Assembly (NCBI GenBank): GCA_050084985.1
Contig: JBITNC010000001.1
Span: 98,766,001-98,830,000 of the forward strand
Length of the DNA: 64,000 nt
Source of the DNA: Nageia nagi
Taxonomy: Eukaryota > Plantae > Pinophyta
Direction of reading: 5' to 3'
Under the pieces are notes generated by a model that had not been told where the DNA came from, made no database searches, and saw only the letters and a list, made by a program, of their open reading frames with translations. Shown one piece after another: positions 1 through 64,000 of this stretch. Within the stretch, counting starts at the first letter, position 1. Each line of letters opens with the position of its first letter. A program made the translations under genes and the position numbers.

Positions 1-136
1 TTTCCGATCGAAACCTTAGGGTATCAGTCCTTACAAGAAGAGTTCAGTTTCGTGTTCTCACCTACATGTTGGGTTGCTTTCCTGTCTTGATCGTATGGGC
101 AATCGCCGAGTAAGAGGAAAGGTTTCGTTCATAACA
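1..136 (+). mobile_element. 3' end (U5) of a Tat-family LTR, truncated by the window start and nested in another LTR
   Basis: Ends GAGGAAAGGTTTCGTTCATAACA, matching the LTR ends at 46350 (GGAAAGGTTTCCATCCCAACA) and 55625; the upstream AACCTTAGGG...CAGTCCTT..AAGA motif is also shared. Confidence 0.75.
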
Positions 137-627
137 ATACCCCTTTGAGGTCTTGCTTCCTCTCTTAACCATTTGTGTTGTTGGCTAAAGAGAGAGGATT
201 AAGAGTGAGTGGAACCTAGAAAAAACCTGAAAGAGGTTGGCATCCAAACCTTACATTGGTCGGTGGAGTGTGATGTAAAAGTACTGAACGCATATACCCA
301 ACACTTATCCTATTTTACTTTTATCTTTCACTTTCTTTTGGCAGCCTTTGCACCCCAAGTAGGAGTAGTAATCAAGAAAACTCTTGCCAAGGTATTGGAC
401 AAAACGAGTCCTTGAACAAACAAATCTTATTTAAGGTTTGTAACAACTTCAAACAGTTTAGCCACTCTTTGAGCCTTGTTCCTGCCTATTCATTAGAGAG
501 ACACCTTTGAGATAACCAGTTCTCGTAGCGGAAGAGGGTAACGTCTTCTCACTTAAGGTGTTGGAGTTCTTTTGAGCCTTGCCACTAGCTTATCATTAAC
601 AAGGTAGGAAAGAAAAGCACCCCAACA
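137..627 (+). mobile_element. 3' part of a second Tat-family LTR
   Basis: Ends GTAGGAAAGAAAAGCACCCCAACA, like the minus-strand LTR end at 17733 (GTAGGAAAGAAAAAGCCCCTAACA). Confidence 0.65.
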
Positions 628-2708
628 TATGGGTTCATTTGCTTTATGTTATTTTCTTTATGCTTTTTTTAGGATGGGCTTAAGGACCATGATTTTACAT
701 GCTAGTCCCCTTGATTGCTTTTGTCACCTGAGGACATTAATATACTTTTTTTTTTTTAAAAATTTCAAAAGCATTCATTATTTTATCGAAGTATGTAAAT
801 ACTTTTATTCATCAGATGAATACAGTAGAAGAAAGGAGAAGAGAAAATGAGCTTCAAACCAACAACTGATTACACCTCCTGCTCATCATTTGATGATGCA
901 AATTGCGTGTTGGGATGCTTTTCTTTTCCATGTGGACCCTCTAAAAATTGCACGCATGACTTAGGAGATCCCAAGCAACATAGTCGGGAATGCATTACCA
1001 ATTAGCCTGTTTGAAAAGGACTTGTACCTCCAAGGCTCTTGTCGAAACAACTTACTTAACGACCCAACGTTGTGACGTTTAAGTTATGCCCGCTAAGTGT
1101 GTTCCTGGTCTAGGGATAGATAAAGAAAGTGTGGTATCCCTCTTTGAAATCAGCCTCAATAGAATGGAACGAGAGGTAGTAGTATGTTAACCAATGTTGT
1201 TTTATTCTTTGATGTATAGAGTTTATTCAAAACCTATGTATGGACTTAACGATTGTATTTGGATTTGAAAGCATAAATAAAGCATGAAGAAAGCATAAAG
1301 GAAATACAGTAAAAGGTGAAGGATAACACCTTGGAGACAAAATGGATACTTGGTCGGATATGAGTTTAAGGTTCACTGATCGGAAAGTGTCTAAGAGTTG
1401 ATCTCTTTTGAATCGGTTAAGGACTTTTCATCCAATTCATTCAACCTTGCAAGCAAACAACTTAGTGTTCGAATTGCTTGAAAGAGGAGCGGGGACAAAT
1501 GTCAATTGTCTATTCTCTACGAATAGGACCGATGCAATTGAATGGAAATGGAAAGTTTGAAAGTGGGAGGATCATGGTTTTGGATGAAGGACCTAACAAG
1601 ATGTCATGAAAGTAGAAACTGACATAGAATACCCAATCAACTTGTACATTAAGGATCAACCAACAAGCATAGGTAAGCTTCAAGCACTTTTTAAAGTTTT
1701 TTAGAGATAACTTGCATAAAGGTCGAAAGCTTTCAAAGGAATAAAACGAAAGTGCACAAACCAACTATGATTGTCCTCAAAGATTCAATCCATAACACCA
1801 ATATGTAAAATATCAAACTTAAGTCTTCGCATAACCACTTTGTATTATATTTGTAAAAGGAGGTGCCAAGATTTACAATTTGCTTTCAATTCTTAAAAGT
1901 TCTCTCTTCAAGATTGAATTGTTTGCTTCAGAATGAAGTCCCTACAAAAATGAGACCCTTGGCCTCTTATTTATAAAGTTTTGGAAACCAAAGGACTTTG
2001 AAACCTAAAAGTGAGTTTCAAAACCCTAATCCCTAATTGTGAAATTAAAAGCTAACTTAAAATGCTAATTGAAATTACATTGGACTTAGTGGAATCCACT
2101 AAGTTAGGCAATATTTGGCTTACATATCAAAAATTTGCCATAATAGACCCCTTTCTATTCATGCGATTGTGGGAAGATGACTTGTACATTTGTTGCGATT
2201 TTGGCTTCAAAGTCATCTCCTATGAATGCTTCCACGTTCTTGATGGCCCGATGGATTGTTTGGAGGACTCCTTTGTTTGGTAGCAGGTGCTCCAGGATGG
2301 CCTTATTGGTTTTGACTATTTCCTTGCAGCATGCGCAAGTCTAATTCCTCCTTTCATCTGTCTTCCTATCTTTAGGCTATGTGGATCCTCGGGACACAAC
2401 TTTTTTGCAATAGTGGTGTGTACTGTTGTTATCACCGTCATATACTCCTTGATGCTGCCGTTTTCTTCAAACAAAGGGACCTGGAATTCATATTCTCTCG
2501 CTTGCTCACTAATAAGGGTTTTGAGATGAGTCTTGGTGTATATGAAGTTGATAGACTTGATTTTGATGTAGAACAGATAATCATACAGATGGAACCAATC
2601 TATGCAAAAATCTAGTACGAATGGATGATGGGTTGTCCTTCTCCATACGTCAAACATTGCGGGGTATCGTTTCTTCCATTTGATGATCTTGTCTATTTTC
2701 TCTGCCTA

Positions 2709-2885
2709 AGAATGCGACCCCTCCTCTTCAATATAAAAATCTATCATGCTTGAGTGGAGTGCTTTGATAGCCTCAATAAGGTCCTTGGTCCATTCTTGCT
2801 TCAGAGCGGTGATTCCAGTATTTAAGTCAACCTGCTTTTTGATGTCTTCAATTGTCAAATTAGCAACCATGACTTCTTTGTCAAT
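2709..2885. repeat. Direct repeat copy 1 (~180 bp; copy 2 at 4157-4334)
   Basis: GAATGCGACCCCTCCTCTTCAATATAAAAAT...GACTTCTTTGTCAATC occurs twice, roughly 90% identical by eye. Confidence 0.9.
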
Positions 2886-3693
2886 CTCCATGTCCATGTC
2901 TGGGCTCTATCTCCAATCTACTGGGCGTTATTTCTTCAATCTCCCTGGTGTTAACATCAACTCTGTGTATCCGGGATCTGTACTTTGGGCGTTATTTCTT
3001 CCTCCATTCCCGGGTGTTATTTTCTCCATGTGTGGGCTCTATTTCCTTTCTGGCCTCTCCTACATCCCGTGCTTTGGAACTTAGAGACTACGAGGCTTAC
3101 CTCCTAGACTTTGGGCTGTAGTTCATCTCCTTCGGGTTACGCTTTGCCACGGGCGTTATTTAATCTCGGGCTCCCTCTCCATTCTGGTCCTTATCTCCAT
3201 TTCTCTGCTGCGGGTGGTAGGCTCCTTCGGGCACTGTCTCACTATTCCGAGACTTAACATTTTTTCTCCGGGCTGCATTTCCTCTGTGTGATGTTTTATA
3301 CTCCAAGACTTATTGATTTCGGGCTTTATTAACTCCGGGTGCTACCACTCTCCAAGACTTGTTGCACCCGCCGATTTTGGTGAGTGACATCACCATTTTA
3401 GAGGCCGGATCCTGGGACTTATTCCACTATCACATCCCTCTTGCATCAAAATTCGGATTTACACTATGGAAATGTCTATATAAGGGATTTCTACCCCGAA
3501 ATTAAATGCTCAATTGCGACATGAATTCTGAACATCGGCATTAACATTTTTGTACAAAAATGGTTGATCTACCTTCTACAACCATTTAATGTGATTTAGA
3601 TGTCGTGCATGCAAGGGCATGGGCTTCCTCTACTCTCTGTAGAAAGGACGACAAAATGTGTGCATGGAGCCATGCTGCATTTAATTGTATTTT

Positions 3694-3864
3694 TTTTTTT
3701 TTTGGTTGGTTAAAACTCCGGACCGTTGAACAATCCATACCCAGTGTTTGATTAACGTGTACGAAGGGGGGGTGGGTCCCTCGCCACACGATCCTCCCTG
3801 AGGATCGAACCTAGACTCCGCCTGTGCAAGGTGGCGAGTTGCCGCTCGACCCAGGCGGGATTAA
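3694..3864 (-). mobile_element. tRNA-derived SINE, young
   Basis: Minus strand has an A-box-like TGGGTCGAGCGG, B-box GGTTCGATCC and a poly(A) tail. Perfect 16-bp TSD CATTTAATTGTATTTT at 3678-3693 and 3865-3880. CpGs are intact. Confidence 0.9.
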
Positions 3865-6800
3865 CATTTAATTGTATTTTGACCAAGTAACATGTATGTA
3901 ATATTTTATTTTTTAGTATAAGTCTAGATAGCCTATCTGTAAGCAATAGGATGGAGGAGCAGATTAAAAAAAAGAAGTGTGTATGTTTTCCTATTAGCTC
4001 TGTGAGAGCCTTATAATAGTTTTACCTCTCTGCAATACATTTATTTTGGTCTCCAATTTATCTTGCTGTTTATTCTGCCTGTGGTTAGCCTCGCTGTGCT
4101 TTGGCTATACACATTTTTATTTGTTTTCTTTCAAAATCTTCAATTTTCTCCACTTGAGAATGCGACCCCTCCTCTTCAATATAAAAATTGGTCATGCTTG
4201 AGTGGAGTGCTTTGATAGCCTCAATAAGGTCCTTGGTCCATTCTTGCTTCAGAGCAGTGTTTCCATTATTTTAGTCAACCTGCTTTTTGATGTCTTCAAC
4301 TGTCAAATTAGCAGCCTTGACTTCTTTGTCAATCATTTTCTAACTCGCCACTTTCTTCTTTAATTTTTGGATCTCTAGCTTTAATAAGGTATCGGATTCC
4401 CTCAGCGCCCATTGCTTTTGTGATGATGCTGTGCGTCATTCCCAATGGGCCAGCAATCTTTGCAAGGGCCTCTTCTGTTTCAACTATGAGGACAAACTTT
4501 CCGGTACCAGCCTTGTTTTTTTTGGAGTAGAGCTTGTCCTTGTAGGTGACTTTACCTACAGTGGTGGTGAGAGTATCAATCTGTTGAAGTTCCTCATTTT
4601 CATCTTCGAAATCTTCTCCTTCGTAGGGATGATTTGAACTCAAATTAGCCATCACTGCAGCCATGTCGACGTGGGGTTCCATGGGTTGTTTTCCATAAGG
4701 AACCATCTCTTTGTCTTTGATGATTTCAACGTCATGCTCTACTTGTCTTATTTTTCTTCTCTGTTCTTCATTTTTTCCTTCATCCTCCTGATTTGCATCA
4801 TCTCCGCCTGAAGATGATGCCATTGTCCTGGGTCTTGATGTACCCTTCTCTGTTGATGTTGCCACGATCCTTGAGATGGTGGCATTTGTGACGCCTATTT
4901 CTGAGGAGCTGATTTTTGGGTGCCTGCTCCTGTTGCTTGCTATACAATCATATCAATTGCGAGATTTTCTTCATTAAGGATTTCTATTGAGTGGTCAGTG
5001 TCGACCCTATCAAAGGCAATATCTCGGTTCCCTTCCATGTCGATGTCGATGATTACACTAAGATCCATCTCTTCATTAGACTCTGACGATCTACTTGGTC
5101 CATACTAGTCAGAACTGGACGATGATGTGCTGGGGTTTGGATTTAGGCGCGTACCACTTCAATTCAAACCTTGCAGGAGATCTATCTTTTTTTGCAAGTG
5201 TTTGAATGGTTGAGAGATCAAGCTTGCTCTTTTGAGGTCCATGATGCCATTTTTCGTACCCATGACAGTTGTTTCAATGGTTTGTTCGGGGATGCTATTG
5301 GTAGCATACTACTCGTTCTGTCCTTGAGCCAGGGTTACTAAGGGTGATATTATGGGAATAACATACCCATGGCTTGGGGGTATAGTGACTTGTGCATTGG
5401 CTTTTAACCTGTCAGCTTCTTCGACTTCTCTCTATTTTTGTTGTTTCTTCAGCTCCTTGTGAATCCATTGAACCTGCAGGGCATCTGAATGTTCCTATAC
5501 CTCTCTATACTGCCAAGGGACTGGTGTGGATATGATGAGCTCCATGTCTTCTGGAAGAATGCATCAATCACTCCATTAGGATCATAGTGATCTGTAGCTA
5601 CCTCAGTCGGGAATTCATACAACGCCAGCTCTTGTTTGATCATATCAATCTGTTGCTAGGTGTTGCATTCATATTTCCCAATAATGACATGTAATTGGTA
5701 GGTGGTTGTGCCTTCTTTACCCATACCTTGTCATGTATTTATGCAATTGTCTTGAAAATTCCATGAGGATGAAACGATCACTTGCATAACGAGGTAGCTT
5801 GTAGGGGGCTTCTTTGGAACCATAGACTCTGAGGTATGTAGATTCTATGTCTTCCATAAAGAAGTTTACGTGATAGCAGCTTCATTGGATATTCTGCTAC
5901 ATTGGCTCTACCCATGATCTCTTCATAGATTTTGCCTTCAAAATCGATAGTCATCATCTTCAGTTTCCGTCGTTCCGATTTATTGTGAGCATAGAACCGT
6001 GGGTAATTTCCCACACTGGATGTGTGGGGTCATACAAATATTTGGTATTGGCAATTGAGGTTACCCTCTCCCTATCGTGAAGGAGTAGGTAAACAGGTAG
6101 GAGTTCATGTAGAATTCTTGCTTCTCTAAATAATTTTTAGTTGCTGAGCCAAGGAGTCACTAATCACTCTGCTCCACCTTCTGCCTTTACCACCATTGAT
6201 CAGATCTATAAACCCTACGATTTCCATCTAGAATTTGGTGTCATCTTTCTGTCTAGTCACTCTGGAAAGCATTGATATAAGTCTGGAGACTACAAGATAG
6301 AATTCTCCTCTATTAGGCTTTGCTAAGGCTTTCCCTGTGAGATGCTTGCGGTCATCGGACCAACGAATCTTTGATCAAATCAATGGAGGTCTCAGACTTT
6401 TGTAGAACCTCAAGGAGTCTTGCATGCTATATGATACGCCTTTGCTTGTCCAAGCGAATGCCCTTTCTATTCCTTTTTCAGAGAAATCCATGATCACCTT
6501 GTTTTTCATATCGAGGAGTCTTCGCCTTCTAGTGTCGCAATGCTTTCCTAGCTCGTAGCACAACTCAGGGAAGGGGGTGGCAAATGGCACCATAGAGGCT
6601 ATCACTAGTAAGGAGTTTTTCAGTGGGTCCTTTACGAGGGTACTTGGATCCATCAACTGTATTTTCATCAAAGTTTTGATGGGGTCTAAGGAGTTACAGT
6701 CTGTGTACCCAATTTTTCTCAATTGGTCAATGATCCTTGCGACAGGCATCACAGGATCTGTTGTATGTTAGAGTGTGATGGGGTTGTGCATTGTGAGTGT

Positions 6801-7689
6801 TCTTTGCTTCCTATCTTTGATATTCTGAGCGACTAACGCCATCTCGTTCCTGTCTAAGAGAACAACACAAAGTTATAAGAGTCCCAGGAAGCTTGTGGCA
6901 CTTTTTAGGTAGGCAAAGAGAAGTTTTTGAAAAATTTGGATCTTTTTACTCTAAGTGTGCCATCATCAAAAAATGCCAAAATTTACAATGTTAAAGGCCT
7001 TTTGGGTGAGTTTGGGGTAACACAAAGGTAACTGACTTAGGAAAATGCCTTGGTAAAAATTTGGAAATTTTGGAGAATTTTAAAATTTTAGCTCAAAAAG
7101 TTGACCTTTTCAATAGGAAAAAGGGTGAAATTTGGCAAACTGGCCAAATGGTGCCGGAATTGAGTTTTAACACCTTAGATGGATGGGGAATGAGTGGGAA
7201 AGATGTTTTAAACTTCGAAACAGCCAAAATGGACTTGAAAAAGACTTTTTGGAAAATTTTCTGGATTTTTTTTGAATTTTTTTGTGAAGAAATGAGGATT
7301 TTAGGTACTCAGATCTTGGATTGTATGTATTTTTTTTGTTATTTTTTGCTGAAAATAAAAGTTGATCACAAGGATAAAGGGTATCCAAAAAAGTGATCAA
7401 ACTTGAAATCTGAAAAATAAGTTTTTCAAGTGTTTGAGGCTTGGGAAAATGGGGTTTTGGTGTGAAAATCCTCAAAAGCTTGAAAAATGGAGTTCATGTG
7501 GGATGGAGGATGTTTGGATCTTGGAGTATGATGAAGTTTGGATGAATGGCAAAGATGCTAAGTGTTCAAATCATCCTCCAAGGGTGAAAATGGGTTTTGG
7601 TCTTCACTTCAATTCTCTAATTCTCAAAATTTTTGGCAGCATAAGGGTGCAAAATGGTAGTAGTGAGTGAAATGGAGGGAGTAAGGGTG

Positions 7690-7698
7690 TATTTATAG
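7690..7698 (-). promoter_or_regulatory. TATA box upstream of the LTR-encoded ORF
   Basis: CTATAAATA on the minus strand ~850 bp upstream of ATG 6842. An equivalent CTATAAATA lies at 43699-43707, ~750 bp upstream of the homologous ORF. Confidence 0.55.
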
Positions 7699-8119
7699 AC
7701 TTAGGGGGTGAAAAGGTGGCATATGTCAACACCACATCAACCCTAAGTGCAAATTTTGCATTTTGGAGTTTTTCCTCTCATGCCCAACGTTGGGAAAGTG
7801 GAGTAAAATGGGGAAATACGGCTGGATCTGCGCATAACTTTGGATGGAGCATGTTTGAAGCAATGTGGGGGCCCTTGGATGCAAAGATGATGGGTTTTGG
7901 ATGCTCTTCAACCTCCATGCTTCAGATTTGGATTTCAAATTTTGAGATTTTTTAAAAAAATATCCAAATTTCTTGAGTTTTCAGCCCTTCAAAGCAAAAA
8001 GGTGGTTTTTGGGAGTTTCCATGGACCAAATTGCACAAGTGAGAGACCAAAGTGGTGTAGAATCACACCACCTATCACATGGAGGCATTAAATGTCACGT
8101 TTGAGCAATTTGAGGGTCA

Positions 8120-9285
8120 AGGAGGCTAGGCACAGGTTTTGGGCTTGTTTGGAACTTTGGTGAAATGGCCCAAAACTTTCAAAACTCACCCTTAATGTTT
8201 ATGGAAGGCAAATCTTGAGCTTTTTGAAATCTTGCAAGAGTCAAAGGTGCTTAAAATTTGATTTGCTACCCTACCTTTCTCTCCAATTTTGATTTTGACA
8301 ATTTTGGAAAATTTTCAAGTCTCCCATTGGCTGATCCAATTTTTTTGATTTTGAGGGAGTAGATCCACTTTTCCAAAAACTTAAAACGTGAAACTTGTTC
8401 AAAATTGGATTTCCCATGCTCCTAGGATGGAAAAATTCGATTTGAAGCATTTTTGAGCCCTTCCAAGTTTGGCGCAGGTTTTGGGACTTTTGGGCCAACT
8501 TGGAAATTTGGGAAAAGAGGGAAAAACTCCTAAAACTGCCGCCTAGATTTTTGATGGGGAAAAGTTGATTTTTTTGCAAAATTGCAAGAGGAAATGTTAC
8601 TCACAATTTTATTTGCCACCCTACCTCATTCTCCTTTTTTGATTTGGCCAATTATGGAAAATTTAGAAAATTTTGGAGCTCTCTCATTGGCTGATCAAAT
8701 TTTGATGATTTGAGGAAGTAAATCTCATTTTTTGGAAAATTCAAATTGTCAAACTTGTGTGAAATCCCATTTTAGACCCCATGGAGATCAAAACTCTCAA
8801 TTTTTTGCAATTTTAGGGTGCAAGAAGGGTAGGCGCAGGTTTTAGGAGGAATAGGCCATTTTCGAAATTTGGCCATACAAGGGAAAAGAGGCAAAACCAG
8901 TGCCTAACTTTTTGAGGGGTATTTTTTAATTTTTTTCTAAAATTTCAAGAGTAAAGATGCCTAAAATTGGATTTGACACCCTACCTCTTCTTTGGATTTT
9001 CATTTTAACATTTTCCAAATTATGAAAAATTTGGAGCATTCCTGTTGTCTGTCCTTTTACTCTTTTTCCTGTTTTTTCCACTTTTGGTGGAGCAAAACTT
9101 GTCAAAATCGTGAACTTGAAAGACCAATTTGATGTAGAATCGCGATCTCCACGCTCCCAATCTTAAAAATAATAGGCCATTTTCAATCTAGGCCTCCCAA
9201 AAGGTGGGCGCAGGTTTTCAAGATAATAGGCCATTTTCAAGATTTGGTGAAGTGAGGGAAAACTTGCAAAACTCCCCCGTAGATT
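8120..9285. repeat. Degenerate tandem array (~345-375 bp period) in LTR U3
   Basis: GGCGCAGGTTTT-type motifs near 8126, 8471, 8831 and 9206, each followed ~70 bp later by AAAAC..GCCTA-like inverted copies. Confidence 0.75.
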
Positions 9286-10499
9286 TTCACGGTCAAAACT
9301 TGAGTTTTTTCGACAATTTCAAGAGGAAAGGGGCCTTAATTTGTCATTTGTCACCACAGCTCTCTCTCAGATTTTCATTTTGAGCATTTTGAAAAATCTC
9401 ATTTTTCGGGCTCTACTCGAAGCTTCTCGGATGCCAAAATGATTATTTTCTGATTTTACCCCCCAAGGGCACTCAAACTTGCTTTCCTGGTCCATTCCGA
9501 GCTAAACTATTCATTCTCGGCCTTTCCCGTCTTTTACGGGCCCAAACGGTGCATTTCTAGCATTGTCATCCTCTAAGTATACATTTCGACCATTTTCGGA
9601 CTTTTTCGAGCTCAAACAGTGAGAAAATGATCATTTTTGACATTTCCGGCATTTTGAGCTCGAAGTTTACATTTCTGGCCTTTCCAAACTCAAGATGTGG
9701 AAAAACGATCATTTTCGGCATTTCTCTGCATTTTCAAGGACTTTGAGCTCAACTTTGCATTTTCGGTCATTTCTGAGCATTCCGAGCTTAAACTGTCCAA
9801 AAGCACACATTTTTACCATACTGATCACTTTCGAGCTCAAAATTGACCAAAACGTGTTTTTCCGTGCTACTGACCATTTACTGGCTCTCCGGGCTCAAAC
9901 TTGACCAAAAACTCATCTTTTAGCCATAGTTGCCTTTTTTGGGCTCAAATTGTGAAAAAATGCACATTTTCGTAATCTTGACTATATTCACTACTCCTGG
10001 ACTCAAACTTGACAAAAAATGGTCATTTTGTCACCTTTGTTGCTCAAACTTACAAAAACGACGCCTTTTTCGCCTTGATGGCCATTCGTTCAAGCTCCAC
10101 TGTCTGGTTGCTATCATGATCCAAAACTACATATTGTGAGATGTCGCTTGAAATCGGGTCACTGGCTGCGTTGAACTCTTTTCATGATTTGGGGGCATTC
10201 TCATGCATTGTTTGATCATCCGGTCGCTCTAGGTTTGCATACTGACTGTAGGTTGATTATGCCCAGGCAATGTCGCTCATTGCCATTGCAAAAATTGGGT
10301 CCCCAAAATGCTGCATCTTGGGGTGTGTTGTGCGGGCACAACACCACCATATGTACATCTTCTTAGATTGTTTTGAACTTTCCACTGCTTTTGAAATCAT
10401 TTCATTACACATTGTATGTAAAGGACAGGCATTACCTAAGTGTGGCTTGATATCCTCTGCTAAATTCATTAGATAAGTCAATCATTTTCCCATGGCCAT

Positions 10500-10990
10500 T
10501 ACAAGTTTCTTTGCTTTGGCAGCCATCTTCTTGTGATGCGTATTCAGGGTAGAGTATACATGCTTCATTTTATTGAATTTCTTTAGTGTCTATTAGCACA
10601 CTACTCCAGGAAGACTCATGTTTAATGATAAAATTAGACATGCCCACTCTCAAACCGGTCATTGTTTCAGCATACAAATTTCCTTCTCTCATTATATGTG
10701 AAATAATGATTGAATGGATAGGCCATGAAGCCTTAACTATAGCTTGAACTTAATTAATTATCAGAAATGAATCTCCTTCAATCCTTATGATACCTAATTT
10801 ATTTTCATTAAAAGTTGCTGGCCCTTTCCATAAAGCTATGTCCTCTATCCCATTGTTTGTGTTAAATCCGATTCCCAAAGCATAATGGAGTACAACTGTG
10901 CCTCTTTCGTCTCTTATCAATCCTCCTGCCCTTGCTGGCCCTGAATTACCATTTGAAGCTCCATCAAGAACATAATTTGACCAAATCCTT
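10500..10990 (-). mobile_element. L1-type LINE remnant (RNase H domain)
   Basis: Minus-strand translation DGASNGNSGPARAGGLIRDERGTVVLHYALGIGFNTNNGIEDIALWKG resembles the DGAS-GNPG-AG-GG-IRD...TNN.AE motif of plant LINE RNase H. Confidence 0.75.
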
Positions 10991-11389
10991 TTGAGGATAA
11001 TAAAGCGTCTATTTTATATATAATAAGATGCACATTACATTTCTTTAATTATGCATATAACTTTTTATTAATTAGTATTTTTTATATATTTTCTATTTTT
11101 TAAATAAATCATATAAATTGATCCCTATCATTCATTTTGCAATTTGGACTGTAATAATAAAAAAAAATGATTTCACCATTTATCATTGAAGCTTATTTAA
11201 ACATTATTATGTACATTATATTATCATATTGATTACTATACATTGTTTTTGTGGTCATCAATATGGGTTATACATGGGCCCCCCACCTTGAACATTTATG
11301 ATAATATGTAAACTCTTATGGACAGGAACCTTGAGAGCGCGAATTAAAACAAGTCATAACCCACCTGAACTTGGGTGTGCAAAAATATC

Positions 11390-14000
11390 CTATGAAATGA
11401 TTTTCAACCTATGATTATGACATAATCCTTCTTTGTAAGTGTTGTAGGAGGTGCTGCAATTTTTCTATAATCCCTTACAAAAGTTTTTTAGTAACATATA
11501 AGTCTTAAAAATCTTCTAAGACTTTTAAGGGTTTTCGGAAGTAGCTATTTGTACATAATATTGATCTTCTTGGGCTCCACTTTAAATTCTTCCATTGTCA
11601 ATATATGACCTAAATACTCTACTTTCACCATTCCAATAGAGCATTTAGATTTCTTGATTAAAAAAATTGTCTTTTTTTGAGAATTTGTAACACTAATGTT
11701 GCAAATGATCTTCCCAAGTTCTACTATCATTCAACATGTCATAAAAAAGTACAAAAACAAAATTTCTTAGCAGGGGCATGAAAATTGACTTTATAAGACT
11801 AAGATGAGAATGGGGCGTTAGTGGATCCAAATGGCATCAACAAAACTCATAGTGCCCTTCATGAGTTCTAAAGGCTATCTTAGGAATATCTTCTTGAACC
11901 CTTATTTAATGATTGCTTTACGTCAAATCTAGCTCAACGAAAACTTTAGCACCATCTAAGTCATATAAAAAATCATTTATAATAGTAATAGGAAACTCAT
12001 CTTTAATAATAGCTTTATTGAGATCATGAAAATCTAGACACCCTCCACGAGTCATCTCTCTTCTTTGCCATCATCAATGGAGAGGAATATGGGTTGGTGC
12101 TTGGATGGATGATACCTTGCTCCAATATTTCTTACACCATCGTCCAAATCTCATTTTTTTGTGGTTGGAGATATCTATGTGGTTGAAGATTGGTTGGTTT
12201 ACTTCCAAGAACTAGGTTTATTGCATGATCATGAATTCTAATAGGTAGATGTCCATTGTGTTTTTAAAATACCTCGTCATATTCCTTTAAGATTTTTTGT
12301 ATGTTGGAGTAGTTACTTTGTTCTTGTTCCCTTGACCTACATAGAGAAAATCTATGCGAGCATTGCTTTGTGATGACCCCCTTGTACTTTTAGTGGGACC
12401 AGTCTGGTCATCTTGTACTATATCTATTTGATGTATTTGCATTTACATTATTGTAACTCATGATAGGAGTTTAATGGTTCATGTGGACCCACTGTGAGCC
12501 CCAAGTGGGATGTCTCCCTTTTGAGTAGTAGATTAGGCATGTGTTGCATTGGAGATCCCAAATTATGGGAATCCCAAGGTATGTTTATGCATTAGTGAGT
12601 TGGACGGCTACCAGCATGCTAGCGCCACACTAGGGAGGGCCCCATAGCCCCACATTGGCTCATGAGGACTCCAGGGCCCCCATGTTTGCACTTTAAGTGC
12701 TAGGGACCCCACGTTGGCTCATTAAGTGATCATGAACCCTCATGAACCCCACGTTGGCATTATGAGTGATCATGACCCCCATGTTGGCACTTTAAGTGAT
12801 TGGGCCCCCCAAATACCCAACGTTGGATTAGATGGGCATGGGATGACTCCTAGGTGAAATCCGAGCATAAACAATTTATAAATAGACATTGGAGCTTTAG
12901 TATTGGACAACTATTATTGATCATTACACTCACTACATACCTTCGAGCACAAGTTGTAGCGGCGCTAAGCATTCCATTCCTAGGCGGAGCGTCTAAAGGG
13001 TACTTAGGCAGTGGGATTTTGATTGTCTATGACATAGGTGGAGCACCTTGCCCATCTGGTGGCATTCCGAGGGTTTACTTCTATCTTCAATGGTTATTTA
13101 GGCTTCGAGGAGGACTCCTTCAATGGAGGGGATTTGGGATCTGAGGGAGTGAATCTATCCTATGGTTTGGCAGCTGTTCAGTGTTGAGGATTTCAGAGTA
13201 TTGTGCCCTAGTTGGCTCCCTTGAGGCCAACGACTACCCATTGAGCTTGGTATTGTATTGTGTTCATTGTTTATCATTCATATACAACCATAGGGCTTCA
13301 GATCTCATTCATGTGTTGTATTCCATACTTGTGCATGCATTGATGTTTCATGGTACATGTATGTGCCAGTCATTAGCATTTTGATGTATTGATCATTGTT
13401 GTATGCTTGCAAATGCTAGACATTGGTATTTGGGTGTTTTAACCATTGGATCTTGCATGTTATACTTGGACGTTGGCATTTTGGTTATCTGAATGTTTAG
13501 TTTTGATAACCTAACCCTAACGTTGCATGTTTGAGGATTTGAATGTGCATACTTGATGCCCTAGACCTGACATCAGGGTTTGATGATCCTGTATAGGTAG
13601 TTTGAGGCTGAGTTTTAATTTTGGATTATCACATCCTCTTCCTCCTATTTTGGGTATCTTTTCCATTTGATGTGAACTTAGAACTTTTGAAGAAATGTGA
13701 TTGTTACCCTCGTAGCATGATTTATCTCTCATTTTCTGTCTAATGTACATAGAGCTTCTGGAAATTCATGGTAACATCACTTGATTGAATCATCCATTGA
13801 GCTGATCATCATTGAGATTCTCAAAATTCATGGTAGCATCTAATGAATGTAGCATGATTTATATTTCAACTTCTAGAGCTTGTCTTGGCCTTATCTAGAT
13901 GGTTGTTGGAGATATATGATCAAAATGAGATGTGTCCCAATGGAGTTTTCAGTATCAACTTTACTATTTTACAAATTTCCCTAGTCCTTCCATAGGTGCC
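11390..14000 (-). mobile_element. Decayed chromovirus-like Ty3/gypsy pol (RT), interrupted by a solo LTR
   Basis: Minus-strand motifs HDHAINL, GIIHPSTNPYSSP, LNKAIIKDEFPI, AFRTHEGHY, MPFGSTNAP and VEYLGHI, with many stops and frameshifts. Boundaries are approximate. Confidence 0.8.
12369..13633 (+). mobile_element. Solo LTR (~1.26 kb)
   Basis: TGTGATGA...TTATCACA termini, an internal ~36-bp CCCCACGTTGGC tandem array (12640-12830) and TTTATAAATAG. Homologous to 47196-48616. TSD is degraded (TGCTT/TCCTC). Confidence 0.8.
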
Positions 14001-15915
14001 AAATACAACCCTTACAAAAGCATAAAATAGCTAAAAACAAAATTTGACAAAAATTACAGAGTGACTGTGGTACTAATATTGCAGATCCATAGAAATCTCA
14101 TTTGTTGCAGCCGCAGATTGTAGAGATTTTGCTTGTTATTGTTTCTTGTTCTTCTTCTATTCAATAAAAATTTTAATTTACATGTAGTCAAGATTCTTTC
14201 GTTGATATCCTTGTAAAGAAACAATTTGGCATATAAATAAATATAGCATATTATTAAATGTAGCAGCTTACAATTTGCACTAATAAAATAGTAGAAGATT
14301 ACCGATATACTCCAAATAGCTATAACGAATGCAGAAATGAATAACTCAAACAAGAAATCAGCAATGCTAGTCATTTTGAGAGGGTAGTTTCCACTAATCA
14401 TTTCGAGTGGGCAAAGTCCCCAAATGTTAGCCATTATAGGACAAGTAAGAAAATATAATATTCGATGATGATCACTGCATTGACTTTATGACTTGTTTGT
14501 AGACATATAGATCATTAACACTAATTTCTTTGCTCGGGGGCTGACCTAAGTAATATCTATCTTATCCTAAGGATCCAAGCCAATAAATACAAGATAGCTA
14601 ACATGGATTTATCAAGGCTTTTATATCATCCACTTGAAGTGGCAAAGGTTATTTGGAGGCCGCTTGCTTAAATTGGTGAAAGCAATCTTCTTTGGACTTT
14701 TGTTATGCGATATTTATGAGCTGCCCATTGCAAGCTATTCTTTAATTGTCATTGAATGGTAATATTGCTTTTGGATTATTATTGAGATTTCTGTTACTTT
14801 GTTGTAATTAGGATATTTTTGTTATTATTATTGGCTGATTTATAACAAGTTTGTACATGATCAATCGGTGCCTAATTTGTTTGTTCCGAACCAGAGTCTC
14901 AAACATCAAAACCATAAAGGATTATAGGATAAATAATATTAATTGAAGAAAACCAACCAAATCGCATCTCTGAAAATTTGAACTGCATCATCATTTTTTT
15001 TTTTTCAGCTATAGCAGAGGGTTTTCTATAGTTCAAATCCCCTCCCATGGCTGCTCTTCTGTGTTAAGAAAAGGACTGCTACAACTATTCTATGGGCTTG
15101 GAATACTTGCATGCAATGATATTTCTAGAAATGCCATGGGATATAAGGAATGTGATGTCTTGGTAACTTAATCCTTGCCTGTCCTTTCCTAGAAACCAAT
15201 ATTGTAATCTTAATTGGGGAGGGGTTAAATCAACTTGGCCTCTCACTCCTTGTAGATTGGTCTTTTATTAGTGGACAAAGAGTGGGATTTTTCTGTGTTA
15301 TTATAAAGCTGCCATGCATGTGAATGTGTTGGGGAGTTGCTTGAAAATAAATGGAGATGAAATTCTGTTTTCTCTATAGTAGGCCTAGGATGGGAATCTT
15401 TTTTGAGGTGGCACGAGTTGCAACAATCCGAGTAACATTTTACCCAGTTTGATCTTTTCTAATTAGTTTGACTTGAAACAGCAACTTCATTATCATTTGT
15501 GGGCCGAATATATTGGGGCTTGTGATATAATTGAATATAAAAATACATCCCTATTCCTTGCCGATGAATGGAAGCATTTTAATCATTGTAAATACTAGTT
15601 AAAGCTATAAAGTACAGCCCATTTCTACTTATTGTTCATAAATATAAGCATTGTAAACAGAGCAAATTATAAATGAAGTTACAAAAAGATTTTTTATGAC
15701 ATTTTTTTCAATTTTCACCTGATGATAAATTCGGGAAAACTGAAGATTTACCTTAATGTGACGAAGTTTGCCAATGTAGATTCTATTGCCAAACAGGAGT
15801 GGAACATTGACTTAAAATATACTGCTTTATCAAAGGTTAAAAATGTAATGAACAGTCAATGGATTGGTAATTGTGATTACCATAGTTAAAGTACTAGCCC
15901 TTGTATTGTTAGAAG

Positions 15916-17478
15916 CATTGTTAGAAAACTTGGACTTGGGAACTACTTCCTAAGGCAAAATTTGGAGGGGACTTGGCACTGAAAATCGACAAAAAAACCT
16001 CGAACAATTCGTGAAAAAAACATACAAAATACGAAATTAGAGAGCACCAAAGTCAATTTAACAATGTTAAAATAAAAATAACTAATTAAAAAGTTAATGA
16101 TGCTTAATGTGCGATTATAAAATTATTTTTAATAATATTGTCCCATAATAATCAAAATAAAAAAATACATCAAGTATACTTTTCAAATATTTTTAATTAA
16201 TTTTTAAATAATAAAATAATTGATTAGTTAAATAATTAATGATTAAATAAATAATTAGTTGAGTGATGAATTAAATAATTTAAAAAATCGATGATTAATT
16301 AAATTAAATCAATAAATTAAATAAGAGTTAATCAAATTTTTAATTTATATAAAACTGGTTCCCAATGTTTGATTGGATAACCAAGTTGCATTTAGGAAGA
16401 ACATCTTCAAACTATGCAAAATAAACAGTGGCAGGATGTTGTTGAAACTGTTTCAAATTTGTAATTAACAGGTTGGGTACCTGTATAAAGAACCCATTTG
16501 ATTGATCCTTACCAAAAAAAAATCAAACTTTGAATTAAAAAATTAAATAATATTTGATGATCAAGTAAAAAAATTAATTAAATGAATAATTAAAAAAAAG
16601 GATAATAAATAGATGGTGATTTTAAGCAAATAATCAAAAGAGATAGTAACACATTGAAGGGGAGTTGGAGAGTATGGGTAAGTTAAAAATCTGATTAGAG
16701 AGGCTCAGGTTCAAATCTCTGCCCCTTAGGTTGGAAACATATAGAATCCACGAAGTTAGTGTGGTATGGTCATGCCAAGTGCAAGTTCTGGATAAATTTT
16801 GACTGAAAATATATCCTTGACCATTGCCCCTCAGGCTAAAGGCTACTGTCCCTGTTTCCTAGAAACAAGATGGTTCCATAAAAAATAATTAGAAGAGAAT
16901 AAATCAAATCAAATACTTAAATGAAATTAAAATGCAAACACTTAAAAGTTTTTTATCACAAAATAAATAGCCTAACTTAAGACAATATTCATAGTCGAAT
17001 TGGCAAAAGAGAAGCATAATAGTAATGCACCTGCAAATACACCTTCTTACAAACCCCACAAGTTATGGCTGCATTCATATTGTTTGTTGGGCGTCTCTCA
17101 CACTTTCTTCCCACAAGAAGAATATCTACCACTTGTACACTGCTCACTCCCACCACCATCGTTGCACTCTATAAACAAGTCCATCTCAACAAGGCTATGC
17201 ATGTGTTGCATCTCATGACATTGTAGACTATGCATGTATCTGTCTGATACAATGCTACATTCAGAAGAAGGCATTACACTAGGGCAAACGTTTCTATGCT
17301 CTCTTATTGTACTTTCTTTCTAGAAATCCAACTCTGTTTTGGAGGTTCCCAAGTGATTGTCGAGTAATTGCGGGTTTTCCTATCAACTACTCTATTGAAA
17401 CCTGCCAATAATTGCCTGTGCCATGTAACACTCATTGTTACTTGGCAACCTCAGTTACTCGCAAATTTTTGAACACTG
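15916..17478. mobile_element. Non-autonomous hAT-type element
   Basis: Imperfect TIRs CATTGTTAGAAAA / TTTTTGAACACTG; 8-bp TSD GTTAGAAG / ATTAGAAG. Confidence 0.7.
16644..16882 (+). mobile_element. Older SINE-like insertion
   Basis: B-box-like GGTTCAAATC and an A-rich tail; flanking direct repeats AAATAATCAAAAGAGA / AAATAATTAGAAGAGA (14/16). Confidence 0.5.
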
Positions 17479-18883
17479 ATTAGAAGTGCTTGAGTTGAAA
17501 TATATTGTCCAAGATTCAATTGACTACAATCATTCCACACATTGAGCTATTGTGCAATGAAAATTGAATAAAAAATAACCATAGTGAACTCCAATTGAGC
17601 ACCCCATTATGCTTGCAAAGAAAGATCAACATAAGAATAGAAATGCCTCGTTAATAGGGTAGGAACACTTTTATAATCAAAGAGATGAAGAATATTACAT
17701 TATGACGGATTGCTAATGAAGTGGGAGTAAGGTGTTAGGGGCTTTTTCTTTCCTACTCTGCTGATAGGCGAATTGACTTGCAAGGCTTATGAAATACACC
17801 AACACCTAGGTGGTAGGGCGTGACCCCTACCTGTTATGAGGAGTGGTTACCTCAAAGGTCTTGTGAATAGGATGTTTGAAGCTGTTTCCAACTCAAATGA
17901 AATTTGTTAATCAAGGTCTCGGAGTATTCCTATCCCTAGAAAATGGTTGTTTCTCAAACAAAAATAAAAATTGTGTTGTGAAAGCTGTGAAAAAAAGTGA
18001 AAAAACAAAGAAAAAGGGTGTAGACTAGACAATGGTATGTGGTTGAGCACAAGTGCATATGGTCTCATCGATAAGTGCAAACAGTGGGATCTACTTCCTT
18101 AGAGCTTGATGCAAGTTCAACGCACTCCGTATTCTTCTCACTAACCTGCAACATGAAGGGACTAGTGCAAGGAGCGTGAAGCAATAGGCAAGGGTGGCTA
18201 TAAGGTAGATCATGGTTAAGTCTTCAGTAATGGAGTGAAGTTCTTGCGCTAAGTGACATAAAAGAAGTCATCCCAAACAACACAAGTCTAGTATGCAAAT
18301 CATGAACTTATTGCACATATCACACTCAATGATTACTTCAATTGGTATTCAACAAATTCTCTCATCCACCTCAACACAAGGTTTATGAAATGCACCAAGT
18401 AAACTTGAGCAAAACAATATAGCAATATTACTCATTCATCCAAGGTATTGGATAAAGCATTCAACACATATTCATAATTCCAACAATGAGAACATTCACC
18501 ATTCATTTACTAGAAATTATACCACATTCACAAATGGAGCCACTTGTTTAGTAGAAAAATAGGAATTAAGTTTCTCATAAGTGCAAAATGTCTAATTCCC
18601 TGCAAATGATCCCAAATGGGCTATAAATAGTTTTTCATGGCAACCCCAAATGTTACCCTAACTCTAATGCAAATTAAAGAGAAAAACATAAGTGGTCCAA
18701 TAATTATGTGCCACATGGCATTACAAGATTCCTTGCAAACTTGTGGGAGCAATTCCTCATCCATCACAAGTTTGGGAATAAAATAATAATATAAAAGTAT
18801 TTTGCAAAACTAATATAATTTGCTTGAAAATAACATAAAAATGAAAATAACAACTATGAAGATGGTGGCCCTAAGGCCACAAC

Positions 18884-20500
18884 TCAATCGTCAAAGTCCT
18901 TATCCAAGAACTTTGCAGTAAGCTCTAATCCATGCAACATCTTGGAAGTCTTGGCTTTGTTCTCAGCTACACAACACTCGACTTCGACAATCAACCTCTG
19001 CATCTTGATCTTCCACTTGTGAGCTCCTAATATGTGCCTGAGGTGGCTTCCGATTTGATATGTGTTGACATCTTCCTTCATGAGCAAGCTTTGGAGAAGA
19101 TGTCTAACTTCTACCACTACCAGGTCCGCCTCCTTGATGGTGGTATCCTCTTCTGAAAACTTGACCTTGAAGTACATTTGTTCAAGGCTTGTATTTGCCT
19201 TGTCATTCATTGTAGAAACCTCTTTTCTCACTTCTTGGAAGCGAGTTGCTATTTGATGTATAACGCCCAAGTAGAACCAATAATTGTCACAAAAGCTAAC
19301 ATCTTCCGGTCTCTGATTTTGGTCATCTGAAATCTTTTTATGATGGGCCTCCGAGACTCCAAAATCTTAAGGAAGTGACTCTATTGTCCACTATATCCTT
19401 CAATTTTTGCTCCTTTGCTAAGACGTTCTGTAAGGCACCTATGAATTGTACCACCACTGCCAAAACATCATCTATCACCTCTTGCTTCACAACAATCATG
19501 CCCTCCTTCAAGGTTTATTCTTTTGAGTTCCTTAGGGGGTACCCTTGTGGACTCAATCTCTCTAGTTAATCTCCTTTGGGCGGCCAACTCCTTGAGGCTC
19601 TTAATCTCCTTTTCTTTTAGCAACCCGTCCTTGGCGATCGCCTTAGTGTTGGATATGATTGCGTGCTTCCTACCAGCCATGCCGATGGAACCTGTGTTGA
19701 TGATTTGATTTATTTGCTTAAGGTCCCTAGGCCGTTGTGGGTTGCCCTTGTCAATAATTATGGTTTTGATGTGAACTGCATTATCAGTCAAATGCACATA
19801 AGTCTGACTCTTACCTGGACGAGTGGGACTCTCCAATTTGGTCATTGACGTCACTAATTCCAAATTCCTCCCGACGTCCATGTTGAAAACATTGAGACAC
19901 TTATCCATATCAACGCCCCACTCATCATTGGGTGATGGCTTGTGGGTCTCAACAACTAGTTCTTGTGATATTCCTCTTGGACCTTTTCAAAGGCTTGGCC
20001 TCTTCTTCCACGTTCTCCTCAGATGCTTTTGATGACCGAGACTGAGATGTCCTCTTCAACTGGGTTCTTCTTGGAATTGATTTGAAGGTGGTGGGTTTCC
20101 CCTTCCTTCCTTCGAGAGGTAGAAGAAGAAACGGGCATTTTGACTACCTTGAAAATTCTCAAGGATTCTTCTTCTTGAGCTTTTGGAATATCATCATGTT
20201 GAGCTGTGCTCACTTCTTGTTCATTCTCTTGTGCACCCTCTTAGCCTTCTCCTTGACTATCATCTGGTTCGTACAAGGGACTAAAGGACGAAGACCCAAA
20301 TGGCGGGACAATTGGAGATGGGCGTGAAGCCAATCCTCTAGGTGGTCTTTGCAGAGGTGATGGGTCTTTCTGTTTATTCCTGACACACCTCACCATCTTG
20401 TCAGTGACCATGTTCTCTACCTCTCTTATGTCATGTTCATCTATGGTGTCTTGACTTGCTGCACTACCTTCTCAATTGGATTCTTGCCATGCATTGAAGC
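18884..20500 (-). pseudogene. C-terminal part of the LTR-encoded accessory ORF
   Basis: Fragments 20019-20213, 19468-19908 and 18884-19270. MYFKVKFSEEDTTIKE...EDVNTYQIG aligns with YEFQVPLFEENGSIKE...EDPHSLKIG (2316-2657). Confidence 0.7.
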
Positions 20501-20902
20501 ATATTGGCCAATAGGTTCTTCAATTGTCAAGGGGAACTGGGTAACACTGGATGTAGATTCTTGTGGTCTGTTCCCTCTCGACTGTGACCTCTTATCAATA
20601 CGGTTTGTTGTTGCTTCTGAGCATCCTCGTGCATCTTGGCGTGGATCTTCCTCATCTCTACCTCACTACTTACGTTTCTAAATGGCTCTTCTCTAAGTTG
20701 CTTATGTTCATAAGCCCTCTTCCTTTCTAGGGCATGCGCTCAACTTGGGGATGCATTTTCTCTCGGATCCTTCTAGCTCACCTACTCGTTCATCTTGACC
20801 TTTATGCTCATGCTGAGACCTGAACTTGTGCAATTTTTCCCTTTCTGGTGTCCAAACTTGTCGAATTTGATCATCATGCTCAACTTGGACACCTGCCAGG
20901 CC

Positions 20903-21652
20903 AGGCACATGCCTCAAAAAGTCAAGATTTTGTCCTTTCGAAACGTGTGCCCATCTTTCCAGCCCTTCTAGTTTGGGCGCATGTCTCGAAAAGACAAGCT
21001 TGTCTTTCTGAGGTATGCGCTCGGTTGCAGCTACCCAACTTGATTGCTTTTCAGCCTTTTGCAATAAGGTTGTAGCCAATTTTTTCCCTTTTTGCCAACC
21101 CGATGTCTCCCTTGGTTAGGCGCATGCCTAAGGAAGTCAAGATTCTGTCTTTTTAAATCATGCACCTATCCCTCCGGTCGTGATTGAGTTGGATACTGTC
21201 TTCGAGGGTCCATGCGTTAGCGAAATTTTTCTGTGTGATCGAACTAGATGCCTCTTTGCTATGAGTGAATGCCCTCAAAATACAAGGTTTTGTCTTTTTA
21301 GGCATATGTTTGCCTTCTGGGTACTTGGACTTCACTTTCTTGACTTCAAACTCGATCTGTGCAGCCTTCTAGCTTGAGCGCATGCTTCCAAAAGACAAGA
21401 CATTGTCTTTTTGAGGCATGCGCCTAACTTGAAATGCCTCTAGCTTGGCTTCTTCATCCTTCTTTCCAATCTAGATTGCCCCCAGACCTGAGCGCAAGCC
21501 CGAGAAAGACAAGATTTTGTCTTTTGGAGGCATGCAATGGGCCTAAGAGTTGCCCAATTTTCCTTTCTCAAACTTGATTTTGGTTTGGACAACACCTAAA
21601 CGCAAGCGCATGTCTTAGAAAGACAAAAACTTGTCTTTTTGAGGTATGTGCT
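20903..21652. repeat. Array of ~50-bp palindromic repeats with dissimilar spacers (3' LTR)
   Basis: Seven units of GCGCATGC.(4).AAAAGACAA.(4).TTGTCTTTT.(4).GCATGCGC type near 20903, 20976, 21118, 21263, 21376, 21490 and 21604; the last four have a 113-114 bp period. Confidence 0.9.
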
Positions 21653-22584
21653 AGGCCTAAGAGTGGCCCAGTTTCACTTGACGTAGCTTCGACTTGGCTA
21701 GGGGTCCCTTGATTTGCCTAAGGTCAACTTTTGATTCTCCAAACTTAGTCATTTTTTGGGATTTCAGATTTTTGCTCAACATGGCTAAGACTAAGTGAAT
21801 GATAATACTTATGCTTGGGATAAAAGGCATGATAACCAACTCGTATGAAGCTTTTCAAGTTGGATGCGACAAAAACATAACACTATGTGGACAAAAGTTA
21901 CTGAGGGTCCCCAAAATTGCACGATTTTGGGGCATGTTCTGCTAGTCTCAACAATAGCTAAAACAAAACAACAACAAAAAATGATGGAGACAAGCCAAAA
22001 CAAAACAACAACAAAAAGGATGGAACGAGCAAACTTGATGATGCATGACAATAGATGTATGACAATAGACGGTGAAATAACTTGACACCCTAGGACAAAA
22101 CCTAAACAGTTGGATACATAAATACTTGCCTCATCCATAGGGAATGAGCCTGTGCCAGCGTTGCCACTCACAGCTGCATCATCGGTTTCATTAAAGTGAG
22201 TGAACTCTCATTGGCATTCGAGTAGCCATCGGGACACCTATATTCAGTCTAGATCCGGGGACATTGTGTGCATCTGGAGTGTCTGTTCCAATTGTAGTCT
22301 CTGGAGAAAAGGGCAACCCGCCCCTGAGCTCTATTACTCGATAGATGTGTTTGTTACGTGTTACATGAAATAATCTTAGTTAGAATCACCTGGAGTGTTT
22401 GTTCCAACTGCAATCTTTGGGTAAAAGGATGATCCGTCCTTGAGCTCGGTTGCTCTTTTGAAGATTCCCGATCATAGATGTTGAAGATCATTTTTTGTTT
22501 TTGTTTTTTCTATATATATATTTTTTATGATTTTTTTGTTTTGAGAAAACTATTTACACTATAATACATAGCTATGGGCAAAGC

Positions 22585-24200
22585 TCATGGTTGAAAGTAG
22601 TGCTTAAGATGCTTGCCCTTGACTGGCAAGGGCAACTCCTCACCTGTGAGGTGTCTCAGCTTGAAAATGGTCAAGCTCACCATTGTAGCTATTTGAAAAG
22701 GGCCCAACCATAATCTATCAAACTTGGCATGCTTCCCCTTGTCTTTGTGGGCATAGTTGTAAAAATTGAATTGGAATTGGATAAAATCGGAATTGGCCAA
22801 GCAAACGATCCGATTCGAAGGATCTGATTTTTTTCAAATAAGTGTTTATCTGATTTTTTCTGATTCCGATTCGGATTTTTTAGACAAAAAAATTGCGATT
22901 TTTTCGAAAAATATCAGCATTGAATCGGCCGACGATTTTTTTGTTGATTTTATTTGGTTTTTTGGCCAATTTTATCCGATTTTTTGAGATTTAGCTAAAA
23001 CCAATCAAATTCCTTCATTTTTTCTCATGTCAATTTTTGGCCGATTTTATCCGATTTTTTTGCCGATTTTGTCCAATTTTTCAAAAAATCAGATTCCTGC
23101 AACCAAACGATTCTGATCCAATTCCGATTTTTCTAACTATGTTCGTGGGCTTTGTCCCATAAGAAAACGAGATCCTTGAATCGAAAACTCTTCGCTTGTG
23201 TGTTCCGATCAAACCATCGCTTTGTTTCCAATTGCTTCTTGGTGAGATTTTGGAACGCTTGATCTCTTCTTTCTTCCAACTGAGCTAGTTGAACCATTCT
23301 TGCTTCTAATGTGTCATCAACCTTTGTAATCCTTCACAAAGTGTAATGTTCCGATTTTGAATTGTGCAAGAAAGACTGCCCCATAAACCAATTGAAAGGG
23401 TCTCATCCCGAGTGTGTTCTTAGTTCTTATGTGATCTGCCCATAAGGCGTATTTCAGTTTACTATGCCAATCTCTAGGGTTCCTATCCAATAGTTTCTTC
23501 AAGACAGTTAGCAGATTGTGGTTTGTAGACTCAGCCAAACCATTTCCTTGAGGGTAATAGTTGGCTGAGAATGTTATGGAAATATTATGAGCTTTGGCCA
23601 CTTTGATAACTTGGCTAAACTGAACTCTCGACCATTGTCACAAATTTTAGAGAATGGGGTGCCAAAATGGGTTAAAATGTATTCATCTAAGAATTTAATG
23701 ACCACTTCAGATGTGGCTTTCTTTGTTGCTATGGCCTTAGTTCATCTTGTTCAATAGTCTGTTGCAGTTAGGATGAACTGATGCCTTATCTAGGAAGAGG
23801 GATTGATTACCCCCACAAAATCTAGTCCCCACTTAGCAAACGTCTTCGACTCTAGGACTGGTGGGAGGGGCATACTCAAGAACTTCTCTCACCCTGCTGC
23901 AGTCTAACAGTCGTGACAAGTCTTGGCATAATGTGAGCATCTCGGAATAGATAAGGCCAATAATAACTAGCACAAAGTATCTGATGTGCTAAGGTGTTGC
24001 CTGGTGCATGGTTGGTTCCACCTTCCTTGTTGTGGAACTCTTCAAGGATCTTTTGGGTTTCCTCCTTCTTTGAACATTGCAAGTATATACCATGGAAATT
24101 TCTTTTATAGAGGACCTCATCCTTTATCATAAATTTGACTGCTTTATATCTTAAAGCTCTCTTCTGAGCTAAGACAAAATTCAGGGTATATACCCTGAAG
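22585..24200 (-). pseudogene. Integrase of the Tat element (interrupted by a MITE)
   Basis: YYWPYLFRDAH, YYPQGNGLAESTN, PFQLVYG and KFDRLWLGPF motifs. Confidence 0.9.
22752..23141. mobile_element. hAT-type MITE (390 bp) inserted in the integrase
   Basis: TIRs CATAGTTGTAAAAAT / ATTTTTCTAACTATG; 8-bp TSD TTTGTGGG / TTCGTGGG; many internal CCGATT repeats. Confidence 0.9.
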
Positions 24201-24299
24201 TGATATAATGTTCAACCTGCGGTATAGCATGATTGTGAAGGAGTAGCAATCTAACAAATTCGCAAAGACGAGTTAGTCTTGCCATTCAAAGATCCTGAT

Positions 24300-25620
24300 G
24301 TTCTTTCATCTTGGAAGGATGCCAAAGTTGGATGGTGAGGTCCAACTCCTGTAGTGTAGAAACTCAATTGGCTCTTTGGACCCTCGACTCTTGCTAGGAT
24401 AATAGGTTCTTAATGGCAGGATCGGTTACTATAGCAATTATTGGACTGCGCAAGATATAATGACGAAACTTCTTCACTGCTCTGACCAAGACATAGGCTT
24501 GTTTGTCAAGCATAGGATAGTTAAGAGCAACATCTTTCAATGGAGCACCCATGAAGGTGATGGCCTTCTCTTTCTCATCTTCATCCTTTTAAGTCAAGAC
24601 CCTTGCTATTGAATGTTCTGAGGCAAAAAAATATAAATATTAAGCTTTTTTGTAATCCAGGCTCGTGACAACTGGTGCCTTGGTTATTGCTTCCTTAATA
24701 TCATGAAAGGCTTTTTTCGTCTCATTTGTCCATTTAATCTTTGCATCTTTCTTCATCATTGTTGTTAATAGCTTTGCAATTTCTACGTACCCTGAAATGA
24801 ATTTCTGGAAAAAATTAATTTTGCCCATAAAGGATTTGAGCTCCTTCAAGGTCGATGGATATGAGATTTTCTCCATGGCAACTACCCTCTCAGGATCTAT
24901 GGATATACCCTTCTCCGAAATGATGTGACCAATCAATCTCCCTTTTGTGGACCCAAAGATGCATTTCTTGGGGTTTAAAGATATTCCAAATTCTCGGCAC
25001 CTTTAGAAAATTTTCCTCAAATGCTGAGCATGGTCATTCATATCTTTGGAATATATTGTCGGATCATCCATTTAGATGACAATATTCTTTCCCACAAGAC
25101 CTTTGAATGCAAAATCCATGTCTCTTTGGAATGTGGCATCGACATGGATGAGTTCGAAAGGCATATGGCTGTATGTGAAAGTTCCCCACTTGGTGGTGAA
25201 GGCAGTTTTCAATCGATCCTTCTCATCCACCAGGACTTGATTGTAGCCGGAGAACCCATCTGAAAATGACATCATTTGGGCACCGTATACCATCTAAAGG
25301 ACTTCGTCAAGTGATGGAAGTGGATAATTGTCTTTCTCTGAGGCACAATTGAGATGCCTAAAATCTATGCATACCCCTTCCGGAAAGGAACTATGTTGGC
25401 AACCCATGTAGAATGTCTCATAGGGAAAAAACTCCCCAATTCGACCAACTTTTGAACTTCTTGGAACACCATGGGTTCTAACAAAGGATTCAAAACCCTT
25501 TGTTTTTGCTTGAAGGGTTTGGCATCTAGCTTCAAAGGTATGATGTGAATGATTATGCCTGGAATGTAAGTTTTCAATTGCTCATACGTCCAGGCTATCA
25601 CATCAATATATTCTTGGAAA
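24300..25620 (-). pseudogene. Reverse transcriptase and RNase H of the Tat element
   Basis: DGFSGYNQV, KTAFTTKWGTF..MPF, *MDD catalytic motif (Y mutated to a stop), GHIISEKGISIDPERV; multiple stops. Confidence 0.92.
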
Positions 25621-26049
25621 GCTTTTATGATTTACTCTTCGAGCTTGCTTCGACAAGATTTCCGAATGAGTATGTACTTAGGATCCTAATATGTTCCCAA
25701 GTTTATCTTTTTTGTTTCTTCGACATCGATGTGTTCTTTTGGGCTATTCTCATGTATGACATCTTGATCAAACAGTCTTTCGAAATCAATGATATCTTGG
25801 GGAGTTTGTTGGTCTTCAACTGGAGGATACCGTCTATATACTCATCATGGTCAGCTGCTTGGTGACCCTCATTCAGCTTGATTTGTTCCTCTCCTATGTG
25901 TTGAGAGGTAAAGACTCTCTTGCTTGCCATGAAATTTTCAATATGTTGGTCAAATGGTGTGTACAACATCTGGATGGTGAACCTTTTCAGTTTGCTATTC
26001 TCATCAAGTTGAAAAGTACTTGTTTCCATTGCCAATGAATTTTCCACAA

Positions 26050-26350
26050 TGTTCTACTTCCTGGAGATTGTCTTGATGTTAAAGGCTTTGAAGTCTTCTA
26101 TGAGACTCCACACCTTCGATCTGTATTGGGCTAGGTGGTCGTCTCTACATTCATAATGGCCTTTGATTTGTTTGACCAGCAATTACGAGTCTCCCATTAC
26201 CGAGAGATTCCCAACACCTTTTACCAGCGTAAGGGAATTCCAATCTGAAAGAAGCTTGATATCTTTTACCCTTTAGATTCTGGAGTTCGATCCTAGCTCC
26301 TCCTTCCATTTTAAACTTAGATCCGTCAAACCTAAGAATCCAACATTCTA
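26050..26350 (-). pseudogene. Additional (archaeal-type) RNase H between protease and RT
   Basis: WILRFDGSKFKMEGGARIELQNLKGKRYQASFRLEFP, then LLVKQIKGHYEC...YRSKVWSLIEDFKAF, typical of the Tat aRH domain. Confidence 0.85.
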
Positions 26351-26480
26351 TCTCTAATTTCTTGGGCTTAGGAGGGATGGAAGATTGACATGAGGTTTGA
26401 GCAAAATTAGTTGAAGCAAGAGGACTTTTGACTTTGAGACAATAAACACCGAGGTCTTGCTCCACTAATGCTATTTGATT

Positions 26481-29400
26481 CAGTGTTTGAAAAAACGACG
26501 AATATACGCGAAATTCGCATTTTTCTAAATCTGACATATTCACCTTAAAAAAATGTGTTTTTCTACACTTTTTTCACATGATATTTTCGCATTTAAATGT
26601 GCATATAATGGGGAGGAAATCTCGAACAGGAGTTGGAAAACGCAAATTCGCAAGTGAAAACGTGAATAATCGCGCGATTATTCCTAGCTAGGCCCATGAG
26701 TTCGTAGGTGCCAGATAGGGGAAAAAACCCTCATCTTTTAAAAATTTATTTGGCCTGCGAATATACCCCAAAAAACCTCAATATGGTGGAGGAAAAACAC
26801 GAATATATGCGCATTTATTCATCAGTAAACCCACGAAATCACAATTATAGACAAAGGGGGGAAAACCCACGTTTATATTAGGAGTTAACAGGAATTTTTG
26901 AAATCTGTTCTTAATCCATGTTTATCCTTGCAAAAACACGCGATTTTCACCTTTAATCCGCTGCTGGATAGGGACAGAACTCTAGTTTTGGGTTAAATAC
27001 AAAAAGTTTCCCCTCATTTGATCATTTCACTTTGTAGGTTTGAGGGGAGCAAGATTGGAGCTGAAGGGAGCAAAATAGGAGCTGAAGGGAGCAAGATAAA
27101 GCTTGAGGGGTGCATTGTGTTGTGGTTTGAAGCTAAAGGTAGCTTTATTTTGGTGATTTGGAGTTGGAAGGAGAATTTTGGGGCTGCATTTCAAAAATAT
27201 CTTCAGTTCTCTTGCATTTTGATCAAAATGCCTAAGGAGCTGGATCGTTTTTGGCAGTATGTAACACATTTAAAGGGACCTGAAAAACAAGGTACTCCAG
27301 GTCCTCTAAGATGTAACTTGTGCCAAAAGAAATTTGTTGGAGGGATTAATAGGTTCAAAGTTCATATTTCACAACAAATAGGGAGAGGTGTGGAAATTTG
27401 TCCAACTGCAAGTGCAGACCTTATTCTTGAGGCAAACAAAGACTTAAACTCTATAGTAGAGAAAAAGGTTAGGAAGTCTGCAATTCAAATGGAGCTAGGA
27501 GTAGGATTCCTTCCAGTGCTAGAAGTATAAATGCTAGTCAATCTCCAGCTTCTAGTACTGGTGCTACTAGCAGTAGAGTTGTTGAAATCTCTCCCTACTT
27601 TGGGGCACGAACAACACCTGAAGCCCAACTGTCTATCACAAGTTTACTAAACAAGAATGAGAAGAAAAAAGCAGATTTGATGGTGGCCAAGCTGATATAT
27701 TATGAAGGGTTTCCAATTAGTATTACAAGGAGCATCTATTGGCAATGAATGTTTGATGCAGTTTGTGCAATCGGGGCTCTCTTGTGCAGGATTGAAGCAG
27801 GAGTGCATAGATAGGTACATTAAATTTTAATTATTATATTTTTTTAAACGCTCTTTTATTGGCCATTTTTATTATTTTAATTTTTTAGTTTTACTTTTTA
27901 GTCACATTTAAATTTTTAATAGAGTTGTATTTTAAATTTTAAACTTTTAGTTGTTTCACTTTACTTTTATTTTTGTTTTTCCAGATTGTCTTCAATTAGA
28001 GAGTCTTGGAAGTTAATAGGTTGCACTATAATGTCTGATGGATGGAGAGACATGAAGGGTAGAACCCTTATTATTTTTTTTGTGTATTGCCCACGTGGAA
28101 CAACATTTATTAGATCCGTCGATGCATCCTCACAAATAAAGGATTCTAGAATGTTATTCCATTTATTAGACTAGTTTGTGCAGGAGGTGGGAGTGGAGCA
28201 TGTTGTCTAGGTGATCATGGACAATGTTGCAAACTATGTTCAAGCTGGGAAATTTCTTATGGAAAAATATCCCACCATTTTCTGGACTCCAGGTGCTGCC
28301 GATTGCATTGATCTCATTTTGGAAGACATAGGGAAATTGGATTCAGTTAAAGAGGTGGTTAACCAAGCAAGGTCAACCACTAAGTATATTTATAACAAAT
28401 CCACGGTTCTTAGCATGATGAGGCGATACACCTACAACAAGGAGTTGTTGTGCCCAACAGCCACACAGTTTGCTTCTAATTTCATATTCCTTCAATTATT
28501 GCTTAGAAGCATGTCTGAGCTTCGAGCAATGTTTGTTTCCAGAGAGTGGCTTTCTACCGCTTTGAGCAAGAGGCCAGAGGGCCAAGAGGTGATTGCATTG
28601 ATAGGTAGGTAGGAATTTTGGGATGGGATCATAGAGATTTGTTCAGTGATTGGGCCACTTGTTGTCGTCCTCCACTTAGTTGATGGGGATAGGTCTGCTA
28701 TGGGGTACTTGTATGAGGCCATGGATAAGGTCAAGGAGTGCATCAAGAAATATTATGAGGACCATCTAGATGATGATAATGAGTTTGGCGACAAGTTCAA
28801 CATCTTTTGGAATATCATTGATGAGCAATGGAACAACATGCTACATCATCCTATTCATGCAGCGGGGCCCATGTTGAACCCTAGCTTATTATTTTCACCA
28901 AACTCCAAAATGCTTAGAGACCAGGAGGTTACGAGAGGGGTAAGTTTAAATTTAGAATTAAATTATTGCAATGAACTTTATGAAGGTTTTGATTAATAAT
29001 ATAATATTTTTGAATCTTTGATTATATATTATTAATGGCATTCAAAATTTCAAATTTTAACTTAGGTAACAAAATGCATATGCACTATGGTGAGAGATCC
29101 TGCCAAGCGTGCCAGAATCTTGAAGGACATGGAGATGTACAAGATGTCACTTGGCTTCTTTGGTTTTGGTGGAGCTATAGAGACACAGCATGACCTCTCT
29201 CCAAGTGAGAGGAAATTTCAAGTTCAAAGTTTCAATTTCAATTTTCAAATGCTATAAATAAATATTTCAAACTTCAAGTTAAAGTTACATTTAGTGTTTT
29301 ACAAATTTTAATTTTTTCTAATTTGTTTTGTATATTAGATGTATGGTGGACAAATTTTTGAGCTGATACACCTGAATTGCAAAACATAGCTATTCGCATC

Positions 29401-30482
29401 CTTAGTCAAACATGTACCTCTTCAGGATGCGAGCGCAATTGGAGTGCTTTTGAAAAAATTCACTGCAAGAGGTGTAAAAGGTTAGCAAATTGATTCATAT
29501 TAATTAAAAATCTTAGTTCTTGCAAATTTGCAATTACGTTTAAATTAGTAATTAATATGGCAAAATTTATTTCAATGCTATTAGGTTGTCACAACAACGC
29601 TTGGATAATATTGTGTACGTATACGTCAACTTGCGGTTGTATGTGAAGCAATTGCAGAAGACAAAGATTGTGGAACCTATTGATTTGTCTTCCATTGACC
29701 CCTTATATGGCGATGCACCTCCATGTGATGTTGTAGAAGATGATAATTTAGATGAGGAGTTTTGGTCGACATATCGCTGGTCGTGGAGGAGGAGGGCGAG
29801 GAGGAGGAGCATGTGCACACAGAGCAGCAGAATTCATTCCCTATGCCTAGTGTGGTTGTTCATGGCAAGGGAATAGAAACCTCTCTTAGCCTTTTCACTC
29901 CTAGTGGTAGTAGAACATATAGTCATGGTGGTCGATATAAGAGGGGCAAGGGCCATTGATGCCTTGATTGACATTGTATTACGCTTACATTTTTTGTACT
30001 TGTGACACTTTGCAAGTTGGCACTTGGCACTAGGCATTAGACACTTATGATATACGATTTGACATACATTTTGATTTTTGTATGTCATATATCTATTATT
30101 GACAATCGATGTTATGAACTTAGTTACTTATGAATCTATGATTTTTGTCTATGTTGTAAGTCGTATGAAGTTGAACTATGATTATCATTTATGATTTATG
30201 AGTATGTAATATGAAATTATGATGAATGTGAATGTTTTAATTTTTATAGCAATTAGATAAGCATATTCTATAGAATATATAAAAAATTTGTATATTTTTT
30301 GTGTTTTAATATACCATGTTCTTTCCCTTTTTTGTCGTTTTTTTCACGCTTTTTTGTGTTTATTCTCGTTTTATTGCATCATGTTTTTTTCCCGTTTTTC
30401 CCGTATTTTTCTTTGTATTATTGACGATTTCCAAAATTTAGCCCGACACATATATACGTGGTACTCGAACTTTCAAACATTG
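26481..30482 (+). mobile_element. hAT DNA transposon (4002 bp)
   Basis: TIRs CAGTGTTTGAAA / TTTCAAACATTG; perfect 8-bp TSD ATTTGATT at 26473-26480 and 30483-30490; splits the Tat pol between PROT and aRH. Confidence 0.95.
27228..29959 (+). pseudogene. Intron-containing hAT transposase (BED finger, DUF659-type core, dimerization domain), disrupted
   Basis: MPKELDRFWQYV...CNLCQK...RFKVH (BED); GCTIMSDGW, IFWTPGAADCIDLILEDIG, MGYLYEAMD, ILSQTCTSSGCERNWS; in-frame stops and a probable internal deletion near 27775. Confidence 0.92.
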
Positions 30483-30820
30483 ATTTGATTAGTGTTGTTG
30501 TATTTGGTAATGCGGTCACTCAGGTATGGCTCACCTTGGACGTTGATCTGACTAGGTAGGCCTCTCCATGGAAGCCACAAGTACTTGAAGCATGTAGACG
30601 AAAATCCGTTCAAAGTTTCAGACCAGTCCTTGTTGAGCAACATCCCATATTTTGGTGGTATTTGAACCACTTGAACATCTATGTCCCTTTCTATTAGGGG
30701 CTTTGATGCAATTTGGATGTGTAGATTGTGGATCATTCTGACCACTCTAACGAGTGTATCATCTAGTTGGGTTATGCCTTTGGGACTCTCAACAATGGGT
30801 AGATTCAACATCTCTTTACC
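30483..30820 (-). pseudogene. Protease C-terminal region of the Tat element
   Basis: ITQLD...IQIASKP..DIDVQVVQIPPKYGMLLNKDW...LWLPWRG; homologous to 51019-51420. Confidence 0.85.
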
Positions 30821-30822
30821 AC

Positions 30823-31212
30823 GAGCGCATGCCCTCAAAAGACAAGGTTTTGTCTTTTTGATGAATGTGCTTGACTTTTGGGTACTTGAACTTCACTTTC
30901 TGGACTTTGAACTCGAACTGTGCGGCCTTCCAGCTTGAGTGCATGCTCCCAAAAGACAAGATTTTGTCTTTTTGAGGCATGCGCCTAACTTGAAATGCCT
31001 CCAGCTTGCCTTCTTCATCCTTTGTTCTGATCCAAATTGCCCCAACCCTGAGCGCATGCTCCAGAAAGACAAGATTTTGTCTTTTGGAGGCTTGTGTTGG
31101 GCCTAAGAGTGGCCCAATTTACCTTTCTCGAACTTGATTCTGGTTTGGACGACCCCTAGACCCAAGCGCACGTCCTAGAAAGACAAAAACTAGTCTTTTT
31201 GAGGCATGCGCT
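30823..31212. repeat. Second copy of the palindromic repeat-spacer array (5' LTR remnant)
   Basis: Four units near 30823, 30937, 31050 and 31164, with the same spacers in the same order as 21263-21652. Confidence 0.9.
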
Positions 31213-31387
31213 GGGCCTAAGAGTAGCCCAGTTTCACCTAACTTAGCTTCAACTTGGTTAGGTTTCCCTAATTTGCACCCTTGGTTCAACTTTTGGTTCT
31301 CCAGACTCAGTCATTTTTTGGGATTTCAGATTTTTTCTTAACATGGCTAAGACTAAGTGAATGATAATACCTAGGCTTGGGACAAAA

Positions 31388-32176
31388 TGTAATGACCCTA
31401 TTTTTGAGAATATCTTGTATTGGGATTTTCTACAAATCTCTTCTTCTATGAGTCAGATATGCCCGTTGCACCTTCAAAATTGGATAGAGCATCATGTGGT
31501 ATTTGTTTTAAGGGGTCACATGACCCCTTTTGGACAAGAAACGAAGGAGTTATGGCTACTTGAAGTTTGCCAGTGGGACCAGTTTTCCGTATCGCATCCA
31601 CACACGAAAATCCATTTAATTTAATGAATTTCTACTTAAAAGTGCAACGTTGGATTATAATAAGCTTTTATGTTATTCTAATGTTATTTTAAGTATTCTT
31701 ATTTGTAATAAAGCCAATCAGTGGCTTAAATTAGCTTAGAGGGGTCAATGCAAGATTAGGGTTGGAGTCTATATAAGGAGATGCAACGCTCCATTTTGGG
31801 CATGTTATTGATATTATTGAAACTGAAATCTGAAACCCTTGAGTTTCTTTGAGTGAAGATTGAAGGTCTTGCTCACCCCAAAGTGCATTGAAGGTGCATG
31901 GTTGGGATCTTTGGCAATTTCATTGAAGGTGTGATTGCCCTAAAAACACAAAAATAGTGCAAAGGAGATTTGTGGCATTTTGGGGGTGTTATATTTGCAT
32001 TTTGATGTTATTTTGTGGATGTCCTTTGGTTATTCCAGTGCATGTATTGTCTTGCAATATTTTAATATATTCTCTTGGCTGGTTATTACTCATTTCTGGG
32101 TGTCTTTTGAGTAATATTTCAGTTCTGTATTTTTTCTATACTTGTATTTCTGTAATTTCTTTTTTGGGACATTACA
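31388..32176 (+). mobile_element. Solo LTR (789 bp) nested in the Tat 5' LTR
   Basis: TGTAATG...CATTACA termini; TSD CAAAA/TAAAA; the empty site GCTTGGGATAAAAGGCATG is seen in the 3' LTR at ~21813; internal TATATAAGG. Confidence 0.9.
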
Positions 32177-33409
32177 TAAAAGGCATGATAACCAACTCGT
32201 ATGAAGCTTTTCAAGTTGGATGTGACAAAAACTTGACACTACGTGGACATGAGTTGCTGAGGGTCCCCAAAATCGCAAAATTTTGGGGCGTGTTGTGCTA
32301 GTCACAACATAAGACCTTGTCTATATTGGCACGAAGGCACCAAAGTTATCGGAAACATTAAAAAAGGCCGATCTTGGTTAATTGACATAATATACAATAT
32401 AAAAATTCATATTACATAATGTTCAAACTTCAAACTAAGACAAATGACAACCATATTCAACCAATTGTAGGATGATTGAAAAACTCTATACGAAGAAGGG
32501 ATATATTTCTTTAAGAACTTGTGGTGTATGGTTTTCAAATTTCAACCAAACTTATTTATTAGTTTGTTATGGGGCAAAAGGTTGTGATATTATTCAATAC
32601 CTAGTTGGAAAACTTGGATTCAAAGAGTACTTAGCAATGCAAATTTTGGAGGGTACTTGATAATCCGAAAAAAAAAAACCTTGAACACTATTAAAAACAA
32701 AAACAAAAACCTATGTAAAAAACCTCAATGTGCAGACCAACCAAATGAGGAAAAAAAGCATTCTTTTCCACCTTAAGCCTGATTGTGCAAAACATTGTGA
32801 ATTTCAGCATTCTGTTTTTTAGTTGCAAGCTTTCAGTGAGTACTTGCAAGTTACTCGCTTGAAACTTGTCTTGTTTTTCTTGAAATGCACGAGAACTTGG
32901 CCAGTTTTCTTGAAATGCATGAGAAAATTTGTGGACCTGGTTGAGGATATATCTTCCTACCATCCCAAGAAAAGGACCTGGAACTATCAGAGGTAGTTTT
33001 ATATTTTATCAAAATCATATACTTTTGATTTCTATTAATGAAATGTCTTTGAGTTTTGTGCCGTGAGATGATCCATTAGTAATATGTACTTCTTGGAAGT
33101 GAAATTTTTGTTGGCAGGCTTGAATGTTTGGTTAGAAGTATTATCTTGTGCTTCACCATTTCATATGCAACGTATAATACTTGAGAAACTCGAGCCTTTT
33201 GTACTGATATATTTGTATATCATCATTCTTGGAGCCATTAACAGAACATGAGAGCATGATATCTAGAAGAAGTTGGAAAAAATGTTGTTAATTCCTTATG
33301 AAAAGATCATTTTGTAAATATAACATACCTTCATATGGTACGCACTCTACTGCATTTTTATTTCTTTTTTTTCCAATTTTACCTCTAAAGAAAAATGTGC
33401 TTTGTGCAG

Positions 33410-33482
33410 GGAAGAGGAGTCGGAATCATTTCATAGAACAATGAGCGATAGGCTTCAGTTAAATGGTGATGTAATTCCTGAG
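33410..33482 (+). CDS. PTST3: PTST3-like gene, internal exon (EEESESFHRTMSDRLQLNGDVIPE)
   Basis: TGCAG acceptor, GTAATC donor, open frame in phase with the downstream exons; lies in a poorly conserved part of the protein. Confidence 0.65.
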
Positions 33483-33706
33483 GTAATCGGCTTTAACTTG
33501 AGGTCAGTTCTGTCCTCATGAGATTCGTGGCATGAACAAAGTTTGTAAAAATTTCCACCTTTTTTATACCACATTTTAAGCTTTGTTTTCACTGCAGAAT
33601 TTGTAAATTTGTCATACAATCTGGTGAATGATGACGTCTGTTTAGAAGTATAATTTCCAATTTGTGTTTACTTATCATATAATTTGTATTGACTTTGAAA
33701 ATACAG

Positions 33707-33760
33707 TCTGCTGGAAGGAAGCAGACATCATTGGAGCTTCAATATTTCAATTCTGTTTTG
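33707..33760 (+). CDS. PTST3: PTST3-like exon (SAGRKQTSLELQYFNSVL)
   Basis: ACAG/GTATCA boundaries, 54 nt, phase 0; positionally matches the segment preceding the coiled coil in Arabidopsis PTST3 as I recall it. Confidence 0.75.
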
Positions 33761-33901
33761 GTATCATCATTTATCTTCCCATAAGAGTAAATGTTTTCAG
33801 CCAAGTGTTTTTTTAAATTCATTTAACTTGTCTATTCTGTGATCTTAAACATGAGAAATGAATTTCTAATGCTTTGATCCTTCGTATATTTTATGAGCTA
33901 G

Positions 33902-33955
33902 CAATTGAAGGAGTTGGAACTTACCAAACTAAAGCAAGAGCTTCAGGAGGAAAAG
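33902..33955 (+). CDS. PTST3: PTST3-like exon, coiled coil (QLKELELTKLKQELQEEK)
   Basis: TAG/GTATAA boundaries; resembles the recalled PTST3 segment QKELELSRLKEQIEKEK. Confidence 0.88.
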
Positions 33956-36900
33956 GTATAAATCAGTATCTTAATTTTAGAATAATGCAGAACAATCTGA
34001 CATGTGTACCTGAATTTGTACACATATTAGTTGTTACTCATGCTTAACATCCAACATGACTACCTTGTTACTTACAAGCAGCTCTCTATAGGTTGTTGCT
34101 GTTAGAATCATGACCCTTAGGATTATGGTATTCGTATTTTAGTAGATATATTATTTTTAGATATTAAATTTGTAGCTAATGTGTCATAGGCTTTTGGGAG
34201 TTACATTAGAAGTAATATTGATAGTCGTTTGTTACCAAGTGGACACCCACTCTAGGTGATTCCATAACGTATCATTTTGATGTATATCTTTCCATATTGA
34301 ATCCAATACAGTACTTTAGCTTGGAGTTACTTGCTAGGCCTGACAATTGTATGGTCCTTTGCACTTTTATGTGTGGAAAATTTTATTTGTTTTTGATTGT
34401 GTACTCAAATGAAGAATAACACCTAATAAAAAACAAATAAAATGGCTAGATTAGGCATACATAATGGATAAAATACTCAAATCTCGGGTAATGCCATCTC
34501 AGTTGAAACAGAATGGATATGAGTGCATAATAATAACAAAAAAAAAACAATCTCCCATGATCCTTTGCACATTCAAATGTGGATATGGCAAGATGTTCAT
34601 GGGTTGTATGGAGCATACTCTCAAGACTCTTTTAACATCTATGGCTGGTGAAATTTTATGAGATAAGAAATTGTTGATGCATGTTTGTCGAGATTACAGC
34701 AGCAACGAAGCTGAAAGTTAATGGGTCTCTTGTCTTGTGGAAGAGAGCATGGTTGTGGAAACTCTCAAAACACCATGCAAAGTCTACCATTGCCAACAAT
34801 GCGATTATTAGTAGCATCAAAAGGATGTATGTTCCCAAGGGTATAGAGCAAAGCACCTTTGGTCGAGATAGTGAAAGTAGACAGAATGTAACCTTTTCAT
34901 GTTTCCAAATTCAGAAATATTATCTTCCTTGGATCTCATATTAGATAAATCATTAGAAGTTGAGTGTTTTTTTTATCTCCATTTCTTTGAGGGATCAATG
35001 GTGGCAGACTTCCATTTCTAAGAAAATGGTTATTTGTTTACACTTGCAGTTAGTGGGAGTATACTTCATGTTGGCTGAGTGGGATTCAAAAGTGTTGATT
35101 ACAATGTTTTTGAGGGTAATTAGGACAGGTAATAATGCTGTCCTTGATTACTACAAATATCAAATAGAAAGCCATTTTGGGTCCAAGGGTCTGGGTTTAT
35201 GATATCCACGTAGTTTAAATATGTGGTCAATCAATATCGTTTATGACTTCATTATTGATCACCTTCTTATTAGGTAAAAGTGATGAGGAACATTAAGTAT
35301 TGAAAGGTAGGATTCTATAGTTGCCACTGGTTTGCAGAAGAATTCTAGCCTCTAAGTACCAACCTCAATGTCATCAACTGAGACTCTAGAGGAACCCATA
35401 TTGTGGAAAAAAGAGGCAAGGTTGGATATCCTGATTCGCCTAACATCTAGTTGTCCATGGACCAAACTATATGGAAGCCTATTAGAAGGTATGAAATAGT
35501 CAATACAAGATCCAAAACAAATACAATGTGATAACCAAAGATGCCAACCAAAATCACTAGAACTAGAACAAATTATTGAAATTCAGGTGTAGTTGTGATG
35601 CCAACTCTAGTTATAGAGCAGTTATTGTGAACCCAAGTCTTTATGAAGATTATATTTGTATATATTTCTTGGTTGATTGCCTCAACACACACTAAGAGTT
35701 ATAACAAATGCCAGGTTGCCAATGTTGAAACTTCAATGGGAGTGCGTTCAAGGGTGATAAATCTCCTTAGTGTACTGGTGATTCTCGGTGTGGTTTTGAC
35801 TGATATGATTGTGGACTGAGGATTTGTAGTTTAGAGTCTGCTTGATGATACAACACAAAAGTCACAATAAACTTCCCCTAGACAAAATTTCTTATGTTAT
35901 GTTTGCATTTTATCATAGTCCACATTTTAGTAATTCAGTTACTGAAATAATGTGTCACTGTTGTCCTTGTATTCAAATACCATATCAGTAGTTCATGTAC
36001 AATTACTTACAAGGACCAATGCCAAAATTACACTTGGAAATTTGGATTTTATTTGGGCAATTCATGTTTATAATGCTAACCCTTTGCTCATTTTTATATG
36101 TGTTTTCCATAGTGTGTCATATCAAAACATTTCCCTAATAGGTTGTATGTGTGTTGCTTCTTTTGTTTGGTTCATAGTTATCAGACTCTTAATTCCACTG
36201 GGTTTTGGCTCAGGAAAACTTTGAACTTAGGGGAAAATACGTTAAAAAGGAAGTGTTACATGGTGTGTTGAGGATGGGAATAGGCATGGGCACGGGGATG
36301 TCAGGATGGCAAATGGGATGATAGGGTACGAGAGGCCATTTTTAGGGGACATCACGAGGATATTAAAAAGAAAAGGATAAAAAATGCTAAAAATAGGAAT
36401 AATTCAGAATGTAGTAAATCTAGATTCATCCATACATTTAAACATGAATACATAATAAGAACTAAAAACATAAAATCTGAAAATGTTTTATATCACTACA
36501 ATCTCAAATCCGTTTCTTGTTATCACATCTCAACAAAAAATAATCCATGCAAAACAAGATGAACATAAAATAGACTCCTCCAAATCTGAATTATCATTTC
36601 CAAGTCTAAGCTTAAATTGCATGTCATGATATCAATATGCGTGACGTGTTTTAGAGTTTGGAGGGTGATAGGGCTTGGAATCCTACACACCCTTGTTTTA
36701 AACAAGTTTTCGTTTTTGTTTAGGCATTGAGCCTCATGGTTCTGGGACAGTTAGGCACCCTTTGTATGGCCAGGGGATGCCCTAGGTGTCCCAAAGCCAT
36801 ATTGGGTACAGCAGGGATGTCCCTGATTCTGTCTCCAAGTACTAGGATATTAAGGGGATAGGAATGTGCTCCCTTGTAAGCTAGTGAAAACGAAAGCAAA

Positions 36901-37449
36901 AAAATGTCTTGACATTTTTTTTAGCTGGGTCAAATGCTCATGTTCAGTGAGCACTCTTGAGTTTCTCAAAAAACTCAAACTCAATATCTCGAGTTTTACT
37001 ACTATGGTTTTGATGCTTTATGCATATGCCAGGTTGTCATCGTTTCCCATATTGTGAAGTTTGTAAATATTTGTCTGTAGTAAGCCCCATGGTAGGTGGA
37101 TTGGTGGGATGGGTAATTTTTGTGACGGAGACCCGAGTTCTAATTCTGCCAGCTACTGATGATTTCCTTGTAACACCTCATCCACATGGGTTTGGGTGGA
37201 TTAAATAGTGGTAGCATTTGGAAAAGTATTTTCCAACAAGCAAAACGTTTCTATAACAAGTAAATAATATTTGCAAATTTGTTGGAATAATTGGTAAATG
37301 TTTTCTATGAACTATCAAATTATATGTGGCAATATTTTGAGTAGAGGTTATAAGAGAGTAAAAATTTGAATTTATCAGTTATTTTTTCCAAAATTATATA
37401 TCAGACTCATGGGCATGGACTTTAATCATGTTCTTGTTTGATGGCTCAG

Positions 37450-37569
37450 GCTAAATTATATTCACTACAAGCAAAGGCAATGGCAGAGGCTGAATATGCA
37501 AAAGAGATACTTTCTGATAAAGAATCTGAGATAAATGCAGCTGATAAAGCGCTTTCAGGTTTGAAGCAG
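37450..37569 (+). CDS. PTST3: PTST3-like exon, coiled coil (AKLYSLQAKAMAEAEYAKEILSDKESEINAADKALSGLKQ)
   Basis: CAG/GTCTAT boundaries, 120 nt; matches the recalled PTST3 pattern L..LQ..A..E...A...IS.KE.E...A...LSGL. Confidence 0.9.
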
Positions 37570-37590
37570 GTCTATTTCTGTATTCTCTTT

Positions 37591-37592
37591 CC

Positions 37593-37640
<48 letters not shown>
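37591..37640. repeat. (CT)n microsatellite
   Basis: Visible CT run just downstream of the exon donor; another CT/CCCT run lies at 38066-38113. Confidence 0.95.
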
Positions 37641-37643
<3 letters not shown>

Positions 37644-38947
37644 GTGTCTACCTATGATCTGGTGTACCCTCTTGGCACTCACCAACCATGTTAGGAGAGG
37701 CTCTAGGATTACCCTACTTCCTTCAGTAATCACCCAGTTGGTGCCCTTTAACACTGGGCATTACCTAATAAATATTATCTGATCTTATATCAGCATCTTT
37801 CATGTGGTTGTGGATGATGCCGTTTGTATTTGGCCCTCTGTGACTTCAACTACATGAAAGTACATCTTTATGTCCTTAGCTTTAATCTACAAGTCTTCAT
37901 TGGCTCTTGGGCTAGGTGATTTATGGGTTTACATGATTTTAATATTGGTCTTACTTTTATCTTTTAAGAGCTAGAGTTGTTTTATGGTTTACCTTAATAC
38001 CTTCTGTGATAGCAGAATGTACATTTGAATTCCATGAGCTTGCTTTGGTTATTTCTTGAAAATAATCTCTCTCTCTCTCTCTCCCTCCCTCCCTCCCTCG
38101 CTCTCTCTCTCTCTACACAATAATACTGGTGGACTGAAAATACTGGTAGGTTCATAGCACTTCCACACCCAAGTTTTCATTAACTTACACCCATAGCTCT
38201 ATTAGTGGGAGAGGTCATTCTTCCAATAGAGTTGCAATACATACATACATTCCATATTAAGAATAGAAAAGATCCTTCTTCCATAGATGAATACTCTTAT
38301 TTATGACAAGAGGGAGGTTGTTTGCTCTACAAGCTGCATATGATGTCTAAATACATTGAACCTAATCCTCTCATCATGACCATGGAACTTCATTTCTTAA
38401 TAATATAAGCTTTAAAGTTAATGTGAATACCACAGCTAAAGAAAAGATATAGACCAAAACTTGGCATGCTATCTGTTATGCCTAGTAACACAATATATTC
38501 TCCCCTTTCAACCCTTTGTTTCCAAAGCTAGTAATACTCTATAGTTAAGTGTGCTATAGTCGTACTAGCAGGGGTGACCACCTTGGAATGTCCAAATATG
38601 TTCATTATTTTGGGTTTGGATATGCCTTCATGATCATTTCAAAACTAATAACCACCATAACCATTAAGGCAAAATGCTTCACACTAAAATATGAGAGAGA
38701 AGTTTTTTTTGTTAGAAGTCCATTGGCTCCCTTGGGATTCATGCCTCTGCATCCTTGTGCAAGCCATACCAAGGTTCTCCTACAACCCTTTCTCTTGATG
38801 ATTCTTTTCATTTGATTTTTGTTTGCCTTCCTCTTCATTAATTTGTTCTGCAACCTCCAAATTAGCCATATTACATGAAGTCCACACATTAATGATGCAT
38901 AGCCAAAGCGTATACATGTTTTAACATTTAGTCTTGCCTCCTTTGGA

Positions 38948-39092
38948 GCAAGTGTTTTTTCTTCTTCCTTCACATGCACCTTGCTACATATGATAGAACT
39001 ACCATTGTTGTTTTTGTTGGGCAAGTGTTTTTTCTTCTTCCTTCACATGCACCTTGGTACATATGATAGAACTACCATTGTTATTTTTGTTG
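38948..39092. repeat. 73-bp tandem duplication
   Basis: GCAAGTGTTTTTTCTTCTTCCTTCACATGCACCTTG...TTTTTGTTG occurs twice, nearly identical. Confidence 0.9.
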
Positions 39093-40326
39093 TATTTAAT
39101 ACTTCCAACCGCCACTACAGCTGCTGATATCAGTGGTTGTGTGCCTTCATGTGCAGGGGAGATTGCATCATCTCATATAATATCTGTGAACCCTTCAGCC
39201 TCGTTTGGATCCTTATCCCTCACCACTTGCAGCAAATCATTAACTTGAACATCATGCATTCTGACTTCCGAACCCTTCTGTAGTAGGGATCGAAACTCAG
39301 TTATAATTTGTTTCTTTGATTTTCTGAGAGCTTCTTTAAGTCCTCGATTACATTTTTAAAACTTCATTTCTTTCTTGCCATTTTTTTTCATGAAATTCTA
39401 GTTGCACGACAAATGGGAACTGTCAATGCTTTTACTTTTTTTGAAGCCCTAACCCTTACTGCACATCAAAGTGCATCAAGAGAATTTGATACAACTTGTA
39501 TTGTTTAAAGAACAAATTGATACCCTACGATTGAAAAAATATGAAAGTAATAAATATGCATTAGGGAAGTCAAATGGATATCACCTTCACGCCCAAAGTT
39601 TAGACTGCACTTACACTTGGGACAGCACACATGAGAGTGATAATTCTTCCAATATATTTGCTATAATAGCTTACATTTGTATTGGTAATGGTTCTTATAT
39701 AGATGCCTACTTTTGTAGATAATGAAATGTTGGTTGCTCCACAAGTCAGATAAGATTTCTAGATACACCATATATTCTCTCATCATGACCATCGCACTCC
39801 ACAAGCTACATAAGATGTCTAGATACACCTTATATCCTCTCATCATGGCCATCATACTTCATTTTCTAAAAATACAAGACTAGAAGTAATGCTTACAAAA
39901 ACAATCTAAAACATAACAATTGTTATATGTTGTGTCTTGGAACACAACAGAGTCCATTTTTCCGTTTACATACAAAGAAGTGGCCATCTTAATTATTTGG
40001 ATTTAATCTTTGTGTAAGGATTATCTTCTTTTTATCTAAATAGTATCAGTTAGACGCTTGAATCAAATCCATGTACTATAAAGGACCCAATTATTTGTTC
40101 TTGAAAATTAAAGGCTTAGAATTGTTGTGTTTTAAACTTTGGCAACTTATGAATGTTAATATTTGATGCATCTGTTACCAAGATATGAAGTGAACTATTA
40201 TGTATCTGAAATAGTCAAGGCTTACTTTCTTTTCCATTTATCTACCTCAATACCCAATTAATGCATGTCTTCTCCATTGACACTATATTTAATAATATGA
40301 AAATGATCATTAATCATATTTTACAG

Positions 40327-40451
40327 GTTAAGATAGATTACTGGGGAGAAGGTAGAAATGTGGAGGTGACAGGCAGCTTCAATGGTTGGCAGCATCACAT
40401 TTGTTTGAAACCAGATCCGACATCTGAAATTCAAAATTCCAAAGGAGCGAG
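40327..40451 (+). CDS. PTST3: PTST3-like exon, CBM48 N-part (VKIDYWGEGRNVEVTGSFNGWQHHICLKPDPTSEIQNSKGAR)
   Basis: TTACAG/GTTTGA boundaries; VEVTGSFNGW is the CBM48 (AMPK-beta-type glycogen-binding) signature; ends in phase 2. Confidence 0.95.
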
Positions 40452-42159
40452 GTTTGAGCATTTTATTATGCCATTTATGTGCATATTAGAAGTGTTAAGA
40501 AGCAACAGGTTTAATGTTTTATGATCACACACTACGTAGTACATATCTTTATAGTTGACAACAAGATAGTCACATTTGGACAATGCATGGCGACATAAGC
40601 ACAAGACATAAGCTCCAATTATAGATGCTCAATATGAAAAATTATGATGTCTAATGCATTTGTTTTTGATGGAGATATGCATGGGAGTAGCAGGGCATCC
40701 ATCTTCTTCATTTAAGTTTAGTCTTTTCCACTTAGATTTTTGACCTTAACTCCCATGCCTCTTTAACTTCATGATTGACTTGAAGTTTTGACTCTATTCA
40801 TTCTGAGCACTGTACTACTTTAATGATGATCCAATTGAAGTCTTGGGCACCATACTACTCTAATGGGTGTTCGTTTTCTTCGTTAAAGTTTAGTGTTTTC
40901 CGATTAAATTTTTTATCTTAAATTCCATGCCTCTTAACTTTATGATTCACAAGTAGTTTTGACTCTATTCATTCTGGGCGTCACACTACTTCTTTAATGT
41001 TATTCTGATTGAAGTCCTGGGCACTATACTTCGTTAAGCAATTCTGACTGAAGTTATCCTCAGCCATATTGATAATTAGAACAGAGAAAAACATCCAAGT
41101 AGTTAGAATTTGTGGGTTTTCTTCCTTGTTGGATGTGGCTCTTCTAAAACTAATTTGTGGCGATCTTAATTCTTATTTGTGAGTCTTATTTGCCTTCATT
41201 TTTGCGGCTATTGTGTTGCTGATTCTATCTTGCAAATGCCAAGATGTCCTGTTTGTCAGCATTTGCTATAAAAATGTGTCTTTTTTACCAGAGGTTTGTT
41301 AGCTCTATTACTGATTCTGGCACAAGCCTGTTGCTAATTTTTTGGAGTTTGTGTTGTGCCCACACAACACACCCCAAGATGCAACATCTTGGAGACCTTA
41401 TTTTTGCAAAAAATGCAATGAGTGACATTGCCTGAGAATAACTAGAATACGGCCAAGATGAAAAATCAAAGTGGTTGAGTGATCAAGCAGTTCATGAAAA
41501 TGCCCAGAGACATCAAGACAGTTCAGCGATCTGGTGGCCAGTTTAGGGCCCGGTTTCAAAAGACATCTTGTAGGATGCAGTTTTGGGTCATGACAACGAT
41601 TGGGAAGGGAGTTTTTCAGGAAGTGGTTGACACCATGAAAAAGACGTGTTTTTTGCAGAGTTTGAGCTCAAGGTGCCAAGTGTGACAAAAAAGCATGTTT
41701 TAGTCAAAATTGAGCCCAGAAATGGTTAGTCCAAAAAAGCATGTTTTAGTCCAAAAAGCTTGGAAATGACCAAAAGTGATGAGTTGAGCCCCAAAATGGC
41801 CAGAAATGCTCAAAAATGCCGGAAAAGGTCATTTTTCCACACTTAGGGCTCAGAAATGCCGAAAATGGGCGAATTGAATAGTTAAGCTTGAAAATGCCGA
41901 AAATGCCGAAAATGGGTGGAATTGAATACGTTAAGACCGAAAATGCCAAATGATGTTAAATGACAACTTTGAGCCCAAAAAGGCGAAAATAGTCGTTTTT
42001 GCACTATTTGAGCTCGAAAATCATTGAAAATGTATAGTTTGAGCTTGAAGTTGCTGGAAAGGACATTTTGATTGAGTTTGAGCTCAAAAACGCCAGGAGT
42101 GGCTAGAAATGCATGGATTGAGTCCGAAATGGATCGAAAGTGCAAGTTTGATTACCCTT

Positions 42160-43500
42160 AGCCCAGGCACAATTTTGCAAGGTGTTGAAGACCCAAGTAA
42201 GGGAAAATGGTGCGGTGCATGTTTCTCATAGATAAATACAAATGGTATCGGAATTCGAGTCTAAGAGAGTATCAAGAGAGATAAGGTGAATTCTATCACA
42301 ATTAGGACTCAAAATTTTAGATTTTGAACAAGTCTAAGGCACTCAAAGGCTAGGCAATTTTCAAGCCTATGGGAAATCCATAGAAGTGCATTTTGGCGCC
42401 TAGAAAATGGAGAAAAAACAAAAATTCATCAAAAATGGAATCTAAATGCATGAATGAGTGGAAATGATGGTTTTAAGCCACATTAGGTCTCGAAATTTTT
42501 GGTTTTGAGCAAGTAAAGACCCCCAAAATGTTAGGCACAAGTTTCTAGATTTTTTTCAAATCTATTGGCATGAAAAATGGCCCTAGAATGACAAGATGGA
42601 ATGTTTTTTGACCAAAATTGAAGTTTAAGTGCTTGAGATCAAGGAAAACATGATTGCAAACACATTTAGGTCTCAAATTTTTTGATTTTGAGCACCCTAA
42701 CGGGCAGATTTCTAAGGCTATGGAAATCCAATGGGATGAAATCTAGCGCCTAGAATCATGAAATTTGATAAAGTTTGGTCAAAACTCAAGTTTGAGGGGT
42801 CTATTGGGTGAAAAATGTGATTTCTAACACATTTAGGTCTTGAAAATTTGAAATTGAGCAAGTTTTGGCCCTCCAAATGCTAGGTGCAGGTTTGTTAATG
42901 TTTTCAAATCCATAGGAGTGATTTCTAGCACCTAACTTGGAGGGATAAGTGAAAAATGCTAACTTGGAGGGATAAGTGAAAAATGCATTGAAAATTGATC
43001 CCAAGCTGTCAATTGTATGGAAAACCTCATTTTGAGCAAATTTAAAATTAAAAAATTTCAAATTTGGGCAATGAAAAGGCACCTAAAAGGCAGGCGCAAT
43101 TTGAAATCTAGCTCCTAGGAATAAGAATTTTCAAAATTTTGCCTCAAAATCCAAGTTTCAAGGGTCAATTGCATGGTAAACATGAAAATAAAGACATTTA
43201 AACTTGCATTTTTTCAATTTTGAGCAAGGGAAGGGACCCAAAATCCTAGGTGCAGGTTTGCTGATTTTTCCAAATCCAATGGAGTGAAAATCAACGCCTA
43301 GCATGAAGAGAAGTCAAACATTTTGCAAAAAATAAATTTTTCATATGGTTGCATGGAAAAGGGGATTCTAAGCATGTTTAATCAGCAAATTTTCGAATTT
43401 GGCCACTAGAAATGCCCCAAAAGGTCACACGCAGGTTTGGAAGCCATTGGAGAATGCAAAAAAATGAAAAATGGTGCTTAGATTTAAAGGAAAAGCTCAA
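42160..43500. repeat. ~180-bp tandem array in LTR U3
   Basis: About seven units, each with a TAGG(C/T)GCA ... GCGCCTAG-like inverted pair and ATTTAGGTCTC.AAATTTT. Confidence 0.8.
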
Positions 43501-44454
43501 AAAACCCATCAAAACTCTAATTTAAACTTTGAATTTGTCAATTTTGACCAAAGGAAGTGCCTCCTAAAGCTAAGGGCTGATTTTCAAGTCTATGGAGTGT
43601 TTGAAGGCTTCAAAACCTTGAGAAACATGCAAAATGCACTCCTATAGGACTTTTTAGGTCAAAAAACACACTAAGGAGCATGCAAAAGGTCCAAAAATCT
43701 ATAAATACCACCATAAGCCTTTCATTTGCTCCACAACACTCTCCTTGAGCCTCCATGCATCCATTTTTGAGCAAAATCCTCACAAAACCTCATGCACCTG
43801 TTCAAAAACTTAAAATTTGACTCCAAGATACAAAAAAGCTCAAAATTATCTCAAATTTTCTCAAGAACCTTATAATCTCACCCTCCATCCATCCATAAGG
43901 TCAAATCCACTTTTTAAATTTTTTTCCAAATTTCGAACCCCCCCATCTTTTGGCCATTTTCACCATTTCAAAAATGTGAAAAAACACAAAAAACACTTTT
44001 TCAGGCTCAAAAACTCCCAAATTTTGAGTGATCCAAATTTTGAAGTGAATACCAAAGTAATAGACCTCATATAGGAGAGCAGCCTCCATCATTCACTTCC
44101 CTCGAGCGAAGTTTGAAAACCCACTTTGCATCCCCATCTTTCAAGCTTCGAAGCTGCTTTCAAAACTTGTCAAAAAAATGAATACATGGGCCAAAAAAAC
44201 AACGAATTAATTCGTAGCCCGAAAACTTGATATTTTTCTTCGAGACTTGGTCACAAGTTCCTAGATTTATTTGCCAACATCCCATGTACTCGTTTCCCAA
44301 TTTCGAAGAACTTGAAAAATCCCAAAAATCCACACATCCTCTCAAAAACCCAAAAATAGGCCGAAAATTGAATATCCCATTTTTGCTCCAAAATTGCTCT
44401 AGATACACCCAGTATTTCTCCTAACAACTTTTTTTGGTCCACAAGCTTCATAGA

Positions 44455-45142
44455 ATGAGCATTGCTAAGAGGAACAAGGAACTCTAGATGGAGAGACTCA
44501 TGAAGACTAGTGTGATCACCTTGTTGAAAAGAGGAAAGGCTGCCTTCCCTACAACTGTGATAGTAGATGGCCTTAGTCAGATTAGAGATACAGATTGGGC
44601 ACACAATGACCTAGTCAAGACATTAGAGAAGATGGCTCAGATCCCACCTAGACAATTGCTCAACGACATTCTCACTTAGTCCAAAGTCATTGAGGCCTCC
44701 ATGATCTCGTACACCGCTCCATTCACAGAGCTCTACCTTGAGGTAGCCAAATACTGCAACACAAAGGAGAAATTCAGAGAACCCTCTATGATATTGATGC
44801 CACCCAAATAATAGACTTCATAATGGAGGGAATAGAGAACACGTTTGCATGGAGCAACGAGGGCATCATATTCACCATGACAGACTTCGTCAAATTCTTC
44901 AAAAGCATGACAAAGCCAGGAATCTAATCAGAGACTGGTTGGTTGATGAATGCAAAGATTTTAAGGCAAAGGCCTTAAGCCAACCAAAGAGAACATATTT
45001 CTATCTTACAATCTCTACCATTATTAGCATGCTGTGTCAAATAACAGGGCAAGAGAATGATCAAGGATTCCGAAAGGAGTTTGTCAACTTCATACGTCAT
45101 ATTAGCAGAGGCAAGAGAAATCTTCGTGGGCACCAACTTTGA
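44455..45142 (+). pseudogene. N-terminal part of the LTR-encoded accessory ORF
   Basis: IVDGLSQIRDTD / SKVIEASMISYTAPFTELYLEVAKYCNT / IIDFIMEGIENTFAWS align with IIDQLRKIGYTD / SLLVIASMVPFATPFPELCYELGKHCDT / IMDFSEKGIERAFAWT (6375-6752). Confidence 0.8.
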
Positions 45143-47195
45143 GGAAGGCATCCATGTGCAAACCTCAAGTCAACCACCATAATTTTTGTCACCTTCGAAA
45201 ATTTGTAAATCAGTTAGCCGGGAAAGTTGACCACCAAAACTCGACTAACCCAGCTCTCATGATCAGTCGGCCTAACGAGTAGAGCACCAAAAGTCAGCTA
45301 ACTTAGTCGTAGGAGGCAAATATGTAATATTTTAATATTTTTTATTGAATTAGGGCAACACTTGGGAACCCTACAAATTCTATGAATAGACCCTATGGGG
45401 TCACTTTTAGGAAGAATGAAAGTTTGAAACTTTTCATAGAATGAAAATTTGGAGAAAAAGTTCAAATTTTTTTGTAAATGAAGAAAATTGTGGAAAGTTT
45501 TCTGTAACTCTTTTACATGCTAATATAAAGTGGTGACTTAATTTCTCAAGCGATTTGTCATATGTGAAGTGGTGAATGGGATTCATTTTGTGGCTTTCTT
45601 TCATGATTCAAATATTTTCGTTTCTTTCCTTGAAAACTTGAGAGTTTTAGGAAAAAATAGTTGTTCAAATTTTTAAAAATATTTTGAATTGCTTTAAGTT
45701 TCTCACATTTTGCCTTTTGCACTTTTAAACAAATGTATTATGAAACTTTTTCTTTTCTACATCCTATTTGAATCTCTCATTCAAACCTGGTTCCGAAGCG
45801 CGCGTTCCACGCTAAGTTTCTTTGATTGCATCAATCCCGTTCGTGGAGTACTGACAATCAGTTTCACCTTGTGCTCTAGATTCAAAGCTGATTGGACAAT
45901 AGTCATTCACTTTGAACTAGATTGAATGGATGAGAACTTCATGATTGATTAGAAAACGTCTTATTTTAGGCAATGCTTTGTTGTGACAGTTGCCTTGTGA
46001 TCTAACCTTATTGGATCATTTTCTCCTTTTTCTTTGTTTTTATTTGCTTATTTTTATCTTTCCTACATTCTTTTTTTTACACAACCAAAACAACTTTCAA
46101 TCATCGCAAAAACACCTTGTCCTTAAAAAAAACATGAGTCAACAACCTCTACCTCTATCAAATCAGTTGAGTTCATTCCCTTAGATCATATAAAATTGTG
46201 CTACTTCAACGGGAACACAAACAAACCTTAGGGTTTCAGTCCTTTCAAGAGGAGGTAAGTTACGCTATCTCATTTAAACGCTAGGTGCTTTTTCCGTCTC
46301 GATTGTGTGCAAGCGATTATAGGCAGGTAGGAAAGGTTTCCATCCCAACAGTTTGTTTCTGGTTCTTTTTTGGCACCTGCTTTTGTTATTCTGGCAAATA
46401 TGTGTGACTCATTTTGTTGCCTTTTTTGGTTCTTTTCCAATGTTTGCTTTTGGTTATTCTAGTGCATGTTTGTGAATCATTCTAGCGCCGTTTTTGGTTC
46501 TTCGTAGAGTAAGTTTCTGATTCATTCCAATGTGAGTTTTTGGTTTACTTTGTGGCTTCTATTTGATGTGGGAGGCTCATGGTGTTGATATGAAGAATGC
46601 TCTTCTCAATGCATAAGAACCCATAATATATAAGAATAATGTCTTTTAGTTGCCATTTTTGTTTGGCTGGGAACATCTCATTGAGTGTATCTTCTTAGTT
46701 TGCAATTCCACATTTAGTTTTGTTGGGAAGGAAATCTTTCTTCTTACTCGGCGATCGCCTAGACGATCAAGACGGGAAAGCAACCCAATATTTAGGTGAG
46801 ATTAGTGTAACTTACCTCCTCTTGAAAGGACTGAAACCCCAAGGTTTTTTCTTGTTCCCGGTTAAAGTAGCACAATTTTGTATTTGGTTCTTGGGAATCA
46901 ACTCAACTGGTTTGAGAGAGGTAGTAGTTGTTAACTCACATTTTTTTAGGGATTGAGGTGTTTGTGCGATAATCGAAAGTAGTGTTTTTGTAAAAAAAAG
47001 AAAGCAAGAAAGAGAAAATAAGCAAATAAAAGAGAATGATTTGGTCTAATACTAGTTAGATCACAACACGATAGTCACAACAAAGCATTGTCTAAAGTGA
47101 TTCTTTTCCGAATCAATCAAGAAGTCTCCATTCAATCAATCTAGTTCAAAGTAAATGATTGTTGTCCAATTATCTTTGCATCTAGAGCACAAGGC

Positions 47196-48616
47196 TGTGA
47201 TGATCTAAAATCACCCTCAGCAAAATAAACCAAGCTAGGGCTTCTATAACCCTCAAGCACCCAACAATTGCCCTTTAAGGCATACAAACACCTCAATGCA
47301 CCAACGTGGGCCTCCTAGGTCTTCCTCACTACACACCACACCAAACAATGATCCCACAAAGTTGACGTCAGCCCTTAGGGCTTCTCCAGCATTAAGCTAA
47401 CCACATGAATGCAACACAACAACAATGGACAACACAAAAATACCCACGATGGGCCCACACCACAATATTGAGCTAGAACAAGCTTCCAACACTAGTGTAT
47501 CACAACGCATGCATACAAAGGGAACAACACAATGATGAGAGAGACATAAGCTGTATTATATCATGGAATAACAATGGAGTATAATGAGGTTCACAAAATC
47601 CAGATCTAGGGTTCGAAACCCTTGTACAAGCCAAACACCACAGGAAAGACTAACTCCCTCAAACTCCGAATCCTCGTCTGTGAAGGAGCCTCCTCGAATC
47701 CTAGCAACCACTGAAGGTAGAAGCTCGCCCTCAGAATACCACCGGATGGACTACCGGATGGACTAGGTGACCCACCTAAGTTGTAGAATGCCAGGCTTCC
47801 AACCTTATCACTCTAGATGCCAACTAGGAATAATGCTCAGCACTGCCAAGACTTGTATGCTCGATCTGTTTCAGCATAGAAGAAGTATAATCAATAGCTA
47901 ATCTTATCATGGAGCACCGTCCTCAATATATAGTCTCTCTTAGATCTCACCTAGGAATCATGCACATGCCTCTCTATTCCAGTGTTGCCTTGGGATACCC
48001 GTAATCACAAGATCCAATGGCTAGATATGCAACGCCTTGGAATCATGCATTATAGCTTAGACAAATGGTCCCATTACTATTGCTACATGGATTGAATACA
48101 CATCACAACATACTCACATCCCAAGGAGTGGGACATCACATTTCAAGGGGTCAATATAGAGCTGTTCATAGATTTCCGTGGGCAGCCACAAAGTGGGAGA
48201 CTGGTTCGGATGGCGAACTTCAAGAGCCCATAACTCCTTTGTCTCTTGATGAAACCATGCCATGTGATCTGTCAAAACGTTTCCCATGAGATGCCCTATC
48301 CAAAGAACCAAACATATCAACTCACCAAGACCTGTGGCGAACTCTACCTTTTGAAAGGGGATGTTACAGGGATTCCCACAATCCGAGATTACCCATACAC
48401 ACAACATTACAATGGGATTCCCACAATTCGGGACTACTCATACACATAACACAACATCACTACTCAAGGGGAGACGTCCCATTTCTGGGCTCACAGTGGG
48501 GTCCACAGACCATAGGCTCTTGCTTGAGTTACACATGTACAACAAAACCATAAACAAACACTAGATTACAAAGTGACCATGACACATTTTGTCAATGGTC
48601 CAAATGGGATGTCACA
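47196..48616 (-). mobile_element. Solo LTR (1421 bp) nested in a Tat LTR
   Basis: TGTGA...TCACA termini, TSD AAGGC/AAGGT; same family as 12369-13633 (GTGGACCC.ACTGTGAGCCC...TGGGA.GTCTCCC). Confidence 0.9.
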
Positions 48617-49332
48617 AAGGTAAGGCTGATTGTCGGTTTTCCGCGAACTGGACCAATGTAATCAAAGGAGCTTAGCATGGAATACTTTTGGGAACTAGGT
48701 TTGAATGAGAAATTTAAAATTAGATGGCATAGAAAAGAAATAGTTTTAGAATACATTTGTTTCATATGCAAGAGGTAAACAAGTAGCAAACTAGAAGCAA
48801 TTTGAAGTGTTTTTGAAGATTTGAACGATAATTTTCTCCTAAAACTTGAAAGTTTTCAAGGGAAGAAATTAACACACTCAAACTATAAAAAAGAGCCACA
48901 AAAGATGCAATCCACCACTCCACAAATGACAAATTTGCTTGAGTAAATATGTTACCACTTTGTATTAGCTTGTAAAAGAGTTACAAAAAAATTTCAAAAA
49001 TTTTCTTTCTTTACAAAAAAATTTGGGTTTTTCTCCAAATTTTCATTCTACATAAAAGAGGACCCCTATGGTCTATTTATAGAATTTTTAGGGTTTCCAA
49101 GTGTTGCCCTAATCCTAAGAAAAATACATTAATATTACAATTTGCCAGTACAACTAAGTCAATTGACTTTTGATGCTCTATTTGCCAGGTTGACTGATCA
49201 TGAGAGCAGGGTTAGTCGAGTTTTGGTGCTCAACTGTCCCAGCGGACTAATCACAAAATTTACAAAATTTTGGAAAATGACTACATTCACGGTGGCTGAT
49301 TTGTAGATTGCAAGTGTGATGCAATGACTTCC

Positions 49333-49811
49333 TCAAAGTTGGCGCCTATGAAGATTTCTTTGTTCTTGATCCCTGTGTTGAGAACTTCCATCGTCCCTTT
49401 GTTCGCCAACAAGTACGTGGTAAATGGTCTTTGATGTTTTCTTCATCTGATTGCACCATACCGTAATCTCACCACCATACTTGATTTGCTTTCCAGTTTT
49501 GAGGCTATTGATATCTTTGGTCTCAGGAAGTTTTTTAATCAAAGATTGGACGTCGTTCATCATTGAACCATACCCCTATTATGCCCATCTTACTTGATCA
49601 ATTTTACATCAAACTGGTATTCTTCTAGCTGCCTTTTCAAGTCGGCTTTAAATTTTGTCCGGACTTGAATGAAATCCTGACACTTGGTCATAGCATCGAA
49701 CAAGCAATCATATTGATAGAAGAATTGGTGGTAGTATTCAAGTAGAATTGGCCTGCCAGAAGTCTTTCTTCTCAAATCATGCATCACCAGATAACTTTTC
49801 TCATCTCTCAA
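49333..49811 (-). pseudogene. C-terminal domain of the LTR-encoded accessory ORF
   Basis: MHDLRRKTSGRPILLEYYHQFFYQYDCLF...EYQFDVKL...DINSLKTGKQIKYG aligns with MFDVWRRTTHHPFVLDFCIDWFHLYDYLF...EYEFQVPL...DPHSLKIGRQMKGG. Confidence 0.8.
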
Positions 49812-50000
49812 GACTTGTGGACTCGTGTCCCAGGGTTATATAGAAGTAGATGTAGCAACATTTGCACTACTCACAACAAATGAGAAAAAGGAGCTTTTGG
49901 ACACCCGAAAGAAGGATGCCAAAGCTTTGTTTGCACTACAAAGTCGAATAGATGTTTCAATCTTCCCCAAGATAGCTGAGTGCATAGTTTCAAAGGATGT
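49806..50000 (+). mobile_element. Ty1/copia gag fragment
   Basis: SQDLWTRVSQGY...RKKDAKALFALQSRIDVSIFPKIAECIVSKD fits the copia gag N-terminal (UBN2-type) pattern. Confidence 0.8.
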
Positions 50001-52395
50001 TGAGTCCATAATCATCAGCATGATCAAGGCTAGAATTATCAAAGTAAGTGAGGCCAAGGTTATCAAAATGATCGAGGACAAAATCAATGAAGTGACAGAG
50101 AATAGAATTATCAAGGTGATAGACCTAGATATAACAACTTACAAAAGACAAACATAACTTAGAATATAGGCCCAAACAATGGTGGTGTTCCAAATTCGAT
50201 GGTCAATAATAATGGTAGAAATCAAGTGAATAATGTTGATCTATCAGGAATAATTTTACCTAAGTGGTGTAGGCTTCATTCCACAACCTCACATGGGGAA
50301 CCTAATTGTCCTAAATTCAGAGAAACATTGGCTATTGTTCAATAAGAAATCCAAAATATGGAGATTACACCAAATGATGAGCCAAGCACATCTCAAGGTG
50401 GTCCCAATTCAAGTATGTTGATAGAGATATTAAATAAAGAATATGTCTAGAAGAAATATTTGAAGATGAAGTGTACGTGTCAGGACAAATTTTTGAAGAA
50501 GTCCAAGCAACGCAATAGTAGCAAGCACCATAGGGGCCACATGATTTTCGGCCAAGGAATAAAGAAGCTGCAACTTCATCTTGACCTCCCAATAACACGC
50601 AGATTTCACTTGATCCAATTGCATCAAATAACCCTCTACCACCACATGTGCAACAAGTTCAAAAACATTTGCAACATGTACAACCACCTATACAAACTTC
50701 TCGTCAAGCACAGTTTCAACAAGGAGAGACACAACAAAACTTCCAAAAGGTAGTTGAGGAGAAGACAAAATCGAATCCATTGTCCTACAATATCGTTGAG
50801 GATATGAAGAAACAAAGAGCAAATATGACAATGTATGACTCTTTAGATGATGATGGACAACAAGAATCATTGCTCAAAGAGATTAAAAAAAGGAAGCAAA
50901 AATGGGTAACTAGATCCACAAATACACACACAATATCAATCCACAAGAACGAGGAGAAGGATGAAGTACCTCCGTTCTTGCTAACACTCAGAATAGCAGG
51001 CAAAACCCGCATAACTGTATGGTAAATTCTGGAGCTGCAGGAAATGTCATGCCTTATGGCATATGGAAGAGATTAAAGTTGCCACTTATGCAAAACCCTA
51101 AGAGGGTCACTCAACTGGAAAAGACAAAGGTAAAGGTAATAGGAATGATGTTCGAAATACACATTCAAATCGCATCTGAACCTTGTATTCAACAAAATAT
51201 TGATATCTAGGTAGTTGAAAATCTGGATGCATATGGGATGTTGCTCAGCAAAAATTGGTCTAGGAACATGAATGGTTACTTTTCTACAGATTTGTCACAT
51301 TTATGGTTGCCATGGAGAGGAATCGCCAACCAAATAAAGATAAACAATAAACTAAGGCTCAAAGAGATGATCACAGGCTATAGCAATCTGAACGAGATTC
51401 AATTCATTGAAGTAGAAATGGGTGTTCATTCTCTCCAAAAACAAGATGATCCAAATGAAACTAAACATCTTGATATGGAACCCATGAAGATAGAATTTAT
51501 TATGACCAACCTTACAAAAGAAATATCTAAGGCTTACCATCCCAGAAACACTACGAAAGAACAACGATGGGCACTCAAGGTTTATGATTCAAAGTCCAAG
51601 CATCTTTTAGGTAAGGATTTACCATTAACCAGTAATGGTAAACATTCTAAATGCTACTTTCCACCTTGAAACAATTCGTTGTGCTGTACATAATGTAAAT
51701 AGGTTAGCTTGTTTGGTTTAGTTTTTCAATTACAAATATACTTTGGAATTTTGTGTGAATACATTGTGATACTCAAAGTGAATCAAGCTCGTAAATTGAA
51801 ATTGGTTCACTACCAATCGATGGAAATTCGAGTATAAGCTATAGTCACTAGAGCATACCAAGCTCAAGAACTATTTGTTTCGACCCAAAGACTATAGTTG
51901 GAACAAACACTCTAGATGATACTATCAAATTATTTGATGAAACAAGAGTTGACATTGGTACCTTGCCAATCGGTGAAAACGCATGAATAAGAGACTATCT
52001 GAAGTCATTGATGATAGATAAAGGATATAGAATGAGAGTGCAATCAATAAGCCTCACGCTATTAGTGAAGCACAAACAAAGGAATTTAAACTTCAAGCTA
52101 CTGTCTAACTGTGGTGAGGGAAGAGAAAGACAAGGGCATTTGAAATGATTTTGCAACACCATTGTGATCTATCTTGTGAGCTAGGAAATAAGGCCATAGT
52201 TATGTCTCCAGAACTTAGACCATAATGAAGGTGTCCTGATGGTTATTCAAATAACTAGTGAGAGTTAACTCACTATAACGCATACCAACAGTACAATTGT
52301 TAGTATGCTAATATTGGCTTATACTCCAATGAAAGATGCATATCACTGTGTATCCCTTTATATATCAATTTTTGTTTTTGTTTTTATTTTGCTAT
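50000..52395 (+). mobile_element. Tat internal region: gag C-terminus, protease, start of aRH, then 3' UTR (RT-RH-INT absent)
   Basis: DEVPPFLLTLRI, VNSGAAGNVMPY, YGMLLSKNW, LWLPWRG and WALKVYDSKSK. The 3' UTR GGTGTCCTGATGGTTATTC...GAGAGTTAACTCACT matches 22195-22260 on the minus strand. Confidence 0.85.
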
Positions 52396-55300
52396 TGTTA
52401 CTCTTGCGCAACACACCCCAAAATACAAGATTTTGGGGACCCTATTTTTGCAAATGCAATAAAGTAAATTGACTAAAGAATGGTCTCTGGTGACATGATA
52501 GTTGATTCTGATGTAGTTTAAAAGATGATATCAAGGAACGATGCATGAAGATTACTTGTTGGAGTTCCTAAGATTATTTAGAGCATTTAGTCACCAGTTT
52601 TGGAGCCAAGGAGCCAGGATTTGAGCAACACCATAGAATACAAGTTTTTTTGTGTCTTGAAAAGGCCTATTGAAATGAGTTTATTTTTCAAATTTGACGA
52701 AGTAGAAAATTGAAGATGCCAAGCTGTGAAAGATGAAAAATCAAGTATTTTTAAACATGGAACTTCTTAGAAACAATCAAAATTGCGAAATCTACGACAA
52801 GGGGGGAGTTTTGGAGCTTTGATGATATCAAAGCTAGGAAAAATGCTCCTAGAGGGAATTTCACCAAGTTTGAGCTTTGCCAGAGTAGGATTCAGAGGAC
52901 ATGAGCGAGTGAAGGACATCATTTCAGGCATCTTTGGGCTTGGAAATTTTGAAATTCGTCAAATTTTGCTCCCTTGAAAGTCTAGGCACAAGTTTTCTAG
53001 GTTTGATGAGGTCAAAGATGGAAAAATGGCACCTAGGGTCAATATGCCTTATTTTGATCTTCACCAAATTCAAACTACGAAGGCATGGGGTCATGAAGGG
53101 TACCAAAACAAGCAAGTTTAGGCTTGGAAATTTAGGAATTTGTCAATGTTCACTCCCTCTCACACCTAGGTGCACATTTTCATGGTTTCATGGTGTTGAA
53201 AGGGAAAAATATGCGCCTAGCATGAAAACACATCTTTTGAGAAAATTTTGAATGCAATTTTGATGACATGGCATGATGAAGAAGGGAAACCAAGCGCTTT
53301 TGCTCTTGGAAATTTGAAAAAAGGCCAAAAATTATGTCCATGAGAGCTAGGCGCAAGTTTTGGGGCTTTGATGTCACCAAAGCTAGAAAACATGCACATA
53401 GGCCATAAGCACTCAAATTCAACATTTTTTTGGAAATATATTTTGAAGACCCAAGGTTGTGAAGCATCAAATTATAAACACATTTGGCCTTAGAAGCATC
53501 CATGAAGGATCAAAATTGCTCACTCAAGAGGTAGGCACACATTTTGAGGGTTTGAGGTGATCAAAAGGGAAAAACATGCGTCTAGAGCATGAAGACACCA
53601 TTTTGGCTGAAATTTTGAATTGATTTTTGAAGATACATGCATATGGAGGGTCAAAATTCATACATATTTGCTCTTGAAATTTTGCAAAATGACCAAGAAA
53701 TACTCCTCCCAAGACAAGGTGCACATTTCAAGGCTTTAACATCATCAAACAAGGAAAAATGGCACCTAGAGGCAAAATCCTCAATTTTGGCCAAAAATCA
53801 AAATCATTTTTTAAGACATGGGGTATGCACAATCAAATTTCAAACATGTTGCTTTGGGAATTTTCAAAATGGGTCAAAGTCACATCTCCTAGAGTGATGA
53901 ACATTTTTTTGGAGTTTGGTATCATCAAAGAGAAAAAGTATGTGCCTAGGGCAAAAATAGACCCATTTGGCCAAAAATCAAATTTTTTTTTAGAATCATG
54001 GAGTCATACTTAATGAGATTTCAAACATGTTGACCAAGGAAGTGATGGAAAATGACCAAAAATCCACATTCCAAGCGTAGGCGTATTTATTAGGAGTTTG
54101 AGGCCATCAAAAGAGAAAAACATGCACCTAAGGCGGAGTAGGACTACCTAGCATGCAAAATGCACCTTGGAAAGTGATCAATTGAGGCTAACAAGCACAC
54201 AAAACGCACCAAAAGCACATTTGAGCACCAAACTTGAGCACGAAACCTAATTTTGCAACAAGGTGCTCAAAATCTCAAAAATTGATTCCAAGGCCCAAAA
54301 TTCCTCAAATTGATCCAAAATACCTTCAAGATCTATTGCCTATCCATCCATGGCCATATTGTATCAATCTGGTAACTTTTTTAAAAATTTTCCAAAATAA
54401 CCCCCCCACCCACCTCATTTTCGAAAATTTAGACCAAAAATCTACTTTTTGAAAAATCCTCACCAAATTGCTTGGAAGTTTGCCAAGAACACTCAAATGA
54501 TGGTTGAATCCATATTTGAGGAAATTTGGTATTTAAATATGGTGGAAGAAATCTAGAACACTCTCAAGATCCATTGAAGAAGGCTCAATTTTCTATGTAT
54601 TTGGCTTATATGGTTGATGGGATGAGTTTTTGCTCCCACAACTCGAAATATAATTTTAATTTCAGTTTTGCATTTCAATTTGAATGAGGTCAAAATTAGG
54701 GAAACACTAGATTGCTCTCCAAAAAAAGTCTATAAATAGACCCAAGGGGGTCTCATTTGTGGCAGAATGTTTCATAGCAAAATTTGTGAAAAAGAAGCAA
54801 ATTGATGTATCCTTGCAATCTTTTGAACATATTAATACAAAGTGGTGAACTACTTGAAACAAAGAGAATTGTCGTTTGCAAGATTATGGATTTGATCTTT
54901 AGAGCTTTCTTGAGTGATTTGGATTCTTTCATATCCCTTCCTTGAAAATTTTCAAATTTTAGGAAAACTTCTTTTTAAAGTTCTCAAATAATTCTTAGAT
55001 TGTTGCTAATCCATAATTTGCACGTTAAGTGAGCATAATCTGAAATTTCTTTCATTCTGTGCCATCTAGTTAGACCTTTCATTCGAAATGAAGTTCATGT
55101 GCGCACATGTTGTGTTAAGTTTTTCTTTTGATTGCTTAGGTGTATCGATAATCAGCTCTGCCCCTTGCTCTTGTAAATAAATTGGACTTAGGTCATTTTA
55201 CTTTCAAGTTGGAAGACTTCGAAAAAAATCTCTTAGCCGATTCGGAAAGTAAGAAATCTTAGACAATGCTTCACTGTGACATTTCTTTTGTAATCTAACC

Positions 55301-55625
55301 AGTATTGCATCATTCTCTACTTTTCTTTTCTTTATTTTTTACTTTCTTTAAAATCCAAAACAACTATCGAGCTTTGCATATAAACACCTCAGTCCCTATG
55401 AAAAACGTGAGTTAACAACTATTACCTCTATTACACCACTGATCTGATTCCCGAATAAGAGTTACTACAAATCAAACATATTTCCATTTTGCTATTTCAA
55501 AACCTTGGGGTCTTAGTCCTTATAAGAGGAGATAAGTAACGCTATCTCACCTAATGCTAGGTTGCTTTCCCATTTGATCACCTACGGTGATGCACATTGT
55601 AAGAGGAAAGATTTCCTTCCCAACA
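52396..55625 (+). mobile_element. Tat-family 3' LTR (3.2 kb) lacking the accessory ORF
   Basis: Starts TGTTACTCTTGCGCAACACACCCCAAAAT, ends GATTTCCTTCCCAACA; ~183-bp array at 52980-54135; CTATAAATAGACCC at 54730. Confidence 0.85.
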
Positions 55626-56499
55626 AACTGCTACCCTTGAGATTTGGCATTGCTCAAAGGGTTTCTATTGAAGACTGCTAGAGGAGCCTTGGAGCTTCCA
55701 CACTATTGTTGCTGAAAATCTCCATCAGAGAGGTCACTTTGAAGACTTGATTAAGAGGCCTTGGTGCTTCTTTCTTAAAGGAATCATGGACGTCGCACCT
55801 AGGGCATCCTTGCTCTAGTTTCTTAGGCATTTGATTGATTCTTCCTTACAATATCAAGAGGTTTACATTTTGTGGCTCTATTAAATATTTAATTTTGAGT
55901 ATTTTCATGAGATCTTGCCTTGGCTAGCTAGACATTGCATATATTTGAGGGTTTGTGTTGAGATCTTGCACTTGTGATTGGATGTTGGCATTTTTGAGGT
56001 GTCATGACATTGAGATCTCACCCTAGAGGGGTTCATGCCTCTCCTAGGGATAATTTTGTGCATTTTAAATGGTCAAGTGCTCTTGTTGGTGAATTGTCCT
56101 ATTTTCCTGGTAATTTTATGAGCATTTTGGGTATTTAAGTGCATGAATGGACATGATGGCTTTATGAAAATTTTATGGTGAATTTTAATATTTTATTTAA
56201 GCCCAATTTGTGCAATTTCAAATGAGCCCTAGTTCGGCTCATTACAATAGGTCACAACAAGACCAATATGTGGAGCTTCGCATGTGTGCTTAACCAGATG
56301 GACCTCCACCAGCTTCTTAACTCCTCCTTGGGCCCCACGAACCCCTTGAGAAGCTCCAACACACCCTAACTCCTTGAAATGCCAAGACTCTTCCAAATTA
56401 AAACACATCCCTCCTGGGTGTGGGATGCACCCCTCCAAATAGGGCATATCATCTTCAAAACATATTTAATGAGATAGGTGCAAAAATTGGGATATTACA
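55626..56499. mobile_element. Fragments of TGTAAT...ATTACA-type LTRs
   Basis: Two ...ATTACA termini at 56246 and 56499; partner termini not found. Confidence 0.45.
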
Positions 56500-59069
56500 T
56501 TGTTGTAGTTTGTTTCTGTTTTTTATTGGTGTCCTATTTTCTATGAATAGATTGAGAAATTAGGTGGAAAGCACGACTTCCACAAACAGTACTTTAAAAC
56601 TCTATATATTGAGCCTAATGCTCATTGGAAACCATTTGCAGTTGTCTGGTCTGTTTCGTTCTCAGCATTGTGCACTGCCTGTCTTGCTCTTGATGATTTT
56701 TCAGTTTTTTGAAGCTTTTTTTAGGTACTCTTGCAATTGAGAGTTGAAGTTTTTTGTGATGATGTTTGAAGTTTATTAGTAGTTTTGATTGCCTATTTCC
56801 TCAAAAAAACGTTTTCTGAAGGCCCTCTCGCAATTGGGTGGGACTAGTGGTACATAACCCATTTGATGAAGTCGGGCTATTGTGCATTTGTTTTCTGTCC
56901 AAAGATAACATTGTTTGTGTCACAATAACAGAACTGTTGAAGCCTGTATGTAGCTCCAAACTTATTGGAATTTGGATTGAATTTTTCCTCTGATGTACTC
57001 ATCCCTAAACTTTTAGCTTATTTGGATCCATGGTTTTGAAAATACTACAAGTCTGTTACATGCACTTAGTTTTTACCCCTTTCTATAAAAATGTGATTTC
57101 TACCTCCGCACAGCTCATATTTATCTGAAAATTGAATACTCTTCACTCAAGGGCACACTAACACCTAAAATTTCAGCTGAAAATGATTTTAGCAGGTTGA
57201 GGTTTGATTGATTAAGTTTGTAAGACATTCTTAGTGAAAGTGAGCTGCCTTTTTGGTACGTGTTTTATAGTTGTATTAAAAACATTTTGTTGTATAAAAA
57301 GGCATACAGCCCTTAGACCACTATAATGCTTAAAAAGCTTAATATGTATGCATTAGTGACTTTTCCTTCTGATCTACTAGTTAGTGCTTATGATGTACCT
57401 CATGATTCAAACAATCCTTCCTGTTTGATCATGGATAATCAGGATTTCTCTCTTTAGTAGTTACTAGTTACTAGTTATCCACCTTTTGAAACCATGGTGG
57501 GTACTTAGATATATCTTGCAATTCTTTTGCACAATTTGTTCCTTGAGACTGTTGACACTCTGGGTTTGTGTTTGTTGTAGTTTAATGTGTCTGCAAGTAC
57601 TTGTCACTAAATTCACTTTAGGTTTGGTACTCCAGATTTATATCTTCATTTTCATGGCACCTCAGTTATGGTTTCCTTGGCTTTATGTACTTGTAGTAAC
57701 ATTTTTTGCACTTAATTACCCTTCAGACTCATAACGACTTTGGGTTGATGTTGTACCTGTAGTTCTTTTGGTACTTCACAGTTTGGAATATCATCCTTGA
57801 ATGCTTCTATTGTTGGGTAGGAATTATGGGGAGCCTTTGTTTCTAAAGTATCCTTTAGCATGTCTCTGTAATATTGTTGAATTATTATTATTGTAATATT
57901 CAAGAAATAGGGTTAGAAGAAGACAACAAGGATAGAGCCAAAAAATCAGTAAATGACTTATGCTGGTTGTAGTTTATTTCTATTGAATAGTAAGATTAGA
58001 ATAAGGCAATAAAGATAAATCCAAAGAAACACCTTATGGCTTATGTTTGTTGTAGTTTGTTTCTATTCTTTTGCATGTCTTGTTTTCTATTGATATTTGA
58101 GAAATTACCTGGAAAACATGATTTCAACAAATCATACTTTTTAACTTTATATATTGACCTTATGTTCATAAGGAACCATTCAAACTTTCATTTTCATCAT
58201 CATCTTGGCTTTGTGTCACTCTTGGAGTTCCATATCAATATCTCTCTCGATATATGCCAGATTTTGACATACAATGACTCATTGCTGAGCTGTTGAAGTC
58301 TAATTTAAGATGATTCATAAATCTCTCGATTTCAATCTCTCTAAAACAGAGCAGCCTTTTTAATATATTTTTTCTAAGAACCTCATAATAAGTTTTGTGC
58401 ATGTTGAGAATTGTACCAACGGCAGTTTGGCAGCCAACTTGAAAAGGTAGTATCTCGTTCAATAATATTTGAATTCATTATTATAACACATTTTCATATG
58501 GAACTATAAAGTTACATCTGATGGCATAAGAATCACTTCAATTTTATGCTTTTGTTGAAAAATACTCCTTTATGAAAGATGTTGGAAAATCAGGGTAGCT
58601 CTTCACCACGTAGAAGATTACAACTCCAAAAGCACATGTAATAACACTACAAGCGTAAGAGAATCAATAACATAGCACTATAAAATTATAAATATGAAGT
58701 TATAAATATGAAGACACATGCTCCAATAATGGCCACTGAGTCTAAATAATTTGAAGAAGGGGATTTTCACTAAGAAGTTGTTCCTCATTGTGGTATTATA
58801 ACATAAGATGTGAGACTTAGAACCACAGGATGATCAGTGATTCACATTTGATATAATCCTTAGATCCACTCTTGCTTATCAAGGTATCAAATGAGGATAC
58901 TTGTATGTACTATCTCTTATTTTGAAGTTATATAAAAAGCAGGACTAGGGTTAAACAATGCTTAGGCTAAATTACACAACAAGTGGGAACTCTGGTCCTT
59001 GGTTTAGATAACAATTGTAGGCAAATAAGGCACGCTTTGAACATTACAACTATAAAAATTAGAATATTG

Positions 59070-59692
59070 CAAGGTTCCACGGTGAGTCGGGAGCGGCGGA
59101 GTGCGCTTTGGAAGTCCAAAGCGGCGGAGGGTCATTTTTAGGGAGCAGCTTCAATTCGGCAGGCGGAGTGGCTAGTAGAAAATCCCTAGGATTTTTAAAT
59201 TTTTTCATGTTCATTGTTTCTAATTCATTTTTAATTTTTTACTATCAAATATAAATCAAATATGAATTTAAATTACAAAACATAATGATAATATCATAAT
59301 ATTAATCAAGTACGAATCTGAAAGGCAAAAATGAGGAATCAAAACAAGCCATAATGTCATTAAATTACAAACAAGTTTGAATCAGTGTAGTACATAATGT
59401 CATAATATCAAAATGAGTCATAATGTCATAGTAGCAAAATGCCAAAGGCCCAAAATAGCAAAACCATAACTATCAAGTATCCAACTATGTTTTTTATTTT
59501 AAGTTTTGACCTTTTTTTTTAAAAGTTCATGTGCAGTTTTTTTTAGTGCTCCTAGAGCTTCTCAGCCGCTCTTGGAGCCACTCTGGCAGTGCTTCGGAAG
59601 GCAGGAGCCTGAGCCCGATCCGCTCCGGCCAATCTAGAGCATCGGGAGCCGCTCTGGTCGGAGCAGCCAAAGCACGCTCCGATGGACCCTTG
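59070..59692. mobile_element. hAT-type MITE (623 bp), young
   Basis: TIRs CAAGGTTCCA / TGGACCCTTG; perfect 8-bp TSD GAATATTG; CpG-rich subterminal GGAGCGG/CCGCTC repeats. Confidence 0.93.
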
Positions 59693-60171
59693 GAATATTG
59701 TAACAATAAATGGTTGATGGATTTTGTAATTCCTTTTTCAAAATCACCTAATAGAAGTTGAGATATGAATGTCTTGAAATAAACATTGCAAAGCCTTATA
59801 AGGTGAAATTTGTGACAAGCTAAAACTATATTGTTAAACATATATCCTTCTAAGAGATTTTCCTTTGGATTCTTGTACAAGGCCTTTAAAATCTCAACAA
59901 GTCGTAGGTACGTAAATGTGTTGTAGCTTGTACTTTACCAGATGTAAAATTTTATGGTAGAATGTTAATGCTGGAATTTGCTATTTAGGTTTTTGTATTA
60001 GGTGTTGTGCATTAAGACTTCTCCAATTAGACTCAGAAATATTTACTATTTTAATAATGACTTTTTCTTGCAGGAAATTAGTTTACTTGTATTTATTGAA
60101 AAAGAATAGTTATTGTTCTTGTGTTGATTTCAAGGATGCCTAGGAACTTATTCTTTGATTGTATTCTGCAG

Positions 60172-60223
60172 GGGACCTTTACTATGGTCAACAGAATTAT
60201 GGCTATATCCAGGCATTTATGAG
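60172..60223 (+). CDS. PTST3: PTST3-like exon, CBM48 (GPLLWSTELWLYPGIYE)
   Basis: TGCAG/GTCTCT boundaries; phase matches the 40451 donor (AG+G = Arg). WST.LWLYPG.YE is the PTST3-type motif as I recall it. The expected final IKFIVDG.W exon is not in the window. Confidence 0.95.
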
Positions 60224-63039
60224 GTCTCTCTTCTATCCTTGTATTAATACACCAATTTCCATAGGCTTATATGGTTGTAAATGCATTCAAAACATGTACG
60301 TCTATGAACGTTCACATAGGAATAAGGAGATTATATTCATGCATAAGTTTTAACATCCATTCATGCCCTCAAACTCATTTATGTGGAAGAGATTAACTTA
60401 AGTCTGTCTTTAGGATGTTAATATTTTTATTTCCATCATGAATTGCCTTAGTACAACAGTATTTTCTACTAGAGAAAATTTTATCATATGTGACCTATTT
60501 GTTAAGTTTTGATTTCTATATTCTCTCTTATATTCATCTTATTAATTTATTACATGCATATTTTGTTCCATCTCACTATCCTTTGGTGGCACTTGAAGGA
60601 TCATTGCCACAAAGGACTTGACTATTGCACCTCCATGACCTTGAAGAGGATGGCATTCATATGATGTCGTATGTTGAGACACACACATGTATGTATGTAT
60701 GTTTGGTTGTGCTCTTTCACACTTCTCTAATTTTCTTGAATTATTTTTCTAGGTATAGTGGAAACAACATCATCAAAAGTAAAGCCATCTCAAGACTGAC
60801 TTAGAAATAAGATGGATAATACTTAGCACCTTAACAAGTTGTGTTCTCTATTTTTTTTTTTGCGTTTTAACTACAACCGTATGCTTATTGGCATTCTCAA
60901 CGATGTGTTCATCCTAAAAGCATGCATGCATATTTTGAAAACAAAATGTACTTTACTATTGTGTGTGTGAGCCCAAATGAAAGAGGACCTCTTCTAAATT
61001 GAGATGAACATGCTCATCTCATGTAAGCTAGTTGTATGAGATACCACAAAGAGAAGGTAAGATATAAATTGCAAGTGACAAAGAAGTTGCATTATAAAAG
61101 ATCTTTTCCTTAGAGTATAACATAATAACTAAACAAGAATGTTTCAAAGTAGTTCACATTGACCAAAGTGTTGATGATCATCAAAATTTATCTAAGAGGC
61201 CTAAAGAACTGGTGGTCATCCTTCAAGAAACCACTGAAAAAGACATTTTCCAAAGTTTTATTGAGATTGAGTTGGATATTACAATTGAAAATAGATTGAC
61301 TATGTTCTTCAAATGTTATTGCTTTCAAATTTACGCCTTTCCTTCTTGCTCCCCAACTTTCTACCTACCTTACAATAATTCATTTCGATACACAATACCT
61401 CGTGTAGACAAATAAAATGATTTATAGCAATAATAAAGCACAATTGTTTGACTACAATTGATATTAGAAGATGACTTAGTGATATATGATTGAAGGGGTG
61501 TAATATGACAACTATGAACAAACTAGGGCACACAAGATCTAACAATCAAACACCAAAATCCTAGATCTAGCATATATGAAATTGAAACACGGAATGTGAT
61601 ACTTTGTGCACTTGTTTAACGAGTTCTAACACCTTGAAACTTGCTACCAAGTCCTTCCAAAAAAGTATCTAAAAACTCGATGGTTTTAGGGGGTTGATGG
61701 TTGTTCCATATTTTGCAAGGGTGGGGTCAACCTTGATGATGATCAGTGTCTTCCCTTTGTGTTAATGTCCAAAACCAAATTTGAATTGAAAGAATAGCTC
61801 AAATCATGCATGAAATATTTGTAATGGAGAAACAAAGGCCACAAGAGGCTCGAAAACTGAAATGCAAATTTTGATGGCTAAGTATCTTGTAGAAATGGGC
61901 TGAGGTTGGCCCTATTTTTGAGGGTTTTTGAAGATTTGAATATTGCAGGGTTTGTCTAATGAGTTCATGTTCTTTGCATCGTAATCTGATGACTCTGGTT
62001 CGGCTTAAAACTTGTTGTTTTGTCACAAAAGGCTTTCCAATGTGCTACAAAGAATAGCAATGAATTTCTTAATATCTGAACTTTTCAATGATGATCTTCA
62101 AGGGTTTAGAAGCATGGCAAAAAGAAGGATCTTAGTTTGTTTCAAAGAGAATAGTTGATCATAAAGAGAGTTAATGAAATGAATTGACCTTCTCCTTTTA
62201 TATCTTGCAAAAGAAATAAAACAAAAACACATTAGGTGTCTACACATTGACCAATTATTAGTTCATGTAACCCGACTTTTGAGTGATCAAAATTTTGTCC
62301 TTCACAATAATTACAACTAAATTTATCTTTATATTAAGTGCTTTATGGGAGGCAACTCTTGATTCTTCATATACCCTTCATCACTCCAAACTGATGCACA
62401 CCTTATGTTTGAGCCCTATGAATACTTGGTGTCAAGAAGAATGTAAAACATTAGATCGAAGACTTTGTTTTGTTTTATCTCATGACCCTACATCCATCCC
62501 ATAAATTCACAAAGAACATTGTTGTCTCCTTTGATGGAAGAAATAAGACATTATTTCCTCTAGATGCTATGAGCTTCTTGATCCACTTATCTCCTTGAAA
62601 ACCTTGTGGTGTGGCATGCTTATTAGGAAAAGTGTCTCACTCAACTGCAATCTTGTGTGTTGTATGCCAAATCCCTTTATGACATTACAAAACAGCCCAC
62701 CACACATGTTTTCTCTCCCACATCTTGTTATTTCTTCCTTGTAGGGCATTATTAGAAGAATTATATGGAAAGTGTAGTACGACAACTAATTTTGAGGAAT
62801 CCAAGTTGAGTTTACAATATTTGGCATTGATTCGTGTATCAATCCAATGATAAATTTGTTCAATGATGTTGTTAGCATCGATGTCCCTGACTCTTAGTCC
62901 TAGGGTATTAGTCATTCCTAAATTCGGGGACGACTTGAATCCTAATAACTTTACATAACTGGGGTGATTGGACACATTTTGCTAAGTTTTATGCCATGGT
63001 GTTGTATATGAAGCATTTTGATTATTTGGAGTATGATAG

Positions 63040-63800
63040 ACATAGAGCAAAAGAGCAAGTAGGTTTCAAGAGTGATTACCCAATGAAGATCACACTTTTA
63101 CCATTCCAACTATAATTAAGGAAGCTTGTGCATAGATGGTCTTTAGTTTCCTTTAAGGTCTTTGATATAGTTTGTAGGCATTGGGAATTTCAATGACTAT
63201 AGGACATTGGCATTTCAATGCCTTTCAATATTGCTACCATGAGATTATATGAAGTAGTTGTAGGGTGTTTTCAGACTACGTTTGGGTTTTTTAAAGAGCT
63301 AAAGAGTATTAATGGAGTCAAACAAAGATGTCCACTTTCTCCAACCGTTTTTGGGATTTACATTGGTGAGCTTGAAAGCTTCATTTGTTATGACATTCAT
63401 GCAAACGATGATTGTTTGCTCATCATGTTAGATTCTCTATATTAGTTTTTGTTGATGATGTGGTTCTTCTCGCAGACTCTAATGAGGGCTTGCAATGTCA
63501 ATCTGATGCTCTCACCTATTCTGTAAACTCCATCAACTTGTAGCTAACGTTGGTAAGACCAAGTTGTGATCTTCAATATCTTGAAAAGGGTCTTCTTCAA
63601 GTTGTAGTTTCTTTACAATGATGAGCCAATTGAGATCCAACAACATCATATACTTTTTTTGAGAATTCTATTTCTAGGTCCCTACTTTGAGTTTGTTGTG
63701 CACTCACAATGTTGTAGGGGATATGCTTCTCTTTCTACTTTGAAGCACCACTTTCTCTTATACATTTCCATGTCATCCCTAGAAAGATGTGCCTATTTGA
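63040..63800 (+). mobile_element. Decayed non-LTR (LINE) reverse transcriptase
   Basis: GVKQRCPLSPTVFGIYI, LVFVDDVVLLADSNEGLQ and NVGKTK motifs. Confidence 0.8.
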
Positions 63801-63811
63801 TTGTGTTATCA

Positions 63812-64000
63812 TGTAATGCCCCCATTTTTATGGTGTTTTCCCCATTTCACCTCCAATAAATGGGAACATTAATTTGGAGTGTTTTTATTTAATTTTAGCA
63901 ATTTAGTGGATATTTAGCCCAATTATTGTAAGTTCCACTTGGAGATTAATTAATTACTCCAATTATGGGATGTTGGGGCCTATTTTACCTTGTTAGATGT
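63812..64000 (+). mobile_element. Start of an LTR, truncated by the window end
   Basis: TGTAATGCCCCCATTTTT, similar to the LTR start at 31388; abruptly interrupts the LINE remnant. Confidence 0.6.

Follow-up and report, generated by a model that had tools for sequence, protein, structure and literature searches.

Accessory genes that lie in or overlap U3 are known from animal retroviruses, namely MMTV sag, HIV nef and the bel genes of foamy viruses. In plants, reviews place the additional ORFs (aORFs) of retrotransposons in the internal region, as far as the accessible sections of these sources go (PMC7264820, PMC11963269, PMC11728184, PMC3485330, PMC12844716). The extra ORFs of OTA-clade gypsy elements described there and elsewhere, i.e. 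the PMD-coiled-coil ORFs of Ogre/TatIII, the Transposase_28 ORFs of Retand and the ATHILA ORF1/Transposase_32 ORFs, combine a globular domain, a linker and a helical tail (PMC4408406, PMC6317226, PMC11963269 and PMC11728184, in their accessible parts), and the plant mobile domain (PMD) of the Ogre/TatIII ORFs is structurally tied to VANC. The anti-silencing protein VANC (DUF1985; PDB 9lnk) is encoded by the VANDAL Mutator-like transposons of Arabidopsis, is described as dicot-specific and, according to the available text of PMC5735166, binds short words that have accumulated in tandem repeats in non-coding parts of the element. Two published comparisons relate this fold to that of the host PMD proteins MAIN, MAIL1 and MAIL2, which act at DNA motifs against Polycomb silencing (bioRxiv 10.1101/2024.09.27.615353). 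For DNA transposons, an anti-silencing role of PMD proteins encoded by transposable elements has been hypothesised in the literature.

We analysed a stretch of 64,000 nucleotides from Nageia nagi (the window), in which self-comparison and reading of the sequence revealed five related LTR-type units, A to E (Table 1). A first-pass annotation of this DNA had proposed a large protein-coding gene inside the LTRs of Tat elements, kept in solo LTRs, with homologues in three other LTRs of the window. On the evidence below, the gene is very probably carried inside the 5–8 kb LTRs of TatII-like gypsy retrotransposons. An extra ORF of a Tat element is of a known kind; its place within the LTR is new. 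The genes of Ogre/TatIII, Retand and ATHILA lie in the internal region, whereas this one lies within the LTR and has no Pfam match; like the U3 genes of animal retroviruses it would be copied along with the LTR, but those genes are much shorter and encode unrelated proteins. In the literature outside subscription papers, neither a gene within the LTRs of plant retrotransposons nor a VANC-like protein from retrotransposons of gymnosperms turned up.

Table 1. Features of the window, with positions counted from its first nucleotide
Feature	Position	Strand	Remarks
Copy A, LTR-type unit	908..10343	-	TGTTG...CCCAACA ends; 9,436 bp, or 7,988 bp minus insert and duplication
Copy A, decayed accessory gene	2155..6842	-	~1,078 codons without insert; stops and frameshifts
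Copy A, N-terminal domain (~420 aa)	5440..6842	-	profile matches 6653-5485
Copy A, C-terminal block (C-block)	2155..2885	-	dN/dS 0.23 against L002
Copy A, later insertion in gene	2887..4139	.	absent from L002; SINE-like insert within
Copy A, TATA box 1 (CTATAAATA)	7690..7698	-	~850 bp upstream of ATG; aligned with B 43699
Copy A, TATA box 2	1967..1975	-	~1.07 kb before LTR end; aligned in A, B, C, E and L002
Copy A, splice-acceptor-like tract	6854..6884	-	ends 11 nt upstream of ATG
Copy A, degenerate ~350-bp repeat array upstream of gene	8130..9400	-	one AGGYRCARRTTT-like word per unit
Copy D, 3' LTR of TatII-like element	17085..21953	-	LTR termini; gene remnants
Copy D, gene remnants	20727-20620, 19983-19471, 19300-18881	-	profile matches and alignments to L001/L002
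Copy D, own repeat array	20830-21800	-	~114-bp unit
Element D, pol	22585..26570	-	order aRH-RT-RH-INT; Pfam RVT_3, RVT_1, RT_RNaseH
Element D, truncated 5' LTR	30812..32309	-	86-90% to D 3' LTR; deletion before gene
Copy B, solo LTR	41352..46350	+	4,999 bp; TG...CA; perfect 5-bp target duplication GTTTG on both sides
Copy B, gene remnant	44455..45170	+	N-domain start fused by deletion to C-terminal tail
Copy C, 3' LTR part	46721..49820	-	C-block 49814-49302; TATA 2 at 49082
Copy E, 3' LTR of related gene-less element	52396..55625	+	array, part of gene leader and TATA 2 kept

The gene of copy A is sense to the LTR and comprises a globular N-domain, a low-complexity linker, a middle block and a helical C-block. 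It had been placed at 2200..6842 with about 1000 codons and an insert at 2886-4156; both are present, but the gene extends from 6842 to 2155 with ~1,078 codons, and the insertion occupies 2887-4139 and is bounded by a 195-bp duplication (2692-2886 and 4140-4334, 92% identical). Homology was assessed by local alignment against shuffled partners. The N-terminal block of A aligned with copy B in three pieces (scores 141, 113 and 121, each 0/2000 shuffles), and its C-block with copy C (scores 139, 0/2000, and 90, 0/500), so that these two homologues stand where the first-pass annotation had put them, with the correction that a deletion in B has fused the N-terminal block to the far C-terminal end. 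The proposed middle block of copy D was not significant against A directly (292/2000) and was recovered through outside loci. Among 590 candidate stretches of metagenome contigs at least three loci carry the gene: L002 (80–83% to A, without the insert and with the same LTR end), L003 (86% to A, spanning 8525-4356) and L001, from a distant family in which all four blocks recur. The middle block of D matched both L001 and L002 (0/1000 shuffles each). Its C-block, weak against A (1/2000), matched L001 (0/1000; against L002, 12/1000) and the profile (iE 1.4e-5). The profile also hit the end of the N-domain, at 20727-20620 (iE 1.9e-4). No relatives were found in viral contigs (two protein scans and one DNA pattern) or in the genome contig collection, the C-terminal half of P0083 did not significantly resemble the window family, and a search for longer homologues with the broken gene as query yielded 0 of 970 candidates.

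The boundaries of the units support the placement within LTRs. Copy B, which holds a gene remnant, has GTTTG on each flank and lacks terminal direct repeats, and is thus a solo LTR. TGTT followed by the same hairpin opens A, B, both LTRs of D (the 5' one from 32309), the 3' LTR of E and an insert in L002, and A, B, C, D, E and L002 all end in CCCAACA. Moreover, the TG...CA termini of A–E and L002 can be aligned to the direct repeats on either side of pol in element D, where the same LTR start opens both the 5' LTR, beside an unrelated flank, and the 3' LTR, after the integrase. Copy A is collinear with B and with L002/L003, and its edge at 10343 was sharp in 4/4 public runs: coverage ends there and the flanks are mixed (agreement 0.39–0.69). 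A target duplication of 4–6 bp was present at one of the three testable units (B) and absent from A and D in the comparison of flanks. The unit 908-10343, claimed as an LTR, has LTR termini but flanks that do not form such a duplication. Copy E lacks TATA box 1 and the gene but retains the array, TATA box 2 and a portion of the leader, from which we infer that it is a deletion derivative. Copy C is interrupted by another solo LTR (47196-48616). A primer-binding site considered after an LTR end at 137 was rejected, as the flank resembles the end region of another LTR, and Rfam gave 0 matches in 800-10500.

Could the gene be an ordinary 3' internal extra ORF, the giant LTRs being rearranged or nested pieces with misplaced boundaries? 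The lack of a target duplication at A and D would fit, and no polypurine tract precedes the 3' LTR of D or E, where a T-rich tract is found instead; the literature gave no report on missing polypurine tracts. The context of L001 is also ambiguous: its homologous gene lies antisense, adjoining the downstream half of another LTR family, of which a relative in L003 abuts a chromodomain-type pol. This arrangement fits nesting combined with deletion as well as another native position. In addition, eORF-3'F was counted in 26% of 27 TatII elements, with no LTR placement (PMC6317226). However, eORF-5'F was counted in 23% of the same elements, and a gene in both LTRs would produce such nearly equal shares; the LTR gene may already have been counted there without being placed in the LTRs. 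Together with solo LTR B, the shared start of both D LTRs and the sharp terminus in all four runs, this makes an internal ORF very unlikely. The T-rich type of flank also occurs in run X6.

The class of the element could be narrowed from Tat to TatII. An aRH between protease and RT is the TatII signature (PMC6317226), and since an aRH precedes RT in element D, this element is a TatII-like Ty3/gypsy retrotransposon, judged by its pol sequence; its integrase pieces gave weak matches. The gene remnants downstream of the D 3' LTR start tie the gene to this pol-bearing element. Families A, B and C may be served by a TatII pol, the connection being the LTR termini and the gene homology that they share with D and E. 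The accessible parts of two sources report TatII from gymnosperms only (PMC6317226, PMC13477047). No CDD domain was assigned to the TatII eORFs (PMC6317226), and no eORF was found in lineage II in another study (PMC4408406). Two gene-bearing LTRs were seen in no single element, and the 5' LTR in D breaks off by deletion before the gene; two copies per element are expected from how LTRs are copied and from solo LTR B.

The first-pass annotation had also suggested past purifying selection, and the substitution pattern agrees. After removal of stop codons and codons near gaps, dN/dS between L002 and A was 0.25 [0.17–0.35] in the N-domain (359 codons), 0.23 [0.14–0.38] in the C-block (170 codons), 0.44 in the linker and 0.36 in the middle block, compared to 0.95 and 1.24 in shifted-frame controls and 0.67 [0.26–2.37] in the post-insertion duplication (58 codons). 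In the closer pair A–L003 the values were 0.41 for the N-domain, 0.71 for the linker and 1.60 for the middle block; the higher ratios in the last two are expected if decay dominates in a closer pair. Third codon positions were the most divergent in distant pairs, and A–L002 gaps were not multiples of three in 14/14 cases in the 5' part and in 2/3 in the 3' part. Thus, the gene was under protein constraint during the active period of the families, and its decay came after insertion. This largely refutes the reading that a captured host or Mutator-derived PMD/VANC-like sequence rides in the LTR as a neutral passenger, to which we give hardly any credence. Gene capture by transposable elements is very common in gymnosperms according to the accessible part of PMC13477047, every copy in the window is broken and E has lost the gene; against this stand ratios of 0.23–0.25 between copies 82% identical, the lack of a transposase beside the gene, and a gene position and domain order that are constant across families only ~60% alike in DNA.

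The N-domain probably has a VANC/PMD-type fold, as judged from a predicted model. Its best structural match was the VANC21 core (PDB 9lnk), and the model displays that core fold; HHalign paired the N-domain of A with the folded homologue at 99.8% (E 4e-28). A region of ~120 residues (model 304–440) lies outside the match. Foldseek against PDB and viral models gave no match at E ≤ 0.001, a PDB sequence search nothing below E 0.4 and the VANC/DUF1985 family profile no sequence match; the Pfam profiles PMD (PF10536), Transposase_32 (PF20167) and ATHILA ORF1 (PF03078) matched 0/25 and 0/22 members. Language-model look-alikes at 0.81 and 0.79 in the comparison with these three families are leads only. 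The likeness to VANC is one of predicted fold, with no detectable sequence similarity and a putative DNA binding, and that to MAIN/MAIL is indirect, via VANC. Moreover, the gene here resides in a gymnosperm LTR retrotransposon, inside the LTR, and the units that carry it show TG...CA ends, LTR homology and, in B, a 5-bp duplication instead of the features of a VANDAL/Mutator element.

Copies A and B each contain exactly two TATA-type words, one 760–850 bp before the ATG and one just past the stop codon. TATA box 1 is a candidate promoter of the gene; it is deleted in L003 and missing in gene-less E. TATA box 2 (at 45380 in B) lies ~0.9–1.1 kb before the LTR end in 5/5 aligned copies and is likely the start of the genomic RNA. 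Because this conserved box is downstream of the stop codon, the gene appears to sit in U3, which would span ~6.9 kb in A. In A and L003 an acceptor-like tract stops 11 nt short of the ATG, and in L001 one stops 9 nt short of it. They are one of 5 such sites in A, of 3 in L003 and of 4 in L001, and suggest a 5' intron in the leader; none passed before the ATG of B. A strong donor word is found near the end of B and C. The sense orientation, the 3' position in the genomic RNA, the acceptor-like site and this donor word could also suit a spliced transcript of the 5' LTR that encodes an env-like membrane protein. Yet none of seven proteins has a hydrophobic segment of transmembrane length (maximum 19-residue mean hydropathy 1.48), as env-like aORF products have, and the predicted fold is globular and matches a DNA-binding protein, which leaves an env-like gene extremely improbable. 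As the first-pass annotation had noted, the gene has no gag, pol or env motif; its pieces had no Pfam match.

A degenerate array lies upstream of the gene in every gene-bearing LTR family here (all four), reminiscent of the short words in tandem arrays bound by VANC. The AGGYRCARRTTT-like words are candidate binding sites and a lead only. The 12-bp word, picked after inspection, recurs every ~350 bp in A, B and L003 and every ~184 bp in E, and only upstream of the gene position; its background was 4 one-mismatch matches in 36.9 kb. Its strand in A is opposite to that in B/E, D lacks it and has a word of its own, and unbiased k-mer counts exceeded shuffles in 3/7 regions, a weak enrichment.

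We propose that TATA box 1 would drive a short, probably spliced accessory mRNA within each LTR and TATA box 2 would start the genomic RNA. Reverse transcription would copy U3 into both LTRs, so that the gene would be duplicated and outlive recombination to a solo LTR, as the remnant in B illustrates. The N-domain would bind the spaced words that precede the gene, and oligomerisation would fall to the helical C-block. As with VANC or MAIN/MAIL, the protein would counteract silencing marks, both in cis and in trans; gene-less LTRs that retain the array, E among them, would be served in trans. We put the probability of this whole chain (a U3 gene with a VANC-like fold that binds words of its own LTR and keeps the family transcribable) at roughly 0.5, and the odds that the protein acts on its own LTR against silencing are about even. 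A further step is tentative: a VANC-type gene may have moved into U3 with its own promoter and target array, making the LTR an autonomous anti-silencing cassette that also serves gene-less LTRs. It is rather unlikely that the LTR-borne VANC/PMD-fold protein has another role instead, be it in simple activation of transcription, in targeting integration, in nuclear import or in association with the particle. A fold does not by itself settle what a protein does, the support from motifs is weak, and the Grande and Retand aORF proteins have been proposed as retrovirus-like regulators in the accessible parts of PMC7264820 and PMC11963269; but the sole solved relative is a sequence-specific anti-silencer, host PMD proteins counter Polycomb silencing at DNA motifs, and repeat arrays adjoin the gene in all four families.

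The function of the extra ORFs of plant retrotransposons is a long-standing question, and the tie to VANC makes a role testable. A gene of ~1,080 codons in an LTR contradicts the usual view of LTRs as non-coding, and solo LTRs, usually deemed dead ends, become potential gene-bearing units. Since a plant survey describes LTRs of 'up to about 5 kb' (PMC6317226), which an LTR of ~8 kb exceeds, routine LTR finders may miss such elements. If the cassette reading is true, a VANC-like system would exist in a retrotransposon and outside flowering plants, doubled per transposition and surviving as a solo LTR. If the protein resists silencing, this would bear on how elements persist in heavily methylated giant genomes.

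The LTR-type units seem to lie in the long introns of a host gene, one exon of which matches AMPK1_CBM, and an RNase H-like (RVT_3) fragment, probably derived from a LINE, directly adjoins the start of unit A (see the table). The insert within A is flanked by a 195-bp duplication and itself contains a SINE-like insertion with poly(T) and a target duplication of ∼16 bp. In the TatII-like element D, the ORFs reveal a DNA transposon between protease and aRH, which we take to be hAT-like from its motifs.

A second LTR family was found nested inside unit C and inside the 5' LTR of D, with near-perfect 5-bp duplications. In L003, a metagenome locus similar in sequence to A, an LTR of this family adjoins a pol with a chromodomain-like tail at its end. 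In a further metagenome locus, L001, a distant homologue of the accessory gene lies antisense beside an LTR from a chromovirus-like family, of which the downstream half is present.

Coordinates of the features (window positions unless a locus is named)
Feature	Position	Location
Second LTR family	47196-48616	C
Second LTR family	31388-32176	5' LTR of D
Second LTR family	~12450-13990	
Second LTR family	5317-6563	L003
Gene homologue beside chromovirus-like LTR	1-820; 4216-4592	L001
Insert	2887-4139	A
SINE-like insertion	3677-3885	insert of A
hAT-like transposon	~26600-30470	D
AMPK1_CBM match	40210-40521 and nearby	host gene exon
RVT_3 fragment	10344-11000	adjoins A
Splice-donor word	46250-46261	B
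Splice-donor word	46809-46820	C

About 100 bp upstream of the LTR end, the solo LTR B and unit C carry a perfect splice-donor word, which is degenerate in A, in the gene-less 3' LTR E and in the A-related locus L002. Judged by sequence, this candidate donor could act in a 5' UTR intron or in a spliced message to the gene.

We inspected the sequence just 5' of the 3' LTR in both D and E (21954-21990 and 52360-52395), where a purine-rich PPT was absent and a T-rich tract with GCTAT at its end immediately preceded the LTR-initial TG. A flank of the same type occurred in the public sequencing run X6, and folding indicated that the LTR start forms one or two hairpins. Plus-strand priming may be unusual in elements of the D/E type.
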